DNA from: Escherichia phage vB_EcoM_FB
Reading direction: 5' to 3' (one strand)
DNA length: 64,000 nucleotides
Sequence record: MT682711.1
Shown: one piece after another, positions 1 through 64,000 of the stretch
How the letters are laid out: every line of letters starts with the position of its first letter
Numbering within the stretch: position 1 is the first letter of the stretch
The notes under the pieces: generated by a model
Told to the model about the DNA's origin: nothing
The model's database searches: none
The model's input: only the letters and a program-made list of their open reading frames with translations
Position numbers and translations under genes: made by a program

Positions 1-264
1 TGCAATCTTAACTCGGCGGTTGATGATATCACGGAAGTCAATACGATTTTCTTGGATTTTCAGCCAGTTACCAGATTTGTCTTTGGTATGGGTAGAGTAT
101 TCACCGTTCCACCAGAAGTCGGTAGCATAAGCCATGGCTTCGTATTTCTTAACTAAGGCATTCACTGCATTACCATTAGGATTGTTACCGAATTTTTCTA
201 CCAGAGCTTTGATGTCTTTATCAAGAGCGGAAAGAGTAGTACGAATAAAGTTTAACTTGTTCAT
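1..264 (-). CDS. hypothetical protein, N-terminal 88 codons only (ORF runs off left edge)
   Basis: ATG at 264..262 with GAGGAG SD; frame open to position 1; no family recognised. Confidence 0.45.
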   Translation of the reverse strand, partial: MNKLNFIRTTLSALDKDIKALVEKFGNNPNGNAVNALVKKYEAMAYATDFWWNGEYSTHTKDKSGNWLKIQENRIDFRDIINRRVKIA

Positions 265-290
265 TTTTAATCTCCTCATGTTTTGATAGG

Positions 291-323
291 TCTATAGTAA
301 CATGTGAGAATCTTGCTGTAAAC
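291..323 (-). promoter_or_regulatory. T4-type early promoter (GTTTACA, ~17 nt spacer, TACTAT) for the edge ORF
   Basis: RC reads GTTTACA...TACTATAGA then GAGGAG-ATG; same module recurs across the window. Confidence 0.5.
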
Positions 324-329
324 AACTTT

Positions 330-337
330 TATAAATA
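330..337 (+). promoter_or_regulatory. late promoter TATAAATA upstream of gene 24
   Basis: exact TATAAATA about 30 nt before the ATG at 366. Confidence 0.6.
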
Positions 338-365
338 AACATATACCCTCAATAAGGAAAGCGCA

Positions 366-1649
366 ATGGCAAAGATTAACGAATTACTGCGCGAGTCAAC
401 AACTACTTCCAGCAACTCATTGGGTCGCCCTAATCTTGTTGCTTTGACCCGTGCTACAACCAAATTGATTTACCGTGATATTATCGCCGAACAACGTACT
501 AGCCAGCCTATTGCTGCACTGTATGGTGTCAAATATCTTACCCCTGATAATGAATTTAGTTTCCAGACAGGTGCCTCTTATGGTGGTGAAGTTGGTTCTA
601 AAGACCGTGAAACTATCCCAGAACTCACAGATAAGGCCCAGGCGATTGCTCAGGGTGAATATTTCAAGTACCAGAATGTGGTTTATAAGGCTCTTAAAGC
701 AAGCCCACTCGCGTCCACTAGCGCCACAGAATTGGCTGATGCTCTTCAAGAAGGTTTAGTGTCATTAACATGTCGTCTGGTTCCTGATGCTGCCCATACC
801 ACTAAATTTGAAGCGAGTGATGTAGAAATCTCTGATGCTGTATTCCAGGTTAATAAATGGAATGCTCCGGTTAAGACCCGTAAATTGAAGACGGCTTTGA
901 CTGTAGAATTAGCGCAGGATATGGAATCAAATGGCTTTGACGCGCCGGCGTTCTTAGAAGACCTCTTGGCTACAGTAATGGCAGATGAAATTAATAAAGA
1001 CGTTCTGCAATCTCTAATAACCGTATCCAAACGTTATAAAGTTACTGGTGTATCTGATAACGGCATCATCGATTTGTCTTATGACAGTGCTCCTGAATCT
1101 GCACGTAAACTTTATGAACTCGTTTGTGAGATGAATTCTGAAATCCAGAAAACTACTTCTTATTCTGGCACGTTTGTTGTGGCTTCAAGTCGTGTGGCTG
1201 CAATGCTTGCAGGTTCTGGCTGGTTAAAACATAAACCCGAAGATAATAATTGGCTTCCGGAAACTGCATACGGATATTTGTTGAATGGTCTGCCTCTGTT
1301 TTGTGACGTTAACAGTCCATTAGATTATGTTACCGTTGGTGTTAAAGAGAATTACGGCGGTAATGAAGTTGTCGGTTCTATTTTCTACGCTCCCTATACC
1401 GAAGGCTTAGATTTAGATGACCAAGAACACGTCGGTGCTTATAAGGTTATTGTTGACCCGGATTCATTACAACCTTCTATTTCTCTGATGGTTCGTTATG
1501 CACTATCAGCTAACCCGTACACCGTGGCTAAAGACGATAAAGAAGCTCGTGTTATCGATGCAACCAATATGGATTTAATGGCTGGACAGAGCAATATGTC
1601 TTATCTGGTTGGCGTTAAACTTCCGGCAATTATTTACGAGGCTGATTAA
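366..1649 (+). CDS. 24: head vertex protein gp24
   Basis: 427 aa; N-terminus MAKINELLRESTTT and the RKLKT-LTVELAQD block match recalled T4 gp24/gp23 fold; AAGGAAAG SD. Confidence 0.9.
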   Translation: MAKINELLRESTTTSSNSLGRPNLVALTRATTKLIYRDIIAEQRTSQPIAALYGVKYLTPDNEFSFQTGASYGGEVGSKDRETIPELTDKAQAIAQGEYFKYQNVVYKALKASPLASTSATELADALQEGLVSLTCRLVPDAAHTTKFEASDVEISDAVFQVNKWNAPVKTRKLKTALTVELAQDMESNGFDAPAFLEDLLATVMADEINKDVLQSLITVSKRYKVTGVSDNGIIDLSYDSAPESARKLYELVCEMNSEIQKTTSYSGTFVVASSRVAAMLAGSGWLKHKPEDNNWLPETAYGYLLNGLPLFCDVNSPLDYVTVGVKENYGGNEVVGSIFYAPYTEGLDLDDQEHVGAYKVIVDPDSLQPSISLMVRYALSANPYTVAKDDKEARVIDATNMDLMAGQSNMSYLVGVKLPAIIYEAD

Positions 1650-2929
1650 TGTCTAAGATTGTAGACCTAATTAAAGAATCCACATTGACGGCTGCCAGCT
1701 CGGTTGGCCGTCCTGCTCTTCTTTCATACACCCAAGCAACTAATAAACGAATCTTTAAAGCCCTAGTTGCTGAACAAAAAACAAATCAACCGGTTGCTGC
1801 TCTGTATGGGGTACGTGTACTGAATCCTGACGACAAAATGACTTATCTTGGTGGAGCAACATTTGCGGGCCAGATTGGTATGACGGAACGTGAAAATATT
1901 CCAGAATTTACTGATTCATCTACAGCTTATGCGGTCGGTGATATGTTCCAGTTTGAAAGCGTAGTGTTTAAAGTTCTAGAAGCATCTCCTTTCGCCGGAA
2001 CCACAGAAACCAACCTCAGCGAAGTTATTTCTGAAGCAGTGGCAGCCGGCCATATCCGTATGGTGTCGGATGCTGCTATTACTTCTAAATTTGAACAAGG
2101 CCATCCTGAAATTGCTGAAACCGGATTCCGTATCGACAAATGGCAATCTGAAGTTAAATCACGTAAACTGAAAACTTCATTGACAGTCGAATTAGCCCAA
2201 GACCTAGAATCTAACGGGTTTAATGCTCCTAATTTCGTTGAAAATCTGCTAGGCATTCAAATGGCAGAAGAAATTAATAAGGATGTATTACAGTCATTAA
2301 TTACCGTGAGCTCTCGTTTTAAAGTCCAGGGTGTTTCTGAAAAGGGTGTATTAGACCTTACCAACCCTCGCTACGATAATGCCCAGGACCGTGCTCGCAC
2401 ATTATATTATTATATGTGTGAGATGAACTCTGCCGTCCAACGACAGACTTCTTTTGCCGGGACTTATGCAGTAGCTAGTTCTCGTTGTGCTGCTATTCTC
2501 GCCGCCTCTGGTTGGGTTGAGAAAAAGGAAGACCAGGACGAATTGGCTTATGGTATATTAAAGAATGGCCTACCACTTTATGCTGATATGAATAGTCTAT
2601 GTGATTATGTTATTGTTGGTGTAAATGCCCAGATGGGTGAAGGACAGACGGTCGCATCTTTATATTATGCGCCTTATACGGAAGGTTTGAATGTGGTTGA
2701 CGAAGAAGGTGATACTTCAGTTGGTGAATTTAAGGTTATTGTTGACCCGGAAAGCTTACAACCTACAGTAGCATTGCTTGCTCGTTATGCATTGACTGCA
2801 AACCCTTATACCGTCGCTAAGGACGATAAAGAAGCCCGCATTATTGATGGTTCTGATATGGACAAAATGGCTAATCAAAGTCAATTGAGTTCTTATCTCG
2901 GCGTAAAATTACCGCCTTTAGAAAAATAA
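1649..2929 (+). CDS. gp24-like paralog (second vertex/capsid-family protein)
   Basis: 426 aa, roughly half identical to the preceding ORF along its length (SRKLKTSLTVELAQDLESNGF); start overlaps upstream stop (TAATG). Confidence 0.85.
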   Translation: MSKIVDLIKESTLTAASSVGRPALLSYTQATNKRIFKALVAEQKTNQPVAALYGVRVLNPDDKMTYLGGATFAGQIGMTERENIPEFTDSSTAYAVGDMFQFESVVFKVLEASPFAGTTETNLSEVISEAVAAGHIRMVSDAAITSKFEQGHPEIAETGFRIDKWQSEVKSRKLKTSLTVELAQDLESNGFNAPNFVENLLGIQMAEEINKDVLQSLITVSSRFKVQGVSEKGVLDLTNPRYDNAQDRARTLYYYMCEMNSAVQRQTSFAGTYAVASSRCAAILAASGWVEKKEDQDELAYGILKNGLPLYADMNSLCDYVIVGVNAQMGEGQTVASLYYAPYTEGLNVVDEEGDTSVGEFKVIVDPESLQPTVALLARYALTANPYTVAKDDKEARIIDGSDMDKMANQSQLSSYLGVKLPPLEK

Positions 2930-2930
2930 A

Positions 2931-2948
2931 AGGGACCTTACGGTCCCT
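2931..2948. terminator. bidirectional hairpin between gp24 paralog (+) and rnlB (-)
   Basis: AGGGACC-ttac-GGTCCCT flanked by A and T runs. Confidence 0.6.
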
Positions 2949-2955
2949 TTATCGT

Positions 2956-3963
2956 TTATTTGGATACTAGTTCAACCCATACATGTCTTAATGTTTCTTT
3001 TACGCACTCAACGAGCTGCTTTTTAACTTCAACGGGATTTTCCGCATCAGTTAATTCCAATTCTTCACGGGCGGCTTCTTCAAGGATATCCTGGACTGTC
3101 AAGCCCATCACCTTTCCGAAATCCTTCGGCGATACTTCGCCAATCTTACTGATGACATTGTTAATGCGGTTAACAGTCACATAATCGGTGAATTGCCACA
3201 TCAAATCCATATCGTCTTGGGACAATACCACTGCAACTTTAATAGGCTTATCAGACTTTTTCTTCTCGCTGAATTTAGAGTTCTTACATTTAATCGCCAC
3301 ACGATTTCCGTTTGGAAGCCAGGTAGGAACATCAGGTTTCAATACAAAGCCTTCAGCCGTGAATACCTTACCTTCTACCTTAGGAATAAAATCGGTTGAG
3401 TTTGCAATAGTTAAGCCTGCGTTATCCACTGCAAAATTATAATCAGGAACAACTGAATCAAAATCATTAGGAAGTTTAATAAGGTCTTCAAAGCTACCAG
3501 TGGCCAGACATGGAGCTACCTTAAACTTATGGATAATACAGAAGGCTTCCATCAATGTATCGGTTAGAACAGATTCTGAGCCATCTTCTTTAGTAACTCG
3601 GATATCGAACACATAAAAGTCTTTATCGCCGTAGTCCACATTCTTCTGGATGCCTGTCCCAGCGAATTCGCCATAAATCTGGTATGACTGATAATTAATC
3701 GATTCAATTAGATGTTGAACTGATTTAATAGAATCAGCGTAGTTCTTAAGTACAATTTCATAACCATAGAAATCTTCAGCAGGGAGGATAGGGCCAGTGC
3801 GCTTGGCGCATGTGACTGCGTCACGTTCTATGATTAAACTAAAGTTGGTTCCATGAATCTTCTCACGTGCTACCCATTCACCACCAGTCAAACCGTTAGT
3901 ACGGAGTTTTTCGATAAACTTACTGTTGTAGTGGTTTTCGAGACTGCTATATTTCTTGAACAT
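2956..3963 (-). CDS. rnlB: RNA ligase 2
   Basis: 335 aa; [20 protein letters not shown] and [10 protein letters not shown] (KxHGxN adenylation motif) as in T4 Rnl2. Confidence 0.95.
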
Positions 3964-4049
3964 AAATCACCATAATAAATATAATTAAATAGAAGAGCTA
4001 GTAGTCTTCTGTCACCAAGCCAAATGGGTTAACGGAAGGACCTAGACCC

Positions 4050-4075
4050 ATTATATCACACCTAAATTTAAAGCA
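4050..4075 (-). promoter_or_regulatory. putative middle promoter (MotA box TGCTTTA, 13 nt, TATAAT) for rnlB
   Basis: RC reads aTGCTTTAaatttaggtgtgaTATAAT. Confidence 0.4.
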
Positions 4076-4077
4076 TA

Positions 4078-4287
4078 TTACTTTGAACTAGAACGCGCTT
4101 TGCGCCGAACCTTGTTGTTCAATCTTTTACGATAAACAACCTTTTCTTTCGCTTTAAATTTGGCCTTGGCTTGTTCTACATCAACCCATGCTTTGGCCAT
4201 GTCCTTAGCGGTCCCGCCCATTTTTTTAGCAATTTCTATAAAATTCAACCCAGATTCGTGTAAAAAATGTACTTTAACCTTATCCAT
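4078..4287 (-). CDS. hypothetical small basic protein (24.x position)
   Basis: start re-set to ATG at 4287 (MDKVKVHF...), downstream of the promoter -10; lysine/arginine-rich C-terminus. Confidence 0.5.
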   Translation of the reverse strand: MDKVKVHFLHESGLNFIEIAKKMGGTAKDMAKAWVDVEQAKAKFKAKEKVVYRKRLNNKVRRKARSSSK

Positions 4288-4316
4288 AACAATTCTCTCG
4301 TTGAGTTGGTAAACCC

Positions 4317-4347
4317 ATCTTAACATAGAATTTTTAACTTGTAAACA
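4317..4347 (-). promoter_or_regulatory. early-type promoter (GTTTAC ... TAAGAT)
   Basis: -35 GTTTAC and -10 TAAGAT on the minus strand upstream of ATG 4287. Confidence 0.4.
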
Positions 4348-4370
4348 GGAATTTTGTACTTTAATGCAAA

Positions 4371-4388
4371 ATGGGCCTTGCGGCCCAT
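4371..4388. terminator. hairpin downstream of hoc
   Basis: ATGGGCC-ttgc-GGCCCAT perfect 7 bp stem. Confidence 0.5.
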
Positions 4389-4390
4389 TA

Positions 4391-5239
4391 TTAATAAATG
4401 TAATCGTATATAATACCAGCTTCTAAAGCGGTGCGATGAATAATTCGACCGTTACGAGATTCTTGTACATCAACCTCTGAATAGTCGGTAATCATTTTTT
4501 GAAGTGTATATCGGTGCAAATAATACGGGCTATCCGGGTCATCTGTTTTCCAGTCTTTGCCTTCAAGAGTCATTTTCTGGATTTCATCCATAACCCACCA
4601 ACCAACCCAAATATATGCTGAATTACGAACAGGGAGTGGATGAACGTAAGGTAATTCGCCATCCGGAACCGGTGCGACTTTAGCCGTGACTGTTACATTA
4701 CCGGTTTTTGTGACAGTCGCCGGGTTATAATCAGTCGCCGAAACCGCAACAGAAACTTCAATAACCTGTGAACCTTCAGTGCTTGTATCGATTGCTAGAG
4801 TATCCGTGGTGCCAACTACAGGAGAACCGTCTTTCTTCCAAGAATAGGCAAAAGTAGCACCAGCAGGAGCGCCGACCACATCCGCTTTAAAAGAAGCTGG
4901 AGTGCCTTCCGGAACATTAATCGAAGCTGGGGTTAATGTCACAGAAACACCGGAAATGGTTTTATTCTGGATAGTTAAAGTTGTTTCGGCTTCAGCTGTT
5001 TCTGGTTCGCCGTCCGCCGGTGTAGTTGTTGCAACAACTTTAATAGTCTTGCTGCCTGCCGGGCCAACAGCAACATAATCCATTGCAGCAGTCACAGAAG
5101 ATTGAGGAACGCCATCAACGGTCCAGACAAATGATTCGGTACCTTCAGCTGCAGCACCGGAACCGGTCGCAGTGAAATTGGTTGTTGCTCCAATAACGGC
5201 CGTAGCCGCCAAAGGAGCCATATCTACGGTATAAGCCAT
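4391..5239 (-). CDS. hoc: Hoc outer capsid protein (Ig-like repeats plus capsid-binding C-terminus)
   Basis: 282 aa; C-terminal GELPYVHPLP...WVMDEIQKMT...YYLHRYTLQKM as recalled for T4 Hoc; Thr/Val-rich Ig-like repeats. Confidence 0.85.
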   Translation of the reverse strand: MAYTVDMAPLAATAVIGATTNFTATGSGAAAEGTESFVWTVDGVPQSSVTAAMDYVAVGPAGSKTIKVVATTTPADGEPETAEAETTLTIQNKTISGVSVTLTPASINVPEGTPASFKADVVGAPAGATFAYSWKKDGSPVVGTTDTLAIDTSTEGSQVIEVSVAVSATDYNPATVTKTGNVTVTAKVAPVPDGELPYVHPLPVRNSAYIWVGWWVMDEIQKMTLEGKDWKTDDPDSPYYLHRYTLQKMITDYSEVDVQESRNGRIIHRTALEAGIIYDYIY

Positions 5240-5248
5240 AATAAACCC

Positions 5249-5920
5249 TTATTTTAAAGTGACAAAAGATGAGTTACGAGTTTCACGTACTAATACTGAA
5301 CCATTACGATTAATGTAATAAATCAGACTAAATAATGTTTGGTGGGCAGAAGGATGTTGGAAAGCAGTTGGACGTTCTTTCCAATCCGGAGTCTCAGAAA
5401 TCCATTGGTAAATCCACCAAGGAACGGTGCAATAACCTGGGTTCTTACCGATAAGCAAAAGATTAGGACTGAAGTTTTCAGGTAAAGAGAATACAGGTTT
5501 TTCAGATTCAACAACCTTGGCTATAGCCCCTTTGAATTTCTCTTCGTCAAATGGAACATCCTCTTCGATAATCTCTACCTTAGGAAGTTCGGCTACCTCA
5601 ACGACTTCTACTGCAGCCTCAGGGGCATCGAACAACAGGGTGGCTTCTTCTTTAGCTGGTTCAGCACCATCAACAAATTCGTTAGCACCTGTAAGTTCGT
5701 CGGCAGCATCAATCAAATCAGAAATGGACAACCCTTCGGTTTCTGGAAGTGGTTCGTCAGCCAAGGCTTTAAAGCCTTCAGAGATATCGATAATCAAATT
5801 ATCAAACGAACGGGTTTTCTTAAGTTTTAAACCGAACTGTTCGCCGTATTCGATTAACTTAGCTTTAGCTTCTTTTTTATCTTCGAGTGCACGAAGCTCT
5901 TCAATATATTGAGTATCCAT
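5249..5920 (-). CDS. inh: Inh, inhibitor of prohead protease
   Basis: 223 aa; position between hoc and uvsW; acidic middle region; recalled T4 Inh similarity. Confidence 0.75.
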   Translation of the reverse strand: MDTQYIEELRALEDKKEAKAKLIEYGEQFGLKLKKTRSFDNLIIDISEGFKALADEPLPETEGLSISDLIDAADELTGANEFVDGAEPAKEEATLLFDAPEAAVEVVEVAELPKVEIIEEDVPFDEEKFKGAIAKVVESEKPVFSLPENFSPNLLLIGKNPGYCTVPWWIYQWISETPDWKERPTAFQHPSAHQTLFSLIYYINRNGSVLVRETRNSSFVTLK

Positions 5921-5939
5921 AATTAGTCTCTTGTTGGTG

Positions 5940-5947
5940 TATAAATA
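5940..5947 (+). promoter_or_regulatory. late promoter TATAAATA for uvsW
   Basis: exact TATAAATA 29 nt before ATG 5976. Confidence 0.55.
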
Positions 5948-5953
5948 TAACTA

Positions 5954-5961
5954 TATTTATA
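5954..5961 (-). promoter_or_regulatory. late promoter (TATAAATA on minus strand) for inh-hoc
   Basis: plus strand TATTTATA; divergent from the uvsW late promoter 7 nt away. Confidence 0.5.
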
Positions 5962-5975
5962 ACTGAGAATTACTT

Positions 5976-7472
5976 ATGCAAATTCAAGTACATTTTGATA
6001 ATTTTAGTCATGTCCGTATTGAATGCGATGAATCTACATTCTACGAACTCAGAGACTATTTTAGCTTTGAAGCTGATGGATATAAATTCAACCCTAAATT
6101 TCGTTATGGCCAATGGGACGGACGTATTCGCCTTCTGGATTACAACCGTAAACTTCCTTATGGATTGGTCCCTCAAATTAAAAAGTTCGCTGAACAATTT
6201 GAATACTCTCTGTGGATTGACCCACGTATTCTTGAACAGGAAGATATTTCTCGTGAAGATTTTGATTCATGGGTGGCTTCTCAAGAAATTTATTCAGGGT
6301 CTACCAAGATTGAGCCTCATTGGTATCAGAATGAAGCCGTATACAACGGCCTGACAAAACGTCGCGCAATTCTGAATTTACCTACATCTGCAGGTAAATC
6401 ATTAATCCAGGCACTCCTGAGTCGATATTACGTTGAGAACTATGAAGGTAAAATCCTCATCTTAGTTCCTACTACTGCACTTGTCGACCAGATGATTAAC
6501 GACTTCATCGATTATCGTCTGTTCCCTAAAGCCGCAATGCTTGGTATTCGTTCAGGTACTGCTCGTGATTCCGATGCAATGATTTATGTTTCAACTTATC
6601 AAACCGCTATCAAGCAACCTAAAGAATGGTTTGCTCAGTTCGGTATGTTTATGAACGACGAATGCCATTTGGCTACAGGTAAATCTATTTCTACTATCAT
6701 CGAAGGCCTAACCAACTGTATGTTTAAATTCGGTTTGTCGGGTTCTTTAAAAGATGGTAAAGCTAATTTAATGCAATATATGGGCCTGTTTGGTGATGTG
6801 TTTAAGCCAGTATCCACCTCCCAATTAATGGAAGAAGGACAGGTTACTGACCTTAAAATCAACAGTATTTTCCTTCGATACCCTGATGAATTCACCGTTA
6901 AGATGAAAGGTAAAGATTACCAATCAGAAATTAAAGTCATTACTAAGGCTACCCGTCGTAATAAATGGGTTGCTAATTTAGCTGTTAAGCTCGCTAAGAA
7001 AGAAGAGAACGTATTCTTGATGTTTAAAAACATCGAGCACGGTAAAACTCTTTTTGAAATGGTCAAAGAGCAGCATAAAGAAGTTTATTACGTATCAGGC
7101 GAAGTTAATACAGAAACTCGTAATGCTCTTAAGTTAATGGCGGAAAACGGTAAGGGTATTATTGTTGTGGCAAGTTATGGGGTATTTTCTACAGGTATTT
7201 CTGTTAAGAATCTCCATCACGTAGTATTTGCCCATCCTGTAAAATCTAAAATTATTGTGCTGCAAACCATCGGTCGTGTACTTCGTAAACATGCATCCAA
7301 GACCACCGCGCAGGTTTGGGATATTATAGACGACATGGGCGTTAAGCCTAAATCAGCAAATGCCAAAAAGAAGTATGTTCATTTGAATTATGCATTAAAA
7401 CATGCCTTAGAACGTATTCAACGTTATGCTGACGAAAAATTTAATTACGTAATGAAACAGGTGGATTTATGA
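5976..7472 (+). CDS. uvsW: UvsW RNA-DNA/DNA helicase
   Basis: 498 aa; LPTSAGKS Walker A, DECH box; N-terminus VHFDNFSHVRIECDESTF as in T4 UvsW. Confidence 0.95.
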   Translation: MQIQVHFDNFSHVRIECDESTFYELRDYFSFEADGYKFNPKFRYGQWDGRIRLLDYNRKLPYGLVPQIKKFAEQFEYSLWIDPRILEQEDISREDFDSWVASQEIYSGSTKIEPHWYQNEAVYNGLTKRRAILNLPTSAGKSLIQALLSRYYVENYEGKILILVPTTALVDQMINDFIDYRLFPKAAMLGIRSGTARDSDAMIYVSTYQTAIKQPKEWFAQFGMFMNDECHLATGKSISTIIEGLTNCMFKFGLSGSLKDGKANLMQYMGLFGDVFKPVSTSQLMEEGQVTDLKINSIFLRYPDEFTVKMKGKDYQSEIKVITKATRRNKWVANLAVKLAKKEENVFLMFKNIEHGKTLFEMVKEQHKEVYYVSGEVNTETRNALKLMAENGKGIIVVASYGVFSTGISVKNLHHVVFAHPVKSKIIVLQTIGRVLRKHASKTTAQVWDIIDDMGVKPKSANAKKKYVHLNYALKHALERIQRYADEKFNYVMKQVDL

Positions 7473-7696
7473 AGTCCTTTAAAGAAGTTATCTATGAAGC
7501 CTCTATCGAGAGCTTCATGTCTAAAATTAGTTCTTGTCAAACCATGGACGGTTTGGAGGAATTGGAGAAGTATTACAAAACCCGAAGTAAAGAAGCCGAA
7601 CTTCGTGATTCGGATGATATCAGTGTCCGTGATGCCCTAGCAGGTAAACGAACTGAATTAGAATCTATGGATGATGAAGAAGAGGAAGATTTCTAA
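7469..7696 (+). CDS. uvsW.1: UvsW.1 small acidic protein
   Basis: 75 aa; ATGA overlap with uvsW stop; acidic C-terminus DDEEEEDF. Confidence 0.75.
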   Translation: MKSFKEVIYEASIESFMSKISSCQTMDGLEELEKYYKTRSKEAELRDSDDISVRDALAGKRTELESMDDEEEEDF

Positions 7697-7704
7697 ACAA
7701 AAAA

Positions 7705-7726
7705 GGCCCAACCTTTCGGAAGGGCC
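7705..7726. terminator. bidirectional hairpin between uvsW.1 (+) and the uvsY-side genes (-)
   Basis: GGCCCaacc-tttc-ggaaGGGCC, imperfect stem, A-run upstream. Confidence 0.5.
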
Positions 7727-7755
7727 AATAACCATAAATGGCTATACACACTAGA

Positions 7756-7923
7756 CTAAAGTAGTAATTGGGTTTCGTTCAGCTGTTCTTCAGTGTTTTC
7801 CGTAACCGGCAAGCTTTGAACGTAATTATAGCATGAGCCCGGATGAACAGGACCTTTTTCTGTTTCAACAACCAATGCAGCATCGATTGGAGTTTTACAG
7901 ACAACGCAAATCTTATCTGACAT
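7756..7923 (-). CDS. small Cys-containing protein (uvsY.-2-like), 55 aa
   Basis: MSDKICVVCKTPIDAALVVETEKGPVHPGSCYNY...; below the ORF-track cutoff; AGGAGA SD. Confidence 0.6.
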   Translation of the reverse strand: MSDKICVVCKTPIDAALVVETEKGPVHPGSCYNYVQSLPVTENTEEQLNETQLLL

Positions 7924-7951
7924 GATTGTCTCCTTAGTTTATCTTACATAT

Positions 7952-8620
7952 CTATTTATTAACTAAATTCTTTTCAAATGTTTTAACCATATAGGCCACA
8001 TCTAAATCAGGAAATCCGTTCTCAACTATTATGTGTCGAAATTTCCTTCTTTTAGGCATTCCTTCCTTTATCCAAAGTTCATGAATTTCCTTTTCAAATT
8101 CCCATAATTTACTTCTCATTGAAGGCCTAGGCTGAGAATGTTTACCTATATGAGCTTCATTAGCCTCTTTAGTACGTTTTTTACCCGACTTAGCTAACGA
8201 CATAGCCTTTTTAGCTTCTTCTGTATGAGAATATGGATTTCTTTTATGGCCATCACTTATGGCTTTTTTGGTTAATTCAGACCTTGGGATGCCTCTTATT
8301 TTTGATGCGCCTTTTTCAACAGATTCAGGGGATTTGGATGTACAACTACCTCCTTCACCACCTGGCTTCATATTCATACAGCGAATACCTTTACCAAACT
8401 TATCCCAGGCCTCTTCTATCAAAAGCTCTTCGAATTCATAAGCAAGTTTTTCAGTATCGAAAAAGGTTCTATCGATTATTTCCATTCGGTACTTTAATCT
8501 TTTTGCATAATAGATGTAATTACCTGACCCTACATACTTATCAGATATTTTATCAGAAGAATGCTTGCCAAAATACAGCCTAGTTCCGTTAGGCGAGTAT
8601 ACTAAAGTTTGGTAACACAT
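7952..8620 (-). CDS. free-standing GIY-YIG-type homing endonuclease with NUMOD3-like repeats
   Basis: LVYSPNGTRLYFGKHSS...YVGSG fits GIY/YIG spacing; three S-x-E-x-K-x-S/G helix repeats; ATG at 8620 chosen (track start 8650 is TTG). Confidence 0.6.
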   Translation of the reverse strand: MCYQTLVYSPNGTRLYFGKHSSDKISDKYVGSGNYIYYAKRLKYRMEIIDRTFFDTEKLAYEFEELLIEEAWDKFGKGIRCMNMKPGGEGGSCTSKSPESVEKGASKIRGIPRSELTKKAISDGHKRNPYSHTEEAKKAMSLAKSGKKRTKEANEAHIGKHSQPRPSMRSKLWEFEKEIHELWIKEGMPKRRKFRHIIVENGFPDLDVAYMVKTFEKNLVNK

Positions 8621-8630
8621 GTGGTACTTT

Positions 8631-9068
8631 TTATTTTTCACCTGCTTCAAATTTCCTGAGCTCCAACATATTCTTTAATGAGAAACCTCTAGATTTGACC
8701 GCATCCAATGCCGAACTACAAAAGTCTTGTAATAAGGCCCAATACTGGATTGACGTATCGATTTTAATTACGCTTGAATCCGCCGCCATTACAGTCTTTA
8801 ATTCCGACTTCTCGTACTGGTCCATACAAACCTCATCACCAGGCTCTCCACGTCCCGTGTAGAAATCTAATCTCTTCTTAAGAGAGGTCTTTTTCTGGAT
8901 TTCTAATCGCATTATCTCTTTCTTACAATTCGTATATAGTCTTAGCCATTTGCTGTGCAGCAAAACGTTGTTCTGTACTTCATACTGTAAACGAGTCCCA
9001 TCAATCTTTAAATCTTCATCTAATGCATCTTGGAACGATTCTAATTTATATTCAATCTCTTTACTCAT
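8631..9068 (-). CDS. uvsY: UvsY recombination mediator
   Basis: start re-set to ATG 9068; TRLQYEVQNNVLLHSKWLRLY...DFCSSALDAVKSRGFSLKNMLELRKFEAG as in T4 UvsY. Confidence 0.9.
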   Translation of the reverse strand: MSKEIEYKLESFQDALDEDLKIDGTRLQYEVQNNVLLHSKWLRLYTNCKKEIMRLEIQKKTSLKKRLDFYTGRGEPGDEVCMDQYEKSELKTVMAADSSVIKIDTSIQYWALLQDFCSSALDAVKSRGFSLKNMLELRKFEAGEK

Positions 9069-9126
9069 AGCATGTTTCCTGTTGAATGACCGTAGGACCA
9101 TTATACACCATTCGTTTGTACAGCAA

Positions 9127-9516
9127 TTAACCACTCTGTGAGAGCTGGATTCTAATTTGCTCTAATGTGTCCGGGTCGTCAACAATACTAAACTGAACTG
9201 TTACTATAATAGAGTTGTCATCATAAACAGGGGTTACACCTACAGCAAGAGCAGAAATTCTGGGTTCGAAGTTCCGCACAGCGGAAACTATATTACGCTT
9301 AATGGTGTCTGTGATTAATGGGGTAATATTCTCAAACAACTGATTGCTAATATCACATCCAAATTCAGGCATAAAAGGGCGTGAACCTTTGCGAGTAGTA
9401 ATAATGCCTAACAAACTATTTTTTACTGCACGAGCACCTGTAGCTTTAGCGACGTCTCTATTCCAAGACGTCCTCATTTCAGGGTCTAAATCTGAATACA
9501 TTTTATTGATATTCAT
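9127..9516 (-). CDS. 25: baseplate wedge protein gp25
   Basis: 129 aa; SLLGIITTRKGSRPFMPEFGCD as in T4 gp25. Confidence 0.9.
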   Translation of the reverse strand: MNINKMYSDLDPEMRTSWNRDVAKATGARAVKNSLLGIITTRKGSRPFMPEFGCDISNQLFENITPLITDTIKRNIVSAVRNFEPRISALAVGVTPVYDDNSIIVTVQFSIVDDPDTLEQIRIQLSQSG

Positions 9517-10139
9517 TACATCACCTTAAAGAACTCTTTAAGTCCCTCAATAACGTGGACGGTGTGTTCACCACATTCACAAGAAATAGGTATAGCCAAA
9601 ATAGGCTTAGGGGCGACTAGTGCATCATAAACTTCTTTTATATCTTTTTCTGTTATCACAGAATAAAGGTCATCAAGTTCCGCATCGCTTAAATCGGAAA
9701 GAAAAAGCTTTTCGCCTGCAGAAGTTAAAATATAATCGATACACCCGGCGACCATCATAGCTCTATTTTTATCTTCAAAGAGTTTAGGATATCTGAAAAC
9801 AATTTTAAAGTTGCCAAAGTCTTTAATAACATCCGGCTCTTTACCCAATGTTGCTCGAGTTAGTGTCATAGGGACAACCTGTGAGCGACCACAACTACAA
9901 CTCCACTCACGTTCTATATTCACTTCAGCTAATGAATGGGCCCACAGGTTTATCACCAGGAGCTCAGATTCTTGCTTGTTTAAATCACGAGCATCTGTGC
10001 AATTCGAAATGAGTTCATTGATAAAGGACTCTATTCTGCCTTCTAATTTAGCTTGGAGCAAGTCCTTATACTCTCTGAGGGTAAATGCTCTGCATTTTAT
10101 GGTTTTGTTTTTAATTTTTACGTCAAAAGTATAATTCAT
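9516..10139 (-). CDS. 26: baseplate hub subunit gp26
   Basis: 207 aa; AAGGAG SD; synteny 25-26-51-27. Confidence 0.85.
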   Translation of the reverse strand: MNYTFDVKIKNKTIKCRAFTLREYKDLLQAKLEGRIESFINELISNCTDARDLNKQESELLVINLWAHSLAEVNIEREWSCSCGRSQVVPMTLTRATLGKEPDVIKDFGNFKIVFRYPKLFEDKNRAMMVAGCIDYILTSAGEKLFLSDLSDAELDDLYSVITEKDIKEVYDALVAPKPILAIPISCECGEHTVHVIEGLKEFFKVM

Positions 10140-10157
10140 TGTCTTCTCCTTTAAGCT

Positions 10158-10165
10158 TATTTATA
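10158..10165 (-). promoter_or_regulatory. late promoter (TATAAATA on minus) for 26-25
   Basis: plus strand TATTTATA 19 nt upstream of ATG 10139. Confidence 0.6.
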
Positions 10166-10169
10166 AATA
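10162..10169 (+). promoter_or_regulatory. late promoter TATAAATA for gene 51
   Basis: overlaps the minus-strand copy in TATTTATAAATA. Confidence 0.6.
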
Positions 10170-10189
10170 CATCAATAAGAGGACACCCT

Positions 10190-10942
10190 ATGGCTAATAT
10201 AGTACGTTGTGAAATGCCTGATGGAGTCCACCGATTTAAACCTTTTACAGTAGCTGATTATCGTGATTTTATTTTGATTCGAAATGACATGAATAATAAA
10301 TCGCCTGAAGAGCAAAAACAAATTTTAGGTGAGTTACTGGAAGAATACTTCGGTGAATATCCTATGTCATGGCGCCCATATATGTTCATTGAACTTTATA
10401 CGTCATCACTCGGCAAGACCAAAATTCCTATCCGATACACTTGTAGTAAGTGTGAAAAGGATAGACAAGTTTTATTCAATTTGAAACAGACCAAGTTAGA
10501 TAATCCCACAATTGAAGTGGCCGGCTTGAAGCTAACATTCAAATTTCCGGAAATAGAATATCAAGACAAATCCGAATTGATTCTGAACACCCTCCAAACC
10601 GTGGAAGATGAAAACGGGAAATATAATTGGACTGACCTTTCTGAAGAAGACCAATTAGCCGTAATAGATGCTATAGACTTATCCACTTTAGAGGATATAG
10701 TCAAACAAACTAGCCCTATTAATTTTGAACTAAAATATGGATGCTGTAATCGTAGAACAATTACGTATACCGATATTTTAGAGGTGTTTAAGCTTATAGT
10801 CAACCCGGATGAGATATTTTTATTTTACCAAATAAACCATTTATTGGTAAAGAACAATTATTCATTAGAAAGCATTATGCAGATGATTCCAATCGAACGC
10901 GGTATTGCTTTGTCTTTGGTTGAAAAGGACCTTAAGAAATGA
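10190..10942 (+). CDS. 51: baseplate hub assembly protein gp51
   Basis: start re-set to ATG 10190 ([21 protein letters not shown]), downstream of the late promoter. Confidence 0.85.
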
Positions 10943-12108
10943 GTTCAAAAACTATGCAACGTGAAGGCTTTCCTAATATTAGTATACGCCTTTACGAAGA
11001 TTATGACGCCTGGTTAGAGCATCGTTTTGTTGAACTAGGCGCGACATTTACTACTCTAACAATGCGAGATGGGCTTTACGGTAGTAATGAAGGGTTGCTT
11101 CAGTTTTATGATGCAAAGAACCTTCATACTAAAATGGATGGTGAGCAGATTATTCAAATTTCTGTTAAGAATGCTAACTCTGAACGTACCCAATCAAGAA
11201 TTTATGGAAGTAAACACTTTGCTGTAGGAGTGGATTCGAAGGGCGACAATATCATAACAATACAACTCGCCCCAATCCACTTTTTAGAGAATCTTAAATT
11301 TAGTCGTATGTTCTTCCCGAGTGTTCAAGAAACATTAACTGAAATGATTGGTGTTATTTATCAAGACCGTCCGCTTCTTGCTCCTCCTTTGAACGGGATA
11401 AACGTTTACGTTCCTAATGTTCCTTGGTGTGATTCAATGGACCGTTATATGGAATTTGTACGAGAAGTAGGTATGGCCGTTGAATCTGATAAATTTGTAT
11501 TTGTCTGGGAAGATATAGATGGTATTTCTATCATGGACTACGAATTTATGGTTAACCAAGAGCCTATTAATTTTGTAGTGGGTGAGCCGCGATTAATAGG
11601 TCAATACGTTCAAGATATGGATACACCTATCGCATTTGATTTTGAATGGTTAACTAAAGCCAACCAACATTCCAGAAAACCATATGAAAACGCTACTGTA
11701 TACGCCCACTCTTTCTTAGACAAAAACGCCACACGAATTACTTTTGGTGACGGGCAAAACAGTATATTGGTTTCTCGCTCCGGTGGATATTCTGATTATA
11801 CCTACCGAAACGGTTTTGAAGAAGCTGATAGATTAGTTACTATGGCCCAATACGATGGATACGCTCATTGTAAGGTATATGGTAACTTTGAACTAACTCC
11901 AGGCGATAAGATTAATTTCTATGACCCTAAAAACCAATTCCAGTACGATTTTTATGTAGACGAAGTTATTCATGAAGTGAGTAACAATACATCAATTACA
12001 AACCTTTATATGTTTACTAATGGTAAGCCTATTAAGATTGAAGAACCGCCGAAGGTTAAAAATGAACTTAAAACTGATACTCCCGATCAAGAAAATAACG
12101 CTGGGTGA
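10939..12108 (+). CDS. 27: baseplate hub subunit gp27
   Basis: 389 aa; ATGA overlap with gene 51 stop. Confidence 0.9.
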
Positions 12109-12589
12109 CAAAGAGATTTCCATTCCTAAATTGGGTCTTAAACACCAGAAATTGGTTAAAGATGAAAAGGACCCTTACAAGGCCCTCTATATGACAATGG
12201 AATCCATTTGTAAAGGACTGTCTGCAGCAGAAACAGATTTTGCTGCTTTACACCTTTTAGAATTCAACGGACGATTAAAAGAAAAAGTAACTAAAGATGG
12301 ATTCACATATAATTTAAATGACCTTTATATTTGCCAACGACTTGAATTCCAGTTCCAAGGTAAAACATTTAAATTTAAATCACACGAACCATTTCAAACA
12401 TTTGGTCCTGTTGATAGTGTACTACAATCTCTTTATCTTGGTGATGATGTACCAGATTTTCTGGATATGCCTGCCTTTGTTGCTACATGGGCCGACGATA
12501 TAACTTCTACTGTAGCTATCCCTGGTCCTAATGGTCCTATCAAAGGATTGCTTAAAATCATGGATATCTTAAATGAAGAACGAATCTAA
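12062..12589 (+). CDS. 28: baseplate hub distal subunit gp28
   Basis: start re-set to ATG 12062 ([28 protein letters not shown]). Confidence 0.8.
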
Positions 12590-14309
12590 TCAGAATAGTT
12601 TTCGTCGCAATAAACTGATTGAAGAAATGGCTCCTCAGCGTCGTGCTGAGGCGCTAGCCCAAACTCAGAACGACGAATTAGGAAATATATCAGATGTTTT
12701 ATCCGATTCCCAGGCGGCGTCTGAATTGCTCTCTGAAGTTGTTGAGACAAAGTCTAACCAGATTATTAATTCTGTAGACCGAGTAGACAAAAGCGTCCAA
12801 GATGTTGTCGCTGGAACAGAATTAACGGCCGAAGCCATATCAGAACAAACCCAACAGTCTAAAGCTCTTTCGGATGCATTAAACGAAAAGATTAATAAGC
12901 TTTCTAATATGTTGGAGGCTAAATTTTCTGGTATTTCTATTCCACCGGAAGGGAGCTCATTAAAGGTTATTGAAGACTCTATTCCAGAAGAACCTAAGGC
13001 CGAAACTCCTAAAGTTCCTGCTGTTGTTGAAGATATTCTTCCACCTGAAGATAATAAACCTGACGCCGAATTTATGCCTGAGCCTCCTAAAAATTCAGAT
13101 GAAGGTAAAGAAGGTGATAAGACTTCTCTTTCCGAGAAAATCGAAGCCCTTACTAAAATAACTGAAAAGGGATTTAAAGCTTCTATAGGCGTCGCTGATA
13201 GAATTTCAGGCATGCTTTTTAAGTATACCATTACCGCTGCCGCTGAAGCTGCTAAACTCGCAGCAGGTTTAGTCCTTTTAATATTTGGTATAGATGCCAT
13301 TCGCGTATACTTCCAATATTTCATGGACCAATTTGAGTCAGGGTGGAAAGAATTTAACGATAAGTTTAAAGAGTGGGGACCATTACTTGAAGGGCTAATG
13401 ACATGGGCCAAGAATGCTGAAGCCATGTTTAGTGAAGGAAACTGGTTAGGTCTGGCTGAAGCTATTATTCGTGGTATGGTTAATCTTACCAAAAATATGG
13501 CACAACTTTTAATGCTTGGTATTTCTAAGTTGATTTCTGCTATTTTAAGTAAAATACCTGGTATGGGTGATTTAGCTGAAAACGTAGAGGCTTCTGCTTT
13601 AATGTCATATCAGCAAAATACCGGAGCCACTTTGGACGATGAAGACCAAACTAAAGTGGCCAAGTACCATGATAGACGTTCAGCCGAGGCTTTAGAAACA
13701 GCCGAGAAAATGAATAAGAAGTATAAGGATAAACCTGAGCTTATAAACCAGGCAGAGAAATACGGTAATCTTACTAAAGAACAAGCCGACCAATTACGCG
13801 CAGGTGGAATTGACACAAGCTTCCGTGACCTCCCTGAAGAAGAACGTTTAGAGTATTTCAAGAAACGTGATAAAGCTCAGGCTGATATTATTCGTTTGAC
13901 ACAAACCGCTGATAATATAATGAAGCCAGATTCTAAAGATATCGAAAATGCTAAAGCATTTAAAGCTGATATCGAGAAACAATTGGCCGACCCTATTATG
14001 GCTAAAGGTGGGGCACCGAAAGACCTTAATATCCAGCAATTACTTGATAAGATGAATAAATCTTTAGAGAAATTTAATGAAGCTGAAAAGCCTAAACCTG
14101 CTTCTGTAGCGGAATCTCCTGAAAATACCCAGGTTAAAAAGGTTGATGAGCAAATGAGAGCAAAGGAAAATGCTAAATATAGTCAGCAAGCTCCAACTCA
14201 AATAAATCAGCAAACGAATATCAAGAAAACGAGTAAGACAAGCTATAATATGCCTCCACAGTCCTCTACTCCTGCTCCTGGTATGCGTCAAGCTACTAAA
14301 GTTAATTAG
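12573..14309 (+). CDS. 29: baseplate hub / tail length determinator gp29
   Basis: 578 aa; synteny 28-29-48. Confidence 0.85.
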   Translation: MKNESNQNSFRRNKLIEEMAPQRRAEALAQTQNDELGNISDVLSDSQAASELLSEVVETKSNQIINSVDRVDKSVQDVVAGTELTAEAISEQTQQSKALSDALNEKINKLSNMLEAKFSGISIPPEGSSLKVIEDSIPEEPKAETPKVPAVVEDILPPEDNKPDAEFMPEPPKNSDEGKEGDKTSLSEKIEALTKITEKGFKASIGVADRISGMLFKYTITAAAEAAKLAAGLVLLIFGIDAIRVYFQYFMDQFESGWKEFNDKFKEWGPLLEGLMTWAKNAEAMFSEGNWLGLAEAIIRGMVNLTKNMAQLLMLGISKLISAILSKIPGMGDLAENVEASALMSYQQNTGATLDDEDQTKVAKYHDRRSAEALETAEKMNKKYKDKPELINQAEKYGNLTKEQADQLRAGGIDTSFRDLPEEERLEYFKKRDKAQADIIRLTQTADNIMKPDSKDIENAKAFKADIEKQLADPIMAKGGAPKDLNIQQLLDKMNKSLEKFNEAEKPKPASVAESPENTQVKKVDEQMRAKENAKYSQQAPTQINQQTNIKKTSKTSYNMPPQSSTPAPGMRQATKVN

Positions 14310-14317
14310 GATTAATA

Positions 14318-15406
14318 ATGAAAGTAAAAGAACTTGACTTTGATGTAGCCTCCTTGTTTAAAGGAGGTTCAAAGACCTCCGCAGGTCAATCTAAAACACC
14401 ACCAATAAAAACCACGGTAACCGCTCAGTATCCAGCTGAGCGGGCTTCAGGTAATGATACCTCAACCGATATGGTATTAAACGACCTCTATAAAAATGGA
14501 TTGCTTTTTACCGCATATAATTTTAGTTCTCGTGTATCTCCGGATTTGCGTAACGACCGTTCGAGTCAAATGACTAAAAAGTTCTCAAGTGCAGCCAGCA
14601 AATTAACAGGCAATAGTGGAACATATAGTGCTGTTAAAAACTTATTTGGTGGAAATACTAAGGGCGTTAAATTTGATACCCAAGCCTTAGCTAATATCCT
14701 TTTACCTCGTTCTAAATCTGATGTGGATTCCGTATCACACAAATTTAATGATGTTGGTGAGTCCTTAATTACTAAAGGCGGTGGTACTGCTACAGGTATT
14801 TTAAGTAACGTTGCTAGTACCGCGGTATTTGGTGCATTAGAATCTGTGACTAACGGCGTAATGGCTGATTCAGGCGAACAGATATACACTACAGCTCGTA
14901 GTATGTACGCCGGTCCGGATAACCGTACTAAGGTATTCACTTGGGAAATGACTCCACGAAATGCCCAAGACCTTATCCAGATTATTAAAATATACGAAAT
15001 CTTCAACTATTATTCTTACGGCGAAACGGGTAATTCGGCTTTCGCAGGTGAATTAAAAGAGAAGATTGATACTTGGTATCGTTCTACATTTAAAAAAGAA
15101 GCTATTGACAAGTTTGATGGTAAGCTATTAGGGGAAAGTATTACAAGCTTCCTTTCTAATGTTATTGTGGTAAGTAACCCAACCATTTGGTATATCCGAA
15201 ACTTTGGTGATAGCAGTTCATATGATGGTCGTGAAGATATTTTTGGCCCATGCCAAATCCAGAGTATCCGTTTTGATAAAACTCCGGACGGCCATTTTAA
15301 CGGATTGGCTATTGCTCCTAACTTACCATCTACGTTTAGTTTAGAAGTTACTTTCCGTGAAATTATTACTCTGAACCGTGGCTCACTTTATACGGAAGGA
15401 TTCTAA
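14318..15406 (+). CDS. 48: baseplate-tail tube junction protein gp48
   Basis: 362 aa; synteny. Confidence 0.85.
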   Translation: MKVKELDFDVASLFKGGSKTSAGQSKTPPIKTTVTAQYPAERASGNDTSTDMVLNDLYKNGLLFTAYNFSSRVSPDLRNDRSSQMTKKFSSAASKLTGNSGTYSAVKNLFGGNTKGVKFDTQALANILLPRSKSDVDSVSHKFNDVGESLITKGGGTATGILSNVASTAVFGALESVTNGVMADSGEQIYTTARSMYAGPDNRTKVFTWEMTPRNAQDLIQIIKIYEIFNYYSYGETGNSAFAGELKEKIDTWYRSTFKKEAIDKFDGKLLGESITSFLSNVIVVSNPTIWYIRNFGDSSSYDGREDIFGPCQIQSIRFDKTPDGHFNGLAIAPNLPSTFSLEVTFREIITLNRGSLYTEGF

Positions 15407-16347
15407 TGTATACTTTACAAGAATTTCAGAATCAGGCAATTAATATTGACCTACAAAGGAATAACCTGTTTAGTGTGGTATTTGCCACAGTTCCTTCTTC
15501 TAAATCTCAGACGCTCCTCGACCAGTTCGGTGGAGCTTTATTTAACAATATCCCATTGAATAGCGATTTGTTTGGTATTACACAAGGAGAGTTGACCCAA
15601 GGTGTTACGACATTAGTGACAGCGGGCACTCAGAAGTTGATTCGTAAGTCAGGCATAAGTAAATATTTGATTGGAGCTATGTCATCCAGGGTTGTGCAGA
15701 GCTTACTAGGAGAGTTTGAAGTAGGTACATATCTGATGGATTTTTTCAATATGGCCTATCCTACGGCAGGTCTTTTAGTCCACGCCGTTAAAATCCCGGA
15801 TAATACTTTGAACTATGAAATGGATTTGAACCACAACTCACCTAACATCAAAATTACCGGAAGAGAATATTCTCCATTAGTATTAAGCTTCCGTATGGAT
15901 TCTGAAGCTGCTAACTACCGTGCTTTTAATGATTGGGTCAATAGTGTTCAAGACCCTATTACACAATTAAGAGCATTACCGGAGGATGTTGAAGCTGACA
16001 TTCAAGTCAACCTTCATTCCCGTAATGGATTACCACATACGGTAGTAATGCTTAATGGTTGCGTTCCAATGAGCGTATCTTCCCCGGAATTATCTTACGA
16101 CGGTGATAACCAAATTGCTTCATTTGATGTTACATTTGCTTATAGAAGTGTACAGACTGGTGCAGTTGGCAAACAAGCTGCTTATGAATGGTTGGAAGAT
16201 AAAGTCCTTAAAGGCGTGGCGGGTATAAGTGAGAGCAATTCCCTGAGTTCTTCAGTGGCCAAATTAAGTAGACTTTCAGGAGCTTCTAGTGGATTAACAG
16301 GATTAGTTAATACATTCGGCGGGCGTGCTATTAATAATGGAATATAG
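15406..16347 (+). CDS. 54: baseplate-tail tube initiator gp54
   Basis: 313 aa; TAATG overlap with gene 48. Confidence 0.85.
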   Translation: MYTLQEFQNQAINIDLQRNNLFSVVFATVPSSKSQTLLDQFGGALFNNIPLNSDLFGITQGELTQGVTTLVTAGTQKLIRKSGISKYLIGAMSSRVVQSLLGEFEVGTYLMDFFNMAYPTAGLLVHAVKIPDNTLNYEMDLNHNSPNIKITGREYSPLVLSFRMDSEAANYRAFNDWVNSVQDPITQLRALPEDVEADIQVNLHSRNGLPHTVVMLNGCVPMSVSSPELSYDGDNQIASFDVTFAYRSVQTGAVGKQAAYEWLEDKVLKGVAGISESNSLSSSVAKLSRLSGASSGLTGLVNTFGGRAINNGI

Positions 16348-16366
16348 AGGTTGCTATAACAAAAAA

Positions 16367-16384
16367 GGAGAGCGTACGCTCTCC
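16367..16384. terminator. bidirectional terminator between gene 54 (+) and the alt block (-)
   Basis: GGAGAGCG-ta-CGCTCTCC perfect palindrome flanked by A6 and T3. Confidence 0.7.
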
Positions 16385-16393
16385 TTTAGGGGT

Positions 16394-16684
16394 TTATTTA
16401 CGGAACGAAATGAAACCTGCTGCAGTCATTAGTGGTTGCTTTTTAACAAACACCGTAACTGAAATAGGAGCTTCAGATTCGAGCTGTCCTGTCACTACAC
16501 CATTAAAGATATTTTCAGTTTGTTCCGGCTGAGAAAAGTTCTCAACAGGACGGATATCAAATTGCTTATCTTCACCGAAAACTCGACGCAATTCATTACC
16601 AACTGCACTGTCAAACTCTTCGGAAGCAGGGATAACGTTTTCAACTACCAGTTCTTGACCATTAAAACGGAATGCAGATTTCAT
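16394..16684 (-). CDS. hypothetical protein (alt.-1 position)
   Basis: 96 aa; GAGGAGAACATT SD; own early promoter. Confidence 0.55.
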   Translation of the reverse strand: MKSAFRFNGQELVVENVIPASEEFDSAVGNELRRVFGEDKQFDIRPVENFSQPEQTENIFNGVVTGQLESEAPISVTVFVKKQPLMTAAGFISFRK

Positions 16685-16712
16685 AATGTTCTCCTCATGT
16701 TTGTGTAAGGTA

Positions 16713-16742
16713 ATAGTAACACCATCCTTGGCGTTTGTAAAC
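16713..16742 (-). promoter_or_regulatory. early promoter (GTTTACA-N17-TACTAT)
   Basis: 19-nt core ATAGTAACACCATCCTTGG shared with the copy at 61996..62024. Confidence 0.5.
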
Positions 16743-18793
16743 TACCCTTGTACAAATTTATATTGGAGAGCGTCGATATCTATACAAGAAGCTAACAAGC
16801 CAAGACCTCTGTCTGAGTTCTTTTTCTTCTCATTAGAAACAAATGAATCAAAAGAAAGCTCACCACCATCTTTATAGACAACGAGTTCTCCTGTTTCCAT
16901 TAGGGCATCACCGTCGTATACTACAGCTTCATTAAGTTCATCTGCAGTCATTACTTCGGCTTGAATAAACTTATTGTTAGAACGAGTAGTCCCGTTGTTA
17001 TATGAGGCATCTGTAATTTTATTGATTTTAACCATCAACCCTCTAGGAAGAATTACTTCCATTTCGTTAGAAGGGGCTAGGTCTCCACCAGGTAAAACGA
17101 CATTTACTTTATTAGCACCAGTAATGGCCCAACCGATACCTACTAAGGTATCTTTAACTGAATATACCAAGCCTTCATCAGATTTATCTAAAGCAACATC
17201 TCGACGCTTTTCATCAGGTAAAACACCAACACCAGAATCGGTCATCCATGTACCAAAAATATTTGGATAAAGTGATGTTGATACAAAGTTCCTGAAATAG
17301 AATACTTTGTTTTTAACCATAGCCAGGTAAATATCAGGAATCATTCGTTGAGAACGATAAAGCGTGATACCTTCCGGAAGTTGTTCACCATTTTCAAAAG
17401 CAGAATCTAAGTTATTGATAGCTTTTTCTATCTCTTCATTAGTCAAAATACTGGTTCTTGTATTAGGGTCGCGGATTCCTAAAAGAACATTATTCATATC
17501 TTCGTAACCGGAGCCAACGTATTCACGAATACCACGCTTCTGTGCTGGTGTATAACGAGATACGTCTTTATTTTCTACAATAGAATGTAATTGCCAACCC
17601 GCGGTAAGAGCATAAACACGCAGTTCGCGCTGAATAATTTTGGTCTTTATAGCATTCCAAGAATTTTCGGCTAACTCTATGGCTTCGTGATAACCTAAGT
17701 GAGAATGCCGGGCCATTAGTTTTTGAAGCCAAGGGCCTTTATATTCTTCGATGACATCATCAACCACTGAAGCATAATTTTCTAGAGCTTTTACTGAAGT
17801 CACATTTAATCCATGTAATTTCTCAAAAGCTCTCATTTTTATGTCGGTATTAATTTCTTCCATTTTATCTTCTGGAATAAGAAGGTTGTCTTTAAACGAC
17901 ATACCGCCGGTATTAGCACTAATGGTATTTTCTAAAGCCAAGAAAGAATTAGAAATAACCTTTATTTCATTTGCTTCCGGCATTAAAGGACCTGTAGCAG
18001 GTTTATTCAATTCGACAGCATTAGACTCAAATTTCTTAAACATTGGAGTTTCGAAACGAGATGATTCTAAGGATTGCGACATAGCAATAGCACGACGTGA
18101 AATCTTAGTCTTGGTAATGACAGCCTTATCAGTACGTTTCTCTTCAACTTTAGCTATACTTGCCGAGACGGCTTCGGCCTTACTTACGGCCTGGCCAGTT
18201 TCCTTAGAAACATAAACTTCGCCAACTTTAGACTCAACCTTAGTATAAAGCTCGGCATCAATTTCAGGCATACCCTTAATATCTTCAATATTAGTACCAC
18301 GACGTACTAAAAGAACATAGGTATGTTTTCCGGTGAATTGGTACATGGCATCAACAACTTTAAACTTACCACCAGTACGAGCCATAGCTAAACGAGCTAA
18401 TACACGCTGAACAGTAGGACCCTTACCTTTCATTTTCTTGGTAGGGAACCGGAAAAGAACTGCATCCATTTTAAGTTTGTTTACTTGTTCGTATACAGTA
18501 TCAAAAATGGTATTCAGCGTACCAAGTGGGTCAGAACCTAACCCACCTTTCAACTCGGCTGGGCTACCCTTAGCAGACAAACTCATCAAAATAACATGAA
18601 CATATTTGTCTCCGGGCTTAACCATTTTAATAGCGTCTCCTTGAGACGCATAAGATACCATACGAGCAACCAGGTTATCATTACCTGGCGCTTTAATAGA
18701 GAAAATCTGTGGGATACCGGAACCTGGTTTAAGATTTATTACTGGATAGTTTTTATCGGAATCACTATCAAAAACCTCGTTTAAATTTTCCAT
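16742..18793 (-). CDS. alt: Alt-family ADP-ribosyltransferase (copy 1)
   Basis: 683 aa; R-S-E ART-like motifs YRSQ, FRNFVSTSL, EMEV; position between 54 and 30. Confidence 0.8.
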   Translation of the reverse strand: MENLNEVFDSDSDKNYPVINLKPGSGIPQIFSIKAPGNDNLVARMVSYASQGDAIKMVKPGDKYVHVILMSLSAKGSPAELKGGLGSDPLGTLNTIFDTVYEQVNKLKMDAVLFRFPTKKMKGKGPTVQRVLARLAMARTGGKFKVVDAMYQFTGKHTYVLLVRRGTNIEDIKGMPEIDAELYTKVESKVGEVYVSKETGQAVSKAEAVSASIAKVEEKRTDKAVITKTKISRRAIAMSQSLESSRFETPMFKKFESNAVELNKPATGPLMPEANEIKVISNSFLALENTISANTGGMSFKDNLLIPEDKMEEINTDIKMRAFEKLHGLNVTSVKALENYASVVDDVIEEYKGPWLQKLMARHSHLGYHEAIELAENSWNAIKTKIIQRELRVYALTAGWQLHSIVENKDVSRYTPAQKRGIREYVGSGYEDMNNVLLGIRDPNTRTSILTNEEIEKAINNLDSAFENGEQLPEGITLYRSQRMIPDIYLAMVKNKVFYFRNFVSTSLYPNIFGTWMTDSGVGVLPDEKRRDVALDKSDEGLVYSVKDTLVGIGWAITGANKVNVVLPGGDLAPSNEMEVILPRGLMVKINKITDASYNNGTTRSNNKFIQAEVMTADELNEAVVYDGDALMETGELVVYKDGGELSFDSFVSNEKKKNSDRGLGLLASCIDIDALQYKFVQG

Positions 18794-18796
18794 TAT

Positions 18797-20881
18797 TTAC
18801 CCTTGGATGAATTTTTCTGGGATGTCATAGAGGTCTATGCATGAAGCCAAAAGAGGCAGTACATCAAACCGTGTAGATTTAACAAATGAATCAAAAGATA
18901 CGGGGCTTTCGGAAGTATCGAAGTCATCTTGATATACGACCAACTCGCCGGTTTCCATTAGTACGTCACCATCATATACCACAGATTCTTGAAGCTCATC
19001 TGTTGTCATAACTTCAGCTTGGATGAGTTTTGTATTACTAGATGTTGTTCCATCATTATTAGAAGCATCTGTTATTTTATTAACTTTGACCATTAATCCA
19101 CGCGGTAGAATAACTTCGGCTTCAGTTGCTATTCCGAGATTTCCTGGATATACGACATTAACTTTATGAGCCCCATCAATGGCCCATCCTATTTGAACCT
19201 TAACGTAATCGGGATTTTCCTTATACGCTCTTATTTCATTAGGATTAATAGTTATTCCTTCTTCATTTTTATCAACTGTCAATTCGTTGCGAACTTCCGG
19301 TTCTAAAAGACCAATACCAGCGTGCGTAACACCAAAACGTCCGAAAATTATAGGAGTTAAAGAAGTAGATACAAAATTTCTAAAATAAAACACTTTATTT
19401 TTAACTAGTGCTTCGTATATAGGAGCAGTCATACTCTGGGCACGATAAACTGTAATGCCTTCCGGTATACGGTCACCATTTTCAAAAGCTGAATCTAAAT
19501 TATTTACAGCGGATTCGATATCTTTTTCGCTCATAACCTCATAGTTCTGAGGATTATAACGTCCTAAAAGAAGATTATTTATGTCTGTATATCCTGAACC
19601 ACAATATTCTCTGATGCCGCGCTTTTGTGATGGGGTATATTTAGAGCCCTCACGAGCAATAGTAATATCGACCATAATACCACCACCTACACCAGCAAAA
19701 CTATACACACGTTTTTTAATGAACTTAGTCTTGGCTGCTTTCCACTTGGACTCGGTTAATTCATTCCAGACGTCGTCAGGTTGGCCTTTACGAGTTCTGT
19801 TATGGATAGCCAGCCACTCGCCTTTATATTCTTCGAAAATGGTATTAATGGTAGAGGCATATTTTTCCAGGGCTTTAACAGATGTCAAAGGTTCATTTTT
19901 GATAGCTGTAAGAATTTTCTCTTTAATTTTCTCTTGGATTTCACCAATACCGTGAAGTGGGAACAATTTATAGTCGTAATGCAATTCTTCAGCAGTGCCT
20001 TCAGCTACTATATTAGCAACCTTATTTTTAGCCGCAGGAGAATTGTTATTAGTGACCATTTCCTGGGCCTCAGGGATTAATGGAACTGTTGCCGGTTTAT
20101 TAAAATCTACTGCAGTAGCTTCATATTTCTTAAACAGCTCACTTTCATTACGATAAGATTCTAACGATTGACTTGCCGCAATAGCACGTCGAGAAATCTT
20201 AGTCTTGGTTATAACCATTTTATCAGTGCGACGTTCTTCAACCTTAGCAATACTACCGGCGATAGCAGTTTCTTTAGTAACCTGCACGCCTTCTTTTTTA
20301 GAAATATAAACTTCACCGACATCAGAATCTACCTTAGTATACAATTCAGCATTAATTCCAGGCATACCTTTGATATCTTCTATATCAGCTTGTTTACGAA
20401 CTACCAGGATGTAAGTATGTTTACCGGTAAATTGGTACATAGCCGGAACTACTTTAAAACGTCCACCTGTTTTCTGTGCTACCAAACGTTGGATAATCCG
20501 TTGAACGATAGGGCCTTGACCTTTCATTTTCTTAGTAGGGAAACGGAACATCACGGCATCCATACGAAGCTTTTTAACTTGGTCATAAACCACATCAAAA
20601 ATAGTATTAATCGCATCTACGGGAGTAGGGCCTAGGCCACCTTTAAGTTCGGCAGGCGAACCTTTAGCTGAAAGGCTCATAAGGATAACGTGGGCATATT
20701 TATCACCCATCTTAACCTGTTTAATAGCATCACCTTCAGAAGCGTAGGATACCATACGCGCCACTAATTGGGATTCTGCGTCACCAATCTTCCAAATCTG
20801 GGGTACTTTAAGTTTTGGGTTCAAGTTTACTGTAGGCAGTGTGCCTTCGGACTCAAACACTTCATTTAATTGTTCGGTCAT
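18797..20881 (-). CDS. Alt-family ADP-ribosyltransferase paralog (copy 2)
   Basis: 694 aa; same motifs (YRAQ, FRNFVSTSL, EAEV); full-length similarity to copy 1, divergent middle third. Confidence 0.8.
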   Translation of the reverse strand: MTEQLNEVFESEGTLPTVNLNPKLKVPQIWKIGDAESQLVARMVSYASEGDAIKQVKMGDKYAHVILMSLSAKGSPAELKGGLGPTPVDAINTIFDVVYDQVKKLRMDAVMFRFPTKKMKGQGPIVQRIIQRLVAQKTGGRFKVVPAMYQFTGKHTYILVVRKQADIEDIKGMPGINAELYTKVDSDVGEVYISKKEGVQVTKETAIAGSIAKVEERRTDKMVITKTKISRRAIAASQSLESYRNESELFKKYEATAVDFNKPATVPLIPEAQEMVTNNNSPAAKNKVANIVAEGTAEELHYDYKLFPLHGIGEIQEKIKEKILTAIKNEPLTSVKALEKYASTINTIFEEYKGEWLAIHNRTRKGQPDDVWNELTESKWKAAKTKFIKKRVYSFAGVGGGIMVDITIAREGSKYTPSQKRGIREYCGSGYTDINNLLLGRYNPQNYEVMSEKDIESAVNNLDSAFENGDRIPEGITVYRAQSMTAPIYEALVKNKVFYFRNFVSTSLTPIIFGRFGVTHAGIGLLEPEVRNELTVDKNEEGITINPNEIRAYKENPDYVKVQIGWAIDGAHKVNVVYPGNLGIATEAEVILPRGLMVKVNKITDASNNDGTTSSNTKLIQAEVMTTDELQESVVYDGDVLMETGELVVYQDDFDTSESPVSFDSFVKSTRFDVLPLLASCIDLYDIPEKFIQG

Positions 20882-20913
20882 AATAATTCCTCTTTAATAA
20901 CCTTATTTATGCC

Positions 20914-20931
20914 AGAAAAGGCCCGAAGGCC
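20914..20931. terminator. hairpin upstream of alt copy 2
   Basis: AAAGGCC-cgaa-GGCCTTT. Confidence 0.5.
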
Positions 20932-20935
20932 TTTA

Positions 20936-21118
20936 TTAAAGTACTAACAGCGTACGGTACACTTCAAATTTAGGACCCTTTTCATAGCGGTCGAAATTAT
21001 CTTTAAAATCAGCGAACGCGATTTCATTTTCAAATTCAAGGACAATTTGGGACACTGCAGTGGAGACATCCCCACCTTCTTTATATCCAATAACCACGGT
21101 TTCTAAATAAGCTTTCAT
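20936..21118 (-). CDS. hypothetical small protein (60 aa)
   Basis: start re-set to ATG 21118, one nt after the ligase stop. Confidence 0.45.
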   Translation of the reverse strand: MKAYLETVVIGYKEGGDVSTAVSQIVLEFENEIAFADFKDNFDRYEKGPKFEVYRTLLVL

Positions 21119-21119
21119 A

Positions 21120-22643
21120 TTATAGACCAGTTTGAGACCAATCACCGAATACATCTTCAAATGTATCAGCTTCTGTTTTATCGAAACGCCAACCTTTAAT
21201 GATTGGAAGGAAAATACCTACAGTATCAGTACGTCCTTTAGAATGAACCCAACCATTACATTCACAGTCAGCAATACGTCCAATCAACTTACCTTCACGA
21301 GCTTGTTTCATAAGAAGTTCACGGTCTAAATCAGGACGGTCTTCCAATGGAATCAATACCTTTTTACCTGATTTATCTTTCTTATGGGTAGTATCTTTAA
21401 AGCCTGAACCACAGTCACTTGTAATTCGACGACAACGTGATACTAACTCAACACCACCTAGTTTGTTAGGGTCCTTCGAGTGTTCATAATAACCTACCAC
21501 TTCTAAAGCGATATCGATTACTTCTTTGAACTTGATAAGATTCTTAGAACGGCGGTTTTCCCAGTAGGAGTCCATGTTCTTAAGGATAATGCCTTCCAGA
21601 CCTTGGTCGACATATTTCTTATAAACGACTTTAGCTTCTTCAAGATTATTAACCCACTGGTTTTCGATAGCTTCAACACGCGTTGTGCCATGCAATACGA
21701 CATTATGAGCCACCATAAGTTCTAAGGCTGTAAAGCGTACATCATACTTATCGCCTTTAATTTTGCCTTCAGAATACACGACATCCAGTGGGACATAATC
21801 CCATGCCTGTAATACCATACCAGCGGCTTCAGTAGCCGAAATAGTTCCTTGAAGAGCCTTATTAGCCAATCCATTTGACGTAGAACGATCGGCGACAGTT
21901 TGGAATTCCTTAGCCTTACTTAATTCAGGAAGTTCCTCGTCAAACATACTAAACAAATCATTAGATGCTTTAGGTTCTACCTTAGGAGTATGGTAAACTA
22001 ATTCGCCATCAATCATAACGCCATTAGGATGGCGTTGTCGAGCTTCTTCGGTCATGGCCATTAATTCAGCCGCCAAAAGATTAAGCCCTTGATATTCGTT
22101 ACCACCACGAGTAAGGAATGTCACACCATCGTTACGAACTTCGGCAAAACAACGAGCACCATCAGCTTTTAATTGAGCAAACGCTGGCCATTTAATATTT
22201 TTCTTAATCAAAGCTTCATCATAAGAACTCGCCAACATCTGCGGTTGTTCAGGGATTAAACCTTTCCAACCCTTGTTAGCAATAGAAATCGATGCACCAC
22301 ATTCAAGGTCGCGCATCATTACACGACGTAATACCTCGGCATCCGGGGCCTTAGCATCAGCAATGATTTGAGCCAGTTCTTCAATAGCCGCATTACCCGT
22401 AATCTTACGTGTGGCTAATGTGAATTCAGCGAAATCAAGAAGGTCTTCAAGAGTAATCATACCAAAGGATTGAGATGTAAATCCAGGTTCTGGCCACTTT
22501 TTAATACCGTAGTTCAGACGACGGGTATAAGCCATACGATAAACACGTTTCAGAAGCTCATTGTCCTTTTCACGAGCAATAATGGCTTCTTTAGCTTTAG
22601 TAGAATCAATAGCAGCAATTTCGTTTAAAATATCTAAAATCAT
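21120..22643 (-). CDS. 30: ATP-dependent DNA ligase gp30
   Basis: start re-set to ATG 22643 (MILDILNEIAA); KADGAR adenylation motif; GAGGTGATT SD. Confidence 0.95.
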   Translation of the reverse strand: MILDILNEIAAIDSTKAKEAIIAREKDNELLKRVYRMAYTRRLNYGIKKWPEPGFTSQSFGMITLEDLLDFAEFTLATRKITGNAAIEELAQIIADAKAPDAEVLRRVMMRDLECGASISIANKGWKGLIPEQPQMLASSYDEALIKKNIKWPAFAQLKADGARCFAEVRNDGVTFLTRGGNEYQGLNLLAAELMAMTEEARQRHPNGVMIDGELVYHTPKVEPKASNDLFSMFDEELPELSKAKEFQTVADRSTSNGLANKALQGTISATEAAGMVLQAWDYVPLDVVYSEGKIKGDKYDVRFTALELMVAHNVVLHGTTRVEAIENQWVNNLEEAKVVYKKYVDQGLEGIILKNMDSYWENRRSKNLIKFKEVIDIALEVVGYYEHSKDPNKLGGVELVSRCRRITSDCGSGFKDTTHKKDKSGKKVLIPLEDRPDLDRELLMKQAREGKLIGRIADCECNGWVHSKGRTDTVGIFLPIIKGWRFDKTEADTFEDVFGDWSQTGL

Positions 22644-22653
22644 AATCACCTCA

Positions 22654-22932
22654 TTAGTCATGGATTCTATTATAAGCCACATCAGCCAAAAGCAAGTCTA
22701 ATCGCTTATGATAAGAGAACACAAATCTCATTCGCCCATCAGATTTGAACTTGGACATAAAGTGGACATAAATGAATCCCTGTTCGACGCATTCGCGCCA
22801 AACAGGATGGTCTTTAGCCGGATTTACATCAAATGAGTAATCATGATTCACATGACGAATAAACTGGTTTACATGGCCATAATCCATTGTAGTGGTAGGA
22901 CCATAGTCTGAAATTGTATGAACTACAAACAT
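22654..22932 (-). CDS. hypothetical protein (30.1 position)
   Basis: start re-set to ATG 22932 with GAGGTTAAT SD. Confidence 0.5.
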   Translation of the reverse strand: MFVVHTISDYGPTTTMDYGHVNQFIRHVNHDYSFDVNPAKDHPVWRECVEQGFIYVHFMSKFKSDGRMRFVFSYHKRLDLLLADVAYNRIHD

Positions 22933-22933
22933 A

Positions 22934-23572
22934 TTAACCTCGAGCAATCCATTCAACTGCGGCATTATTACGAAGGGATTCGATTGCTGCGATATCGTCC
23001 CATGAATTAACCTTTACGGCCAAATTAGGTTTAAAGTCACGTTCACCACGAGCCAACCAATAAACTTGGATATCCATGAGAACATTAGATGCGGCATCAC
23101 AGTGGTGAGCCAAATCATCAACATAAAACTTAATACGTTTACCGTACGTATTTTTAGCTCTTATGAAGAGGTCTTCTTTTGATTCTGAATGACCACACAT
23201 CAGAATCTCCTTGAATGCGCCAGGGAACAAAGCATTCAAATTGAATTGTCTATTCAGCAGTGCATCAATTGAGTCGCCTAGCGCAGTCACGGCTACAAAA
23301 TCGAAGTCTTTTTTGAGCTTGTTGATATGTTTTAATGCGTCCATGTAAGGAGACAGATAACGAATAAAATCTGACTGATTGTACTTCTCGATTAAACGAG
23401 CGCCTAATTCATTATCACAATTAAACAGCTCACCAGGAGATAAGAAACGTTCGTCCTGAATCATATTCAAAATATGTTCTAAAGGCAAATTATATTTCTG
23501 TGCGAAATAAGGCAAGCCGGACTGCCAACTTAAACATACTCCATCGATATCTGTTAAGATAACTGGTTTCAT
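22934..23572 (-). CDS. HAD-superfamily hydrolase-like protein (30.2 position)
   Basis: N-terminal ILTDIDGV matches HAD motif I (DxDGx). Confidence 0.6.
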   Translation of the reverse strand: MKPVILTDIDGVCLSWQSGLPYFAQKYNLPLEHILNMIQDERFLSPGELFNCDNELGARLIEKYNQSDFIRYLSPYMDALKHINKLKKDFDFVAVTALGDSIDALLNRQFNLNALFPGAFKEILMCGHSESKEDLFIRAKNTYGKRIKFYVDDLAHHCDAASNVLMDIQVYWLARGERDFKPNLAVKVNSWDDIAAIESLRNNAAVEWIARG

Positions 23573-24027
23573 AATAAATCTCTCAATTTGTTTAGGATGT
23601 CGATAAACTCTTTTTCAGTTAGTATTGTATCACATTCTGTAAGGTGGCTCGCCATCGAATGCTTTAAAACTTTGCCCTTTGTAGCTTGTAATGCGTCGCG
23701 GAATCCTTTGTTTTGGAGCGCTGCTTCAAAATATGCATTTGTATACAACTCTTTCCATGATGTAGAGTATCTTGAAAAGGGAATTCCAAGCCAGAAAAGC
23801 GTCCCACGGTCCGCAGCTCTTGCATAAGCTCTTCCAGTTTGTTGTGCGGCCAGACCGGACATCCCAAATATACGTTTTTGTTGTTCATGATTTCTCACCT
23901 TACACCCTTGGAGGAATCCTTCGAGCCCTCCAAATTGGATACCATCCATAACGAAAGGCCATTTAGCAAAGTTACTTAATGCACACGATGGCCATGGAAA
24001 ATTGCTTCTTATTTCTAACTCAGACAT
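23569..24027 (-). CDS. NADAR (YbiA/DUF1768)-like protein
   Basis: LSNFAKWPFVMDGIQFGGLEGFLQ resembles the YbiA FSNFAAWPIKVDG core; start re-set to ATG 24027. Confidence 0.55.
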   Translation of the reverse strand: MSELEIRSNFPWPSCALSNFAKWPFVMDGIQFGGLEGFLQGCKVRNHEQQKRIFGMSGLAAQQTGRAYARAADRGTLFWLGIPFSRYSTSWKELYTNAYFEAALQNKGFRDALQATKGKVLKHSMASHLTECDTILTEKEFIDILNKLRDLL

Positions 24028-24232
24028 CTTTGACACTTATAATTTCGACATCAGCCCAATGACCATAACCAGGTAGACGGTCTTCAATAGATAATCCGCC
24101 ATCAGATTTCAGCATTTTAATTGTTTTAGTATATGGTTCATCTTGCGGATGCACAGGAGATAAATCAGTTACACGATAAGTCACTTCGACCATTTCCGTA
24201 CCTAATAATTTCTGAATCAATTTCTTAAACAT
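24020..24232 (-). CDS. hypothetical protein (70 aa)
   Basis: ORF with TAATATG junction to upstream gene. Confidence 0.45.
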   Translation of the reverse strand: MFKKLIQKLLGTEMVEVTYRVTDLSPVHPQDEPYTKTIKMLKSDGGLSIEDRLPGYGHWADVEIISVKDV

Positions 24233-24233
24233 A

Positions 24234-24428
24234 TTATCCTCGCTTTAAACATTTGATTACAGACAGTTCACCGCCCATGCGAACGTCTTCAGTTCCATCG
24301 ACCCATAGGACGGTGTAGGCTTCTTTAATAGTAACATTACCTAATTTAAAAGCAGGTAGAACCTTTGAAATCATTCCAGGAATACCTACGCCTTTTAACT
24401 GGACTGTTTGCGATAAAAATAGTTGCAT
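24234..24428 (-). CDS. hypothetical protein (64 aa)
   Basis: ORF with TAATG junction. Confidence 0.45.
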   Translation of the reverse strand: MQLFLSQTVQLKGVGIPGMISKVLPAFKLGNVTIKEAYTVLWVDGTEDVRMGGELSVIKCLKRG

Positions 24429-24715
24429 TAGAACCTCATCTGAAAGCCGTGTGATTTAACATTACCGCCGTAGATGTCAGAGGTGTTGACTTCACGGGCG
24501 GCACTAGGGTCGATATTGATATCACGGTTGAGCTTAGTGATTGCTAAGGTATCACGACCATTAACAGTACGGAATTCTACTGGACATACAACATCAGCAT
24601 AGGCCTTAATAGATTCACGAGTAGGTTGTTTGTCGGCAGGAACGTCTTTACCTGCTTTAGAGAAAACAACTTCACAGAAATTTTTACGAGTATCGAAATA
24701 AGTGGTCATAAACAT
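24428..24715 (-). CDS. hypothetical protein (95 aa)
   Basis: start re-set to ATG 24715 with GAGGAAAAT SD, downstream of the hairpin at 24731. Confidence 0.5.
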   Translation of the reverse strand: MFMTTYFDTRKNFCEVVFSKAGKDVPADKQPTRESIKAYADVVCPVEFRTVNGRDTLAITKLNRDINIDPSAAREVNTSDIYGGNVKSHGFQMRF

Positions 24716-24730
24716 AATATTTTCCTCAAA

Positions 24731-24746
24731 GGAGGCCGAAGCCTCC
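24731..24746. terminator. UUCG-tetraloop hairpin (GGAGGC-UUCG-GCCUCC on mRNA)
   Basis: identical 16-nt hairpin recurs at 63042..63057, each followed by an SD. Confidence 0.5.
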
Positions 24747-24756
24747 ATTTTTAAGA

Positions 24757-25122
24757 TTAGATGTCGAATTCGTTCAGAACTACATCAAAGATTGCTTCCA
24801 GGTGTTCAGGTTTAGCTCGGTTGCTCAGGATGTGACGAATCCAAGTTTTAACCAGAAGCTTACGATTAACACCGTTCCAGCAAGGATGGGTACCTAAATC
24901 ACGTTGACGGAAATCATCATCTAAAGCGATTTTAAAAGTAGAACCTTCCATTGTGATTGAAACCGTAATACCATTTTCAAAGCGCATATAAACGTAGTTA
25001 GGAGTCATGCACTGTTCGATTTCGCACACCGCGCCGTTGTTGTGTTTCCACAGGCAAATAACTTCAGAAGAACCAGCGATACCGTTAGAAACATATTTAC
25101 GTTCGAAGTTGATGTAGTTCAT
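24757..25122 (-). CDS. hypothetical protein (121 aa)
   Basis: CTGGAGAATAAA SD; leader duplicated from the next gene upstream. Confidence 0.5.
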   Translation of the reverse strand: MNYINFERKYVSNGIAGSSEVICLWKHNNGAVCEIEQCMTPNYVYMRFENGITVSITMEGSTFKIALDDDFRQRDLGTHPCWNGVNRKLLVKTWIRHILSNRAKPEHLEAIFDVVLNEFDI

Positions 25123-25149
25123 TTTATTCTCCAGTTTGTTTTCGTATTA

Positions 25150-25186
25150 TTTGGTACAGGTCTATAATAACACAACCTGTACCAAA
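25150..25186. other. strong intercistronic hairpin (11 bp perfect stem, 15 nt loop)
   Basis: TTTGGTACAGG / CCTGTACCAAA; loop carries a degenerate -10-like TATTATAGA. Confidence 0.6.
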
Positions 25187-25195
25187 GTAAAACAT

Positions 25196-25528
25196 TTATT
25201 TCACAACATTCCAATTTTTCATATCAAGTTTACCAACTTTTTTCATCTGAGCAATCAGACGTTCAGCACGTGTACGGGCATTAACATAATAGAATTCACC
25301 ATTTTTGTTTTCTTCAATACGACCAGTAATTACAGTTTTCAGTTCATAAATCCAACCTGTAAAGAAGTTGTGAAGCTCGATGGTGAATGTAAAATCAGTA
25401 CCCATACCTTCAGTTGTTTCAACTTCGATGATATCACCTTCAACTGCAGTCAGGACCCACATGGTTTCTTGATATTCACCGTTGAAACATTTAGCTTTAA
25501 CAGATGCATTCAGATTTACAGTTTTCAT
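25196..25528 (-). CDS. hypothetical protein (110 aa)
   Basis: ATG with GGAGAATAAA SD and its own early promoter. Confidence 0.5.
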   Translation of the reverse strand: MKTVNLNASVKAKCFNGEYQETMWVLTAVEGDIIEVETTEGMGTDFTFTIELHNFFTGWIYELKTVITGRIEENKNGEFYYVNARTRAERLIAQMKKVGKLDMKNWNVVK

Positions 25529-25569
25529 TTTATTCTCCAGTTTGTTTTAGTATTATTTGGTACATGTCT

Positions 25570-25598
25570 ATAGTATCATGCCTACCGGAGATGTACAC
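25570..25598 (-). promoter_or_regulatory. early promoter variant (TGTACA ... TACTAT)
   Basis: RC reads GTGTACAtctccggtaggcatgaTACTATAGA. Confidence 0.45.
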
Positions 25599-25626
25599 CC
25601 TTTTTTAAAGATTTAGAAACAAAAAT

Positions 25627-25644
25627 GGGACTCCGAAGAGTCCC
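25627..25644. terminator. UUCG/CGAA-loop hairpin
   Basis: GGGACTC-cgaa-GAGTCCC just downstream of the small ORF stop. Confidence 0.55.
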
Positions 25645-25649
25645 ATAAC

Positions 25650-25811
25650 TTATGCCTGAGGCTTACCAAAGCAAGCAGCATCTGCACGCAATACTGCACG
25701 AGCACGAGCTTGAAGCTTATCAACTACCTGATTGATACGCTTGTTGGACGCACGCTTGTAACCAGCGCGTTTAGAGGTACCGTCAACTACTTTAACTTCT
25801 TTCTTAGCCAT
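25650..25811 (-). CDS. small basic protein (53 aa), unassigned
   Basis: MAKKEVKVVDGTSKRAGYKRASNKRINQ...; CGT/GGT/AAA-rich codon use; terminator immediately downstream; weak SD. Confidence 0.4.
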   Translation of the reverse strand: MAKKEVKVVDGTSKRAGYKRASNKRINQVVDKLQARARAVLRADAACFGKPQA

Positions 25812-26073
25812 TTTAAATCTCTTAAATTAGGATGCAGGACTTATTGGCGTTGCCTGCGCAAGCCCTCAAGGGGAACATAGGTTTCGGATATTTAACGACA
25901 GGATAACCATAAACCTCGTCATCATACCAACCACGACTTAGACAGATAACCTTTTTCTGACGCGTGATAGTACAAAATACATTCAAGAGGTACACCGTAA
26001 AACTGTTGGGGTCTTAAAACTATAATGATTCGCAAATCATTAATCAAACAGTTCGACGGCTCCTCGATTTAAC

Positions 26074-26322
26074 TTACTTCAGGGTAATAATAAAATGACG
26101 TACTGCTTTACGAGCTGCTGAAGCCAAAGGCTTAGCAAATTTCAGTTCATCTTTAGCTTCCAGTTCAGCAGCCAGAGTAGCCTGAGCAGGATTCAGATGT
26201 TTGAAATAACGCAGGATTTCCAGTGCTTCGGCTTCAACATCAATAGATGCGCCGTAGTTTTCGTGACCGTTGTTCCAAGCGTTGCGTTGCAGTTCAAGAG
26301 CGTGATTCAATTGTTTGTTCAT
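26074..26322 (-). CDS. rIII: rIII lysis inhibition accessory protein
   Basis: 82 aa; MNKQLNHALELQRNAWNNGHENYGASIDVEAEALEILRYF matches recalled T4 rIII. Confidence 0.85.
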   Translation of the reverse strand: MNKQLNHALELQRNAWNNGHENYGASIDVEAEALEILRYFKHLNPAQATLAAELEAKDELKFAKPLASAARKAVRHFIITLK

Positions 26323-26468
26323 TTTAGTTTCTCAATTCGAGATAAAGATTGGTGGACACGTTCTTCTGAATTTCACTTCCTTTCGGCAAGTCTCTCAGTT
26401 GTAGTCCACCGCTTAGGATTCTCCGGTTAACTAACTAGTCCGGCAGCCAATCCATATTATTATTTATA

Positions 26469-26792
26469 TCACTTATAAAGGCAAGGAATAGCTTTATAGT
26501 GACAGGTAACGAATTTTTGTTTAATTTCTTTAGGTTGTTTAATACCCAATGCAACCAACGGATGAGGCACGTTAGCAATCTTACCAACAGGAAGTGGAGT
26601 CAAATCGCCTACTTCACAAAAATCTTCAGGGACATCAGGTCCTACAGAATAAATTTCACAAAGTTCAGGGATTTCACCTTGATGAAGTTTGCCAATAACG
26701 ATACCAGATGCAGTAGTTTCTTCATCACCAGCTTGTTTTGGTTCGGAAACGAGAATAACATATTCTCCGACCGCTTTAATAGGAAGTTCCAT
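26469..26792 (-). CDS. 31: gp31 head assembly co-chaperonin (GroES-like)
   Basis: 107 aa; [12 protein letters not shown]...[12 protein letters not shown]...[23 protein letters not shown] as in T4 gp31. Confidence 0.9.
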
Positions 26793-26823
26793 ATTTAATC
26801 CATGTTGTTTTGTTGATAAGATA

Positions 26824-26848
26824 ATATTATCACATTATTCTTAAAGCA
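26824..26848 (-). promoter_or_regulatory. putative middle promoter for gene 31 (MotA box TGCTTTA, 11 nt, TAATAT)
   Basis: RC reads taTGCTTTAagaataatgtgaTAATAT. Confidence 0.45.
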
Positions 26849-26850
26849 TA

Positions 26851-27150
26851 TTACATGACAAGCAGAGTTTCAGTCTGGAGCCCATTAACAGAAACCAGTT
26901 TATCGAAACGGAACGAGCGCCATTCGTTGAGCTTAGTATCAAATACCCTGATATAGCTAACAGGTTCTTTACTAGCTTCTGGCTTAGGGGCCTGGATTTC
27001 TTTATATGGGAGCAGGTCCAGGTCGCGAGTACAAGTCATACGACGGACACTGCCATCTGCTTTTTCAAACAGAACTTCATGAAAGCCGACAGACAAGATA
27101 GTCTTGACTTTTTCACGAAGACAGATAGTTTCTTGTTCAGTTAAAATCAT
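26851..27150 (-). CDS. hypothetical protein (99 aa)
   Basis: ORF between gene 31 and cd. Confidence 0.45.
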   Translation of the reverse strand: MILTEQETICLREKVKTILSVGFHEVLFEKADGSVRRMTCTRDLDLLPYKEIQAPKPEASKEPVSYIRVFDTKLNEWRSFRFDKLVSVNGLQTETLLVM

Positions 27151-27152
27151 AA

Positions 27153-27386
27153 TTATTCCAAGACAGTTTTAATAGTGGTTGCATTACGCTCTTTTAGAGC
27201 ACTTAATAGGTTACGGCAATTATCAAGAATAGGCACCGTTTTATATTTCATGTCGGGATAAACCCACTCAGATTTATAGTACGATTTCCACCGAGAGAAA
27301 AAGTACTTTTTGTATTCTACTGAAAAGGCTACTAAGCTTTCACCTTTTGAGTTCAGACCTGAAAACTTAACTAAACGAAATTTCAT
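27153..27386 (-). CDS. hypothetical protein (77 aa)
   Basis: ORF; cd stop overlaps its start (TAATG). Confidence 0.45.
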   Translation of the reverse strand: MKFRLVKFSGLNSKGESLVAFSVEYKKYFFSRWKSYYKSEWVYPDMKYKTVPILDNCRNLLSALKERNATTIKTVLE

Positions 27387-27931
27387 TATTCACCACAATA
27401 GTTTTGAATTGATTCCCAGTTCAGAGAACGGAGGCCTGTACGGTTATACTGGATAACTTCAATCCCTGATTCACGGAGGATATCGTCCCAACCTTCAGGA
27501 TTTCGGTCATAGAGCTCAGCATAAACCAATGTTTTAATTCCGGACTGCGCAATAGACTTAGCACAATCAGCGCACGGAGATAACGTCACGTACATCGTAG
27601 CGCCATCAATAGAACTTCCGGTACGAGCTGCAAACAAAATAGCATTCAGTTCGGCATGGATTTCATTTTTAGATGACCATGCAGCGTGAGCCATTCGGTG
27701 TTCTTTAAGAAGAACGGATTTATGCGACATTCGCGTCGGGTCATACACAACACGGGTCCAGTCCTGTTCTACAGCATGGTCACAACAGTTAACACCACCG
27801 GAAGGCGAACCGTTATAACCTGTAGAGATAATGCGACCATTCTTTTCGATAACCGCACCCACTTTCCACGAACAACATTTTGATTCTTGAGAAATCAGAT
27901 ATGCAATCTGAAGGTATGTGCTTGCTTTCAT
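27386..27931 (-). CDS. cd: dCMP deaminase
   Basis: 181 aa; HAELNAI and PCADC zinc-binding motifs; N-terminus as in T4 Cd. Confidence 0.95.
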   Translation of the reverse strand: MKASTYLQIAYLISQESKCCSWKVGAVIEKNGRIISTGYNGSPSGGVNCCDHAVEQDWTRVVYDPTRMSHKSVLLKEHRMAHAAWSSKNEIHAELNAILFAARTGSSIDGATMYVTLSPCADCAKSIAQSGIKTLVYAELYDRNPEGWDDILRESGIEVIQYNRTGLRSLNWESIQNYCGE

Positions 27932-28269
27932 TACATCACCACTAGATAAGCTGTATTATTGGTTTCGACACGATATAAATCGGTACGAAGTTTAGTGATA
28001 GATTTCACACGTGAGGTTAATATACCATAACCGTCTGGGAAGCGTTTTTGTTTATCGAAAAATACCGCTGCCGGAATTCGATCACCAATTTCAACCGGAA
28101 GAACAGTAGCCAGCACAGCATCATATGTTGAAGTATGGATGCTTTGGAAATCTTCACTCAGTTTAAAAAGGTCTTTGATGTACTGAGTAGCCTTTTCAGA
28201 GAGACCTCGATGGTCTCCGTCTTCGTCAGATTGTAAGGTGGCATTAACTGCCGGTTTTAAATTAAGCAT
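27931..28269 (-). CDS. hypothetical protein (cd.x)
   Basis: start re-set to ATG 28269. Confidence 0.45.
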   Translation of the reverse strand: MLNLKPAVNATLQSDEDGDHRGLSEKATQYIKDLFKLSEDFQSIHTSTYDAVLATVLPVEIGDRIPAAVFFDKQKRFPDGYGILTSRVKSITKLRTDLYRVETNNTAYLVVM

Positions 28270-28498
28270 CAATATACACCCGCTGCGCTTCGACCAGACC
28301 ATCAGAACCAAGTTTCAATTGGGTAACCTGGCCGCCATTTTTAAGATTAACTATAACCAATACCGCACGTGGTGTTTCCTGGATTACTCGCAGAGTTGCA
28401 TCAGGAAAATGTACAGAAACCTTATTAATCAGGGCCTGAGCAAATTCTTTAACTTTAACTTGGAACTGCTCTACAGTAATAGGTTGTTCGCTCAGCAT
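28262..28498 (-). CDS. hypothetical protein (78 aa)
   Basis: ORF with TAATG junction. Confidence 0.45.
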   Translation of the reverse strand: MLSEQPITVEQFQVKVKEFAQALINKVSVHFPDATLRVIQETPRAVLVIVNLKNGGQVTQLKLGSDGLVEAQRVYIDA

Positions 28499-29052
28499 TA
28501 GATGGTCTCCAACTTAAGTTGTTTGGTAGTGGTAGCTTGGGTAACGTCGCCTTTAACAATATAACACACTTGTTGGAACGAATTAGTCAAAAGCTCTTCA
28601 GCCTGACGATCGGCTTGTTCCTTTGTGTTATGGCGAGAATGAACTTCAATCTTACCATTTTTAACAATAAGCACTTTCCAATCGGCTGGAGTTTTAATAG
28701 GTTTGATTTCAGGGTTCTGGAAAACTAACTGCACTTCTTTAGGGTCTACCACTTCGATAAAGTATTCGAATTCATGGCTAAAAAAGCCCGCTGAATTAAA
28801 AAGAACACTATTTGCATCGTCAGGATTACCTGTCATTTTGCTCGGGTCGACAAACATCATCTCGTCATATACACGAATTCGGCTTACACGTTCACGCCCA
28901 TTATGGTAATCAATTTCAACTTCAAACGGATTCATACCTACATACTTAGCAAAAGCCGTATTGAGGCCATAAGCACCGTTATTAGTGAATTTGTTTTTAG
29001 TGTATTCACCAACGAACTTGTAAAACTTACGCTCTTCAAAGAACTTACTCAT
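28498..29052 (-). CDS. hypothetical protein (184 aa)
   Basis: ORF with its own early promoter near 29085..29115. Confidence 0.5.
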   Translation of the reverse strand: MSKFFEERKFYKFVGEYTKNKFTNNGAYGLNTAFAKYVGMNPFEVEIDYHNGRERVSRIRVYDEMMFVDPSKMTGNPDDANSVLFNSAGFFSHEFEYFIEVVDPKEVQLVFQNPEIKPIKTPADWKVLIVKNGKIEVHSRHNTKEQADRQAEELLTNSFQQVCYIVKGDVTQATTTKQLKLETI

Positions 29053-29119
29053 TTCGATTTCCTCATTTGTTTCGGTAAGGTCATCATATCACCGTCCTTG
29101 GTGAAAGTAAACACCTTTT

Positions 29120-29398
29120 TTAAATTGCTTCGACAACTACCGTTTGTTTCTGGAAGTCCATTTTGCATGAAATAGCCAAAATGTGGTTATCAATTTTAAA
29201 TGGAACAATTGCAAATGCTGCACCAGGCGTGAGTTGAACAGTGATTGCATCAACTGCATCCGGGAACATGATTTCCAGAATAGCAGACAAACGACCATGC
29301 ACCTTTAGTTCAGTCGACGTGTCGACGGGTTCGTATAGGTAATCAGATACAATCTGACTAAAAACTACTTTAACAATTTCAGAATAAGTAGGGAACAT
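29120..29398 (-). CDS. hypothetical protein (92 aa)
   Basis: ORF. Confidence 0.45.
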   Translation of the reverse strand: MFPTYSEIVKVVFSQIVSDYLYEPVDTSTELKVHGRLSAILEIMFPDAVDAITVQLTPGAAFAIVPFKIDNHILAISCKMDFQKQTVVVEAI

Positions 29399-29405
29399 AA
29401 TTACC

Positions 29406-29621
29406 TCAGTGTACAGTATGGACCTTCACGTTAACAATAAACCGGTCAACGACTTCAGTCAGAGGAACGAACTCAACATAGTACTCGCCTTTGTAACGTT
29501 CATTGAGGTCATTACGAAGGGCTGCTAGTGAGTTAATGAGGGTAGGAGACATATTCTGACCTACCAGTTTCTGAAGCTCTTTATAAGCTTCTTCTTCAAC
29601 TTCGTGGTGTTTGTTATACAT
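29406..29621 (-). CDS. hypothetical protein (71 aa)
   Basis: start re-set to ATG 29621; 8-nt overlap with upstream gene. Confidence 0.4.
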   Translation of the reverse strand: MYNKHHEVEEEAYKELQKLVGQNMSPTLINSLAALRNDLNERYKGEYYVEFVPLTEVVDRFIVNVKVHTVH

Positions 29622-29810
29622 AATGTTCTTCCAAGAAGGCAAGGAGTTCAGGAGCGGATTTAAAAATACCACCATCGACCTTGTCTTCATCTTTATAGTC
29701 CATAACATCCAGGCCAATACGTCCATCAGTTAAAGGCCATACGCCGAAGAAAAAGCATTTACGTTTTTCAATTTCTTCGATTGTACGAAAAATCTTTTCG
29801 ATATTATTCA

Positions 29811-29811
<1 letters not shown>
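29614..29811 (-). CDS. hypothetical protein (65 aa)
   Basis: ORF; pseT stop overlaps its start. Confidence 0.4.
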
Positions 29812-31015
<1,204 letters not shown>

Positions 31016-31049
31016 AATAATTTCCTCAATTTTTATAATCCGTAGGAGC

Positions 31050-31079
31050 ATTATACTCTGCTCCCAAGAGTTTGTAAAC
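31050..31079 (-). promoter_or_regulatory. early promoter (GTTTACA-N17-TATAAT)
   Basis: perfect -10 TATAAT. Confidence 0.55.
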
Positions 31080-31182
31080 TACTTTCCGAAAAGACCATGC
31101 ATACACATGCTGAACACAATCCCAAAACAAAAGAATGCAGCGCCAAATCTAACGGCATCCCAACCGCAAACGCATGTCTCAA

Positions 31183-31473
31183 TCATTTGCACTTCCCCTC
31201 TTTTAGTCCAGAACGATAATAACATAACATAGATTTCTGGTCTTGTACATATCTTTTTACGTCATTCAACCAAATACGATGTTCTTGGGAGTCTTCGAAA
31301 GGCATTCCAACCCAGGCCTTACCGTCGATTACCTTAACCTGCCATTTAACATTATGTTCGGCGATAGGTTGTGGCCATGAAGGATGCAGTTGTTGCTTAG
31401 GCACTACAGGGATGTCCTGGGCACATCCAACTAACAAGCCAATAGATAATACTACCGCAGATAATTTAATCAT
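31183..31473 (-). CDS. o-spanin (outer-membrane lipoprotein, Rz1-like; pseT.2 position)
   Basis: signal peptide with lipobox LLVGC; ATGA overlap with the upstream gene. Confidence 0.7.
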   Translation of the reverse strand: MIKLSAVVLSIGLLVGCAQDIPVVPKQQLHPSWPQPIAEHNVKWQVKVIDGKAWVGMPFEDSQEHRIWLNDVKRYVQDQKSMLCYYRSGLKEGKCK

Positions 31474-31823
31474 TCTGTAATGCTCCTGAAGTCTTGGGCA
31501 AAGGAATCGAAGGACTTGTTGATTTGTTTTTCGACCAATCCTGGCTTACTTGCCACCACGTGCGCCTTCTTCGAATCTTTACGGAGCTTTTCATTTTCTA
31601 CCTTAATTTTATCCATTCGGGCATTCATTTCAGTAGTACGGAATTCAATATCCGAGTATTGGCCACGTAGGTCCTCTACGGCTTCGGCATTCTGTTTGGC
31701 CGTTTGCTGGGTAGTTTTCAGTTCTTCAGTAAGGGTATCAATACGACTTGATTGATACGAAATAAAACCGTAAGCACCTACTGCAATGGCTCCAGCTAAA
31801 AGGTAAATACTTAATTTAGACAT
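31470..31823 (-). CDS. i-spanin (Rz-like; pseT.3 position)
   Basis: N-terminal TM helix IYLLAGAIAVGAYGF then charged coiled-coil region. Confidence 0.7.
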   Translation of the reverse strand: MSKLSIYLLAGAIAVGAYGFISYQSSRIDTLTEELKTTQQTAKQNAEAVEDLRGQYSDIEFRTTEMNARMDKIKVENEKLRKDSKKAHVVASKPGLVEKQINKSFDSFAQDFRSITE

Positions 31824-32311
31824 TTGGTAATAATCTCGATGATGTCATCACGTGACAGGGAATTAATAAGAACTGTTTTAGGATTTTCACACTGAATTTT
31901 GTACGTTTCGAACATAAAACACAATTCTTCAGCGGTATGGTAAGGACTTGAAATGCCAAGGCGATTAAACTTGTCGCTTAATGGGTCACAAATCAAATAG
32001 AAAGTGATGCCTGAGATTTTAACATTAGGTTGGCTAATATTAATGAACACCTCGGCATCGTACTTGGAAAGGTTGTTTCGGAGAAACTCGACCATAGAGT
32101 TAACAGCTTGAGGCATTGCTTCACGCTTTTCTTCAGCGTAACGGGTAGAGTATTCTTTTTGCTTGATTTTCTTTTTAGCATTTTTAGCTAAAGTAACACG
32201 AAGATCGGTCAGGTAACCTACTGCACGAGAACCTTTAAAAACTTGGATGCCGTCAGTAGAGTCACCAAAAGCCTTAACAACCATTTCGTTAGTAATCATT
32301 TGCATATTCAT
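31811..32311 (-). CDS. alc: probable Alc (host transcription shutoff factor), by position
   Basis: 166 aa between spanins and rnlA, matching the T4 order; sequence itself not recognised. Confidence 0.45.
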   Translation of the reverse strand: MNMQMITNEMVVKAFGDSTDGIQVFKGSRAVGYLTDLRVTLAKNAKKKIKQKEYSTRYAEEKREAMPQAVNSMVEFLRNNLSKYDAEVFINISQPNVKISGITFYLICDPLSDKFNRLGISSPYHTAEELCFMFETYKIQCENPKTVLINSLSRDDIIEIITKCLN

Positions 32312-32341
32312 TTTGTTTTCTCCTCATTAGTTGGTAAGTCT

Positions 32342-32370
32342 ATACTAACACGTCATGAGGAGATGTAAAC
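32342..32370 (-). promoter_or_regulatory. early promoter (GTTTACA ... TAGTAT)
   Basis: early promoter consensus upstream of the alc start. Confidence 0.5.
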
Positions 32371-33518
32371 TACTCTACCACAATTTCTTTCAAATATTTT
32401 TCAGGGATTTGGGCCTTATGATTTTTCAAGAACACAGAGTTAATCTGGTCCATGACCGTATCATAATTAATACCGCCTACGTACGCCTGCATAAGAATAG
32501 AGAACAACCCTGGGAAGTCCTTAAGGATTAGCTGTCCAGTAACGGCATAGTCTTTACGGTCGCGACCTTTGAGTTGAGAGTAAGCTGCTTCTAACAAGGC
32601 TAATGATTGTTCTAGGTAATCTAAATGGATGCGTTCAAAGGCATCGATTTTCTCGATAGCAAAGGAATCTGTACTGAACAGACCACGAAGGTCATCAGTT
32701 CCACCAGCCACTACAACTTCAAACAAACGTTCGTTGTTGTTAATGGAATCTTTGGTATGATGCAGTGCACTGTACCAGGCGGTTTTGAGTTTAAAGAACG
32801 TACCATCTTTCAGTACAAAGATGAAACCTTCAATGCCTTCCTGCTTACGGATGTTTTCTACGAAATCGCCCTCAGCGAGCTCATAACTTTCAACCAAATG
32901 TTTACGCAGTGCACTGTCCTTAAACAGCTCGGTATACGGAACATATTCACCCGTTTCATTATTACGAACGTTCAACAGGATGAGGTTCGTTTCTTGGTAA
33001 GCCAGCACAATACGGTTAGTAGGTGCAACATATTCAAGGTTGCAGGTATACCCAGCTTTGGTGATTTCTTCTAGACGTGCGGCAAAAGCCTCGTTCTCAG
33101 GGAGACGAAGGAACCGTAAAGAATCATGCACCATTGATGAATGGATAGAGCCTTTAGATTTAACAGAAAGATACTGTCGGTCCATGAATGTAGAAATCAG
33201 AGAACCATCTTCCTTAGCCATTACGAGGTCAATATTTTCTGGTGACAAATCTAGACCGATGGTCAGAGGGTTTTCGTCAAGGTTAAAGAACTTTTGCATA
33301 GGACGAGCAGCAATACGTACTGGACCGTTCTCGTCCATTTCAAACATAATGCCTCGGCACTCTAGTGCGCCGTCTTCCAACCAATCACTGTACGATGCAT
33401 AGTTATAACTAAAGATGCGATAGTTGACTCCTAGCGCACTCTGAAAGTCTTTAAAGAAGAACTTAGATTTAGTCGAGTTTTTAACCAGGGCCATCAAGTT
33501 ATCATATAATTCAATCAT
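32370..33518 (-). CDS. rnlA: RNA ligase 1
   Basis: 382 aa; YRIFSYNYASYSDW, ECRGIMFEM and KEDGSL (KxDG) as in T4 Rnl1. Confidence 0.9.
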   Translation of the reverse strand: MIELYDNLMALVKNSTKSKFFFKDFQSALGVNYRIFSYNYASYSDWLEDGALECRGIMFEMDENGPVRIAARPMQKFFNLDENPLTIGLDLSPENIDLVMAKEDGSLISTFMDRQYLSVKSKGSIHSSMVHDSLRFLRLPENEAFAARLEEITKAGYTCNLEYVAPTNRIVLAYQETNLILLNVRNNETGEYVPYTELFKDSALRKHLVESYELAEGDFVENIRKQEGIEGFIFVLKDGTFFKLKTAWYSALHHTKDSINNNERLFEVVVAGGTDDLRGLFSTDSFAIEKIDAFERIHLDYLEQSLALLEAAYSQLKGRDRKDYAVTGQLILKDFPGLFSILMQAYVGGINYDTVMDQINSVFLKNHKAQIPEKYLKEIVVE

Positions 33519-33928
33519 TGCTTTATCCTATGTTGGGTATTCCAAGGTGGATTAAATTTCTTTATGAACATTGGCTCTTCAAGAGACATGGTCTCAACTG
33601 ACATAGTTCCAAGTTCGTTAGTCATCGACAGATTAAAGCACTGCCGTGCATAGAACTCTACCTTTTTACCTGCCATTAATGCTTCATGAATCAGAATGGA
33701 CTTGGTCGAATCTGACGTTTGGTCCTTACGATTAATAGCGGTTCGGTAGTAGTTGATGCGCTTACGAAGATTTTTAGTCTTCCCGATGTAGACTAGTATA
33801 TCATCAACCGCTATAGCATATATGACATTTTGTTTATTTGGTACTGTGAGTGGAGCAATGCTGGCGTCATCTTGGAGTTCTAGGGTGACGTACTTGATAA
33901 AGCTAAATTCGTCTGCGATTTCTTTCAT
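33515..33928 (-). CDS. denA: endonuclease II (GIY-YIG-like)
   Basis: start re-set to ATG 33928 (137 aa) downstream of the hairpin; VIYAIAVDDILVYIGKTKN. Confidence 0.8.
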   Translation of the reverse strand: MKEIADEFSFIKYVTLELQDDASIAPLTVPNKQNVIYAIAVDDILVYIGKTKNLRKRINYYRTAINRKDQTSDSTKSILIHEALMAGKKVEFYARQCFNLSMTNELGTMSVETMSLEEPMFIKKFNPPWNTQHRIKQ

Positions 33929-33936
33929 AGCAATAA

Positions 33937-33950
33937 GGGGCCGAAGCCCC
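33937..33950. terminator. UUCG-tetraloop hairpin between nrdB and denA
   Basis: GGGGC-cgaa-GCCCC (GGGGCUUCGGCCCC on mRNA). Confidence 0.5.
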
Positions 33951-33955
33951 ATTCC

Positions 33956-35134
33956 TTAAAAATATTTCTTGTACGATGCCATTACTTTTTCATCGACATC
34001 GTTATCAATTTGTGCTACAAGGTAAGAACTGATTTCCACTTCCTGAGGAGCAGCCTGTACAGCATCAGAGTTCAGGTATTCGCGAATCCAAGGATAAGGA
34101 TGGCGGGCAGGAGCATCAGTAATAGGACACGGTAAGCCACATTGCTTCATACGAGAAACTGTCAGGTAATCGACAAAAGCACCCATGTTCTGAGTATTTA
34201 ATCCAGGGCAAGTACCATCTTTGAACAGGTGAGCAGCCCATTCTTTTTCTTGACGGTTAACTTCCATGAAAATATCAACTGCTTCTTGTTCACACTCTTG
34301 AGCAATTTTAACCCATTCGTCACCGTCAGTACCAAGTTGGAGTTGACGAATAATGTACTGAGTACCTTTAAGGTGAAGCTGTTCATCACGTGCAATGAAC
34401 TTCATAATCTTAGCATTACCTTCCATGATTTCCATGTTTTTATGGAAGTTAAAGGTGCATGCGAAAGATACATAAAAACGAATAGCTTCCAATGCGTTGA
34501 TTACATGAAGGCAAAGGTAAAGGGATTTCATTAGCTCACGCTTCCAATACATCTCATGCTCAATAGCATCTTCAATATCGTCTTCGTCTGCATTAATTTC
34601 TTTTTGGTATTCGATATCAGCTTTAGCATTCTGCCAATAGCGAGTTTTCTCAATAACGTCGTCGTAATAACGACCAATAGATTCAGCACGTTTCATAATA
34701 GCGTCATCTAACAGAATTTCATCAAATACCTTTGACGGGTCTGTATAGAGGTTACGCATGATATGGGTATATGAACGAGAGTGAATAGTCTCACTAAAGG
34801 TCCATGTAGCCACCCATGTATCAAGGCTAGGGTCTGAAATCAAGGCTTGAAGTGCAGCAGAAGGAGCACGTCCTTGGATACTATCCAGAAGTGATTGATA
34901 CTTCAGGTTATTGGTAAAAATATTTTGTTGGAATTGTGGAAGCTTATTAAATTGAGCAGCATCCATCATCAAGTTGACTTCTTCTGGACGCCAGAAAAAA
35001 CTCAACTGCTTTTCACAAAGCTCTTCGAATACTTTATGACGTTGGATATCATAACGGGCAATACCCAATCCTGAACCAAAGAACATCGGCTCGACTAAAA
35101 CATCAACTGGGGTGGTATTAAAAACTGTAGACAT
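33956..35134 (-). CDS. nrdB: ribonucleotide reductase small subunit
   Basis: start re-set to ATG 35134 (MSTVFNTTPVD); FSETIHSRSYTHI iron-ligand region; continuous ORF. Confidence 0.9.
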   Translation of the reverse strand: MSTVFNTTPVDVLVEPMFFGSGLGIARYDIQRHKVFEELCEKQLSFFWRPEEVNLMMDAAQFNKLPQFQQNIFTNNLKYQSLLDSIQGRAPSAALQALISDPSLDTWVATWTFSETIHSRSYTHIMRNLYTDPSKVFDEILLDDAIMKRAESIGRYYDDVIEKTRYWQNAKADIEYQKEINADEDDIEDAIEHEMYWKRELMKSLYLCLHVINALEAIRFYVSFACTFNFHKNMEIMEGNAKIMKFIARDEQLHLKGTQYIIRQLQLGTDGDEWVKIAQECEQEAVDIFMEVNRQEKEWAAHLFKDGTCPGLNTQNMGAFVDYLTVSRMKQCGLPCPITDAPARHPYPWIREYLNSDAVQAAPQEVEISSYLVAQIDNDVDEKVMASYKKYF

Positions 35135-35187
35135 ATTATTCTCATTTGTTAGTGACTCATCCATGAGTCAATTATAATCAGATTTTA

Positions 35188-37443
35188 TTAAAGCTTACAT
35201 GCTGCACAATCGTCGGCTTTAGGAGTTTCGATTTCGTAGTCATCAGTACCAGAGCCATCACGGGTATTATGATAGTAAAGGTTCTTACCACCGTAGTACC
35301 AGAAATACAGCAGGTCATCAAGCATTACCGACATCGGAACTTTTCCTTTTGGAAAAATCTGTGGGTCATAATATGTATTAGCTGATGCCGATTGACACAC
35401 CCATTTCAACGCTATTGCCACTTGGGTAAGATAAGGTTTATTACCTTTCTTAGCGAGGCTCCAAGCGTAATCGTAGAGTCCTTGGTTATGTTCTACATTA
35501 GGAACTACCTGACGGAAGTTACCTTCTTTAGATTCTTTAATACTTACCGGACCACGTGGAGGTTCGATACCGTTTGTAGAGTTGGAAACCTGGCTGCTTG
35601 ATTCACACGGCATAAGTGCTGATAATGTGCTATTACGGATGCCATGTTTAGCCAAGTCTTCCCGCAACGACGTCCAGTCACAAATATAGTTAGGGGCTGC
35701 GATTTGGTCAATCTTTTTATTGTACCAGTCGATAGGTAATTCGCCTCGAGACCATTTAGTGTCTGAATAATACTCGCAATGTCCTTTTTCTTCGGCCAGC
35801 TTGATGGATGCTCGGATAAGTCCATATTGTAATCTCTCAAACAATTCATGAGTTAAATCGTTAGCGTCTTCATAAGAAGCAAAGTTGCTTGCTAACCAAG
35901 CGGCGTAGTTCGTAACACCAACACCCAGGTTACGACGTTTCTTAGCCTTCAGAGCTTCAGGAACAGGATAATCTTGATAGTCCAACAGGTTATCAAGTGC
36001 ACGTACTTGTACTTCAGCCAGCTCGTTGATTTTGTCTTGGTCCTGCCAATCGAAGTTATCCAATACGAATGCAGACAACGTACACAAACCAATTTCAGCG
36101 TCAGGACTATTCACGTCAGTAGTCGGGATAGCAATTTCACAACACAAGTTGCTCTGGCGAATAGGAGCTTTCTCACGAATAAATGGTGTGAAGTTGTTAG
36201 TGTTATCAACGAATTGAGGATAAATTCGTGCAGTGCCTGAACGTTCAGTCATGAACAATTCAAAGAGGTCACGTGCTTTAATACGTTTCTTACGAATACT
36301 AGGGTCTTTTTCTGCCGCTTCATACAATTCACGGAAACGGTCTTGGTCTTCGAAATAAGAATAGTAAAGCTCACCACCCATTTCATGAGGACTAAACAAC
36401 GTGATGTAATCATTTTTACCGAAACGTTCCATCATAAGGTCGTTCATCTGGATTCCGTAGTCCATATGGCGAATACGGTTCTCATCGACACCTTTGTTGT
36501 TTTTCAGAACGAGCAGATTTTCAACTTCCAAATGCCAAATAGGATAATAAGCAGTAGCAGCGCCGCCACGGATTCCACCTTGTGAACATGATTTAACAGC
36601 AGTCTGGAAATGTTTCCAGAATGGAATAACACCGGTATGCTTGACTTCGCCCATGCCAATACGAGAACCTTCAGCACGAATCATACCAACGTTGATACCA
36701 ATACCGGCACGTTTAGAAATGTATTCAATTATTGAGTTAGCAGTTTTGTTAATAGATTTCAGTGAGTCGCCTGCTTCAATAACCACACAAGAACTAAATT
36801 GACGGGTTGGTGTACGTGCTCCAGCCATAATAGGAGTTGGTAATGAAACCTGACGGGTACTTACAGCATCATAAAAACGAATAATATGTGCTAAACGATT
36901 ACCTGGCTCGTCTTGGTGTAAGGCCATACCAATACACATGATAGCGAACTGAGGGGTTTCGTAGATTTTACCGGTTGTTTTATCTTTAACCAGATATTTC
37001 TCTTTAAGCTGCATCGCACCAGCATAAGTCAATTCGAAATCGCGTTCATGCTTTATATGAGATTCTAAGAAAGTAATTTCTTCTGCAGAATATCGAGACA
37101 ACAATTCAGGGTCATATTTACCTTCGTTAACACAATAGGAAATATGGTCGATAAAGCTACGTGGTTCGAACTGCCCATAAACTTCTTTACGCAGTGCAAA
37201 CATCAATTCTTTTGCAGCAACATATTGGTAATCAGGCTCTTCAACCGAGATAAGGTTGGCTGCTACCTTAACAGTCAGATTTTGGATATCTTTGGTAGTC
37301 ATACCGTCACGAAGATGGGATTTGATTTCTTCGTATAATTCATAGGGGTCGATTTGGGTTCCTTCACAGCCCCAAGTCAGAACTTTAATAATTTTTTGTG
37401 CGTCAAAATCTTGGGATACACCACTACTTTTTTGTACTTGCAT
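35188..37443 (-). CDS. nrdA: ribonucleotide reductase large subunit
   Basis: 751 aa; N-terminal ATP-cone; near-identical to recalled T4 NrdA over long stretches. Confidence 0.95.
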   Translation of the reverse strand: MQVQKSSGVSQDFDAQKIIKVLTWGCEGTQIDPYELYEEIKSHLRDGMTTKDIQNLTVKVAANLISVEEPDYQYVAAKELMFALRKEVYGQFEPRSFIDHISYCVNEGKYDPELLSRYSAEEITFLESHIKHERDFELTYAGAMQLKEKYLVKDKTTGKIYETPQFAIMCIGMALHQDEPGNRLAHIIRFYDAVSTRQVSLPTPIMAGARTPTRQFSSCVVIEAGDSLKSINKTANSIIEYISKRAGIGINVGMIRAEGSRIGMGEVKHTGVIPFWKHFQTAVKSCSQGGIRGGAATAYYPIWHLEVENLLVLKNNKGVDENRIRHMDYGIQMNDLMMERFGKNDYITLFSPHEMGGELYYSYFEDQDRFRELYEAAEKDPSIRKKRIKARDLFELFMTERSGTARIYPQFVDNTNNFTPFIREKAPIRQSNLCCEIAIPTTDVNSPDAEIGLCTLSAFVLDNFDWQDQDKINELAEVQVRALDNLLDYQDYPVPEALKAKKRRNLGVGVTNYAAWLASNFASYEDANDLTHELFERLQYGLIRASIKLAEEKGHCEYYSDTKWSRGELPIDWYNKKIDQIAAPNYICDWTSLREDLAKHGIRNSTLSALMPCESSSQVSNSTNGIEPPRGPVSIKESKEGNFRQVVPNVEHNQGLYDYAWSLAKKGNKPYLTQVAIALKWVCQSASANTYYDPQIFPKGKVPMSVMLDDLLYFWYYGGKNLYYHNTRDGSGTDDYEIETPKADDCAACKL

Positions 37444-37473
37444 AATTTCCTCAATATGTTAGGTTCTATAATT

Positions 37474-37498
37474 ATTCTATCATAGAACCTGTTAAGCA
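37474..37498 (-). promoter_or_regulatory. putative middle promoter for nrdA (TGCTTAA box, 12 nt, TAGAAT)
   Basis: RC reads aTGCTTAAcaggttctatgaTAGAAT. Confidence 0.35.
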
Positions 37499-37509
37499 TG
37501 GACTGATAT

Positions 37510-37929
37510 TTATAGGTCTTCTAATGAGAACGTGTCTTTGAAAAGTTTGTTAACAACCAGGGCTATCACATCCCCATGACAGTCCTTAGGTTTACAGGTA
37601 CACGCTATACGCATACCTCTAAGGGTTTCAAGATGTTCTCTTTTAATTTCGCCCGATTTTATTTTAGCAATAAAGTATTCTTTAAAGTTCTTGATGTTTT
37701 CCTCGCGGGTTCCATCTTTAAATGGATTACCCCACATAGTTCCACGTTGGATATTGACATCAAAGTCTTCTTTATACTTGTTAACAACTCTGCAAACTCT
37801 CATTATAGCACCAAATTCAGCCCAACCATAATAACCAAAAACAGAGTACAGATTATTTGAATTTTCATACAGCCATTTTAGCCTTAATAGTAGGGTGGGA
37901 CTCGTAACCAATGAGTTTAAAATCTTCAT
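37510..37929 (-). CDS. hypothetical protein with CxCxPxxCHGD motif (nrdA.1 position)
   Basis: WGNPF...ACTCKPKDCHGDV; called start overlaps last 65 nt of td, true start uncertain. Confidence 0.45.
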   Translation of the reverse strand: MKILNSLVTSPTLLLRLKWLYENSNNLYSVFGYYGWAEFGAIMRVCRVVNKYKEDFDVNIQRGTMWGNPFKDGTREENIKNFKEYFIAKIKSGEIKREHLETLRGMRIACTCKPKDCHGDVIALVVNKLFKDTFSLEDL

Positions 37930-38724
37930 GGACCATATGCTCTGTTACCCAATGAAGCTGTAATGTCGTGCTCCAATCAGAGAATCCTTCAGGCCATTTA
38001 ATTTCCAGTTCACACAGTTCTTTAGGTTCGCGACGAAGAACTTCCTGGCATTGTTCAACGTGGTTAGAATAGATGTGCGTATTGCCGCCTGAGAACACTA
38101 AATCACCTGGAATAAGATTACACATCTTAGCTACAATATACACAAGAGCGGCGTAAGAGGCGATATTAAATGGCAATCCTAAGAACACGTCAACAGAACG
38201 CTGGTACCACTGGAGGTCAAGATGACCATTACGGACGTTGAACTGGTAAAAACAATGGCATGGCGGAAGAGCCATCTGGTTAATTTCAGCCGGGTTCCAT
38301 GCTGATACGATTTGACGACGGTCATTAGGCATTTTCTTAATGCGTTCGACAATCTCTACAACCTGGTCGATACCACCAAAATCTCGCCATTGTTTCCCGT
38401 ATACAGGACCCAGTTCGCCATCAGAATATCCCAAATCAACTGCTTGATTTTCATAATTCTCGTCCCAAATAGTTTTGCCTTCAGTGCGTGAACCGTGAGT
38501 ACGATGACGTAGGTCATTAACGTTGGTTGAACCCGACAAGAACCAAAGGAGCTCGGCAATACAGGCTTTCCATGCTAATTTTTTAGTTGTTACTGCTGGG
38601 AAGCCCTTAGTTAAATCGAAACGCAATTTAGTACCGAACAATGCAATTGTACCGGTGCCGGTACGGTCGTCAGTTTCGTAGCCATTTTCCAGGATATCTT
38701 TAATTAAAAATTGGTATTGTTTCA

Positions 38725-38725
<1 letters not shown>
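37865..38725 (-). CDS. td: thymidylate synthase
   Basis: start re-set to ATG 38725 (MKQYQF..., 286 aa); ALPPCH active-site region; continuous ORF. Confidence 0.95.
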
Positions 38726-39756
<1,031 letters not shown>

Positions 39757-39781
39757 TTTATTCTCCTTAGTTGATAAGGCT

Positions 39782-39810
39782 ATAGTATCACTACCATAGC
39801 CTGGTGTAAA
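39782..39810 (-). promoter_or_regulatory. early promoter with -10 inside an inverted repeat
   Basis: GGCTATAGTAtcacTACCATAGCC inverted repeat spans the -10. Confidence 0.5.
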
Positions 39811-39811
39811 C

Positions 39812-40039
39812 TTATTTTTGAATTAAGCCCATATAAAATTTAGCGTCTTCCGGGTGCATACCGTCACAATACTCGTCAGCCATAAAGCGGGTAAGGTCTT
39901 CAAGAGGACCTTGGACTTCAATTTGCATACTACAGAATTGGGTATCTTTAATATGGGTCATAACTAAAGAAGGATAACGATTACGGATAACTTCGTAAGT
40001 GTATTCAAAATCAACGATATCAATATTAACCTTAGCCAT
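39812..40039 (-). CDS. hypothetical protein (75 aa)
   Basis: start re-set to ATG 40039 with GAGGAAAAT SD. Confidence 0.45.
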
Positions 40040-40071
40040 TTTATTTTCCTCACTCATTAGTTGATAGGTCT

Positions 40072-40099
40072 ATAGTATCATGTTTAAAGGCATTGTAAA
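40072..40099 (-). promoter_or_regulatory. early promoter (GTTTACA ... TACTAT)
   Basis: near-identical to copies at 291, 40766, 58202. Confidence 0.5.
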
Positions 40100-40102
40100 C
40101 AC

Positions 40103-40363
40103 TTATTTTTGAATTTTATCAAGCCATTTACCAAGCTTAATCATTTCTTTGGTAGCTTTTTCCATACTTCTAAATTTAACCAGTAAAGGTTGGGCATCAA
40201 CACCCATAACTAAGGTGGTTACAAGACTATGTTCACCTACAAGCCATAATGAATAAGTTTGGATATCGAGCCCGTAATTTCGGTCTTTATGAACTCGTAC
40301 ACCCATCACTTCAAATTTCTCACTGGCTTTTTCTACTGCATCCAGGAAATCATCTTTAGTCAT
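40103..40363 (-). CDS. hypothetical protein (86 aa)
   Basis: start re-set to ATG 40363 (TAATATG junction). Confidence 0.45.
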   Translation of the reverse strand: MTKDDFLDAVEKASEKFEVMGVRVHKDRNYGLDIQTYSLWLVGEHSLVTTLVMGVDAQPLLVKFRSMEKATKEMIKLGKWLDKIQK

Positions 40364-40364
40364 A

Positions 40365-40736
40365 TTAAATTCCAAAGGTAGCTTTAATCAAGGCAATGAC
40401 TTCCGCTGCATTTTTGTGATTAACCTGCACATGAATGGTTTGGGTATCAACATCAGGAACATCGCCAACAACTTCCAGGAAGTGACAGAATTCCCATTCA
40501 GCGAGTTCAAAGTACTCATCAGGCCCACCCATACTATTCAGGATAGTGCCATCTTTCATTTCAACTTTTTCAACAAAATAATCACCTTCAATATAACTCA
40601 TATCCAAGACTTTGAAGGAACTACCATGTTGTTCCATCAACTTGACCATGCACGAATTATAATTGTCATCAGGACTACCAGCGATGAAACGTTTTTTAGC
40701 AGCAGGGTCTAATACGTAAATTTTACCAGTTTCCAT
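40365..40736 (-). CDS. hypothetical protein (123 aa)
   Basis: GAGGAAAT SD; own early promoter. Confidence 0.5.
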   Translation of the reverse strand: METGKIYVLDPAAKKRFIAGSPDDNYNSCMVKLMEQHGSSFKVLDMSYIEGDYFVEKVEMKDGTILNSMGGPDEYFELAEWEFCHFLEVVGDVPDVDTQTIHVQVNHKNAAEVIALIKATFGI

Positions 40737-40765
40737 TTTTATTTCCTCATGTAGTTGATAGGTCT

Positions 40766-40793
40766 ATAGTATCATGTTTAAAGGGGTTGTAAA
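40766..40793 (-). promoter_or_regulatory. early promoter (GTTTACA ... TACTAT)
   Basis: near-identical promoter module. Confidence 0.5.
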
Positions 40794-40810
40794 CCATTAA
40801 ATGCCAAAAT

Positions 40811-40830
40811 GGGAAGACCGAAGTCTTCCC
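40811..40830. terminator. hairpin downstream of gene 32
   Basis: GGGAAGAC-cgaa-GTCTTCCC. Confidence 0.6.
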
Positions 40831-40846
40831 ATTATAAATCAATAAC

Positions 40847-41758
40847 TTATAGACCAGCTAACAGGTCGTCCAGACCATCGTCATCAGAAGGACTTACTGA
40901 CGGCTCAGGAGTAGTGGAACGAGCTGGTGTAGACGGTTTGGAGTCATATGCATCAAGGTCTGCACTGAATGCGTCCAGGTCATCACCAATCTTATCAGCG
41001 GCTGCAGAAGCTTTAGCGGCAGCACCACCAAGAGCAGCTGTACCAACAACTTTCTTAAACTTGGCTTCGTTAGTTTCAAAGGATTTGAATTCGAGCAGTT
41101 TAGAAAGGTCGTGCATTTCTTCCATCAATTTAGCTTGGTAAGCTTCATCATTGATGTTAGGAATTTCAGACTGACCCATGAATTTGGAATCGTCATAGTT
41201 CTTGAAGTCGCCAACTTTCTTAGATTTCAGTACGAAGTTCGCACCATCAAACGGACATGTTACGTCAACCGGCACTTCACCAATATCGGTATCAACTTCA
41301 ACCATCTGGTTGATTTTATCCATAATTTTCTGACCGAAACGGAATTTAAACACTTTACCTTCGTTAGCAGGCACTGCACTATCCTTAATAACAAGGATGT
41401 TAGCCCAGAAGGAAGTTTTACGTTTCATCAGTTTGTATTCGGCATTATTAGTATTAAAAGTATCGTTCTGGTTCATGTATTTACATACAGGACATGAATC
41501 GAAATCACCATGAGTAGACGTACATGATTCGATATACCACTGACCATTTTTCTTAAAACCATGGTTAACAAGCTTAACGAATGGGGATGGATTAGCTTCG
41601 TTTTTCGAAGGAAGGAATCGAATAACTGCGGTTCCTACGCCATTGTCATCTTTCAATTTCCATTCGGATTTGTCATCAGACGAGAAAGAAGAGCCACCTT
41701 TCATTGCAGACAGTTGAGCAGCAAGTTCAGCAGGATTACGGCGTTTAAACATAGACAT
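40847..41758 (-). CDS. 32: gp32 single-stranded DNA-binding protein
   Basis: 303 aa; zinc ligands in [14 protein letters not shown]; acidic C-terminus; N-terminus as in T4 gp32. Confidence 0.95.
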
Positions 41759-41856
41759 ATTATTTACCTTATTTGATATATTTAATAAATTTATTAACAG
41801 TTGTTGTTATCACGTTTACCTTGATAACTAGGTTTTGAAGATGAAGTAATTATATA

Positions 41857-42492
41857 TCACTTCGAATAAAGCATTTTTAACTTAATGAATTCAGGGTCAT
41901 CATTAGGAACCCAACCCTCATTAAATTGTTTAATCATACTCTTTGATGTAGTTTCACTAACATTTATACCAGAGTTAATGAGACGCCTCCATCCACAAGC
42001 TCTTCCACTAGAATTAATTATACAATAATTAGTATAAGCAATATCACTAAGCATCCAATCTAAAGGGTTTGCTCTAGAAGTTTTCCAAGGACGGTAATCG
42101 GGTTGATTCATATAGTTAGCAGCTTTCATATGGGCTCTAACTTCAGGACGTTTGGCTGGGTGAGTGCATCCAAAGACTCCAAATCCGCCACCGGCATAAA
42201 CCAAATTAAAATAATCATCATTATCTCTAGCTTGAACTTCCAATTGTTCTGAACGTTCAATATTAATAACAATATCAAATGGCGTTATAGCCAAAATTTC
42301 AACAATAGGTTTTTCTTCTTCGATGGCCTCTTTAAATCTTGATTGCTCGCAAGAGGTCCAATACTCTTTACCTTTACAGTCAATAATCACGCCATTTTCA
42401 AAAGTACAATTAGTTTTAGAACCTATGTACGAAAACGGCTTAATATTATTAGCCTGACGATTAAGCCAAGTCATTTTATAAACTATATTCAA
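41857..42492 (-). CDS. putative GIY-YIG homing endonuclease (SegG-like, between 32 and 59)
   Basis: N-terminal NIVYK...FSYIGSKT; only start overlapping the gp59 stop is TTG (TTGA). Confidence 0.5.
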   Translation of the reverse strand: MNIVYKMTWLNRQANNIKPFSYIGSKTNCTFENGVIIDCKGKEYWTSCEQSRFKEAIEEEKPIVEILAITPFDIVINIERSEQLEVQARDNDDYFNLVYAGGGFGVFGCTHPAKRPEVRAHMKAANYMNQPDYRPWKTSRANPLDWMLSDIAYTNYCIINSSGRACGWRRLINSGINVSETTSKSMIKQFNEGWVPNDDPEFIKLKMLYSK

Positions 42493-43142
42493 AATTTACA
42501 ACCCTTAATTGTTTCAATGAACAATTTACGAGCCTCAATAGAATCTACTATAAGAATTTTTTTGTAAGCATTTAATTTAGTCGAATACTTAGACCACACT
42601 AAATCGTTAGTCTTTTCATCGTGCTTATCAATTATATCCATAAATGAATCAAGCAAAATAAACGTTTCGAATGAAATAACATTCGATTGAAGGAGCTTAA
42701 AAATATAACTCGAGTTAACTTTTTTATTATAATCAAAAATTTCAGAAAGCGCTTGAACTTCCACTTTCTTACTAAAATAATAAATGTTTTTGATATCATC
42801 CTCAAAAACTTGTTTTATTCTTTTAAGTCTACCGATATATTCTCGGTAAAAGACTAAGGCGTCAGCATCACTGATGTCGCCAATCCATGCGTCTTGGTTA
42901 GCTACCAAGTTACTCATGAATATAAGAGCAAGCTCTTTCAAAGTGTATTTATCACTCAATTTCTCAAAGAAATATTTGTCACGACGTTTTTGATAAGCCG
43001 TATCAGAGATTCGCATGACCCAGTTGTATTTGATAACGTCGTATTTGGCGTTGAAATGATGCTTTAACATCAAATATAGGGAATATACACTTTTGCCGTT
43101 CACCATACGGTTATTGTTTGGTGGCATGCGAATCTTAATCAT
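42489..43142 (-). CDS. 59: gp59 helicase loader
   Basis: 217 aa; near-identical to recalled T4 gp59 (YDVIKYNWVMRISDTAYQKRRDKYFF). Confidence 0.9.
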   Translation of the reverse strand: MIKIRMPPNNNRMVNGKSVYSLYLMLKHHFNAKYDVIKYNWVMRISDTAYQKRRDKYFFEKLSDKYTLKELALIFMSNLVANQDAWIGDISDADALVFYREYIGRLKRIKQVFEDDIKNIYYFSKKVEVQALSEIFDYNKKVNSSYIFKLLQSNVISFETFILLDSFMDIIDKHDEKTNDLVWSKYSTKLNAYKKILIVDSIEARKLFIETIKGCKF

Positions 43143-43441
43143 AACAAGAAATCCAGGGTATTAGTCTTTTGCGTTCGAGCCATTGAAGGTCGAAGCAAGT
43201 TATCATCAATGGCTTCGTTCATAATTTTATCAATAATTCCTGCAGGCAAATAACGAGCAAAGTTACCTTCAGGGATGCTGTTCTCTTCCAACCATGCGGT
43301 AGCCGCTTCGAGGTAACTACAACCTTCAGCCTCAACAAAGGCCTCAATATCAAGGCCATTCTGTTGTTTGTTTACCAATACATGGACGGGTTCAGAAGCG
43401 GTATTAACCGCTCCATCAAAATCATTCAAAGATTGTGTCAT
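43139..43441 (-). CDS. 33: gp33 late transcription co-activator
   Basis: 100 aa; C-terminal DDNLLRPSMARTQKTNTLDFLL. Confidence 0.85.
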   Translation of the reverse strand: MTQSLNDFDGAVNTASEPVHVLVNKQQNGLDIEAFVEAEGCSYLEAATAWLEENSIPEGNFARYLPAGIIDKIMNEAIDDNLLRPSMARTQKTNTLDFLL

Positions 43442-43691
43442 ACAGTTCTACCACTTCAGTTTTTTCGTCTTCGAAACGTTCGCGAGTGCCTTTATGGTAC
43501 AGGGAGAACAGCTGGTTAAACATTTTACCGTCTACACCAAGTTCAGTCTTAGCACGGTCTTTGATATCTTTAATTTCGTCACCGTAGGCTTCCATTTTTA
43601 ATTTAGTATCGGAAGCGGTTTTAATCAGTTGTGCTAATGTGTTACCATGTTCTTCTTGATTGAATTCAACTTTCACTTTTTCTTTAGCCAT
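43422..43691 (-). CDS. dsbA: DsbA double-stranded DNA-binding protein
   Basis: start re-set to ATG 43691 (MAKEKVKVEF..., 89 aa). Confidence 0.75.
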   Translation of the reverse strand: MAKEKVKVEFNQEEHGNTLAQLIKTASDTKLKMEAYGDEIKDIKDRAKTELGVDGKMFNQLFSLYHKGTRERFEDEKTEVVELYDTIFE

Positions 43692-43701
43692 TATATTCAC
43701 C

Positions 43702-44649
43702 TTAATAAAAATCAGCTACTGTAGCGGTTAGTTTAGACAAACCGGATTTAACGAAATAAGGATAAACTTTAGATTTCGAAGGTTTGTTATACGTATTATA
43801 TCTTTCAGTAATTAAAGCAACAATATCATCTGGAATAAAGTCCATATCAATTAAGATTTGGTTTTCACAGAAACGTTCATATTGTTCTTCAGTAAGAAGT
43901 GTTTTAATTATATCATGGTCATAATAATTAAGAGCAATTGCTTCAAGTTCCTTGGCACGAGTGCTAGGAGTACGCTCGCCTTCAACCATGGTCAACCAAT
44001 AATCACCACGAACTTTAATACTCGCGACGTTATCTTTACGGTCACCTTTAACAACCTTGGTTACACAATCCAGTAATGAATCACCAGATTTTGTTTTGAC
44101 GAATTTTTTCTGCATTGGAGACCATTGTTTTACCCCAGGGAATTTATGGAGTTGAGTAAAGTCGCCATCAGAGGAACCAATCATAACCGGATGGCCTAAA
44201 GCCGTAAGGATTCGGGTTAAAACAGCAATATGGTCATCAGCCTCGACAGTATCGATGTTCATAACAATATAAGGCATGTTATGTTCAAGCTCATCAATAA
44301 TCAAATGCATTGCCGTAAATAAGCCTTCCCAATCAAATAATGATTCTTCACGAGCCTTGGCACGGTTTTTCTTATAATAAGGTGAATAGCGACGTCGCCA
44401 ATAACCTGATTTAGAGTTATCAACACAAATAACCAGTTGGTTGTAACCTTGTTTTTTAAAGTCTTTAATGTTTTTCTTAATTGAATTCAACACGAGGTGT
44501 CGAAGCATTGCTGTAGTTACTTTAGGAAATCCAGCATTTTCACCAAATTCTTGGAATGCTGCTGCCATAATGATTTGGCTAAAGTCTAACAACAAGAATC
44601 CATCTTTTTGACGTTCTTCTTCAGGAAGTAAAAAATCTAAATCGTTCAT
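43702..44649 (-). CDS. rnh: RNase H (5'-3' exonuclease, FEN family)
   Basis: start re-set to ATG 44649; GSSDGDFTQLHK and KSGYWRR as in T4 RNase H. Confidence 0.9.
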   Translation of the reverse strand: MNDLDFLLPEEERQKDGFLLLDFSQIIMAAAFQEFGENAGFPKVTTAMLRHLVLNSIKKNIKDFKKQGYNQLVICVDNSKSGYWRRRYSPYYKKNRAKAREESLFDWEGLFTAMHLIIDELEHNMPYIVMNIDTVEADDHIAVLTRILTALGHPVMIGSSDGDFTQLHKFPGVKQWSPMQKKFVKTKSGDSLLDCVTKVVKGDRKDNVASIKVRGDYWLTMVEGERTPSTRAKELEAIALNYYDHDIIKTLLTEEQYERFCENQILIDMDFIPDDIVALITERYNTYNKPSKSKVYPYFVKSGLSKLTATVADFY

Positions 44650-44680
44650 ATGAACCTCTGTCCAATTAGTGTAGAGGTTC

Positions 44681-44709
44681 ATTATATCATGGGTTTTAAG
44701 GAAGTAAAC
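44681..44709 (-). promoter_or_regulatory. early promoter (GTTTAC ... TATAAT) for rnh
   Basis: -10 TATAAT; leader contains a hairpin covering the SD. Confidence 0.5.
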
Positions 44710-44716
44710 ATCTTGC

Positions 44717-44724
44717 TATAAATA
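44717..44724 (+). promoter_or_regulatory. late promoter TATAAATA for gene 34
   Basis: exact TATAAATA 33 nt before ATG 44757. Confidence 0.6.
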
Positions 44725-44756
44725 GTTCTATACCCTGAAAACGAAAAGGAAATAAA

Positions 44757-47700
44757 ATGGCCGATATTTTAAAACCTGCCTTCCGTGCTACATCCGGACT
44801 CGATGCTGCAGGCGAGAAAGTTATCAATGTTGCCAAAGCCGATTACAATGTATTAGACGACGGCGTCAACGTTGAATTCTTTATAGATGAGAACACCATC
44901 CAGGCGTACGACGAGACGCGTGGATATAAGAAAGGGTTTGCAGTAATCCATGACCAACGTATCTGGGTTTCTCAACGTGAAATTCCTTCTCCTGCAGGAA
45001 CCTTTACACCGGGTTATTGGACTGCTACCCGTACTGACCCTAAGTGGATTACCGTAGCATCTCCTACCCGTCAGTTGGCTTCCGGTGAATATATTGCGGT
45101 GGATTCCGCTGCTAGCTTTACTACATTTACCCTGCCTCCTAACCCTACAGATGGCGATACCGTTGTAATTAAAGATATCGGTGGACGTGTCGGTTATAAC
45201 GAAATCAAGGTCCAATCTAGTTCTGCGCCTGGCGGCGGTAACCAGAAAATTGTTCGTTTTGGTAATCAGTTCTCTGAAACCCTGATAACCAAACCATTTT
45301 CTTATAACATGCTTATCTTTGCCAACCGTTTATGGCATTTCTGGGAAGCAGGTAATGAAGAACGTGGTATTCGTGTAGAACCGAACACGGCCCAGTTCCA
45401 ATCACAAGCAGGTGATAACGTTCTCCGTCGTTATACTTCAGGTGCAGTAATTAAGTTTACTCTTCCTAAGTATGCGAACCAGGGTGATATTATTAAAACC
45501 GTTGATATTGATGGTTTAGGAAGTAAATTCCATTTAATCGTCGAAACGTTTGATGCCTCGTCTTCATTAGGTAAGCTTGGTCAGCATAGCATGGAATTCC
45601 GTACCTCCGGTGATGGATTCTTTGTTTATAACTCTACCGAAAAATTATGGTATGTTTGGGACGGTGACCGTCAAACTCGTTTACGCGTAATTCGTGACGA
45701 TGTTGAGCTCTTGGCTAATGAAAGTGTTATTGTTTTTGGTCCTAATAATACGACGCCGCAGACGATTAATATCACATTACCTACAGGCGTAGCCCAGGGT
45801 GATGTCGTTAAGATTGCTCTGAACTATCTCCGTAAAGCTCAGACGGTAAATATTAAGGCCACCGTAGGAGATAAAATTGCTTCTTCGGTTCAATTGCTCC
45901 AGTTCCCTAAACGTTCTGAATATCCGCCGGATACTGAATGGGTGTTGAATGATGTACTGACCTTTAATGGCGATATAAGTTATACTCCGGTTATTGAACT
46001 GAGTTATATCGAAGACACCACTACAGGTGGCAAATATTGGGTTGTTGCTCAGAACGTTCCTACTATAGAACGTGTAGATTCTAAAGATGATTTAACTCGT
46101 GCTCGTTTAGGTGTTATTGCCCTTGCGTCGCAGACTCAGGCAAACGTTGACCATGAAAATAACCCTGAGAAAGAACTTGCAATTACTCCACAGACTTTAG
46201 CTAATCGTGTAGCGACTGAATCTCGTCGTGGTATTGCTCGTATTGCTACTACTGCTCAGGTGAACCAGGACACAACCTTCGCATTCCAGGACGATTTGAT
46301 TATTTCTCCTAAGAAATTAAACGAACGTACTGCAACCGAAACTCGCCGTGGTGTTGCTGAAATTGCTACGCAAGTTGAAACTAACACGGGTACAGATGAT
46401 ACTACAATCATCACTCCTAAGAAGCTACAAGCACGCCAGGGTTCGGAAAGTCTTTCAGGTATTGTAACATATACCTCTACTGTAGGAACCACTCCTGCGA
46501 CTGCTAGAGACACTGTAGGTACTAACGTTTATAATAAGAACGTAGGCAATTTGGTTATTTCTCCTAAAGCTCTCGACCAGTATAAAGCTACCCAAGTTCA
46601 ACAGGGTACGGTATATCTTTCTAACCAATCTGAAGTTAACGCAGGTCAAACTGCAAGTGGATTTGCCAACAGTGCTGTTTCTCCGGAAACATTACATGCC
46701 CGTGTGGCTCTTGATACTCGTACAGGGTTAATTGAAATTGCTACGCAAGCAGAGACTGATACTGGAACAGATTATACTCGTGCAGTAACGCCTAAGACGT
46801 TAAATGATAGGAAAGCTACGGAAGGATTGACTGGTATTGCTAGAATTGCAACACAGGTAGAATTTGATGCAGGTACGTTAGATAATGTTATTTCAACTCC
46901 GTTGAAAATTAAAACAAGATTTAATGATACTGCTAGAACTTCTGTCTCAGCAGCCAGCGGTTTGGTTGAATCAGGAACCTTATGGAACCATTATACACTA
47001 GATATTAGAGAAGCAAATGAGACACAACGTGGTACTGCTCGCCTGGCAACCCAGACCGAAGTCAACGTTGGTACTGATGACAAAACTATCATCACTCCTT
47101 TGAAATTACACTCTAAAAAATCTACTGAAAGTTCTGAGGGTATTATTCGTGTTGCAACTAATACCGAAACAACCGCAGGAACTTCTAAAGTTTTGGCTGT
47201 AAGCCCTTCTGGTTTAAAATATGTAGTACAGACCGAAACCACTTGGGAAGCTACTGCACTTCGTCGTGGATTTGTTAAACTAACCGAAGGTGCTTTAACC
47301 CATTCAGGAAATAAAGTTACCGGTTCCGGTGTTAAATTTAACTCAGGCACAGGCCTTTATGAGAACGATGATACTGTTCTGAACGCAGCGAACTACCCTA
47401 AAACGGGTTATGCTGTTTCATCTTACGAGATGAATAAAACTTTACAGAACTTTTTACCTATAAATGCTACGGCTGTGAACTCCGAGAAATTGGATGGCCT
47501 GGATTCACTTCAGTTCATTCGTAGAGACGTCGACCAAACGGTTAATGGTTCTTTAACCCTGACCAAACAATTGAACCTGGCAGCTCCTCTAGTGTCTTCT
47601 AGTACTGCTAATATTACTGGCAATACTATTTTAGGTTCTCTAGAAGTAACTGGAAATTCTACTTTTAAAAATGATGTATCTGTTAGCTCAGGTAAATCTA

Positions 47701-48809
47701 TTAAATTTGTAGGACCCCAGTCTGGCGCAGGTTCTTGGGATTCTCAGGCAACTAATTTTGCACCTATTTTCTCTGAGATAAATTCTACTGTTGATGCTAG
47801 TTATCACCCTATTGTTAAGCAACGATTAGGGCAGGGTACTTTCTCTTTAGGTACTTTAAATGACGGTTCCGGCGATTTTAAAATCCATCATATCAGCAGT
47901 GCTTCTGGTGCTTTAAAATCTTCCTACTGGACCTTTAATACGACCGGTGATTTTGCTGTTAATAGTGGTTCTATTAGTATTTCCAAGAACGCTAATATCA
48001 CAGGTACAACTACTTCTAACGGTGTTTCTACAACTACATTAAATGCTTCTGCTCTGTCTTCGTTGCAAAACGTAACTACTTCAGGTACTATCGTTTCCAC
48101 CGGACAGGTATCGGCAAATAATGGTTTGGTTGCTCAAAAATACGTCCGTTCTGTTGGTGTTAAACCTACATTAGCATCCCAGGCCCCTACTGCAGAAACC
48201 GTTGGCTTCTGGTCTGTCGATATCAATGATTCGGCTACATTTAACCTGTTCCCTGGTTATTGGACGATGAAAACTAAACGTCAGGTTAATATCGATACGG
48301 TCCAAACTAAACCTGCCGGTGTTTCTGATGAGATATGGAATGCTTCTGGTTGGTTGACAGAAACGGGTGCATTTAGTTCTCCGGCTATTCGTTATAGTAA
48401 CGAAGACGGTAGTTTTGGTGACGAAGTTCTCGGTACATCAGGTCAGAAATTACGTGGTACTTGGTTTGATTATTCTGTTCGTGATAAGGAAGTTAAATAT
48501 CCTGGTACGTTAACTCAGTTTGGTAATACATTGGATTCATGTTATCAAGATTGGGTGTGCTATCCTACAGGACTGAATGGTGGTACTATTCGTTATACAC
48601 GTACCTGGCAGAAAAATAAAAACGCATGGACTACGTTCTCTATGGTCTATACGGCAGATAACCCTCCTTCTGCGGAAGAGGTTGGTGCATTGCCTGCTGA
48701 TAACGCTACAATGGGTAACATTACAATCCTTGATTGGTTACGTATTGGCAACGTTCGTATTATTCCTGACCCGGTCACTAAATCCGTTAAGTTTGAGTGG
48801 ATTGAATAA
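44757..48809 (+). CDS. 34: long tail fiber proximal subunit gp34
   Basis: 1350 aa; repeated TAT(E/T)TRRG(V/I)A(E/R)IAT motifs; C-terminal GNVRIIPDPVTKSVKFEWIE. Confidence 0.95.
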   Translation: MADILKPAFRATSGLDAAGEKVINVAKADYNVLDDGVNVEFFIDENTIQAYDETRGYKKGFAVIHDQRIWVSQREIPSPAGTFTPGYWTATRTDPKWITVASPTRQLASGEYIAVDSAASFTTFTLPPNPTDGDTVVIKDIGGRVGYNEIKVQSSSAPGGGNQKIVRFGNQFSETLITKPFSYNMLIFANRLWHFWEAGNEERGIRVEPNTAQFQSQAGDNVLRRYTSGAVIKFTLPKYANQGDIIKTVDIDGLGSKFHLIVETFDASSSLGKLGQHSMEFRTSGDGFFVYNSTEKLWYVWDGDRQTRLRVIRDDVELLANESVIVFGPNNTTPQTINITLPTGVAQGDVVKIALNYLRKAQTVNIKATVGDKIASSVQLLQFPKRSEYPPDTEWVLNDVLTFNGDISYTPVIELSYIEDTTTGGKYWVVAQNVPTIERVDSKDDLTRARLGVIALASQTQANVDHENNPEKELAITPQTLANRVATESRRGIARIATTAQVNQDTTFAFQDDLIISPKKLNERTATETRRGVAEIATQVETNTGTDDTTIITPKKLQARQGSESLSGIVTYTSTVGTTPATARDTVGTNVYNKNVGNLVISPKALDQYKATQVQQGTVYLSNQSEVNAGQTASGFANSAVSPETLHARVALDTRTGLIEIATQAETDTGTDYTRAVTPKTLNDRKATEGLTGIARIATQVEFDAGTLDNVISTPLKIKTRFNDTARTSVSAASGLVESGTLWNHYTLDIREANETQRGTARLATQTEVNVGTDDKTIITPLKLHSKKSTESSEGIIRVATNTETTAGTSKVLAVSPSGLKYVVQTETTWEATALRRGFVKLTEGALTHSGNKVTGSGVKFNSGTGLYENDDTVLNAANYPKTGYAVSSYEMNKTLQNFLPINATAVNSEKLDGLDSLQFIRRDVDQTVNGSLTLTKQLNLAAPLVSSSTANITGNTILGSLEVTGNSTFKNDVSVSSGKSIKFVGPQSGAGSWDSQATNFAPIFSEINSTVDASYHPIVKQRLGQGTFSLGTLNDGSGDFKIHHISSASGALKSSYWTFNTTGDFAVNSGSISISKNANITGTTTSNGVSTTTLNASALSSLQNVTTSGTIVSTGQVSANNGLVAQKYVRSVGVKPTLASQAPTAETVGFWSVDINDSATFNLFPGYWTMKTKRQVNIDTVQTKPAGVSDEIWNASGWLTETGAFSSPAIRYSNEDGSFGDEVLGTSGQKLRGTWFDYSVRDKEVKYPGTLTQFGNTLDSCYQDWVCYPTGLNGGTIRYTRTWQKNKNAWTTFSMVYTADNPPSAEEVGALPADNATMGNITILDWLRIGNVRIIPDPVTKSVKFEWIE

Positions 48810-48817
48810 GAGGTATT

Positions 48818-49939
48818 ATGGAAAGATTTATGGCAGAATTTGGACAAGGATATGTCCAGGTTCCTACATTATCTGAAAACAATGCTGTAAGGTATAAACT
48901 TAGTATAGCGGGTAGTTGTACTAAGTCTACCACAAAAGCATATGTTAAATTTCAAGATGGGAACTTCGGTTCCCAGAATTTTAAAAATGGATTAAACCTT
49001 ATAGAAATCGATGTTAGTGCTGAACCCAAAATAGTGGCTAACAAAACTTATAGTTTTACAAAAGATTTTGATGTTATTTCTGAAGCTTTTATAACGTATA
49101 TAAATTCTATACCGGCTAATAGAATAGTTTGTTTAGTATCTTCTGGTAGATTAAATGCTTCACAAAAACTTATCGATTGGTTCCGTGCAGCAGGAAGTAC
49201 CGCATTTCCATCTAAATGGCTAATAGACCGCTTCGAGCCGTCTTATTCGGCATTTTATGTTTCAGGAAGGAATGCTATAGTAATGGAACATGTGCTTTAT
49301 AATGATGGGGTATTGGTCGAAGATGTTTCTACCCCATTAGAAGTGGTATTTGATGATATCAGCGACGTTGGTGGTACAGGATATCCTGTCAGAATTGTTG
49401 AAGACGAAAGCACTTATCTAAGCAATGATGGAGATGAAATTAAGCGATTTCCTACCGAATCTCCTACAACCCCATTAACAGATTATAATATGAAACCAGG
49501 TGAATTCTTTTACCTTAAGTTTCAATTAATGCGCGACCAAGCTTTAAAAGACGTAGGGACTTCTCAGATGTCTGTTAGATTTTTTAATGCCTCAGGTGCT
49601 TTAACTGGGACAGTTAATATGGACGTTCCTTCCAACGTTCCTGCTGGTGCATGGATGACATTTGAACGGGTAGTAATGGTTCCTGAAGGTACTACAGACT
49701 TCACCCTTTATGCCAGAAAAACCGCTTCGGCTGGCCAAGGTGGAGTTCGAAATGTTATGTTCGGTGAGATATCTGAATCAGAACCTCAGCCAAAACCTGC
49801 TGAATTTGGTGTTAACGGTATTCGTATGAACTTTGGTACGGAAACTAAAAATATGGGTACTACCATAGCCCAGCTATATGATAAAACAGGCACTAAACCT
49901 GGTCAGGTTTGGGTCGCTGAATTTAGAGAAAAATATTAA
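48818..49939 (+). CDS. 35: long tail fiber hinge protein gp35
   Basis: 373 aa; AAGAGG SD; synteny. Confidence 0.85.
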   Translation: MERFMAEFGQGYVQVPTLSENNAVRYKLSIAGSCTKSTTKAYVKFQDGNFGSQNFKNGLNLIEIDVSAEPKIVANKTYSFTKDFDVISEAFITYINSIPANRIVCLVSSGRLNASQKLIDWFRAAGSTAFPSKWLIDRFEPSYSAFYVSGRNAIVMEHVLYNDGVLVEDVSTPLEVVFDDISDVGGTGYPVRIVEDESTYLSNDGDEIKRFPTESPTTPLTDYNMKPGEFFYLKFQLMRDQALKDVGTSQMSVRFFNASGALTGTVNMDVPSNVPAGAWMTFERVVMVPEGTTDFTLYARKTASAGQGGVRNVMFGEISESEPQPKPAEFGVNGIRMNFGTETKNMGTTIAQLYDKTGTKPGQVWVAEFREKY

Positions 49940-49960
49940 GGAACCTTCGGGTTCCTTTTT
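49940..49960 (+). terminator. intrinsic terminator after gene 35
   Basis: GGAACC-ttcg-GGTTCC followed by TTTTT. Confidence 0.7.
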
Positions 49961-50014
49961 CGTTTTCTACGACCATAAATATATAAAAGGCTATAACTCC
50001 CAAAGGAAACTCAA

Positions 50015-50662
50015 ATGGCAGATTTAAAATTAGGTTCTACAGCAGGAGGTTCAGTATTATGGCACCAAGGTAATTTTCCCTTAACGCCTGTATCAAACGA
50101 CCTTCTTTACAAAACATATAAAGTTTACACCGAATATAATAAACCACAAGCCGCTGATAACGACTTTGTTTCAAAAGCAAATGGTGGTAATTATAAGAAT
50201 AACGTGTATTTTGAAAAAGGGCTGACCTTTAATGATACTAATGGATACGGTATTAAATTAGGAGCAAGAACTGGCGGAGCACCGTTCACGGCTTCTTTCC
50301 GTATTAAAGGCGCTTTTGGATATGAAACGGAAGACGCTACTCCGTTCATAATATTCAACCCAAGTACAGTAGTAGGTGCTAAACGCCTTACAGTAATGGG
50401 TGATTCATTATTCCGTCAAGTTTATGACGAATCAGGTCGTGTATTCAGCCCAGGCAACACCCCTACTAAAGCTCAAGTAGGATTATCGTTAGTAGATAAC
50501 GCAAAACAAGTCCAAATAAATAATACTAACATGCAAACAATGACCGGAGTACTTGCTGCTCCTAACTTTATTTCGCTGAATCCGGCCTCTGACGCAGGAC
50601 ACGTTCCTCGTTTTGACCAGATTGTCATTAAAGATTCTATTCAAGATTTTGGTTATTATTAA
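50015..50662 (+). CDS. 36: long tail fiber hinge/distal connector gp36
   Basis: 215 aa; MADLKLGSTAGGSVLWHQGNFPL and C-terminal HVPRFDQIVIKDSIQDFGYY. Confidence 0.9.
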   Translation: MADLKLGSTAGGSVLWHQGNFPLTPVSNDLLYKTYKVYTEYNKPQAADNDFVSKANGGNYKNNVYFEKGLTFNDTNGYGIKLGARTGGAPFTASFRIKGAFGYETEDATPFIIFNPSTVVGAKRLTVMGDSLFRQVYDESGRVFSPGNTPTKAQVGLSLVDNAKQVQINNTNMQTMTGVLAAPNFISLNPASDAGHVPRFDQIVIKDSIQDFGYY

Positions 50663-50670
50663 GAGGCATT

Positions 50671-53600
50671 ATGGCTACTTTAAAGCAAATCCAATTTAAA
50701 AGAAGTAAAGTAGCCGGTGTACGTCCGGCACCGGCCCAGTTGGCTGAAGGCGAACTGGCTATTAACTTAAAGGACCGTTTACTTTTTACTAAAGACGATA
50801 CTGGAGCTATTATCGACCTCGGTTTTGCTAAAGGCGGTAATATCGACGGTAATGTTATCCATAAAGGAAATTACACCCAAACCGGCGATTATACCCTAAA
50901 TGGTACCTTTACCCAAACAGGTGATTTTAATTTAACCGGTGTTGCTCGTGTAACTCGTGACATTATTGCCGCTGGCCAGATAATGACCGAAGGCGGCGAG
51001 CTTATTTCTAAGAGTGCATCGACGTCCCATTTGAGATTTTTTGACGGCGCATCCCGCGAACGTGGCATTATCTTTTCGCCAAATAATGCTGGAGCGACCA
51101 CTCAGGTAGTTAATATTCGCGTACAAGATTATGCGACAAGTGGCGAAAGCACTTATGCGTTTTCAGGCAATGGTGTGTTTTCTTCCCCTGAAGTTTTTGG
51201 ATGGAAATCTGTATCAACTCCGGTAATTTATACCAATAAAGTTATTACCAACGGTAAAGTTGCAGGCGATTATGATATCTATTCATTAGCAAATAACACC
51301 CCGTTGGCAGAAAGCGAAACGGCTATTAACCATCTCCGTGTTATGCGAAATGCAGTTGGTTCGAGCATTTTCCATGAAGTTAAAGATAATGACGGAATAA
51401 CCTGGTATTCCGGCGATGGCTTAGAAGCTTATCTTTGGTCGTTTACCTGGTCCGGCGGATTGAAAGCAGGTCATTCCATGTCTGTTGGTCTTCCACACGG
51501 CCCTAAAGGATATTCTGAATTAGGAACGGCTTCAATTGCTCTTGGTGATAATGATACCGGCTTACAATGGCACCAAGATGGTTATTTCTTTAGTGTAAAC
51601 AACGGCACAAGAACTTTCCTGAGCGGCCCTGCAGAAACTACTAGTCTTAGAAAAATGGTTATGGGTTATTCTGTAAACGGCACTGATTTAACTACGCCTC
51701 CGTCAGAAAACTATGCTTTGGCTACTGTTGTCACTTATCATGATAATAACGCATATGGCGATGGCCAAACTCTTTTAGGTTATTATCAAGGTGGAAATTA
51801 TCATCACTATTTCCGTGGTAAAGGTACTACAAACGTTAACACCGCCGGAGGTTTGTTAGTCACTCCCGGTAATATAGATGTGGTCGGTGGTTCAGTTAAT
51901 ATTGATGGCCGCAACAACGCTTCGACTCTTATGTTCAGAGGAAATACAACAGGAACTAGTTCAGTTGATAATATGACTATCAGCGTTTGGGGTAATACCT
52001 TTACTAATGTTGATGGCGACCGTAAAAACGTAATGGAAATATCTGATGCTACTAGCTGGATGCAATATATTCAACGAACAACTGCTGGTAAAGTCGAATC
52101 GGTTCTAAATGGCACCCAGATTGTTAATGAAAACTTGACTGTAGTAAAAAATGCTACATTTGACGGTACAATCAGCGCAGCCGGTGAAATCGCGACAAAT
52201 GCTGTAAATGGTCTTCGTATTTGGAACAATGATTACGGTGCCATTTTTAGACGTTCAGAAGGAAGTCTTCATATTATTCCAACTGCTTACGGTGAAGGTA
52301 AAAATGGTGATATCGGACCACTTCGTCCATTTAGTTTGGCTTTAGATACCGGTAAGGTTGTTATTCCTGACCTAGATTTGAGTTATGCTTCTTTTGCAGC
52401 AAACGGCTATATTAAATTCGGTGGACATGGTGCAGGTGCAGGCGGTTACGATATTCAATATGCACAAGCAGCTCCTGTTTTCCAAGAAATTGATGATGAC
52501 GCGGTAAGTAAATATTATCCTATTGTTAAGCAGAAATTCTTACAAGGAAAAGCTGTTTGGTCTTTAGGTACTGAAATTAATTCCGGGACTTTTGTTTTGC
52601 ATCATTACAAAGAAGACGGGACCCAAGGTCATACATCAAGATTTAATGCTGATGGTACAGTTAATTTCCCGGATAACGTGCAGGTTGGCGGTGGTGAAGC
52701 TACTATTAGCAAAAATGGTAACATCTGGTCTGATATCTGGAAAACGTTTACTTCTGCCGGTGATGTAACCAATCTTCTTGGTGCTGTCTATAGCCGTGTT
52801 TCTAAAGAAGGCGACACAATGACAGGCCGCTTAACTCTTAATGCAAACTCGGATGCTATTGTTATTAACAGTGCTGCAACCGAATCTGGTTATGTTAAAG
52901 GGCAAAAAGCAGGCGTTAATAACTGGTATGTGGGCAATGGCGGCGCTGATAACGCCCTATCGTTTTATAGTTTCCAAACTAATTCAGGTGTTAATATTCA
53001 TAATACGGGAGAAGTTGCTTTAGCTCCTCAGGGGTCGGATACTTTTTATTTTAATAGGGACCGACTTTATATAAAGGGTTCACAATGGGCTGCGCACCAG
53101 GCTGGCGATTGGGGAACTCAATGGAAGCAAGAAGCTCCGGTATTTGTAGATTTTGGTAATGTTGGTAATGATAGTTATTATCCGATTATCAAAGGAAAAT
53201 CTGGTATTACTAATGAAGGATATGTATCGGGTGTTGATTTCGGTATGCGTCGTATTACTAATACATGGGCCCAAGCTATTATCCGTGTTGGTAACCAGGA
53301 AAATGGCAACGATCCTGTAGGTATTTTCGAATTCCACTCTAGTGGTTTATTTTACGCCCCGTCTTTAGTCCAGACTCCTGCAATTGGTGTTGGTACTGTT
53401 AATGGATTAGGCTCTCCTAGTATTGCTATTGGTGATAACGACACAGGATTATCGCATGGTGGTGACGGCCGAATCAATATGGTTGCCAATGGTATGCATA
53501 TTGCTTCATGGTCTAGTTCTTACCATATCCATGAAGGTCTTTGGGATACCACTGGTGCTTTGTGGACTGAAACAGGAAGAGCTATTATTTCTTTTGGTCA

Positions 53601-53991
53601 TTTAATCCAACAAAGCGATGCCTATTCAACATTTGTCCGTGACGTTTATGTTCGTTCTGATATTCGTGTTAAAAAAGACCTTGTTAAATTTGAAAATGCT
53701 TCTGAGAAGCTTTCTAAAATTAACGGCTACACTTATATGCAGAAACGTGGCCTGGATGAAGAAGGTAATCAGAAATGGGAACCTAACGCTGGTTTAATTG
53801 CTCAAGAAGTTCAAGCTATTTTACCTGAATTGGTTGAAGGCGACCCTGACGGTGAAGCTTTACTTCGTTTAAACTATAACGGTGTAATTGGTTTAAATAC
53901 AGCTGCAATCAATGAGCACACTGCAGAAATAGCAGAATTGAAATCAGAGATTGAAGAACTTAAAGCACTAATTAAATCATTGTTAAAATAA
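50671..53991 (+). CDS. 37: long tail fiber distal subunit gp37 with C-terminal intramolecular-chaperone-like domain
   Basis: 1106 aa; last ~110 aa (SDIRVKKDL...NGYTYM...[15 protein letters not shown]...coiled coil) resemble self-cleaving chaperone domains of tail spikes. Confidence 0.9.
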
Positions 53992-54022
53992 TAAGAGGGG
54001 CTTAGGCCCCTTGGAGGTTTAT

Positions 54023-54820
54023 ATGGCAGTTGGAGGACCGTGGGTAGGATCGTCTGCAGTAGCTAATACAGGACAAAATTGGATGGGCGGCGCCGCTCAA
54101 CGATTGAGAATGGGTATTCCGTTTTGGATGAGTAATATGAACGGTCGGTCTGTTGAAGTAATTCACACCATAACAGCAAACCATAATTTTAATGGCCAGT
54201 GGTTCCGCGACCGCTGTTTTGAAGCAGGCAGCGCACCTATTGTGTTTAATATCACAGGCGATATAGTATCTTACGACCGTAATGTTCCATTGTTCTTTAT
54301 GAATGCCGACACACCTAATGAATATGTCAATTTGACTATTCATGGAGGCGTGCATATGTGGGGTCGAGGTGGCCACGGTGGGTGGACCCATTCAGGTGGC
54401 GACGGTAACGGTCAATGGGGCGGTGATTGTATAGTCAACCATATAGGTCATAGACTACGTATTTGGAACTATGGGGTTATCTGTGGCGGTGGCGGTGGCG
54501 GTGGTGGCATTGCGTATCGTCCTCACTCAGGTGCTAACTGGCAAGATATCGGTGGTGGTGGTGGACGTCCATTTGGTCCTGGTGGCGGTGGTGGATACTC
54601 CGGTGGTGGTGCTTCTTATGAAAGCCCTGGTGGTGGATACGATTATGGTAACGCCCACTCAGGTCGTGGCGGTGATGCTGGCGGCGCTGGCGGCAACGCA
54701 TGGAATGATGGTGGTAAAGTTCTTAAAGTTGGGGCTGGGGGCGGTTCTGGGGCTGCTGTTGCCGTTTCTGCTCCTGCATGGGGCGCGACAGGTACGATTT
54801 ACGGTCCTTGGCTTAGTTAA
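54023..54820 (+). CDS. 38: T2-type gp38 receptor-recognising adhesin (glycine-rich motifs)
   Basis: start re-set to ATG 54023 with GGAGG SD; several poly-Gly tracts (GGGGGGGG, GGGGG) separating variable segments. Confidence 0.8.
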
Positions 54821-54825
54821 GAATT

Positions 54826-54833
54826 TATAAATA
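54826..54833 (+). promoter_or_regulatory. late promoter TATAAATA for holin t
   Basis: exact TATAAATA 19 nt before ATG 54852. Confidence 0.6.
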
Positions 54834-54851
54834 TCTTTAAAGGAGAAAAGT

Positions 54852-55505
54852 ATGGAACCAAAAGTAGGAATATCATTATCAGACCTACTTTTTGGACTTC
54901 TTGATAGAATTTTTAAAGATACTTCTTCCGGGAAAGTAGTTTTTTCCCGGGTCCTAGTCGTGATATTATTGTTCTTTATGGCATTGGTTTGGTATAAAGG
55001 CGAGTATATTCTAAACTTTTATAAAGAGACAACTTATGCCTCTTATACTGAAATGATTAGACAAGACCAGGACAATAGATTTAAAATTGCGGCTATCGAG
55101 CAGCTCCGAATAGTGCATTCTTCTTCAGGCGCAGACTTCACAGCAATATATTCTTTTAGACCAACCAACATGAATTATTTTGTGGATATGGTTGCTTACG
55201 AGGGTAAATTACCGGAAACGGTAGACGCAAAAAATACGGGAGGGTTTCCAATTGACAAAACGTCAGTAGAATATATGGCGGGAGTTAACGGGAACTATTT
55301 TGAATCAAGTACCGAAACTGTATTCCTTCCTACAAAGAAGAAAACACAATTCACGTATATGTTTTCATGCCCGTTTTTTAATTTGGATAACGTCTACTCC
55401 GGCTCGATATCGTTGTACTGGTATGATATCAAACCGGATTTAGGATTTCCTAGACTTTCGTCTATGTGCGGTCAAGCCGGAAGGACATTAGGTCGAACAC
55501 GTTAG
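54852..55505 (+). CDS. t: holin T
   Basis: 217 aa; single N-terminal TM (VVILLFFMALVWY) and large periplasmic domain; LSDLLFGLLDRIFKD as in T4 T. Confidence 0.9.
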   Translation: MEPKVGISLSDLLFGLLDRIFKDTSSGKVVFSRVLVVILLFFMALVWYKGEYILNFYKETTYASYTEMIRQDQDNRFKIAAIEQLRIVHSSSGADFTAIYSFRPTNMNYFVDMVAYEGKLPETVDAKNTGGFPIDKTSVEYMAGVNGNYFESSTETVFLPTKKKTQFTYMFSCPFFNLDNVYSGSISLYWYDIKPDLGFPRLSSMCGQAGRTLGRTR

Positions 55506-55777
55506 AAATTGGAGGTATACATCATTAAATAACGGTGTATATCTTCATATCCTTCATTAAATTGCTCAATAAGAGTGTCACGTTCATCTTCAGTTAAAGA
55601 CTTAAATAATTTGTTATAAGACAAACCATTAAGTTCCTTTCCATGTTCATTACGAATACCCAACTCATTCAAAAAGGCAATAAACTCATCACGACGTTGC
55701 ATGATGTCTTCACAATCCGTTTTAATCAAAATGGAAACAATAGTAGCAATTTCGGAAACAATTTCAATTTTAGTCAT
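55502..55777 (-). CDS. asiA: AsiA anti-sigma70 factor
   Basis: start re-set to ATG 55777 (91 aa); IVSILIK...FIAFLNE...LIEQFNEGYEDIHRYLMMY as in T4 AsiA. Confidence 0.85.
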   Translation of the reverse strand: MTKIEIVSEIATIVSILIKTDCEDIMQRRDEFIAFLNELGIRNEHGKELNGLSYNKLFKSLTEDERDTLIEQFNEGYEDIHRYLMMYTSNF

Positions 55778-55819
55778 AATATTCTTCTTCAATTCAGTAC
55801 GTCATTATCTGATAGGGCT

Positions 55820-55848
55820 ATACTAACATATCCTTAGGGATTGTAAAC
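55820..55848 (-). promoter_or_regulatory. early promoter (GTTTACA ... TAGTAT) for asiA
   Basis: early promoter consensus. Confidence 0.5.
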
Positions 55849-56081
55849 ATGTTCTTCGTTCTTTTTAACATATTCCTGATACATCTCTTCTATTGGTTCC
55901 TGGAACTTAAAATCAGCTCCCAGGAATTCCTCAAAGCACTCCTGCTCACGTGTACGCATGCCTGTTACGGTATTCTCTAAGTTATGACTCATAGCCTTTA
56001 CCCTTATGTTTCTGTTTACGTTTAGACTCTTTAAAGTTTTTCTTCTTATCCTTATGGACAGAAGCCTTATTGAAATCGTGC

Positions 56082-56363
56082 TTAGCTACCAGATTGTTCA
56101 CGTAATTTCCTTAATTGATATTCAAGAGAGCTGATAATTTCTTTATTAGTTGCAATATACATATCACGTAGGAACGGCTTCAACCCTTCCATATTACCAT
56201 GGATTGTCTTAGAACTAATATTCTTTATATATTCGTGGTCTAAGGCATCCCAAGCCGGTTGGTTGACATAAGTTCCCCAGTTGTCTTCCACCATGACATT
56301 AAGACGTTTAACATGATTAATATGGGCTTCGATTGCATCAATCTGGAGTTGTTTAAGATTCAT
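56082..56363 (-). CDS. hypothetical protein (93 aa; arn position)
   Basis: ORF; TAATG junction with upstream gene. Confidence 0.45.
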   Translation of the reverse strand: MNLKQLQIDAIEAHINHVKRLNVMVEDNWGTYVNQPAWDALDHEYIKNISSKTIHGNMEGLKPFLRDMYIATNKEIISSLEYQLRKLREQSGS

Positions 56364-56851
56364 TAGTAAAGGTCCTCAGAGTAAAGTTCTTTTTCACTGC
56401 CACCACGTTCAATACGAACTTGATTAGCATAAGTCGCAATAATCATTGCTTCTTCGCGAGTCCAATAGTTTGAATATTGGTCAATAAATCCTTGGTCATC
56501 ACCACAAACATGGTCTGATACAAGTTTATCACTTACCTGGTCGAGAACTTCAGCCATATCTTTAGAATAATGACGAGCGCCAGGAATAACCAGAGTCCCA
56601 CCGTCTTTTAACTTAAAGCGGTTGGCTGCGCACACAATCATGCGCTGATATTTTTCATTATTGTTCCAATGAGCGATTTGCCAACAGATTTCAGGAACCT
56701 CTTCTAAAACATCCTCTTCTGTATATTCGGTGTAATCACCATATGCCCGTAATTTAGCTGCTAGACTTTCAGGCGTCTCACGAGAAAGAGCTTTATCTAA
56801 TAAAGCCATACGGTCTTTAAAGGATAATGCTTTACCTTTTAATGGATTCAT
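56363..56851 (-). CDS. hypothetical protein (162 aa) with Cys/His-containing motifs
   Basis: IVCAANRF...[10 protein letters not shown]...[10 protein letters not shown]; no family recognised. Confidence 0.5.
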
Positions 56852-57195
56852 TTGAAAATCACCTTATGGCCGTTATCTTTAGCAAATTCTTGAATTTTGG
56901 TGGCAGTTTCAATTAACTCGCCTTTATAATAGGATGATAATTTAATATTAACTGTTTGGCCCTCGCCATACGAAGTTATATTTACCTTTTCAATAAAAAT
57001 AATCTCAAGAAATCGTAATAACTGCATACCAAATTCAAGATAAACGTTATCAATCTGGAGATCGAGTTGGTAAATTTTCTTAATACCGCTTACCAAAGCT
57101 ACACGCTCGTCCCAATCATTACGTTGTTCTTCAATCAATTTAAGGGAATGACCTTCACCGTCCCAGTTAAGTTCCATCGGAATCATTTGAACCAT
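56848..57195 (-). CDS. hypothetical protein (115 aa)
   Basis: ORF; ATGA junction. Confidence 0.45.
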
Positions 57196-57512
57196 CCTTT
57201 AATACGCTGCCATAAAGATTTCTGTTGAGCTTTATTAACACCAATTGAACGGATAACCGGTTGTGATTCTTGGTATTCTTTGTAGTCCGCTTTATAGACT
57301 TCATAAGCCGCTGGGACAAAGGTGCTGATTGCCGCCATAAAGTTTTTGCGAATTCCCATAGAAGCTTCAGAACCACCACGGATGATTAAGTATTTACCTG
57401 CTTTAATCTTAACAATAGTGCCGAGATAAGCACCGTGGTACCAAATGTCCCAACCTTCTTGAGTAGGTTCTGCACAACGACGAAGTTCATTAACAATATT
57501 AAGCTTGTTCAT
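57183..57512 (-). CDS. hypothetical protein (109 aa)
   Basis: TGAGGAAATT SD. Confidence 0.45.
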   Translation of the reverse strand: MNKLNIVNELRRCAEPTQEGWDIWYHGAYLGTIVKIKAGKYLIIRGGSEASMGIRKNFMAAISTFVPAAYEVYKADYKEYQESQPVIRSIGVNKAQQKSLWQRIKGWFK

Positions 57513-57530
57513 AATAATTTCCTCAGTCAG

Positions 57531-58163
57531 TTAAATTGCGTTGGTTACGGTTTTGATAACTTCAGATGATACATTTTGGAAGTCGATATAAGTATTCTTA
57601 CCACCAGTCTTAATCTTAACATCAAGATTCAAGGAAGTAAACACTTGTTTTTCTTTATCAGTCATATTATAACCGAAGATACGCATCATTCCGTCACGAC
57701 GGACTTCAATTTGACGAATACCATTGGTACGTTTGGCGAATCGAACTTCAAGGTTGCTACGGTTTTCAGCAATTTCACGAATCTCGATACGATCTTCTAA
57801 TAAAGCTTTAACTTCATCGGCCATGGTTACCATTTCAGGAGTAACACCACGTGAGCTACGTGTTTTACGTTTTTCCAACATCTCTGGAGCATTTTCAGAA
57901 GCGAACAGGTCGGCGGCTTTTTGAACTAGGTCCATTGCTTCACCCGTAGCCACTAAACCATCACCGGATTTTTCGATGAATCCTTTCTTAATCAATACAC
58001 CGATGTTAGAGTTAACTACCGCAGCACTAAATTGCTCACTCAGGGCTTCACGGACTTCGCCTGAAGTGATGAAGTTATGCTTGATGATATGTACTAAGAT
58101 CGAAGCAGTTTTTTCATTCAGGACGTCTTCAGAAGCTTTGATGATATAAGTAATTTTAGACAT
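57531..58163 (-). CDS. motA: MotA middle-transcription activator
   Basis: start re-set to ATG 58163; MSKITYIIKASEDVLNEKTASIL...VVNSNIGVLIKKGFIEKSGDGL as in T4 MotA. Confidence 0.9.
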   Translation of the reverse strand: MSKITYIIKASEDVLNEKTASILVHIIKHNFITSGEVREALSEQFSAAVVNSNIGVLIKKGFIEKSGDGLVATGEAMDLVQKAADLFASENAPEMLEKRKTRSSRGVTPEMVTMADEVKALLEDRIEIREIAENRSNLEVRFAKRTNGIRQIEVRRDGMMRIFGYNMTDKEKQVFTSLNLDVKIKTGGKNTYIDFQNVSSEVIKTVTNAI

Positions 58164-58201
58164 TTTGTATCTCCATTTCACTCTATTGTTTTGATAGGTC
58201 T

Positions 58202-58230
58202 ATAGTATCATGTTTAAAGCAGAAGTAAAC
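58202..58230 (-). promoter_or_regulatory. early promoter (GTTTAC ... TACTAT) for motA
   Basis: early promoter consensus; MotA-box-like TGCTTTAAA overlaps. Confidence 0.5.
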
Positions 58231-58253
58231 ACTTTTTTCACTAAACCAAAAAA

Positions 58254-58269
58254 GGAACCCGAAGGTTCC
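58254..58269. terminator. hairpin between gene 52 side and motA
   Basis: GGAACC-cgaa-GGTTCC flanked by A6/T5. Confidence 0.65.
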
Positions 58270-58374
58270 TTACTTTTTAAAGTGAGCTGCTATTAAACCT
58301 ATAGCTAAGCCTGTCGCCAGGCCCAGAATAACAGCAAAGATACAGAGTAACAAGAACTCGACTCCAAGGCTCAT
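58270..58374 (-). CDS. small hydrophobic peptide (34 aa)
   Basis: MSLGVEFLLLCIFAVILGLATGLAIGLIAAHFKK; ATGA overlap with gene 52 stop. Confidence 0.35.
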   Translation of the reverse strand: MSLGVEFLLLCIFAVILGLATGLAIGLIAAHFKK

Positions 58375-59699
58375 AGAGCCTCCAAATCTTTAACATACTC
58401 AGTTACCACATCAGTAGATTTCCAGTATTGATGCTCTTCTTTCTTAGCCTTGGCTTCGAGGGCCAGTTTCTTGGCTTCATCGGATGTGATATGGAAAATG
58501 TTCATTGCAACCAGTTTATCAGCGTATTCGCCGTAGACTTTATTACCAGCCAATTCCTCAGTTAAAACCTTACGAGTCTTACCTTGGATAACTACAGTCC
58601 CGTCAATAACATCTTTGATGAATGTGGCTTTAGCCAATGCTAGTTTAAAAGCTTCTTCGGTTTCGATGATTTTACCATCAATACGTTTTTGTACAAAGGT
58701 CTTACGGACCTCAACGAAATCACGAATCAGTTCAACTGCATCTTCGTAAACCTTAAGTTTACCTTTTTCATTAATGACGGTCAGGTTTTGTGAACGACGT
58801 TCGATTAACCCGAAGTCCTTCATGATTTTTTCATGCTTCTTGTTTTCTTCGGTAGGCAATTCGTATTCTTTACGAATCTTAACCTTGAAGCCAAAACCGT
58901 TCTCGTCACAGTCATCATCATATGTGATATAGCCTTTGTCTTCCAGAGGGTCTAATATCTTGGCCACATATGTTTCACGGTCGTATTTGTATGGGATTTC
59001 CGTGATATGCATTTGGGTCCGAGATGTGAACTTATACGTTCCACGAATCTCATAACTACCTGGTTCAATTTCAACAACTTCACCGCGGAATTCAGGATAA
59101 GCCACTTTAGGCTTGGTTACACGTTTTTCCTGAAGAACTTGCAATACAGCTTTCTTAACAGAATCAAAACTATGAGGAAGAATATTAGTTGCATAACCAG
59201 TTGCAATACCGGAAACACCATTAAGAAGAACAGTAGGAATAATAGGCAGATAAAAAGCCGGTGGCTTATGTTCGACATCCGCATGAACCGGAGCATATTC
59301 TGTGTCCTTATAAACTTTTGCAAAGTTACTTCCAATACGTGCAAAGATATAACGAGAGGCCGCAGCTTTTTGAACCAATCGGGAACCAAAGTTACCTTGA
59401 CCGTCTAACAATGGATAGTTGTTGTTCCATGTGTTAGCCATCAAAGCCCCAGCTTCCTGAGCAGAGGCTTCGCCATGGTGGTATCCGAGGTCGGCTACAC
59501 CACCAGCGATAGAAGCCAGTTTGTGGAATTTTTCTTTATTACCACGAGCCATATCAAGACAACGAGCAATTACAAAACGTTGTACAGGTTTAAAGCCATC
59601 AATCATATTTGGAATGGCTCGGTTTTCGACAGTATACATTGCATAAGCCAATGCTTCTTTGTCGATAATACTTTTTAAACCACGAGATGTTAATTCCAT
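58371..59699 (-). CDS. 52: DNA topoisomerase II medium subunit gp52
   Basis: 442 aa; YAMYTVENRAIPNMIDGFKPVQRFV near-identical to recalled T4 gp52. Confidence 0.95.
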   Translation of the reverse strand: MELTSRGLKSIIDKEALAYAMYTVENRAIPNMIDGFKPVQRFVIARCLDMARGNKEKFHKLASIAGGVADLGYHHGEASAQEAGALMANTWNNNYPLLDGQGNFGSRLVQKAAASRYIFARIGSNFAKVYKDTEYAPVHADVEHKPPAFYLPIIPTVLLNGVSGIATGYATNILPHSFDSVKKAVLQVLQEKRVTKPKVAYPEFRGEVVEIEPGSYEIRGTYKFTSRTQMHITEIPYKYDRETYVAKILDPLEDKGYITYDDDCDENGFGFKVKIRKEYELPTEENKKHEKIMKDFGLIERRSQNLTVINEKGKLKVYEDAVELIRDFVEVRKTFVQKRIDGKIIETEEAFKLALAKATFIKDVIDGTVVIQGKTRKVLTEELAGNKVYGEYADKLVAMNIFHITSDEAKKLALEAKAKKEEHQYWKSTDVVTEYVKDLEAL

Positions 59700-59703
59700 A
59701 ATT

Positions 59704-59844
59704 TTACCATACTAGTGAATGAATAGCCATAATAACATCGGAAATAAAAAGCACAACTTGGATAAGTCCGAACATTACTCCATAATACAGCGCTACTAAT
59801 AATGCAGCAAGGGCTACTGAGTAGCCCAAGATTTTCTTAATCAT
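59704..59844 (-). CDS. small hydrophobic membrane peptide (46 aa)
   Basis: [46 protein letters not shown]. Confidence 0.4.
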   Translation of the reverse strand: MIKKILGYSVALAALLVALYYGVMFGLIQVVLFISDVIMAIHSLVW

Positions 59845-59998
59845 TTTTAATCATCTTAAGTAAACCGACAGAAGTAGAAAGAACCCAGCCAATAAACAGA
59901 AAACTTAAGAATACCGGACCAGGGGCCCACACACCTAAAAAGAAGCAAACTGAACAGACTATAGCCATAATAAGTTCAATAAAAACTAGGATAACCAT
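59837..59998 (-). CDS. ac: Ac-like small membrane protein (53 aa)
   Basis: hydrophobic; sits between 52 and stp as T4 ac does. Confidence 0.55.
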
Positions 59999-60087
59999 AT
60001 TTTCCTCATTAGCGGTCCGAAGACGCCTTTAGTTTTAAGATTGTTACGATAGAACTGCATCACATGCTCGTTATGGAAATTACTCAT
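59986..60087 (-). CDS. stp: Stp peptide (activator of PrrC anticodon nuclease in T4)
   Basis: [24 protein letters not shown] matches recalled T4 Stp; C-terminus differs and is 7 aa longer. Confidence 0.65.
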
Positions 60088-60536
60088 TAGTATGCCTGCA
60101 GAATGAATTTAAAGTTATCAGCCAACATGCGGTTCATTTCTTCCAGTGTCTGGAGGTCGGAACTATGATTGCGGGTGAAAGCCATTGCAATTTGACCCTT
60201 ACCAAAACCTGTAGTCAGGGGTTTCATCTTAGAAGCCGGTACATAAAGAACTTCATACACAACACCATTCACTGCCATGGTGCGAGCTGATTGAGAACGT
60301 TTCTTACGAATATTAGCCACGATACCATCGAGACCTTGAGCAGAACGTTGGTTACCGACATAAAAACGAGCCGCTACGACACGAGAATCAGCGCCGCCTT
60401 TAACAAAGAAGTAGAAGCCTGGCTGAGCTGCCGTTTCTTTAGAAGGTTTGCCATTTTGGTATTCACCGTTCTTAACATAAGCAACAGTAGTAGCACCAGC
60501 AGACAGAACGTTACGGCGAGTCATATAAGTATTCAT
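60087..60536 (-). CDS. ndd: Ndd nucleoid disruption protein
   Basis: 149 aa; [22 protein letters not shown]...[21 protein letters not shown] as in T4 Ndd. Confidence 0.9.
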
Positions 60537-60585
60537 ATCAATTTCCTCAGTAGATTAATGTTTTGTTATCCAGTCAACGAGAACC

Positions 60586-60613
60586 ATTATAACATGATTC
60601 TCGAGGTTGTAAA
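60586..60613 (-). promoter_or_regulatory. early promoter (GTTTACA-N16-TATAAT) for ndd
   Basis: perfect -10 TATAAT. Confidence 0.5.
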
Positions 60614-60958
60614 CTATTTTTGTAGCTGTTCTAAAATAAATCCGCTCGTATAAAAAGAAGCATTATAAACCTTGTTCAGTGGGTTCAAAGCGCGTCCATA
60701 GGTATCACGTAATTCTTTGATAACGTTTTCATAACTCACGTAGTAAGCACTACGATAGTCAGGGTCCATGCTCATACGGAATTTGATGAATCGATAAAAA
60801 CCTGTATCCGGGTCTTGAACGAAAACGAAATCCGCACTTGCCATAGTTTTTGAATCTAGCCCAGTAACCAGTTCTTGATTGAAGGCCTTCAATGCCTCTT
60901 TAAGACTGAGTTGCTCAAAGAACATGACATTGGCATTACCAAAAAATACTTTAGACAT
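60614..60958 (-). CDS. hypothetical protein (114 aa)
   Basis: ORF with ATG start. Confidence 0.45.
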   Translation of the reverse strand: MSKVFFGNANVMFFEQLSLKEALKAFNQELVTGLDSKTMASADFVFVQDPDTGFYRFIKFRMSMDPDYRSAYYVSYENVIKELRDTYGRALNPLNKVYNASFYTSGFILEQLQK

Positions 60959-60967
60959 GATATTTCC

Positions 60968-61180
60968 TTATTCAGCGTCAACAGAAATAGCCATCAGTTC
61001 ATCAACGGTAAGGCACTGTACACTTGGTCCTACACAAAAGCGCTTAGTTGAATCATAGAGGTCTGTGGCATTAACAGGTTGTAATTCAGTACCAACTTGC
61101 AAAGGAGAAATGCGAATCAGTTGTTGGCCGTTATGTAATACAAAGCTCTCACCCACTGCGACATCTTTAAAAAGTTTCAT
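60968..61180 (-). CDS. hypothetical protein (70 aa)
   Basis: start re-set to ATG 61180 with TGAGGAAAAT SD. Confidence 0.45.
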   Translation of the reverse strand: MKLFKDVAVGESFVLHNGQQLIRISPLQVGTELQPVNATDLYDSTKRFCVGPSVQCLTVDELMAISVDAE

Positions 61181-61190
61181 AATATTTTCC

Positions 61191-61301
61191 TCAGAAGTTA
61201 AAGAATACACGTACATGGTCAATCATAAAAACGATTGGGAAAATGCTCAATACCAAAAATAACACAAACATGTTCCAAATTGCTTTAAGTAAGTTTTTCA
61301 T
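61191..61301 (-). CDS. small hydrophobic peptide (36 aa)
   Basis: MKNLLKAIWNMFVLFLVLSIFPIVFMIDHVRVFFNF; GGAG SD; own early promoter. Confidence 0.3.
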   Translation of the reverse strand: MKNLLKAIWNMFVLFLVLSIFPIVFMIDHVRVFFNF

Positions 61302-61446
61302 AATCATCTCCATTAGTTGATAGGTCTATAATATCATGATTAATGGAGATGTACACTGTTTTATGCCAATTTTCACAACAATAAACTAAAACATACGCAA
61401 ATCACTGGGATACAGGTCAACCAAATAAGGCACCACGTTTTGCTAC

Positions 61447-61713
61447 TCAAAATACTACCTCTTTAATTTCAATCAATCCTCTGTACAATGCAGTGCGAAG
61501 GTCATAAAGAATATCTATGCCATCAACATTATCCAGTTTTCCATCGATAAGTTTTTGTAAATCTTCCTTTGATGCGATTAAGGGACGGAGAAATTTACAA
61601 TCAGAAAGAGATAACTCTGTAGTAACATCATCACCATCACCTGACGCGTCATACGTGGCGGCAACAACCGTACCCGTAACTTTGTGTTTAGCGTAATATA
61701 ATTTGATATTCAC
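61447..61713 (-). CDS. hypothetical protein (88 aa), tandem paralog A
   Basis: no internal Met; GTG start overlapping upstream stop (GTGA); YYAKHKVT. Confidence 0.45.
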   Translation of the reverse strand: MNIKLYYAKHKVTGTVVAATYDASGDGDDVTTELSLSDCKFLRPLIASKEDLQKLIDGKLDNVDGIDILYDLRTALYRGLIEIKEVVF

Positions 61714-61967
61714 AATTCCACCTCAATGATTTCAATCTGATTAGCATTGATAGCTTTTTTCAAAGCAGGGTAAATTTGAGTGCAGTAAGAATTATTTAGC
61801 TCACCGTTCACCAAACGTTGAATCTCGTCATGAGTGGTCAAATAAGGCTGGTCGGTTTCATATTTAGATAAATCCAGACCAGTGATGCAAAAGTCTTCTT
61901 CATCTGAAAAGGTTGAAAACGATACAAACTCACGGGTAATTTTATGTTTGGCGTAATAGAATTTCAT
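61710..61967 (-). CDS. hypothetical protein (85 aa), tandem paralog B
   Basis: MKFYYAKHKIT...IEIIEVEL; paralogous to the next gene downstream. Confidence 0.5.
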   Translation of the reverse strand: MKFYYAKHKITREFVSFSTFSDEEDFCITGLDLSKYETDQPYLTTHDEIQRLVNGELNNSYCTQIYPALKKAINANQIEIIEVEL

Positions 61968-61995
61968 TTTGTTTTCCTCTCAAGTTGATAGGAAG

Positions 61996-62024
61996 ATAGT
62001 AACACCATCCTTGGTGTATGTAAA
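61996..62024 (-). promoter_or_regulatory. early promoter (GTTTACA-N17-TACTAT)
   Basis: shares 19-nt core with the copy at 16713..16742. Confidence 0.5.
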
Positions 62025-62040
62025 CACTTATTTAAAAAAT

Positions 62041-62598
62041 TTATAAGGCGAGATACCAGCCGTTGTAATTGCTCTTACGGACTAGCTTTGTGATGGCTTC
62101 TCTGTCACCAGAGAACTTAGGAGTGAACAGGACATAGCCTGCCTCATTTACCGAAGTGTCGAATATAATTATACAATCTGCAACTTTATGATTCAAGAGC
62201 GGCCCCAGGTTAATCCCTGTTCCATAAGGGAAGTCACCGGAGTATCCTGTAGTGCAGGAAATCCACTTAGAATCCGACTGATGGGTCTTGACCTCTACAC
62301 GTAGTCCACAATACATAGGATGAGCTAAAACATCCCATGCATAGGTATAAGGGTCGTCATGGTCTTCCAGACCACTGTTAACATATCCTTTCAACCAATC
62401 AGCAACCATGTACTCGGCATACGTTGCAATGACACACCGAGCCAATACTTCTTTCTTATCTTGGGCCGGGTCTTGGCTTAAGGAATACAATACGGTATCC
62501 TTAATCTTAACCTTCATTTCACCTGTTAAATCAGATGTCTTCAGGGTAAATGTCGGCATCGCTGCCAATCGGAGTAGTCCCGGGTTCGTCTTCACCAT
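62041..62598 (-). CDS. denB: probable endonuclease IV (DenB), by position and length
   Basis: start re-set to ATG 62598 with GAGG SD giving 185 aa; lies between ndd and rIIB as in T4; sequence not independently recognised. Confidence 0.5.
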   Translation of the reverse strand: MVKTNPGLLRLAAMPTFTLKTSDLTGEMKVKIKDTVLYSLSQDPAQDKKEVLARCVIATYAEYMVADWLKGYVNSGLEDHDDPYTYAWDVLAHPMYCGLRVEVKTHQSDSKWISCTTGYSGDFPYGTGINLGPLLNHKVADCIIIFDTSVNEAGYVLFTPKFSGDREAITKLVRKSNYNGWYLAL

Positions 62599-62830
62599 AA
62601 ATGCCTCGAATATGAAGTTCGCCATAATAAATTCGGTCGTTAGGCTCTAAAGTATCAGAATCTACTAAAGGAAACTCGCCTTCAACCACCTCATCGCATT
62701 CTAGAAAAGCGTAATGAACATCACCCGGGTGTTTAACGAGCTTAGCACAATAAACAGTACCTGCTTTATGGAATCCACGCAAATTAGAAATCTTGATATC
62801 ACGTTCACCGACATTCAGGTAATTAATCAT
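62531..62830 (-). CDS. hypothetical protein (99 aa)
   Basis: ATG 62830; 3' end overlaps the proposed denB start by 68 nt, so one of the two calls may be wrong. Confidence 0.35.
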   Translation of the reverse strand: MINYLNVGERDIKISNLRGFHKAGTVYCAKLVKHPGDVHYAFLECDEVVEGEFPLVDSDTLEPNDRIYYGELHIRGIYGEDEPGTTPIGSDADIYPEDI

Positions 62831-62831
62831 T

Positions 62832-63029
62832 TTACTCACCGAAATAAGAAATACGAACCTCTAAACAATGGGCATAAGCGCCCATCGCATCCAGTTGTGC
62901 AATCAGTAACCCTTGTTGACGGATATCAAGAGTTTCAAAAACACCACCTTCAATAAAGGTTTCTAGTGCGTTAATTTTAAGAACCAACTGGTCGTATTCT
63001 TCAACTACACGTGCTTGGTAACCTAACAT
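62832..63029 (-). CDS. hypothetical protein (65 aa)
   Basis: ATG with TGAGGAAT SD directly after the hairpin at 63042. Confidence 0.45.
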   Translation of the reverse strand: MLGYQARVVEEYDQLVLKINALETFIEGGVFETLDIRQQGLLIAQLDAMGAYAHCLEVRISYFGE

Positions 63030-63041
63030 AATTCCTCATTA

Positions 63042-63057
63042 GGAGGCCGAAGCCTCC
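63042..63057. terminator. UUCG-tetraloop hairpin after rIIB
   Basis: GGAGGC-cgaa-GCCTCC, identical to 24731..24746. Confidence 0.55.
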
Positions 63058-63066
63058 GTTATTGAT

Positions 63067-64000
63067 TTAGTATTTGTATTCGTTTGCGAACTGTTCGGTG
63101 ACGTCTTCTAGAACTTCATAATAACATACACGCATTTTAGCATCACCGTAATCGACCGGAATACTAACAACATCACGTGGGTTAACTTTACATGAAACCA
63201 CTTTACAGCTTGAGTTACCAAAATGACCGATATAACTACGAGAGCAAACGTGCAGACCACTTGAACAGGTTACTTCATCATCGTCATTTACACGAGAACG
63301 AGGCATTTTAACCGGTTTGCCTGGTGAGTTATCAAACGTACCGGTACGGCAGTCGGTGTAATCGGAGTTAACCACCTTCCACGTAATAAAGTGACCATCT
63401 TCAGTAATTTTGATGTCGTTTGCCACCAAGAAGTCGAACAAACGTTGTACAGCTTTTTCGCTTGGGTTTTCTAACAGGTTCTCAAGGAACGGCAGGTAGA
63501 ATTCGAAGTCTTCACCGTTTTCCATTGAAGTGATAATACGGTCAATCAACCCTGAACGCAATTCAATGCCTTGGTAAACCAGACGTCCACCTTCAATACG
63601 AACGTTGCCTTTAACAAAGGCCTTAACGGCTTCTTTAATGGAAATCAGTTTAATCGCGTCATCGAAACGAGATTCTTTAAGAGCCTGTACGATGGCATCA
63701 AAATGTTTGTTCTTATTAGTGGTGTTCCATACTGTACGACCTTCAGTGATGGACACGAATTTAGAACTAGCGTTCCAAATAATTTCAGGACGTGAACCAC
63801 CAATAGTAACTTCAACAGGAACTACACGAGGCTCGTTAGGAACTGTTACTTTGATATTTCCGGTAATAACTACCTGGGCCTGTCCAGCTCCATTAGCATT
63901 TTTCAGGACTTTACGAATGGTATCAACCGAAACACCATACCAGTCAGCTAGTTCTTGCTGAGTATAATTACCAGAAATATATAACTTAACGATTTCAACT
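63067..64000 (-). CDS. rIIB: rIIB (5' end beyond right edge; about 13 codons missing)
   Basis: frame open from 64000 to stop at 63067; VEIVKLYISGNYTQQELADWYGVSVDTIRKVL...PRDVVSIPVDYGDAKMRVCYYEV match recalled T4 rIIB; ORF-track GTG start at 63756 is an artefact. Confidence 0.85.
   Translation of the reverse strand, partial: VEIVKLYISGNYTQQELADWYGVSVDTIRKVLKNANGAGQAQVVITGNIKVTVPNEPRVVPVEVTIGGSRPEIIWNASSKFVSITEGRTVWNTTNKNKHFDAIVQALKESRFDDAIKLISIKEAVKAFVKGNVRIEGGRLVYQGIELRSGLIDRIITSMENGEDFEFYLPFLENLLENPSEKAVQRLFDFLVANDIKITEDGHFITWKVVNSDYTDCRTGTFDNSPGKPVKMPRSRVNDDDEVTCSSGLHVCSRSYIGHFGNSSCKVVSCKVNPRDVVSIPVDYGDAKMRVCYYEVLEDVTEQFANEYKY

Follow-up and report, generated by a model that had tools for sequence, protein, structure and literature searches.

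Results

Genes and features of the rIII-30.9 locus

The window analyzed here, a 64,000-nt (64 kb) stretch of Escherichia phage vB_EcoM_FB, is 100% identical to Escherichia phage QL01 (Dhakavirus, Tevenvirinae) and 95-99% identical to IME08, Bp7, WG01, and further phages. Its minus-strand genes follow the T4-like order cd, 31.2, 31.1, 31, rIII, 30.9, 30.8, 30.7. A first-pass annotation had singled out positions 25570-26073, immediately downstream of the rIII stop codon (26074-26076), as poor in open reading frames (ORFs), and indeed no ORF of at least 60 aa is found there in any frame, the longest being 57, 56, 53, and 41 aa. The 53-aa ORF to which it had drawn attention is present on the minus strand as described and is very basic; it is gene 30.9, located between its upstream neighbor rIII and 30.8, in the same order as in T4, IME08, and QL01. 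The features of the locus are collected in Table 1.

Table 1. Features of the rIII-30.9-30.8 region, in order along the gene strand (positions are those of the window)
Feature	Position	Strand	Basis
rIII, lysis-inhibition accessory protein	26074..26322	(-)	phrog_1457, E = 5.5e-43; annotated in QL01, IME08
Module A, long imperfect hairpin, CGAGGAGCCGUCGAACUGUU ... AACAGUUUUACGGUGUACCUCUUG	25984..26066	(-)	RNAalifold, 13 variants
Sigma-70 early-type promoter-like site	26019..26047	(-)	TTGATT, 17-nt spacer, TATAGT; scan, 9/12 matches
Module B, hairpin with conserved apical loop AAAAAGGUUAU	25927..25970	(-)	RNAalifold, 8 variants
Module M1, candidate H-type pseudoknot	25876..25924	(-)	Covariation, 21 distinct sequences, about 10 genera
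Module M2, mini-hairpin CCCC-UUGA-GGG, then conserved CUUG	25863..25873	(-)	Comparison of relatives
Module M3, hairpin GCAGG[CAACGCCAAUAAGU]CCUGC, conserved 14-nt loop	25834..25857	(-)	100% of cells pair
Shine-Dalgarno-like AAGAGA, purine-rich	25818..25823	(-)	6 nt upstream of 30.9 ATG; read from sequence
Gene 30.9, 53 aa, highly basic, conserved	25650..25811	(-)	phrog_1427, E = 4.3e-27, residues 1-53
Intrinsic terminator, C(UUCG)G-capped	25617..25646	(-)	Terminator scan; 9-bp stem, UUCG loop, U-tract
gp30.8, downstream of 30.9	25196-25528	(-)	PF06019

Gene 30.9 and its product

Gene 30.9 is a real, conserved gene, and it is probably highly expressed. Conservation in related phages had been suggested as a check on the 53-aa ORF: the protein is a member of PHROG 1427 with a profile match that spans its full length (E = 4e-27), and tblastn returned relatives in 1000 phage records. 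Since gp30.9 is already annotated in QL01, IME08, CC31, and T4, the suggestion that the interval could encode a small basic protein holds as far as the gene is concerned but not as a new discovery. A profile search of 5.8 billion proteins yielded 96 relatives, every one of them a short protein from a T4-like phage, and HMMER, run exhaustively on 1.84 billion representatives, returned just 24 short proteins and no tie to any known family. An alignment from nine phages (A1) has the invariant core G-x-SKRAGYKR-x-SN-x-R-x-N ... RAR-x-V, and S13, K14, R15, A16, Y18, K19, N23, and R38 are still invariant in an alignment of 40 sequences (A3). The T4 counterpart (gp30.9, NP_049823) belongs to the same protein family, likewise lies between rIII and 30.8, and is followed by the same terminator; at 58 aa it differs from the 53-aa protein of the window in having a longer Lys/Ala N-terminal tail, the two being about 66-70% identical.

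No Pfam domain was found in gp30.9, and comparison with PDB sequences gave no relative, the best match (SlmA, E = 0.19) being a chance helix match. The AlphaFold2 model is a two-helix peptide of low confidence (pLDDT 69), for which Foldseek returned zero matches in the PDB. Nucleic-acid binding by gp30.9, as proposed in the first-pass annotation, is a guess. The claim that its codon usage is typical of highly expressed genes is borne out: its fraction of E. coli optimal codons (0.73, from a sample of 52 codons) is the highest in the window, where 69 non-overlapping ORFs of at least 90 aa have a median of 0.51. The neighboring genes 30.7 (0.73) and 30.8 (0.70) come next, and all six Arg codons of 30.9 are CGT or CGC. 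In T4, the 30.9 transcript was classed as "early" by RNA sequencing and the protein was left unclassified in the proteome (supplement, PMC9697503); expression of 30.9 was the subject of a study by Driukas and Nivinskas (2003), to go by its citation in PMC9409239.

Signals for transcription and translation of 30.9

The hexamers of the early-type promoter-like site are separated by 17 nt, within the 16-18 nt expected of sigma-70 promoters, and the site, which is kept in Tequatrovirus and Mosigvirus, predicts a transcription start near 26012. Between the hexamers lies the small hairpin AATGATTtgcgAATCATT that the first-pass annotation had quoted; the hairpin exists (AATGATT-tgcg-AATCATT) and spans 26024-26041, the end given earlier being two bases short. 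The sequences GGGCTTGCG and GTTAAATA were also weighed as a middle (MotA) and a late promoter, respectively, and were discarded, both fitting their consensus poorly by eye and neither being conserved in other genera.

At the other end of the unit, the UUCG-type hairpin reported earlier was recovered by the terminator scan as GGGACUC-UUCG-GAGUCCC followed by AUUUUUGUUU. Its 9-bp stem includes five G-C pairs and is directly followed by TTTTTGTTT, the textbook arrangement of a strong Rho-independent terminator, and the records of PhAPEC2, G4498, and G8 annotate terminators homologous to it. This terminator ends both the 31-rIII-30.9 and the 30.9 transcripts; no terminator-like site was found by the same scan between rIII and 30.9.

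The 30.9 Shine-Dalgarno sequence is not a GGAG site for RegB, whose consensus is GGAGRAYARAA (PMC1702504); 30.8 and 30.7 carry perfect GGAGAAUAAAA RegB sites. RegB cleavage at a GGAG within module A was rejected, the sequence there (GGAGCCGUCGA) departing from the A-rich consensus and lying in a stem. A covarying hairpin (UCUCC/GGAAGA changing to CCUC/GAGG) covers the 30.9 Shine-Dalgarno sequence in other genera; in the group to which the window belongs, this hairpin is weak. By inspection, the 3' arm of module A (CUCUUGAAU) is complementary over 9 bp to the Shine-Dalgarno region of the window (AUUUAAGAG); with just 5 bp left in T4 and Mosigvirus, we do not rely on this complementarity.

The spacer between rIII and 30.9 is non-coding and unusually conserved

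The roughly 260 nt of apparently non-coding sequence noted earlier correspond to the 262-nt gap between rIII and 30.9 (25812-26073), which, once unconserved ORFs of 56-57 aa within it are set aside, exceeds every other internal non-coding gap in the window, the next being of 224 and 189 nt. We aligned it with the corresponding spacers of T4, T2, PhAPEC2, G4498, LF82-8, CE1, IME08, and C6 and found 1-nt and whole-block indels that destroy all reading frames, and because the 1-nt indels break every frame among relatives, the spacer is non-coding. That it nevertheless hides small protein genes, such as a 57-aa GTG ORF (25822-25995) or a 19-aa ATG ORF starting at 25922, is scarcely credible to us: small ORFs are annotated here in the G4498 and T2 records and UniProt holds a 97-aa extended T4 product, but the indels shift or delete every such frame even between close relatives and the candidate ORFs come without a convincing ribosome-binding site.

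At aligned positions, the spacer has 92-97% identity to Mosigvirus and Tequatrovirus, as compared with 86-92% for rIII and 76-77% for the 30.9 DNA. The spacer is matched by 775 phage records (blastn) and has no match in 5,426 E. coli genomes searched in the same way, from which it follows that the leader was not copied from a host leader. The Rfam and tRNA searches that had been suggested for the interval matched no family and no tRNA. In the spacer, Rfam gave nothing usable at E <= 10, the sole match (11.7 bits) being at chance level; the miRNA and snoRNA entries were likewise chance-level matches and lay outside the spacer, nothing reached gathering scores in the whole window, and the spacers of six relatives gave none either. 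ARAGORN detected no tRNA or tmRNA in the region or in the relatives' spacers. The GenBank and RefSeq records of T4 carry no feature in the spacer, our literature searches found no description of an RNA from it, and its RNA architecture thus looks to be undescribed in Rfam and in the searchable literature.

Compensatory changes define RNA modules on the gene strand

When folded by itself, the window's own sequence is not more stable than shuffled controls (z = -0.67 for the gene strand and -1.51 for the other strand), and the case for structure therefore rests on the comparison of relatives, not on thermodynamics. For this comparison we gathered 43 distinct rIII-30.9 spacers from about ten genera, namely Dhakavirus, Tequatrovirus, Mosigvirus, Gelderlandvirus, Karamvirus, Mosugukvirus, and Marfavirus, together with other Klebsiella, Serratia, Edwardsiella, and Citrobacter phages. 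Five modules, A, B, M1, M2, and M3, can be delineated on the gene strand. All five show compensatory changes of bases, and M1-P1, M2, and M3 also covary when analyzed together.

Module A, with the promoter in its apical part, has both sides changed in 5 of 25 predicted pairs (e.g., G-C to A-U via G-U), and Salmonella phage STML-198 has the basal stem of A alone, with no promoter insert. In module B, both sides are changed in 5 of 15 predicted pairs; it is missing in T4, lies downstream of M1 in CC31, and is replaced in other phages by a 140-nt element, X. Found in many relatives, including other Dhakaviruses, either in place of B or beside it, element X covaries strongly (12 of 42 pairs), occurs in the rIII-30.9 slot and nowhere else, and has no Rfam match. 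M2 is present in all relatives but Pectobacterium phage PM2, with 97% of cells pairing (alignment A6) and variants that include GCCU-UCG-AGGC and CCU-UCG-AGG. In place of the M3 stem, Gelderlandvirus has GAACUGG/CCAGUUC, and Klebsiella and Enterobacter phages have GGGAGC/GCUCCC or GGCGA/UCGCC, enclosing a longer insert.

Several invariant or intermediate G-U pairs become A-C mismatches when read on the plus strand, which places the structures in the gene-strand RNA. This bears on the idea that the spacer acts at the level of DNA, or has recently been exchanged, as a promoter or recombination cassette spread by homologous recombination or gene conversion. It would be comparable to the PeSL (promoter-early stem-loops) cassettes that Arbiol et al. 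(2010) reportedly described in hyperplastic regions of T4-type genomes. What the locus shares with PeSLs is a strong sigma-70-like early promoter joined to a stem-loop, and small non-coding units that shuffle as modules between phages. In favor of this idea, module A contains the promoter, the indels coincide with the borders of modules, different genera have exchanged modules, and the neighbors 30.8 and 30.7 are flanked by PeSL-like combinations of promoter and stem-loop; one phage is rearranged, with a partial rIII copy after the leader. Unlike in PeSLs, the promoter is inside the apical part of a long hairpin and does not follow a terminator hairpin, and the downstream 200 nt (B and M1-M3) have no PeSL counterpart; the repeated succession of a terminator stem-loop and a strong early promoter that marks PeSLs is not seen, the motif being single-copy in the window. 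A DNA-level or recombination account is disfavored because the compensatory changes are strand-specific: helices are kept by such changes across about ten genera, G-U pairs function solely on the transcribed strand, and the promoter scan reported no site in M1, M2, or M3. We consider it quite unlikely.

M1 is a candidate H-type pseudoknot

M1 consists of two helices, P1 (25914-25924 pairing with 25893-25902; strands UGAUGACG.GG and CC.GUCGUUA) and P2 (25907-25911 pairing with 25876-25881), and of two conserved linkers, GGUUAUCC and the A-rich CGUUAAAUAUCCRAAAC. Because P1 encloses the 5' strand of P2 while the 3' strand of P2 follows the A-rich linker, the topology is that of an H-type pseudoknot. 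In a covariation alignment of 21 distinct sequences, re-registered by hand using anchors, 86% of cells pair overall, and the covariation score is 0.572, compared with at most 0.185 when the partners are slid against each other; none of 500 shuffles scored as high. All cells pair in the core of P1 (100%), where two of three pairs have changed on both sides (pair types G-C; A-U/U-A/G-C; C-G/G-C/U-A), and 80% pair in P2, with four of seven pairs changed on both sides and the variants AUGG/CC.AU, GGUAG/CUACU, UAGUAG/CUACUA, GUGAG/CUCAC, GUUGG/CCAAC, and CAAG/CUUG. In the window's own copy, P1 is stable (-8 kcal/mol), and P2 is marginal or shifted in register to GGUUU/AAACC. Two crossing helices, each kept by compensatory changes, make M1 a candidate H-type pseudoknot as judged from sequence comparison.

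Each of the 43 distinct rIII-30.9 spacers contains M1. Within the window, M1 and M2 occur once each, and among T4-like contigs in IMG/VR, M1 is confined to the slot between rIII and 30.9. Fourteen further pattern matches in unrelated IMG/VR phages were dismissed as chance, lying inside coding regions and having no flanking similarity.

M1 resembles the preQ1-I, SAM-II, and guanidine-III aptamers in its compact H-type pseudoknot topology, its A-rich third loop, and its highly conserved linkers, and one may ask whether it is the aptamer of a new riboswitch that would control 30.9 via alternative M2/M3 pairings. Beyond the resemblance to the preQ1-I and SAM-II pseudoknots and the very high conservation of the linkers, RNAalifold proposes that AGGGCUUG can instead pair with UAAGUCCU, an alternative incompatible with M2 and with M3 alike. 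This pairing is present in the group of T4, Mosigvirus, and Dhakavirus but is not conserved in other genera, being broken in Gelderlandvirus and missing in Klebsiella phages. M1 also differs from the three aptamers in its longer third loop, in giving no covariance-model match, and in the lack of a clear expression platform; a search of the spacer against Rfam returned no riboswitch even at E <= 10, a candidate ligand is lacking, and a 53-aa basic protein would be an atypical product to be controlled by a riboswitch. Such a riboswitch is very improbable.

Modules vary in order and presence among relatives

The first-pass annotation had held that variability or absence of the interval in relatives would speak against its proposal. 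Modules do come and go; the 110 nt that adjoin 30.9 are nevertheless present in all 43 distinct relatives. Order and presence of the modules differ by genus (e.g., M2 precedes M1 in Karamvirus, and some phages lack A and B), and the T4 spacer, which is homologous to that of the window and shares modules A, M1, M2, and M3 with it, differs in lacking module B. Such variation fits independent elements better than one integrated operator. The types of module do not follow the protein subtypes of gp30.9, and distant 30.9 homologs elsewhere among T4-like phages form simple promoter-ORF-terminator units whose leader is short and unstructured, which implies that gp30.9 does not need this RNA.

These observations raise the possibility that one or more stable, structured RNAs are made from the spacer and work in trans, either by themselves or in a ribonucleoprotein with gp30.9. 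Such RNAs might sequester a host factor (for example, ribosomal protein S1) or counter host defense, and 30.9 would just share a transcript with them. The modules behave as independent units with separate covariation in each, element X is an additional structured unit in the same slot, the entire spacer, loops and linkers included, is conserved above its coding flanks, and distant 30.9 homologs do without the leader; moreover, the neighboring RIII protein binds S1 (PMC9409239). On the other hand, the modules always lie directly upstream of 30.9, the terminator scan found no terminator-like site between them and the 30.9 start, and Rfam holds no relative. According to a 2010 review of post-transcriptional control in T4, neither a riboswitch nor a trans-acting small RNA had been functionally characterized in this phage (PMC3014915). 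We regard a trans-acting RNA as unlikely.

Discussion

On balance, the interval appears to be the expression unit of 30.9, and a structured cis-acting leader of the 30.9 mRNA is the account of the spacer that we favor, by a modest degree of confidence. The possibility of a non-coding RNA, also raised in the first-pass annotation, is sustained insofar as the 262-nt spacer is non-coding, unusually conserved, and marked by compensatory changes on the gene strand, but a cis-acting leader is likelier than a free-standing RNA gene given where the spacer lies, with an early-type promoter at one end and the 30.9 ribosome-binding site at the other. We rate the 30.9 ORF as already known and the RNA as a structured, pseudoknot-containing phage mRNA leader, the pseudoknot being a candidate.

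How might such a leader work? Transcription would start at the promoter embedded in hairpin A, and transcripts reading through from the promoters of gene 31 and rIII would cross the spacer as well, so that both kinds of transcript would carry about 200 nt of structured RNA (B, M1, M2, and M3) as the 30.9 leader. Early, middle, and late promoters serve rIII (PMC9409239), and given these multiple promoters and the lack of a terminator between rIII and 30.9, the spacer RNA would double as the 3' UTR of rIII in read-through transcripts. The leader may set the stability, processing, or translation of the 30.9 mRNA in cis, most likely through a protein bound to it, for which the basic gp30.9 would be the obvious candidate by analogy with T4 gene 32. 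The gene 32 product, gp32, binds a pseudoknot in its own leader and represses its own mRNA (reviewed in PMC3014915 and PMC535899). Both the gene 32 leader and the 30.9 leader have an H-type pseudoknot (a candidate in the latter) tens of nucleotides upstream of the ribosome-binding site; the two leaders are unrelated in sequence, and the interval between pseudoknot and start is occupied by further hairpins in the 30.9 leader but by an unstructured A/U tract in gene 32. A second precedent is provided by T4 e, soc, 49, and I-TevI, where RNA structure at the start site makes translation depend on the promoter from which the transcript originates (PMC3014915). A similar arrangement is seen in other genera, where a covarying hairpin contains the 30.9 Shine-Dalgarno sequence; in the group of the window this hairpin is weak, and the ribosome-binding site is well separated from the conserved modules upstream of it.

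Autogenous binding of gp30.9 to its own leader is thus a candidate mechanism drawn by analogy, for which the evidence (a basic protein, a structured leader, and their linkage in 43 spacers) is circumstantial. Three points count against a tight protein-operator pair, namely the variability of the modules, their failure to track gp30.9 subtypes, and the short leaders of the distant homologs. The same three points keep alive a separate reading, doubtful but not negligible in our estimate, according to which the spacer is a dedicated non-coding RNA locus of enterobacterial T4-like phages that gives rise to a stable RNA or an RNA-gp30.9 particle, which would act in trans on a factor of the host or the phage, or would sense a ligand. 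M1, B, M2, and M3 (plus X in many relatives) would then be processed into stable structured RNA. If true, the T4 group would thereby gain its first regulatory non-coding RNA or riboswitch.

The spacer is conserved above the coding level in at least three genera, its helices covary across about ten, none of them is in Rfam, and it precedes a highly codon-optimized early gene. The cis-acting leader that we favor, and with it the locus as a whole, offers a testable case for post-transcriptional control in T4-type phages, for the function of gp30.9, and for two new RNA motif families, M1 and X.

Gene 30.9 and its neighbours

Distant homologues (MAKQKK...GYKRKSN.R...) of gp30.9, the small basic conserved protein, are encoded in distant T4-like phages as stand-alone units: after a consensus promoter come a short leader, whose ribosome-binding site is of the GGAG type, then the ORF and finally a terminator (see the table for coordinates). 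These units adjoin DNA ligase or lie near dCMP deaminase, and neither rIII nor a structured leader is found at the two loci (L099 and L100). In public records, gp30.9 homologues are mislabelled "1,4-alpha-glucan branching enzyme, GH-13-type" or "lysis protein", and the rIII of phage CE1 is wrongly called "tail fiber protein". The T4 entry in UniProt, [quoted passage not shown] (97 aa), is the 30.9 ORF wrongly lengthened upstream into the non-coding leader; calls of 72 aa in other records show the same over-extension.

Near-identical cassettes, resembling the promoter-early stem-loop (PeSL) cassettes of T4-type phages, lie upstream of both 30.7 and 30.8 and comprise a promoter-like sequence, a stem-loop and a 5' UTR (...AAAACAAACTGGAGAATAAAATG). 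The ribosome-binding sites of 30.7 and 30.8 match the T4 RegB/S1 consensus GGAGAAUAAAA (PMC1702504) exactly, whereas 30.9 has no such site. In phage IME08, an extra insert (GTTTTAAGTGGATGTTGGCAGGTACCTCCACTATAATATGATACCTGC...) separates rIII from module A, the promoter-bearing hairpin of the spacer; it contains a TATAAT together with an inverted repeat and so appears to be a further small promoter/stem-loop cassette. Elsewhere in the window, none of three other comparatively long ORF-free gaps, the shortest of which lies between gene 31 and rIII, has an Rfam match at gathering score.

Coordinates of cassettes, gaps and related elements
Feature	Location	Strand	Remarks
PeSL-like cassettes of 30.7 / 30.8	window 25122-25195 and 25528-25600	minus	
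Cassette stem-loop, example	25153-25183	minus	GGTACAGGT...ACCTGTACC
RegB/S1-consensus ribosome-binding sites	25122-25132 and 25528-25538	minus	
ORF-free gaps	window 61223-61446, 58182-58370, 26323-26468		224, 189, 146 nt
IME08 insert	L002:2040-2110		65 nt, just 3' of rIII stop
Distant 30.9 homologues	L099:2434-2760 and L100:2480-2760		distant T4-like phages
Leader + partial rIII	L058:8410-8710 and L073	minus	phage vB_vPM_PD06-like contigs
M3-replacing hairpin	L012, L014, L028, L049 etc.		between M2 and 30.9 ribosome-binding site
Element X	L007:~840-980	minus strand of locus	Tequatrovirus G4498

Rearranged and exchanged leader elements

Two T4-like contigs carry the leader in full (module A, the candidate pseudoknot M1, the hairpins M2 and M3, and the ribosome-binding site) but not ahead of 30.9; in both, what follows it is an ATG joined to the final ~27 codons of rIII (...ELKYAKPLASAARKAVRHFVVTLK*), an arrangement that is a local duplication or rearrangement. 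Phages of Klebsiella, Enterobacter and Citrobacter carry a ~60-nt hairpin (GCGGGAGC...GCUCCC) instead of M3. Inside this hairpin lies what appears to be a second pseudoknot, in which CAAC/GUUG crosses CCGA/UCGG; this candidate has a compensatory variant, CUGA/UCAG.

A further element, X (roughly 140 nt; CGGCAAGUGCAUGCUACCCCGAGG...GCUAACGGUGUGCAACAGAUAAGAG), is absent from the window and occurs in many genera within the rIII-30.9 spacer, where it substitutes for or adjoins the hairpin module B (also at L012, L014, L016, L022, L024, L025, L028-L031, L034, L035, L047 and L049-L052). The RNAalifold fold has 42 predicted pairs, and compensatory changes are seen at 12; X has no match to Rfam and no tRNA match. 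Across IMG/VR it is found as a single copy per genome, in the rIII-30.9 slot only, and it appears to represent an undescribed structured RNA family.

Follow-up and report, generated by a model that had tools for sequence, protein, structure and literature searches.

The window analysed, which is the whole 64-kb stretch of DNA, came from a Dhakavirus, a JS98-like T4-type phage, and shared 95-97% identity with QL01, WG01, MX01 and Bp7, which also belong to Dhakavirus. Its G+C content was 39.7%. Gene order was collinear with that of T4 from gene 24 to rIIB, and the window coded for two Alt paralogs, MotA and AsiA. No Rfam families were found anywhere in the window. For the statistics, gene starts were set by hand on the basis of the relatives' annotation.

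Layout and number of the cassettes

Seventeen credible cassettes, all on the minus strand, were identified with a looser regular expression and inspection. Each was a module of 60-80 nt that directly preceded an early-gene ORF and comprised, in this order, an A-rich upstream tract, a -35 element GTTTAC, a spacer ending in TGn, a -10 element TAnnAT, a start region aGaCCTATCAAc, a Shine-Dalgarno sequence (SD) and ATG. Cassettes are named by the position at which the -35 element starts, which is the higher coordinate of each interval:

262..323, minus strand: cassette preceding a small ORF that lies upstream of the gene 24 paralogs; -35 at 323-318, -10 at 299-294, ATG at 264-262
4285..4346, minus strand: cassette before a gp24.3-like ORF; -10 at 4322-4317, ATG at 4287-4285
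16682..16742, minus strand: cassette before alt.-3; -10 at 16718-16713; spacer hairpin CGCCA-AGGA-UGGUG
25120..25192, minus strand: cassette before gene 30.7; inverted repeat GGTACAGGT / ACCTGTACC around the -10 (25169-25164); folding z -3.9
25526..25598, minus strand: cassette before gene 30.8; -35 GTGTAC, -10 at 25575-25570
29050..29112, minus strand: cassette before ORF 28498-29052; -10 TATGAT at 29088-29083; spacer hairpin CACC-AAGGAC-GGUG
31013..31079, minus strand: cassette before ORF 30716-31015; arms GGGAGC / GCUCC around the -10 (31055-31050); z -2.9
32309..32370, minus strand: cassette before alc; spacer UCUCCUCAU complementary to SD region AUGAGGAGA; z -4.1
39754..39811, minus strand: cassette before frd.1; 11-bp hairpin AGGCUAUGGUA-GUGA-UACUAUAGCCU with the -10 in the 3' strand; z -2.8
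40037..40100, minus strand: cassette before frd.3 (PF05798); copy of the near-verbatim subfamily, unstructured as RNA
40734..40794, minus strand: cassette before frd.2 (PF03197); copy of the near-verbatim subfamily
44647..44709, minus strand: cassette before rnh; own leader pairs GAACCUCU...AGAGGUUC over SD and start codon; z -2.9
55775..55848, minus strand: cassette before asiA; -10 TAGTAT at 55825-55820
58161..58230, minus strand: cassette before motA; recombinant junction left after loss of the orf253 module
60534..60614, minus strand: cassette before ndd; arms CGAGAAUC / GGUUCUCG around the -10 (60591-60586)
61299..61356, minus strand: cassette before an ndd.4-like ORF; -35 GTGTAC; spacer CAUCUCCAUUA complementary to SD region UAAUGGAGAUG; z -3.4
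61965..62025, minus strand: cassette before ORF 61710-61967; spacer hairpin CACCA-AGGA-UGGUG

The -35 element had at most one mismatch to GTTTAC in 17/17 copies, and GTTTAC(A/T) was separated from the -10 element by 17 nt in ten copies and by 18 nt in seven. It lay 25-49 nt upstream of the SD and ATG in all 17 cassettes, and each ATG opened a minus-strand ORF. In cassette 16742, the -35 element overlapped the stop codon of the alt paralog lying upstream. Genes behind the cassettes included alt.-3, 30.7, 30.8, alc, frd.1, frd.2, frd.3, rnh, asiA, motA and ndd, genes that have promoters in T4 as well.

The 17-mer TACTATAGACCTATCAA occurred exactly four times (283-299, 40061-40077, 40755-40771 and 58191-58207) and six further times with one to three mismatches, with nine of the ten occurrences on the minus strand; 0.35 matches were expected in shuffled sequence, and none of 100 shuffles reached ten. 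The pattern GTTTACA-N17-TANNAT with at most one mismatch gave eight matches, all on the minus strand, versus 2.8 expected. An independent consensus scan of 38.5-45 kb returned four copies, each with TG before the -10 element. A 66-nt cassette used as BLAST query matched 9-18 places per Dhakavirus genome. A scan of IMG/VR with GTTTAC-N16-18-TANNAT-N5-TAYCAA was discarded, as the matches listed were mostly chance matches on unrelated contigs.

A repeat family had been described in an earlier, sequence-only reading of this DNA, and its existence was confirmed. Every coordinate given there was a real copy, and the 19-mer CCAAGGATGGTGTTACTAT (minus strand) was correctly placed at 16713-16742 and 61996-62025; copies 4346, 25192, 25598, 29112 and 44709 were missing from that list. 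Recurrence had been called almost verbatim; copies 40100 and 40794, both within the interval 40050-40800 of that reading, were 91% identical over a 44-nt core. Copies 40100, 40794 and 58230 had an identical 29-mer in common, and mean identity over all cassette pairs was 57% (44-nt core). The identical spacers of this subfamily may be caused by selection, by gene conversion or by both.

Promoter class and leaders

Information content was about 50 bits per cassette, versus about 13 bits sufficient for locating the copies. The -35 element contributed 10.5 bits, the TGn region about 4.5, the -10 element 8.4 and the downstream 26 nt 14.8. The TG at -15/-14 had 1.5 bits per position, and T, A, A and T of the -10 hexamer 1.9 bits each. 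A UP-like tract at about -40 to -45, with consensus AAAAAa just 5' of the -35 element, had 0.6-1.2 bits per position.

T4 early promoters have UP, -35, TGn and -10 elements together with further consensus regions (Hinton review, PMC2988021). The cassettes resembled these promoters (Pe, or 'uber' promoters) in the -35 element GTTTAC, the TGn spacer of 17-18 nt, the -10 element TAnnAT, the A-rich tract at about -42, the conserved CTATCAAC start region and the early genes downstream. The T4 promoters at equivalent genes (denB, motA, frd.3, frd.1, cd.3, 30.8, 30.7 and rnh) had the same layout, including TACTAT-nnnnCTATCAAC, and the equivalent start-region sequence of RB69 was CTTTAAACATGATACTATAGACTTATCAA. 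Between the -10 element and the start, Dhakavirus copies preferred AGACCT, whereas T4 has ACAACT or TACCCT; the spacer subfamily CTTTAAACATGA was absent from the two T4 regions scanned and present in RB69.

The consensus of strong RegB/S1 cleavage sites in T4 early mRNAs is GGAGRAYARAA, cut between GG and AGRAYARAA (PMC3014915). Eight sites in the window (both strands) matched it at 10 or more of 11 positions, seven of them in cassette leaders, including leader GGAGATTAAAA of cassette 323 (10/11) and leader GGAGAATAAAA of cassette 25192 before gene 30.7 (11/11). Like the strong T4 sites, the seven leaders matched at 10-11 of 11 positions, with the match forming the SD some 10 nt upstream of the ATG. 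Unlike the T4 sites, they are known by sequence match, and regB is annotated in JS98, the gene lying outside the window. The predicted link of these leaders to RegB is drawn from the consensus match and from regB in the relative JS98; the mRNAs of the seven cassettes could be shut down shortly after infection.

Much of the excess similarity was common to T4 and RB69 at equivalent promoters, which points to conserved function and not only to recent copying. Most of the excess information is explained by the extended T4 early-promoter consensus, the start region common to T4 and RB69, and the RegB/S1-matching leaders. The sequence-only reading was right in taking the copies for early promoters of a T4-type genome. 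Its statement that the repetition exceeded what promoter function needs held for the excess, which was real; known functions account for most of it.

Host RNA polymerase would bind the A-rich upstream tract, the -35 element GTTTAC, TGn and the -10 element. By analogy with the T4 consensus, transcription by host sigma-70 polymerase, unmodified or Alt-modified, would be early and would start about 7 nt past the -10 element, within the conserved CCT-A-TCAAC. The leader ends in a GGAG-type SD followed by an A-rich stretch. A single cassette of 60-80 nt before an early gene would then hold the promoter, the transcription start, the translation start and a putative mRNA-inactivation site.

The presence of MotA and AsiA genes in the window, and of the MotA-box-like TGCTTTA in the motA-type spacer, would agree with MotA/AsiA-dependent middle promoters in place of early ones. 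A MotA box, (a/t)(a/t)TGCTT(t/c)A, is centred at -30, lies 11-13 nt from the -10 element and replaces the -35 element (spacing: PMC1524935). TGCTTTA in the motA cassette lay 7 nt from the -10 element, a spacing that ruled out its identity as a MotA box; TGCTT was absent from the other copies, and all copies had a sigma-70 -35 element (GTTTAC) at 17-18 nt, which makes middle promoters very improbable. Even less credible, to the point of being negligible and already refuted by the match counts, is a repeat due to chance or low complexity of AT-rich intergenic sequence: a G+C content of only 39.7% would favour it, but the ten 17-mer matches far exceeded expectation, with no shuffle reaching that number, and strand, orientation and distance to the ATG were strict.

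Stem-loops, recombination and gene content

A terminator-like hairpin lay directly upstream of 4/17 cassettes, with a UUCG loop in three and a GCAA loop in one; no terminator-like hairpin was found upstream of the other 13:

4367..4388, minus strand: hairpin AUGGGCC-GCAA-GGCCCAU then UUUUG, immediately 5' of cassette 4346
25620..25646, minus strand: hairpin AUGGGACUC-UUCG-GAGUCCCAU then UUUUUG, 5' of cassette 25598
40804..40832, minus strand: hairpin AUGGGAAGAC-UUCG-GUCUUCCCAU then UUUUGG, after gene 32 and immediately 5' of cassette 40794
58246..58271, minus strand: terminator-like hairpin AAGGAACC-UUCG-GGUUCCUU then UUUUGG, after gene 52 and 5' of cassette 58230

With 4 T in 8, hairpin 40804..40832 fell short of the strict T-run that the terminator scan requires. 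The sequence-only reading had paired several copies with a UUCG hairpin, which applied to 40794, 58230 and 25598 but not to 4346, with its GCAA loop, nor to the 13 others.

PeSL (promoter-early stem-loop) cassettes, an apt model for comparison, have been published for RB49/phi1, T4/PST and KVP40/nt-1 (Arbiol 2010, Comeau 2014; PMC2839356, PMC4122927); that work mentions JS98-type phages in passing only. The cassettes of the window, all within minus-strand early blocks, resembled PeSL cassettes in joining an early promoter, SD and ATG in multiple copies within plastic early regions, in having an upstream terminator hairpin at some copies, and in that some ORFs between two copies are gained or lost by recombination. 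They differed from PeSL cassettes in that the upstream stem-loop was present at only 4/17 and breakpoints were not enriched. Early-promoter repeats also flank the internal-protein (ip) genes of T-even phages (Repoila et al. 1994, cited by PMC2839356). By the description given there, early-promoter segments are likewise repeated and form the borders of small genes that can be exchanged, at a locus different from those of the cassettes.

In Bp7, JS98 and VR5, orf253 lay between two cassettes, next to motA. The window and MX01 lacked it cleanly, and so did QL01; the crossovers fell at two different points, both inside the repeat. Judged by these junctions, the orf253 module was evidently lost twice, by crossovers within the flanking cassettes. 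QL01 had an extra ORF between two cassettes at window 61936-62025, with a second copy of cassette 62025 there. The breakpoint of a 2.2-kb insertion in VR5 fell at 4355-4368, just upstream of the -35 element of cassette 4346, and the homology of the window with QL01, MX01, JS98 and VR5 broke at 16745, the edge of cassette 16742. The alc cassette of VR5 bore an alt.-3-type leader, VR5 cassettes A and B had TTATGC in common, and the frd.3 and motA-A cassettes of Bp7 had ACATCTGC in common.

Of 20 gene-content differences versus five relatives, five touched a cassette junction, versus 5.9 expected by chance (P = 0.75) with events placed at random on gene junctions. Because indel junctions showed no enrichment of cassettes, the part that these play in recombination may be incidental. 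Homing endonucleases were the indels at 7952-8650 and 41857-42474, and other indels were an intron and an HNH gene in Bp7 and paralog duplications (alt, cd.4, arn.3 and frd.2a/b). The breakpoint at 31012-31016 was rejected as cassette-mediated, being a gene-precise deletion with TATGA microhomology. The 37-nt overlap 61712/61936 was rejected as a cassette repeat; it stems from two adjacent ORFs with paralogous N-termini.

Coincidence of cassette boundaries with gene-content breakpoints had been proposed in the sequence-only reading as the test of its own view that the repeats resemble mobile cassettes proposed to drive gene shuffling, and the outcome was neutral. The mobile-cassette (PeSL) view thus has only partial support. 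The signature of such cassettes was found at two modules (orf253 and the QL01 ORF), without breakpoint enrichment and with 13/17 copies devoid of a stem-loop. The cassettes sometimes serve as recombination sites; most gene gains and losses in the region happen elsewhere.

If every position were needed for promoter, leader or RBS, and no recombination occurred between copies, the same extended consensus would be expected at equivalent genes of T4 and RB69, as was found, and the lack of breakpoint enrichment would also agree. Such pure constraint is nevertheless improbable, given spacer subfamilies identical at positions that are free to vary in other active copies, mosaics that join one type's spacer to a different type's leader (VR5 alc; T4 Pe 27056 versus 166783), some genome-specific variants common to distant paralogs, and orf253 deletion junctions inside the repeat. 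Recombination of mobile promoter/terminator modules, including mini-circle excision, as the main driver of shuffling here would be favoured by the two independent in-repeat crossovers around orf253, the QL01 ORF flanked by two cassettes, the mosaic cassettes and hints of concerted evolution, the cassette-edge breakpoints at 4355, 16745, 31016, 40717 and 61936, and the published precedent in the three phage pairs. It is unlikely in view of the observed and expected numbers of events at cassette junctions, the 31016 event with microhomology and no cassette-cassette exchange, the assignment of other indels to homing endonucleases, to the intron and the HNH gene of Bp7 or to duplicated paralogs, and the scarcity of stem-loops.

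From their sequences, the cassettes are with high probability early promoters that depend on sigma-70 in a JS98-like T4-type phage, every one fused to a short conserved leader and RBS, with copies kept alike by layered constraint and occasional recombination, the latter a minor route of gene-content change. Several functional layers would constrain nearly every position, and the very active homologous recombination of the phage would occasionally exchange or homogenise copies. As dispersed direct repeats, the cassettes would sometimes mediate the gain or loss of an ORF with its own promoter, as a minor route in this region.

Possible hairpins embedded in the promoters

Unexpectedly, the spacer, which often began with ATCTCC directly after the -35 element, was complementary to its own start region or SD in about a third of the cassettes. 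Two geometries were observed, with the -10 element in the loop or the 3' strand (start-region pairing), or with pairing to the own SD region. Spacers paired more strongly with their own leaders than with the leaders of other cassettes. For the window p was 0.0002 and for T4 0.00015; the result held in each of five relatives, and 63 dereplicated cassettes gave p < 5e-5. The test included two null controls. In RB69 alone (n = 10) the difference was not significant (p = 0.08), and one of the controls there gave p = 0.013, a sign of the noise in such small sets. Folding was better for the sense than for the antisense strand (p = 0.005), which is what a role for G-U pairs would predict. The near-verbatim subfamily flagged earlier (40100 type) was unstructured as RNA.

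The frd.1 promoters of diverse phages had at least six different mutually complementary arm pairs, with own pairing at -13.7 versus cross pairing at -7.9 kcal/mol. A single column-wise consensus structure for these promoters (RNAalifold or pair counts) was dropped; the register of the hairpin to the -10 element differed between phage groups (i+j = 45, 46 or 51), and own and cross-cassette pairing were therefore compared instead. Anti-SD arms of alc and other cassettes covaried (TCAT/ATGA, ATTA/TAAT and TGTAG/CTACA; AGTCC/GGACT in T4), and the alc arms of T4 differed from those of the window and were still complementary. The T4 motB promoter had the same spacer as cassette 31079, with compensating arms GGGACC / GGTCCC, and the arms of the gene 30.7 cassette were conserved in T4 and RB69. 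Spacer-leader complementarity may have been described earlier, in the older T4 literature.

Covariation of the paired arms across phages points to hairpins confined to read-through RNA, since with an untranscribed spacer as one arm the hairpin would never be present in transcripts from the cassette's own promoter. In T4 e, soc, 49, 25, 26 and I-TevI, a hairpin with its 5' arm upstream of the proximal promoter hides the RBS in long transcripts only (PMC2988022). The geometry was the same in cassettes 32370 and 61356. The T4 hairpins use late promoters, all of late genes according to PMC2988022, and cover the RBS, whereas the internal promoter here is early and the 3' arm, in many cassettes, lies over the start region instead of the SD. 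It is tentatively proposed, as a serious possibility somewhat short of probable, that many early promoters of T-even phages lie within RNA hairpins formed only in read-through transcripts, which would make downstream translation and RegB sensitivity depend on the origin of the mRNA.

The cassettes are a JS98-group example of two well-described ideas, the extended T4 early promoters and the PeSL-type cassettes. With a gene-junction null they were not preferred breakpoints, and cassettes as a driver of shuffling need the same test elsewhere. For work on therapeutic Dhakavirus phages, both annotation and engineering, the list of 17 promoters with RegB-type leaders is of use. Should they be confirmed and new, the promoter-embedded hairpins would be a compact way to link translation to the promoter that made the mRNA, and could bear on the RegB resistance of some GGAG sites. 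They would tie genes such as alc to the brief period of early-promoter activity, or protect upstream cistrons after cleavage, and would be an early-gene counterpart of the control of e, soc, 49 and I-TevI by late promoters within hairpins.

Repeated early promoter-leader cassettes

The window was assigned by megablast to the genus Dhakavirus (JS98-like, T4-type, Straboviridae): 25 kb aligned with QL01 and WG01 at 96.4% identity, and the neighbourhood of 40050-40800 with Bp7 at 95.2%. Annotation of five relatives (QL01, Bp7, MX01, JS98 and VR5) showed T4 gene order in the window, from gene 24 to rIIB, with the interval 40050-40800 flanked by gene 32 and frd. Gene 24, for the head vertex protein, was present as two adjacent paralogs, at 366-1649 and 1649-2929 (plus strand), as it was in QL01, Bp7 and JS98; in the stretch of MX01 used for comparison (L005) there was a single copy.

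Genes of the 40050-40800 neighbourhood
39812-40039, minus strand: frd.3 (PF05798)
40103-40363, minus strand: small ORF
40365-40736, minus strand: frd.2 (PF03197)

The element TACTATAGACCTATCAA occurred four times exactly and six times with one to three mismatches (0.35 matches in shuffled sequence); all but one of these ten lay on the minus strand. The pattern GTTTACA-N17-TANNAT gave 8 matches in the window scan (2.8 expected). A looser search with inspection gave 17 cassettes in total, named here by their -35 start, each 25-49 nt 5' of an SD and ATG opening a minus-strand ORF. The recurrence noticed in the sequence-only reading was confirmed: all its copies were real, and 5 further copies were found. 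Cassettes 40100 and 40794 were 91% identical over a 44-nt core (all-pair mean 57%), and the 66-nt cassette had 9-18 BLAST places per Dhakavirus genome vs. 1-3 in Tequatrovirus genomes. Pairing with an upstream UUCG hairpin, also proposed there, held for three copies (40794, 58230 and 25598, each with a U-run); a GCAA hairpin stood upstream of cassette 4346, and the upstream stop codon directly preceded the remaining 13 of 17, no hairpin between. An Rfam search of the window gave no match. The repeats are early promoter-leader cassettes of a JS98-group phage, an already known kind of element.

Aligned on -35 and -10, the 17 copies carried about 50 bits: 10.5 in the -35, about 4.5 in the TGn region, 8.4 in the -10 and 14.8 in the 26 nt 3' of the -10 (consensus aGaCCTATcaA...), with a contribution also from the A-tract 5' of the -35. 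As about 13 bits suffice to pick about 45 sites from a 170-kb genome, the earlier impression of similarity in excess of promoter needs was quantitatively right. Most of the excess is explained by three known layers: extended promoter consensus, shared start region and RegB-type leader. T4 early promoters have UP, -35, TGn and -10 elements plus additional consensus regions (PMC2988021). The start region was not peculiar to vB_EcoM_FB, being found also in T4 (TACTAT-ACAACTATCAAC or TACTAT-TACCCTATCAAC at denB, motA, frd.3, frd.1 and ndd.4) and RB69 (CTTTAAACATGATACTATAGACTTATCAA). The leader 3' end fitted by sequence match the strong-site consensus for RegB/S1 cleavage, GG*AGRAYARAA (PMC3014915); eight sites in the whole window agreed with it in at least 10 of its 11 positions, and seven of these were cassette leaders. 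regB is annotated in JS98.

Predicted RegB sites in cassette SD regions (match to GGAGRAYARAA)
First G at 275, 25132, 25538, 39766, 40049, 60571 and 61977, minus strand

Recombination and gene-content change

Gene shuffling by mobile promoter-early stem-loop (PeSL) cassettes, to which the repeats had been likened, is already published, with passing mention of PeSL-like sequences in JS98 (PMC2839356, PMC4122927). This interpretation was partly supported: recombination between copies was demonstrated for two modules, but breakpoints were not enriched in cassettes and few copies had the stem-loop.

Breakpoints were taken from chained BLAST alignments of the window with the five relatives, every break being inspected. 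The order in Bp7, JS98 and VR5 was terminator hairpin, cassette A, orf253, hairpin, cassette B and motA; the window and MX01 had cassette A with its own leader joined at the ATG to motA, and QL01 had the upstream half of A fused to the leader of B. For the orf253 module, these are two independent crossovers within the repeat. In the second module, an unrelated ORF of QL01 had on either side a copy of a cassette present only once in the window, at 61965-62025. The alc cassette of VR5 had an alt.-3-type leader, TTATGC was common to VR5 cassettes A and B, and ACATCTGC to the Bp7 frd.3 and motA-A cassettes, which hints that distant copies may exchange sequence.

Against a null of random placement on gene junctions (70 curated minus-strand gene starts, 15 with a cassette), breakpoints against the five relatives were not enriched at cassette junctions (5 of 20 indel or replacement events touched one vs. 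5.9 expected; P(>=5) = 0.75). Cassettes can and do recombine, yet are not preferred breakpoints in the window.

The 31016 event was rejected as a cassette exchange, being a gene-precise deletion with TATGA microhomology. Non-cassette events included the two homing endonuclease ORFs listed below and, in Bp7, an intron and an HNH insertion; in others a paralog had been gained or lost: alt, cd.4, arn.3, frd.2a/b or one of the tandem pair 61447-61713 / 61710-61967.

ORFs missing in relatives
7952-8650, minus strand: homing endonuclease ORF (PHROG 314) between uvsY.-2 and uvsY; missing in all five
41857-42474, minus strand: homing endonuclease ORF (PHROG 7504) between genes 32 and 59 (SegG position); missing in QL01 and JS98
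38725-38931, minus strand: 68-aa ORF between td and frd; missing in some
27931-28269, minus strand: cd.1; missing in some
37510-37929, minus strand: nrdA.1; missing in some
56848-57195, minus strand: arn.3 paralog; missing in some

Each of the last four was bounded where a start codon overlaps a stop codon, and none had a cassette close to it. The tandem small ORFs (minus strand) were paralogous, with N-termini MKFYYAKHKIT and VNIKLYYAKHKVT; Bp7, MX01, JS98 and VR5 had the second only, and in QL01 the place of the first was taken by an unrelated ORF together with an additional cassette. Two Alt (RNA polymerase ADP-ribosyltransferase) paralogs occupied 16742-20881 (minus strand), vs. three in QL01 and MX01. 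The 3' 1.3 kb of the promoter-distal one (16742-18793) had diverged from the relatives, and homology restarted exactly at its stop codon and the -35 of the alt.-3 cassette.

Complementary arms within the promoters

In several cassettes the spacer between -35 and -10 was complementary to the region just 3' of the -10 or to the SD, so that the -10 falls in the hairpin loop or 3' strand. The spacer lies outside the transcript from the cassette's own promoter.

Cassettes with complementary arms
25150-25192, minus strand: start-region class, cassette 25192, GGTACAGGT/ACCTGTACC
31040-31079, minus strand: start-region class, cassette 31079, GGGAGC/GCTCC
60575-60614, minus strand: start-region class, cassette 60614, CGAGAATC/GGTTCTCG
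39775-39811, minus strand: start-region class, cassette 39811, AGGCTATGGTA-GTGA-TACTATAGCCT
32315-32370, minus strand: anti-SD class, cassette 32370 (alc), TCTCCTCAT/ATGAGGAGA
61300-61356, minus strand: anti-SD class, cassette 61356, CATCTCCATTA/TAATGGAGATG

Mean duplex energy of the upstream part in the window was -10.2 kcal/mol with its own leader vs. -7.8 with other leaders (p = 0.00015). The preference recurred in all five relatives and independently in T4 (p = 0.00015), reverse-complement and reversed-leader controls being null, and across 63 dereplicated cassettes (p < 5e-5); RB69 on its own was not significant (n = 10, p = 0.08). The sense strand of the 63 folded more stably than the antisense (Wilcoxon p = 0.005), as expected for RNA with G-U pairs. 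Folded from -35 to AUG, 6 of 17 cassettes had z <= -2.8 and 5 were unstructured, the near-verbatim copies 323, 40100, 40794 and 58230 among them.

At least six distinct arm pairs were found in frd.1 promoters from IMG/VR (AGGCTAT/ATAGCCT, AGGGTAAT/ATTACCCT, GGGTTAT/ATAACCC, GGTGTAGAGG/CTTCTACACC, GGTGTGGG/CCTACACC and ATGGGGCT/GGTCCCAT), all self-complementary, with every mismatch a G-U in sense orientation; these promoters averaged -13.7 kcal/mol with their own leader vs. -7.9 with others (p < 2e-5). The alc arms covaried between T4 (AGTCCCTCGTG/CATGAGGACT) and Dhakavirus, and anti-SD spacers ATCTCC+N4-5 paired with N4-5+GGAGAT of their own leader in four variants.

A subfamily with a hairpin internal to the spacer and an AGGA/AAGGA loop (CGCCA-AGGA-TGGTG, CCACA-AGGA-TGTGG) occurred at 16700-16742, 29090-29112 and 61985-62025 (minus strand) and in T4 early promoters at 2434 and 167062; at the orthologous alt.-3 promoter the stem sequence varied by phage with pairing kept. 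The rnh leader (44647-44680, minus strand) was predicted to fold by GAACCUCU...AGAGGUUC over SD and start codon (z -2.9), within the cassette's own transcript, unlike the spacer hairpins; the structure was kept, with a G-U pair, in QL01, MX01 and Bp7. Upstream of alc in two IMG/VR T4-like contigs (L188, L190), a GGGG...CCCC terminator-like hairpin was followed by TTCTTTCT, its loop being the site of the -35 hexamer (GTGTAC), an extremely compact terminator-promoter overlap.

The geometry of the early cassettes resembles the hairpin-with-internal-promoter control of T4 late genes, and all known cases of such control are late genes (Edgell review, PMC2988022). No early-promoter counterpart was found in the literature searched, which did not take in Liebig and Ruger 1989 or Miller 2003. 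Only the promoter-embedded covarying hairpins might be new. Their function would lie in read-through RNA, where alone they would form: in the anti-SD class the hairpin would keep ribosomes and RegB off the SD, and in the start-region class a stable stem would stand just 5' of the leader.

Follow-up and report, generated by a model that had tools for sequence, protein, structure and literature searches.

Which of two neighbouring genes, 37 or 38, furnishes the receptor-binding tip of the long tail fibre in Escherichia phage vB_EcoM_FB? We examined this in a 64,000-nucleotide stretch of sequence record MT682711.1 (the window), for which a sequence-only reading had proposed a tip module of the T2 type rather than the T4 type. 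Each feature described in that reading was present where it had been placed. Full-length matches to S16 (6F45), PP01 (9V85), T2 and T6 uphold the proposal, and the gp37-gp38 locus is very probably the distal long-tail-fibre tip module, of T2/S16 design, of a Dhakavirus-type T-even coliphage. We met no evidence that contradicts this assignment, and the features of the two proteins are, judged by their sequences, not due to chance. The genes and mechanism of the T2-type tip have been described previously, with gp37 processing, gp38 capping and recombination at glycine motifs all present in the literature of 1986-2018, and the gp38 adhesin is the same as that of WG01, a Dhakavirus phage.

As we propose it, gp37 would be made as a precursor of 1106 residues, in which S996-K1106 would act as an intramolecular chaperone of the Peptidase_S74 type. 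This domain would nucleate trimerisation of the beta-helical gp37 fibre, starting at its C-terminal end, and would then be self-removed by Ser996/Lys1001-dependent autoproteolysis of the R995/S996 bond, baring the blunt end of the gp37 trimer. One gp38 molecule would dock on this end through an N-terminal three-helix attachment domain, with Trp7, Trp20 and Trp35 each filling one of three equivalent gp37 pockets. In the C-terminal part of gp38, Gly-rich motifs would form a polyglycine-II sandwich, from which variable loops would project to bind an outer-membrane protein. The features involved are collected in Table 1.

Table 1. Features of the gene 37-gene 38 locus and its flanks (window coordinates).
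Feature	Position	Strand	Basis
Gene 37, long tail fibre distal subunit	50671..53991	+	ORF, 1106 aa, stop in coordinates; Pfam
Mosaic gp37 shaft, WG01-like and KIT01-like patchwork	50850..53460	+	90-nt identity scan
Conserved distal end of mature gp37, ~residues 931-995, predicted gp38 docking surface	53461..53655	+	
Predicted autoproteolytic cleavage site R995/S996	53653..53658	+	Alignment to S16, fPS sites
C-terminal intramolecular chaperone domain, Peptidase_S74 type, residues 996-1106	53656..53988	+	Pfam PF13884
C-terminal helical heptad-like segment of chaperone domain	53917..53988	+	Read from sequence
GC-rich intergenic stem-loop AGGGGC-UUAG-GCCCCU	53996..54011	+	RNA fold
Shine-Dalgarno GGAGG, 5 nt 5' of gene 38 ATG	54013..54017	+	Sequence; kept in relatives
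Gene 38, T2/S16-type tail-fibre adhesin	54023..54820	+	265 aa, stop in coordinates
gp38 N-terminal attachment domain, residues 1-39, Trp7/Trp20/Trp35	54023..54139	+	Pfam Gp38_N
gp38 receptor-binding region (predicted), ~residues 110-264, Gly-rich motifs and variable segments alternating	54350..54814	+	
GGT/GGC repeat DNA encoding G8 run, residues 155-162	54483..54508	+	Tandem Repeats Finder, direct-repeat family D1
T4-type late-promoter consensus match TATAAATA, 5' of holin gene t	54826..54833	+	Pattern search
Gene t (holin), downstream limit of conserved cassette	54852..55505	+	Pfam Phage_holin_T 3e-65

Gene layout and the T4-type alternative

The gene order 34-35-36-37-38-t-asiA is the same in the window and in phages WG01, KIT01 and QL01, and gene 38 lies directly 3' of gene 37, with its S74-type chaperone end, and 5' of holin gene t. 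The mechanical ORF list begins the gp38 reading frame at a TTG codon (54011); translation almost certainly begins instead at the ATG at 54023, because this codon follows a GGAGG Shine-Dalgarno sequence and agrees with the annotated starts in WG01, KIT01 and QL01. The intergenic stem-loop stands directly 5' of the gp38 ribosome-binding site, and an equivalent hairpin was present in all 17 of the 17 T-even relatives examined, many of these upstream hairpins carrying a C(UUCG)G loop. Downstream of gene 38, the late-promoter element is a consensus match only, one of 9 such matches in the window, where chance alone would give 6.1.

The same genomic position, 37-38-t, is occupied in T4, whose gp37 is homologous to that of the window over the N-terminal two thirds (34% identity across residues 1-661). 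The alignment ends at residue 661, however, and the C-terminal third is unrelated. Here T4 gp37 carries a Collar and fibre-repeat tip (PF07484, PF03335) without an S74 domain, whereas Pfam searches of the window gp37 found neither PF07484 nor PF03335, and a Peptidase_S74 domain takes their place. A T4-type arrangement, in which virions lack gp38, whose sole task is to chaperone assembly, and receptor binding falls to the gp37 C-terminus, would agree with the records of UPEC07, JS10, JS98 and T6, which call the gp38 homologue a 'distal long tail fiber assembly catalyst'. Against these labels, gp38 has no similarity to T4 gp38 (BLASTP E=7.1, a 7-residue match), yet is homologous over its full length to two solved adhesins, and the T4 RefSeq note itself describes gp38 of the T2 subfamily as unrelated, and as an adhesin. 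We consider the T4-type arrangement exceedingly improbable and the T2-type module the far better description of the locus.

The chaperone end of gp37 and its predicted cleavage

Three Pfam domains are recognised in gp37 (Gp34_trimer, gp37_trimer and Peptidase_S74), and its homologues are annotated as long tail fiber distal subunit in WG01, KIT01 and QL01. The last ~110 residues had been read as resembling a self-cleaving chaperone, and a Peptidase_S74 domain is indeed found there. The PF13884 match covers residues 996-1055 (E=1.1e-12; 48.5 bits, cutoff 22), and the 111-residue segment S996-K1106 begins with the motif SDIRVKKDL at residue 996 (nt 53656), within a site motif VYxR/SDxRxK. Profile comparisons matched this domain to S16 gp37 (2.5e-32), the MYRF autoproteolytic domain 7DC3 (1.5e-9), tail fibre 8JOV (7.7e-7) and GA-1 3GUD (2.7e-3); 37 PHROG tail-fibre families match it with their C-termini. 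The longer segment comprising residues 911-1106 aligns with S16 gp37 (6F45_A) at E=1.2e-46.

Cleavage of gp37 is predicted between R995 and S996, by analogy with its relatives. The window sequence DVYVR^SDIRVKK aligns with DLNVS^SDRRIKK of S16 and DVYIR^SDGRLKI of fPS; directly ahead of the cut stands Arg in the window and Ser in S16. Ser996 (nt 53656-53658) and Lys1001 (nt 53671-53673) have the spacing S-x4-K, and Ser996 aligns with the first residue of 3GUD, the GA-1 chaperone chain after its release, and with the MYRF autoproteolytic domain. Following studies of endosialidases (Schulz 2010, Schwarzer 2007), we take S996 and K1001 to be the catalytic pair. All 10 gp37 proteins compared, those of T2 and T6 among them, carry the motif VY.R-S-D.R.K unchanged. 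Alignment with the gp37-gp38 pairs of T2 and T6, suggested by the sequence-only reading as a check, likewise found the two-gene design and the cleavage motif common to both phages and the window, at chaperone-domain identities of 33% (T2) and 31% (T6).

It is conceivable that the chaperone domain is instead retained, being catalytically dead or uncleaved, with gp38 binding elsewhere, and in the sources consulted we found no demonstration of gp37 cleavage in a Dhakavirus. Set against this, no variation is seen in the Ser/Lys pair at S-x4-K or in the VY.R and D.R residues beside it, in T2 and T6 too, and the gp38 tryptophans that would dock on the exposed end are conserved. Processing is furthermore known for S16, with its cleavage site and 113-residue chaperone (PMC7917993), and for T2 and T6 as cited in PMC3157838, with T2 processing known since Drexler 1986. 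Retention is highly improbable on this evidence, and removal of the domain remains our preferred reading.

In alignments the C-terminal helical segment falls on the helices that end S16 gp37 and MYRF, and its heptad-like pattern suggests a coiled coil. On the other side of the predicted cut, the distal end of mature gp37 closes with the strand DVYVR and aligns to S16 gp37 in 6F45_A. This stretch has 82-93% nucleotide identity to WG01, KIT01 and QL01 and is much more conserved at the protein level; its docking role is predicted from that in S16 (PMC6851490; PMC7917993). The K1F endosialidase, T5 pb1, the phi29/GA-1 appendage and MYRF belong to the same S74 domain family, with a Ser/Lys pair at the start of the domain and release after trimerisation. 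Unlike in these systems, the exposed gp37 end in the window is predicted to be capped by a separate adhesin and not to be the functional tip itself.

Gp38 as a glycine-rich adhesin

Gene 38 encodes a clear member of the T2/S16 adhesin family. The protein matches Pfam GP38 (PF05268; E=1.1e-62, 212.1 bits, cutoff 25), Gp38_N (PF21721; E=2e-20, 72.9 bits, cutoff 25) and PHROG 2056, 'tail fiber protein; host specificity' (E=3.8e-102). Among solved structures, its residues 1-264 match residues 1-249 of S16 gp38 (6F45_D; E=2.5e-47), and PP01 gp38 (9V85), from a phage that uses OmpC of E. coli O157, is the best-scoring relative, with a full-length match (E=1.8e-58), a near-identical beta-helix core and the same Gly motifs. 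The PP01 loops differ, the PP01-like PE37 gp38 having 31% non-Gly identity in the binding region.

The S16 tip (6F45; Dunne et al. 2018) has the architecture predicted for the window, with a gp37 beta-helix that has an autocleaved chaperone end, and its gp38 matches the window protein over the full length. S16 gp38 is monomeric; its attachment domain, with three Trp residues, is accompanied by a beta-helix and by a polyglycine-II sandwich to which a G8 helix belongs. The two gp38 proteins share 48% identity and have unrelated variable loops, the S16 receptor being Salmonella OmpC. Trp7, Trp20 and Trp35, together with the G8 and G5 runs, are invariant across 12 gp38 proteins, S16 included, and in S16 the three tryptophans are prongs that enter gp37 pockets (PMC6851490). 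Identity to the gp38 of T2 (receptors FadL/OmpF) and T6 (receptor Tsx) is 44% and 61%, respectively.

The poly-Gly motifs reported between variable segments of this protein were readily seen, as a G8 run at residues 155-162 (nt 54485-54508) and G5 runs at 177-181 and 187-191. Glycine accounts for 70 residues (26%) of gp38 and for 36.5% of residues 110-265. Gly columns are invariant across the aligned gp38 proteins and the segments between them vary, the segment boundaries being approximate and drawn from alignments. The counterpart of the G8 run is helix 3 of S16, 151-GGGGGGGG-158 (PMC6851490). A single-sequence AlphaFold2 model of gp38 had a pLDDT of 32.1, too low for use, and we infer the polyglycine-II sandwich from full-length alignment to 6F45_D and 9V85 only. 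Presence of gp38 in the virion, and the 3:1 stoichiometry, are likewise expected from relatives. Adsorption was blocked by antiserum against gp38 of LHE83, a phage of the same genus as the window phage whose gp38 homologue is 79% identical; this argues that the gp38 protein is exposed on the virion.

The GGT/GGC repeat DNA within gene 38 had been suggested as a recombination substrate for host-range variation. The repeats are real, with 57 of the 70 Gly codons being GGT or GGC, but they are short, comprising (GTGGCG)x3.7 at 54483-54504 and direct repeats of 11-26 nt up to 54691. Recombination at the Gly-motif DNA was proposed by Tetart 1998, as cited in PMC3157838, and in the Trojet crosses a crossover between GRM1 and GRM5 occurred in none of 14 selected chimeras. 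Among the window, WG01, QL01 and KIT01 we saw no gp38 exchange at Gly motifs.

Receptor choice and host range

OmpA is the most likely primary receptor of gp38, as predicted from its loops, because these match the adhesins of OmpA-using phages far above those of the Tsx, OmpC and FadL types. Across residues 110-265, non-Gly identity is 78% to LHE83, 74% to RB32 and 73% to AV119, for which the receptors are OmpA (PMC10987938), OmpA plus LPS (PMC3157838) and OmpA (PMC12032242), respectively; it is only 30-32% to T6, PE37 and T2. Every Gly motif, like each of the four variable segments, is colinear with its counterpart in RB32, LHE83 and AV119, and the overall gp38 identity to these three is 77-81%. 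The window protein differs from the OmpA-type adhesins by scattered loop substitutions and by a C-terminal tail of JS10/JS98 and not RB32 type. In their N-terminal attachment domains LHE83 and RB32 also depart from the window protein, following the JS98/T6 type (68-71% identity), and RB32 gp38 is annotated as 'similar to Ox2, T6, M1'.

Receptor inference from loops is imperfect, since a few variable-segment substitutions switch the receptor between PST and T6 and between SV76 and T2 (Trojet 2011), and between the window gp38 and those of LHE83, RB32 and AV119, 22-27% of the binding-region positions other than Gly are different. Moreover, LHE83 keeps ~50% adsorption to BL21 without OmpA, and OmpC or LamB, reported for the Dhakavirus Bp7, are candidates. 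A different outer-membrane protein or LPS as primary receptor, or a dual OmpA plus LPS requirement like that of RB32, is thus a possibility, albeit the less probable one: the four segments closely resemble those of three independently tested OmpA users while the other types reach just 30-32%, and gp38 phylogeny is predictive of receptor (Lutz 2025). OmpA remains the favoured prediction.

The sequence-only reading had also placed host range in gp38 and not in the gp37 tip. For choice of receptor this view is sustained; for the clade of the window, WG01, QL01 and KIT01 it is incomplete, given the mosaic gp37 shaft and published swaps. Within this clade gp38 is 100% (WG01), 99% (QL01) or 98% (KIT01) identical to the window protein, the DNA of the chaperone domain and gp38 is at least 97% identical throughout, and holin t is 95-100% identical, while gp37, compared as protein, is only 85% identical to WG01, 61% to QL01 and 85% to KIT01. 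In 90-nt scans of the shaft, positions 52111-52200 are 98% identical to KIT01 and 41% to WG01, positions 52561-52650 are 100% identical to WG01 and 56% to KIT01, and positions 52831-53280 are again closer to KIT01 (84-94%) than to WG01 (62-72%). Parentage switches at least four to five times along the shaft, and the best database match here, vB_EcoM-E33, reaches 93% over 88%; no database phage above 93% over the shaft was found.

In the summaries of PMC10743462, PMC13517834 and PMC11938639, host range was changed or broadened when pieces of gene 37 were exchanged between WG01 and QL01 by plasmid recombination (Chen 2017; Li 2020). Because gp38 is near-identical across the clade, the gp37 shaft is mosaic and these swaps place the host-range differences in gp37, not gp38, host range would not come from gp38 alone. 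It is possible, if doubtful, that gp38 picks the protein receptor and that the mosaic shaft sets the strain-level differences in host range. The review PMC10743462 terms the swap result counter-intuitive and suggests polysaccharide-binding motifs in gp37; its author also lists experimental error as possible, and our Pfam search found no carbohydrate-binding domain in the shaft. T-even phages moreover often have a mosaic gene 37, and this may be neutral or the result of pressure from antibodies or defences. In the clade gp38 and the docking/chaperone cassette are frozen (97-100%), and the gp37 shaft, reshuffled in blocks, might form a second, lateral layer of specificity. Weak lateral contacts with O-antigen or LPS that bring the fibre to the outer membrane are one possible route for the shaft.

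Overall, the current understanding of tail-fibre biology is unchanged by this locus. For annotation, the T2-type fibre tip is settled for vB_EcoM_FB, and the proper label for gene 38 is adhesin rather than 'assembly catalyst', a label inherited from T4 annotation that still stands in several database records. OmpA is a receptor prediction open to experiment. For phage engineering, a change to gp38 would alter the receptor, and the natural variation sits in the gp37 shaft, where host-range differences also lie according to the published swaps. If the shaft does act in this way, it would decide which wild E. coli are infected, for example by touching O-antigen or LPS with low affinity so that the fibre could work its way through the polysaccharide layer, and gp38 would be a generic OmpA anchor only.

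The gp37 and gp38 proteins of the fibre tip

The long tail fibre of this phage ends in a textbook T2/S16-type tip. The sequence-only reading had described a T2-type module in which gp37, the distal fibre subunit, carries a self-cleaving, chaperone-like C-terminus of about 110 residues and is followed by a glycine-rich gp38, and both elements were recovered. In gp37 the motif SDIRVKK begins at residue 996 (nt 53656) and opens a C-terminal segment of 111 residues, of which 996-1055 match Pfam Peptidase_S74 ('chaperone of endosialidase', E=1.1e-12). The last 196 residues match the distal subunit of the S16 long tail fibre (6F45, E=1.2e-46). When the last 125 residues of gp37 were aligned for ten phages, with T2 and T6 among them as that reading had proposed, VY.R-S-D.R.K was kept in all ten (Ser996 and Lys1001 in the window protein). 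A profile built from this alignment matches the solved S16 gp37 chain (2.5e-32), the MYRF autoproteolytic domain (7DC3, 1.5e-9), the phage tail fibre 8JOV (7.7e-7) and 3GUD (the chaperone released from the GA-1 neck appendage), a chain that starts exactly at the aligned serine (SDERHK). The last 113 residues of S16 gp37 are autocleaved at DLNVS^SDRRIKK after trimerisation, exposing the gp38 docking surface, and DVYIR^SDGRLKI of the Yersinia fPS phages has been aligned to this site (PMC7917993). As the window gp37 reads DVYVR^SDIRVKK, we infer that it would also be autocleaved, with the predicted cut between R995 and S996.

The adjoining gp38 matches Pfam Gp38_N (residues 1-39, E=2e-20) and GP38 (residues 45-264, E=1.1e-62). 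Residues 1-264 match S16 gp38 1-249 from end to end (E=2.5e-47), and the protein also matches the receptor-binding domain of PP01 gp38 (9V85, E=1.8e-58). Glycine accounts for 70 residues (26% overall, 36.5% within residues 110-265), with a run of eight at 155-162 and runs of five at 177-181 and 187-191. Across 12 aligned gp38 proteins, drawn from the window, Dhakavirus, Tequatrovirus, Gaprivervirus, T2, T6 and S16, the glycine runs and Trp7, Trp20 and Trp35 are invariant, and the segments between the runs vary. In S16, the gp37 trimer has three equivalent pockets, which are entered by three helix-tip tryptophans of gp38; ten Gly-rich motifs of gp38 (helix 151-GGGGGGGG-158 included) form a three-layer polyglycine-II sandwich, and its distal hypervariable loops are the proposed binding site (PMC6851490). 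The window protein is colinear with S16 gp38 in its tryptophans, Gly-rich motifs and hypervariable loops, and a polyglycine-II fold is predicted for it. A single-sequence AlphaFold2 model was unusable (mean pLDDT 32.1, pTM 0.19). A literature search for virion proteomics including gp38 in a close relative returned nothing directly usable, and the record of the Tequatrovirus phage SH7 labels gp37, gp38 and the holin t 'No experimental evidence'.

A T4-type design, in which the tip of gp37 itself recognises the host, was considered and rejected. Between gp38 of the window and that of T4 there is no similarity (E=7.1), and RefSeq, in its note on gene 38 of T4, describes the gp38 of the T2 subfamily as an unrelated adhesin. 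Furthermore, the window gp37 can be aligned to T4 gp37 over residues 1-661 only; the T4 tip consists of Collar and fibre-repeat domains and lacks the S74 domain, whereas the window gp37 carries one.

Gene order and intergenic elements

The window derives from a Dhakavirus-like T-even phage. Its closest records are WG01 (a Dhakavirus), KIT01 and QL01, which share the gene order 34-35-36-37-38-t-asiA. At the protein level gp38 is 100% identical to the 'tail fiber adhesin' of WG01, 99% to that of QL01 and 98% to that of KIT01. The ATG is almost certainly its start, in place of the TTG at 54011 in the mechanical ORF list, because a GGAGG lies 5 nt ahead and this start is the one annotated in WG01, KIT01 and QL01. 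A T holin (Pfam) is encoded directly after it.

Features of the gp37-gp38 region and its surroundings, in window coordinates
Feature	Coordinates	Strand	Remarks
gp35 (fibre hinge)	48818-49939		
Hairpin between genes 35 and 36	49938-49957		AAGGAACC-TTCG-GGTTCCTT
gp37 ORF	50671..53991	+	1106 aa
gp37 shaft	50850-53460		
GC-rich stem-loop	53996-54011	+	AGGGGC-UUAG-GCCCCU; between gene 37 stop and gp38 Shine-Dalgarno, directly 5' of the latter
GGAGG	54013-54017		
gp38 gene	54023..54820	+	265 aa, ATG start
Other-frame ORF	54002..54391	-	
Other-frame ORF	54471..54830	+	
Other-frame ORF	54534..54701	-	
(GTGGCG)x3.7 repeat	54483-54504		
T4 late-promoter consensus	54826-54833		TATAAATA
Holin t	to 55505	+	
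t/asiA overlap	55502-55505		4 nt, 3' ends
asiA homologue ORF	55502..55792	-	convergent with t

A hairpin at the gene 37-38 junction is present in all 17 T-even relatives examined; its stem sequences differ, many carry a C(UUCG)G tetraloop, and in the window no T-run follows it on the plus strand. RNAalifold on eight phages gave -3.7 kcal/mol and no convincing covariation, since the stems are aligned out of register; each sequence folds its own hairpin. Possible roles of the element are to stabilise the mRNA of gene 37 or to adjust gp38 translation towards a 3:1 ratio of gp37 to gp38.

Several further features were recorded nearby. The hairpin between genes 35 and 36 is a perfect 8-bp palindrome with a UUCG loop and has a T-rich tract after it on the plus strand; its score is terminator-like on both strands. 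The late-promoter sequence, a consensus match only, falls inside the 31-nt gap between gene 38 and t, 19 nt ahead of the t start codon. The overlap of t with asiA is likewise annotated in WG01, KIT01 and QL01. Additionally, gp35 matches Pfam ILEI (interleukin-like EMT inducer/FAM3-type) at 28.4 bits against a curated cutoff of 27; T4 gp35 scores higher (35.9 bits), so the match is a feature of gp35 in general and not peculiar to this phage. Scans of the whole window for Rfam families at gathering threshold and for tRNAs gave no matches.

Glycine-motif DNA and spread of the tip cassette

GGT or GGC supplies 57 of the 70 glycine codons of gp38. The three other-frame ORFs overlapping the gene have no PHROG match and encode low-complexity, Val/Ala-rich or His-rich peptides; they are most likely by-products of this GC-rich coding sequence (52-57% GC, against 40% for the window).

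The sequence-only reading had proposed the GGT/GGC repeat DNA as a recombination substrate for host-range variation, and recombination at Gly-motif DNA is the published model of Tetart and Krisch, as cited in PMC3157838. The repeat is real but short, and a few direct repeats of 11-26 nt follow it as far as 54691. A codon-level scan of the binding region against PSD9, PSD2002, JS10 and JS98 found patchy identity: PSD9 is 97-100% identical to the window gp38 at residues 151-160, 171-190 and 231-240, and 50-70% at 141-150 and 241-265. Such a pattern is compatible with the model. It is not strong evidence of recombination, however, because the repeats are only 11-26 nt long and Trojet found a crossover between GRM1 and GRM5 in none of 14 selected chimeras (PMC3157838).

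Phages assigned to three genera share this gp38 type, with 95% protein identity to the window in UPEC07 (Gaprivervirus) and 82% in SH7, and three Tequatrovirus phages (SH7, P8 and PE37) have a gp37 chaperone domain 95-99% identical to that of the window. Together, these similarities indicate that the tip cassette has spread horizontally between genera.

Receptor recognition and host range

For LHE83, RB32 and AV119, three phages of tested receptor, gene 38 can be aligned with that of the window along the entire C-terminal half. LHE83, a Dhakavirus, uses OmpA, as shown with a resistant mutant and with knockout and complementation, and its adsorption is blocked by anti-gp38 serum (PMC10987938); RB32 uses OmpA and LPS (PMC3157838), and AV119 uses OmpA (PMC12032242). 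At non-glycine positions of residues 110-265, the window gp38 is 78% identical to LHE83, 74% to RB32 and 73% to AV119, and 32% to T6 (Tsx), 31% to the PP01-like PE37 (OmpC) and 30% to T2 (FadL/OmpF). Given this similarity to OmpA users, and since Lutz 2025 reports that the receptor can be predicted from gp38 phylogeny, we consider OmpA the probable receptor. Our confidence is limited by the ability of a few loop substitutions to switch receptor use (Trojet 2011, PMC3157838) and by the roughly half of LHE83 adsorption that is kept on BL21 without OmpA (PMC10987938).

The sequence-only reading had also taken host range to be probably set by gp38 and not by the tip of gp37. The region was scanned for identity in steps of 90 nt against WG01, KIT01 and QL01. 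From about 53640 onwards, the chaperone domain, gp38 and the holin are 97-100% identical to all three, except for KIT01 at 54631-54720 (89%). In the gp37 shaft, by contrast, WG01-like and KIT01-like blocks follow one another in turn, and identity over single 90-nt stretches lies between 41% and 100% (KIT01 98% and WG01 41% at 52111-52200; WG01 100% and KIT01 56% at 52561-52650); the shaft is at most 93% identical to any database phage. According to secondary descriptions, QL01 gene 37 fragments supplied on a plasmid and recombined into WG01 altered and broadened its host range. This effect has been called counter-intuitive given gp38, and polysaccharide-binding motifs in gp37 have been speculated upon (PMC10743462). 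Thus, gp38 stands as the receptor recogniser, in place of a T4-like gp37 tip, but with gp38 frozen, the shaft mosaic and gene 37 swapped to such effect, host range within the WG01/KIT01/QL01 clade is not explained by gp38.

Overall, the original observation is confirmed and its interpretation supported with this caveat on host range. The module is already known: the mechanistic elements first proposed are all in the literature, and the adhesin has the same sequence as a protein already annotated in a published phage. The mosaic gp37 shaft, which lies outside the module as first delimited, may carry a second layer of specificity.

Follow-up and report, generated by a model that had tools for sequence, protein, structure and literature searches.

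The four tightly coupled ORFs of 93, 162, 115 and 109 aa examined here lie between asiA and motA in the window, which is the whole 64,000-nucleotide stretch of DNA analysed; their extent, lengths and tight coupling agree with the first-pass annotation of this region. The gene order is motA, arn.4, a 115-aa insert, arn.3, arn.2, two small ORFs and asiA, and the block is the Dhakavirus (JS98/Bp7-like T-even) form of the arn operon. Its features and their surroundings are as follows.

58252-58271: hairpin rich in G+C that resembles a terminator on either strand, upstream of the promoter-like site of motA
58202-58230, minus strand: predicted T4-early-type promoter-like site (GTTTAC-17-TACTAT), read from the sequence, upstream of motA
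57531..58163, minus strand: motA (50% identity to T4 MotA by BLASTP), directly upstream of the block and on the same strand
57183..57512, minus strand: arn.4 orthologue, 109 aa, full-length form (T4 BLASTP, phrog_1594)
56848..57195, minus strand: lineage-specific gene for a 115-aa protein, lying as an insert between arn.4 and arn.3 (phrog_14178)
56363..56851, minus strand: arn.3 orthologue, 162 aa (T4 BLASTP, phrog_839)
56732..56827, minus strand: CmdA-antitoxin-like two-helix module, Arn.3 aa 9-40 (PADLOC, BLASTP, hhalign, AF2)
56366..56686, minus strand: T4_Y16D core domain, Arn.3 aa ~56-162
56082..56363, minus strand: arn.2 orthologue, 93-aa type (T4 BLASTP, phrog_1844)
55834..56101, minus strand: pair of small ORFs that follow arn.2 and take the place of T4 arn.1/arn, ahead of asiA
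55982-56101, minus strand: the first of these, a 39-aa DUF7230 ORF (Pfam DUF7230, E 6e-13)
55834-55992, minus strand: the second, a 52-aa AsiA.1-like ORF (weak match to T4 AsiA.1)
55502-55777: asiA, on the other flank of the block

The start/stop overlaps between the four ORFs are 1, 4 and 13 nt, the motA stop is only 18 nt from the arn.4 start, and a search for a terminator-like site between motA and the block found none; to judge from the sequence, the block is probably co-transcribed with motA. The site at 58202-58230 was classed as early-type by reference to the T4 early promoter consensus. The block had been thought to be bracketed by early promoter and hairpin cassettes; both elements exist, and promoter-like sites are also present upstream of asiA, but the promoter-like site and the hairpin listed above lie upstream of motA and not of the block. 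Within the block, all matches to a MotA-box middle promoter were non-canonical, and a canonical promoter of this kind was rejected. The small ORFs between arn.2 and asiA matched phrog_1359 and phrog_5245. The dN/dS against JS98, determined for three of the four genes, was 0.02 for arn.3, 0.11 for the 115-aa gene and 0.02 for arn.4 (the arn.2 value was invalid, a 1-aa indel having disrupted the crude alignment with JS98), and these low values indicate that the ORFs are real genes under purifying selection.

The comparison with T4 agreed with the placement of the block where T4 carries its arn genes. The earlier description of the block as unrecognised proteins resembling nothing familiar was wrong, because T4 arn.2, arn.3 and arn.4 each have a clear orthologue among the four ORFs. 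By BLASTP, Arn.3 was 74% identical to its T4 counterpart (E 2e-81), Arn.2 was 38% identical over 98 aa (E 3e-20) and Arn.4 was 78% identical over aa 42-109 (E 2e-38), the T4 Arn.4 product having 68 aa. These genes stand in T4 in the same order, on the same strand and in the same place between motA and asiA, and the arn.2/3/4 labels are already present in the Bp7 and JS98 records. The window departs from T4 in carrying the additional 115-aa gene, which separates arn.4 from arn.3, and in lacking arn and arn.1. Its arn.4 encodes the full-length 109-aa product; in the T4 reference, the ATG is replaced by ATA. In Arn.3, the divergence from T4 is uneven: the N-terminal module is 50% identical, representing a different allele, and the core is 85% identical. 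Arn, the T4 anti-McrBC DNA mimic that gave the locus its name, belongs to the same operon in T4 and T2. No homologue of arn or arn.1 was found anywhere in the window by BLASTP/tblastn with the T4 sequences, and no similarity to T4 Arn was found in the four proteins; the "anti-restriction nuclease" labels on database homologues of arn.2/3/4 are carried-over names.

The first-pass annotation had proposed an undescribed anti-defence function for the block, to be set aside on clear orthology to T4 arn.x genes of known function. Such orthology was found for three of the four genes, and a known function was not. "Undescribed" stands, because T4 arn.2, arn.3 and arn.4 are themselves without a known function; a preprint of June 2026 dealing with the arn operon of T2 describes their function as unknown and guesses at counter-defence. 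With arn missing from the window, the suggested connection to McrBC is weak. Of the rest of that proposal, an argument from Cys/His motifs in the 162-aa protein failed, as described below, and a CmdA-like module in Arn.3 supports it.

This module was the sole significant match when the four proteins were scanned against Pfam (a copy without PF26092), NCBIfam and PADLOC. The PADLOC model PD-T4-9_B matched Arn.3 with an E value of 2.3e-9 over profile positions 2-33 of 77, the hhalign comparison of the Arn.3 N-terminal module with CmdA gave 98.2% (E 4e-14), and BLASTP to CmdA proteins that lie in complete CmdTAC operons or match the model in full gave 69% identity over 29 aa and 63% over 32 aa. 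A profile made from Arn.3 N-termini only retrieved, from 5.8 billion proteins, proteins of 77-81 aa ending ...AA at E ~2e-8, one of which is encoded in a P2-like prophage between matches to PD-T4-9_A (E 2e-90) and PD-T4-9_C (E 2e-56). The AF2 model of Arn.3 places helices at 11-23 and 27-36. Arn.3 residues 9-40 are therefore homologous to the two N-terminal helices of CmdA, a relationship that has strong statistical support, holds in both search directions and is newly described here.

CmdTAC (PD-T4-9) is a toxin-antitoxin-chaperone defence that restricts T-even phages (Vassallo et al. 2022, 2024; PMC9519451, PMC11618068), in which CmdA is needed for the folding and accumulation of CmdT and, according to the published AlphaFold model, its hairpin is presumed to be the toxin-binding surface. 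Beyond the shared two-helix domain, the two proteins differ: CmdA has a long unstructured chaperone-addiction (ChAD) tail and ends ...LAA or ...QAA, a ClpXP degron, whereas Arn.3 has no ChAD, carries the folded T4_Y16D domain instead and ends ...YSEDLY. The CmdA operon also includes CmdT (the ART toxin) and CmdC (a SecB-like chaperone), whereas Arn.3 is encoded in a virulent phage with neither gene adjacent, and PADLOC found no CmdTAC component among the other three block proteins. Unrelated virulent phages that have no CmdT also encode the module, either by itself or joined to other tails, and a search of 50,697 phage records for a CmdT homologue returned one only, in a 35-kb Vibrio phage, and none in T-evens. 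Furthermore, among 17 T-even Arn.3 proteins, 17/30 sites were variable in the module and 16/70 in the core, with mean identities of 73% and 93%, respectively.

The CmdA-like N-terminus suggests that Arn.3 may disarm CmdTAC. We tentatively favor the reading, to which we give somewhat less than an even chance, that the block is a Dhakavirus arn operon whose Arn.3 resembles an orphan antitoxin and serves as a counter-defence against mRNA ADP-ribosyltransferases of the CmdT type. Arn.3 would be produced early or in the middle period (the T2 arn transcript is an early-middle transcript), and its CmdA-like hairpin would bind toxins of the CmdT family. Being presumably not degradable by the CmdC/ClpXP route, Arn.3 would keep the toxin neutralised once the capsid protein triggers the loss of CmdA, and abortive infection would thereby be prevented. 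The hairpin would be the fast-evolving, allele-specific part, and the T4_Y16D domain would be either a constant scaffold or an enzymatic or ligand-binding effector. The same concept, that of a toxin-binding or antitoxin-derived protein acting without its own toxin against an ART toxin, applies to the orphan antitoxin-like counter-defences against DarTG1 (phage NADAR proteins) and to the AdfA/AdfB inhibitors, and for the DarTG1 counter-defences of T4-like phages, individual alleles have been documented to match particular toxin variants (PMC11825919). These counter-defences differ from the one proposed here in that they target the DNA-modifying DarT, that NADAR reverses the modification enzymatically, and that their families are not that of Arn.3.

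Natural variation in the BASEL phages gave marginal support for an Arn.3 counter-defence. Among the BASEL Tevenvirinae, the escapers from CmdTAC are Bas35 (EOP 0.85) and Bas38 (EOP 0.32), and both have non-T4-type Arn.3 modules, whereas all 11 of the 11 phages with a T4-type module were restricted. The association amounts to just 2/4 against 0/11 (one-sided Fisher p=0.057, in a set containing no Dhakavirus), because Bas36 and Bas46, whose modules are likewise not of the T4 type, are fully restricted. Bas36 has the module closest to CmdA in the set (18/29), yet its EOP is 5e-6, which contradicts a rule that a more CmdA-like module gives more escape; the Bas46 module (15-16/29 to CmdA) goes with an EOP of 3e-5. 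T4 escape mutants from CmdTAC map to alt.-3, not to arn.3. An extended alt.-3 was rejected as the cause of escape in Bas35 and Bas38, in both of which it has 96 aa and is identical to that of T4 or of the restricted Bas36; the laboratory escape route is therefore not the cause in these phages.

An alternative, which we consider possible but rather doubtful, is that the four genes are ordinary accessory genes conserved in T-evens and that the CmdA-like hairpin is a portable folding or dimerisation module without counter-defence meaning. In that case, recombination would have carried the hairpin from a defence operon on a P2 prophage into phage genes or the other way round, and Arn.3 would act through T4_Y16D on another host or phage target. 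The restriction of Bas36 and Bas46 fits this explanation, as does that of T2, T4 and T6, which all encode Arn.3 and are restricted by CmdTAC by 4-5 logs, and so does the route of T4 escape through alt.-3. In many phages, moreover, T4_Y16D is preceded by a very different N-terminus or by none at all, and because it is widespread without the module, the primary role of Arn.3 may be unrelated to CmdT. However, an identity of 63-69% over ~30 residues to the only folded part of CmdA, from a system that restricts this very phage group, is hard to credit as neutral, and the explanation also has to contend with a module that is the hypervariable part of Arn.3 and is an orphan in the unrelated virulent phages mentioned above.

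A more elaborate form of the counter-defence reading, which we regard as unlikely, is that Arn.3 is a modular weapon against toxin-antitoxin systems, in which a captured CmdA hairpin would steer T4_Y16D, with a previously unseen fold, onto CmdT-family toxins and would either block the toxin or undo the RNA ADP-ribosylation. Hairpin alleles would match different CmdT variants, so that only some T-evens (Bas35, Bas38) would escape the ECOR22 system, and the arn operon would be a multi-target counter-defence island.

The core domain itself was examined through its family. Arn.3 matches phrog_839, and PF26092 (T4_Y16D; UniProt Y16D) is a precomputed match on homologues 93% identical to the window Arn.3; the Arn.3 and Arn.4 families are already catalogued in Pfam, as PF26092 and PF26821, respectively. 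In the AF2 model, the part of Arn.3 beyond the N-terminal module is a folded domain with a pLDDT of > 90. Among 41 aligned homologues, the core residues R93, H94, G121, F122, D124, R132, Q144, S158, E159 and L161 were invariant, and the C-terminus ...YSEDLY was kept in 40, the remaining one having a single extra residue. The first-pass annotation had pointed to conserved-looking Cys/His motifs here, but in these homologues C74 is often Ser and the Cys/His positions of DHVCGDD vary freely; a Cys/His metal site was rejected, H94 being the only invariant residue among the motif Cys/His. A relationship of the core to CmdT was also rejected (hhalign probability 0.1%).

It seems improbable that T4_Y16D is itself the effector, namely an enzyme or ligand binder for NAD+, ADP-ribose, ADP-ribosylated RNA or another nucleotide that is delivered to its targets by the N-terminal modules. 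This overlaps the favored counter-defence reading but places the activity in the core. It is consistent with the invariant polar set (R93 H94, Q120 G121 F122 D124, R132, Q144, S158 E159), the strict SEDLY C-terminus, the combination of one core with many different N-terminal modules, and Foldseek matches of the core at E 1e-3 to 1e-2 to three BFVD proteins named "large polyvalent protein associated domain". A Pfam LPD match was found in 0/41 members of the Arn.3 family, and PDB sequence and profile searches with Arn.3 gave no match, leaving the core without a solved structural relative. Against such an effector, the core showed no similarity to macro, NADAR or ARH domains or to any other fold of solved structure, and it gave no Pfam or NCBIfam match; a catalytic role is pure inference.

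Finally, it is very improbable that the hairpin chaperones or restrains the ADP-ribosyltransferases of the phage itself (Alt, ModA, ModB), as CmdA does for CmdT: the need of CmdT for CmdA, the presence of several ARTs in T-even phages (Alt and Alt2 are annotated) and the early co-expression of arn.3 would suit it, but CmdT-like sequence is undetectable in T-even genomes, arn.3 is not linked by position to the alt or mod genes, and phage ARTs belong to the R-S-E clade, different from the H-Y-E/D/Q clade of CmdT.

What arn.2, arn.3 and arn.4 do is a recognised gap in the knowledge of the most thoroughly studied phage family, and the CmdA-like module makes the counter-defence guess for arn.3 specific. 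It is also a candidate explanation for the escape of Bas35 and Bas38, which was left unexplained in the CmdTAC Nature paper. If the counter-defence reading is true, Arn.3 would be the first naturally occurring phage protein to inhibit a toxin-antitoxin-chaperone system, and the widespread T4_Y16D domain would gain its first link to a function; if it is false, the locus holds ordinary, already catalogued T-even accessory genes.

The other three proteins, Arn.2, Arn.4 and the 115-aa protein, are likely to be co-expressed accessory or counter-defence factors, and PDB sequence and profile searches with them gave no match. Arn.2 matched phrog_1844 (E 1e-40), and about 6 clusters were found for it among 1.8 billion representatives. 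A role of Arn.2 as a RaiA/HPF ribosome hibernation factor was rejected as chance similarity in one helix (E 0.06-0.97), the match of the family profile being confined to the last 25 residues and to 1/12 members. The ArcZ pairing site of T4/T2-type arn.2 is absent from the window arn.2; therefore, control by ArcZ and RNase E, as described for arn.2 of T2, was rejected here. Arn.4 matched phrog_1594 (E 2e-54), and its homologues form 48 clusters, all at least 63% identical, 107-114 aa in length and carrying PF26821; its AF2 model was poor (pLDDT 62). The 115-aa protein gave no BLASTP match in the T4 arn region and matched phrog_14178 (E 4e-68). Its gene was full-length in 47 phage records by tblastn, all the full-length matches listed being from Dhakavirus or SP18/VR-type (Gaprivervirus-like) phages, and the first ~20 aa of the protein are the same as the leader with which Arn.3 begins in other phages.

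The four minus-strand ORFs of the block between asiA (55502-55777) and motA (57531-58163) were all present exactly where the first-pass annotation had placed them. Adjacent ORFs overlap by 1, 4, and 13 nt at their start/stop codons, the first ORF starts (57512) only 18 nt from the motA stop (57531), and the dN/dS values against JS98 were 0.02, 0.11, and 0.02 for the 162-, 115-, and 109-aa genes, respectively; the block ORFs are real genes. The 55.4-58.4-kb region matched Shigella phage PSD9 at 98% identity and Bp7, IME08, and JS98 at 89-97%, and the window is therefore from a Dhakavirus, a T-even relative. By BLASTP against the T4 asiA-motA region, three of the four proteins were clear orthologues of T4 proteins, and the 115-aa protein had no T4 counterpart there.

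T4 orthologues of the block proteins
56082-56363, minus: 93-aa ORF; T4 Arn.2, 38% identity, E 3e-20
56363-56851, minus: 162-aa ORF; T4 Arn.3, 74% identity, E 2e-81
57183-57512, minus: 109-aa ORF; T4 Arn.4, 78% identity across the annotated 68-aa T4 product, E 2e-38

The names arn.2, arn.3, and arn.4 are already given in the GenBank records of Bp7 and JS98, PHROG families of unknown function cover all four proteins, and recent Pfam families lie on homologues of Arn.3 (PF26092, T4_Y16D) and Arn.4 (PF26821). The earlier statement that none of the proteins resembles anything was thus wrong, and the block is a set of catalogued T-even genes of unknown function with one lineage-restricted insert. 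In T2, arn.4-arn.3-arn.2-arn.1-arn form a single early-middle transcript according to a bioRxiv preprint (June 2026, 10.64898/2026.06.19.733364), which describes arn.1 to arn.4 as being of unknown, "conceivably" counter-defence, function. In many GenBank/UniRef records, homologues of arn.2, arn.3, and arn.4 bear the label "anti-restriction nuclease"; they have no homology to Arn, and the label has spread from the locus name alone.

Promoter and hairpin elements had also been described as bracketing the block. A promoter-like site and a hairpin are present, and asiA is preceded by promoter-like sites.

Elements 5' of motA
58202-58230, minus: T4-early-type promoter-like site, GTTTAC-17 nt-TACTAT
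58252-58271: G+C-rich hairpin

No terminator-like site was found inside the block on its own strand, and the bracket therefore takes in motA as well as the block. Between gene 52 and this hairpin, at the T4 motA.1 position, lies a 34-aa hydrophobic ORF (58270-58374, minus; MSLGVEFLLLCIFAVILGLATGLAIGLIAAHFKK), with weak similarity to T4 MotA.1 (E 0.28). The window motA is intact; in Bp7 (retrieved stretch L001, 2627-3261), motA is annotated as two CDS of 141 and 69 aa, and the record may thus contain a frameshift or a sequencing error.

Arn.3 residues 9-40 matched positions 2-33 of the 77-position PADLOC model PD-T4-9_B (E 2.3e-9). [quoted passage not shown] In the reverse test, a profile from Arn.3 N-termini only, searched against 5.8 billion proteins, recovered 77-81-aa proteins with ...LAA or ...QAA ends (E about 2e-8). 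One such CmdA-type protein, P0134, lies between the replication and portal genes of a P2-like prophage, and matches to PD-T4-9_A (193 aa, E 2e-90) and PD-T4-9_C (129 aa, E 2e-56) lie on its two sides, which makes its locus a complete CmdTAC operon. In pairwise comparison with these CmdA proteins, Arn.3 showed 69% identity across 29 residues and 63% across 32 residues, and hhalign aligned the Arn.3 module with CmdA over 33 columns (probability 98.2%, E 4e-14). The homology is almost certainly genuine. The AF2 model of Arn.3 (mean pLDDT 87) has helices at 11-23 and 27-36, a low-confidence linker, and a compact alpha/beta domain with pLDDT >90; the match and this layout together indicate that the part common to Arn.3 is exactly the folded half of CmdA, whereas the chaperone-addiction tail and degron of CmdA are replaced in Arn.3 by a stable domain ending ...SEDLY. 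An Arn.3 variant on a 170.6-kb contig (P0001, 203 aa) carries a tandem double CmdA-like module, window-type then T4-like, before one core.

No CmdT homologue was detected in T-even phages, the only one among 50,697 phage records being in a 35-kb Vibrio phage, and the Arn.3 core was unrelated to CmdT; the CmdA-like module of Arn.3 is an orphan. CmdA-like modules without CmdT, alone or with other tails, also occur in unrelated virulent phages.

Examples of orphan CmdA-like modules
L007 (retrieved stretch), 4001-4156: 51-aa ORF, large uncharacterised phage contigs
L011 (retrieved stretch), 1106-1333: 75-aa ORF, 47-kb siphovirus
Klebsiella phages of ~49 kb; Acinetobacter phage LAPP1; Vibrio jumbo phages

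The match in Vibrio phage VS2 spans 74 of the 77 CmdA residues. Published surveys log such phage matches as a "component of the PD-T4-9 defence system", without an anti-defence reading.

Restriction by CmdTAC of BASEL Tevenvirinae and of T2, T4, and T6 ranges from 2.8 to 6.3 logs, with the exceptions of Bas35 (plating efficiency 0.85) and Bas38 (0.32) (CmdTAC paper, PMC11618068). We compared the arn.3 alleles of all 12 BASEL phages and T2, T4, and T6. The T4-type module (FINRLKMLNVPLS..., 10-11 of 29 residues identical to CmdA) was carried by 11 phages, all restricted, and the other alleles had identities of 15/29 (Bas35), 14/29 (Bas38), 18/29 (Bas36), and 15-16/29 (Bas46). Both escapers were thus among the four non-T4-type carriers (2/4 versus 0/11; one-sided Fisher p=0.057), and the link between module type and escape is suggestive at best. 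A rule that more CmdA similarity gives more escape is contradicted by Bas36. Escape through a C-terminally extended Alt.-3, as seen in the laboratory (CmdTAC paper), does not account for the two natural cases, as alt.-3 is 96 aa in both escapers, that of Bas35 being the same as in T4 and that of Bas38 the same as in restricted Bas36. The full restriction of Bas36 and Bas46 despite their CmdA-like modules favors the main rival, that the hairpin common to Arn.3 and CmdA has no anti-CmdTAC role, which we consider possible but rather doubtful; against it, the module is the variable part of Arn.3. Among 17 T-even Arn.3 proteins, 17 of 30 module sites were variable versus 16 of 70 in the core, with mean pairwise identities of 73% and 93%, the pattern expected of an allele-specific interface. 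Phage inhibitors matched allele-specifically to toxin variants are documented for DarT (PMC11825919). With homology, domain architecture, orphan status, and module variability documented, the likeliest mechanistic proposal, though a tentative one, is that Arn.3 may be an orphan-antitoxin-like protein aimed at CmdT-type toxins as a counter-defence mechanism, for which we infer toxin binding, neutralization, and allele specificity.

The core of Arn.3, ~90 residues, is common to about 230 homologue clusters, with V73, A75, A76, R93, H94, G121, F122, D124, R132, A139, Q144, L156, S158, E159, and L161 invariant and ...SE(D/N)LY at the C-terminus of nearly all members; the N-termini ahead of it are diverse, some being CmdA-like, some a "MIPMELDWDG..." leader, and some of other kinds, while some members have none. 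From its conserved polar residues, the core may have a binding or active site. The Cys/His motif previously ascribed to this protein did not hold up in 41 homologues, where Ser often replaces C74 and the "DHVCGDD" positions change freely, H94 alone being invariant. A profile search against PDB sequences found no solved relatives of the core, and the best Foldseek match in PDB had an E of 0.09. Many phage proteins in BFVD share the fold, which was also seen, at an E near 1e-3, within three "large polyvalent protein associated domain" proteins; Pfam LPD families had no sequence match to the core.

Only about six Arn.2 clusters were found when 1.8 billion representatives were searched exhaustively with phmmer; a faint resemblance to RaiA/HPF involved one helix only and was not significant. 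No arn or arn.1 homologue was found anywhere in the 64-kb window, where their place (55793-56101) is taken, after arn.2, by a 39-aa DUF7230 ORF, which starts with GTG and overlaps the end of arn.2, and then a 52-aa AsiA.1-like ORF. The host sRNA ArcZ stabilises the T2 arn transcript by pairing at the arn.2 3' end (bioRxiv 10.64898/2026.06.19.733364). This site (GCCAGGGAAA in T2, complementary to ArcZ 5'-UUUCCCUGG) is also present in T4 and Bas35, and is absent at the arn.2 3' end of the window (56082-56110), JS98, Bas38, Bas42, and Bas46, all of which have arn.2 of the 93-aa type; the proposed ArcZ/RNase E control thus does not hold across all of these phages.

The 115-aa protein (56848-57195) gave no informative match in family and profile searches and was full-length by tblastn in 47 phage records, every listed full-length match being to a Dhakavirus or SP18/VR-type (Gaprivervirus-like) phage. 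Its first ~20 residues equal the leader with which Arn.3 begins in Serratia X20-like, Klebsiella Marfa, and Erwinia Virsaitis27 phages, and the arn.3/arn.4 junction (57130-57195 in the window) holds this gene here, an unrelated 51-aa ORF in Bas35 (L019, 4841-4996), and nothing in T4. The varied content and common leader thus identify the junction as a recombination/insertion point, and the Arn.3-type leader marks a mosaic junction.

The Arn.4 family is narrow and strongly conserved: its 48 clusters all have identities of 63% or more, and the stretch C13-E15-T17-GWD-W-HGAYLG is invariant; the AF2 model of Arn.4 was poor (pLDDT 62), and a PDB sequence search gave no match. In the T4 reference (L004, about 2835-2960, minus), the ATG used by arn.4 of other T-evens is ATA, because of which T4 arn.4 is annotated at only 68 aa; the T2 record likewise annotates a short arn.4. 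The 41 codons upstream of the annotated T4 start are intact and in frame, so that T4 Arn.4 is either made from a non-canonical start codon or truncated. T4 Arn.3 (L004, 2173-2631) reads GQVSIERG-SEKEL near its conserved C-terminus, differing from T2, T6, and all BASEL alleles by one substitution and a one-residue deletion. This change and the lost arn.4 ATG hint that the arn operon has decayed somewhat in the laboratory lineage of T4.
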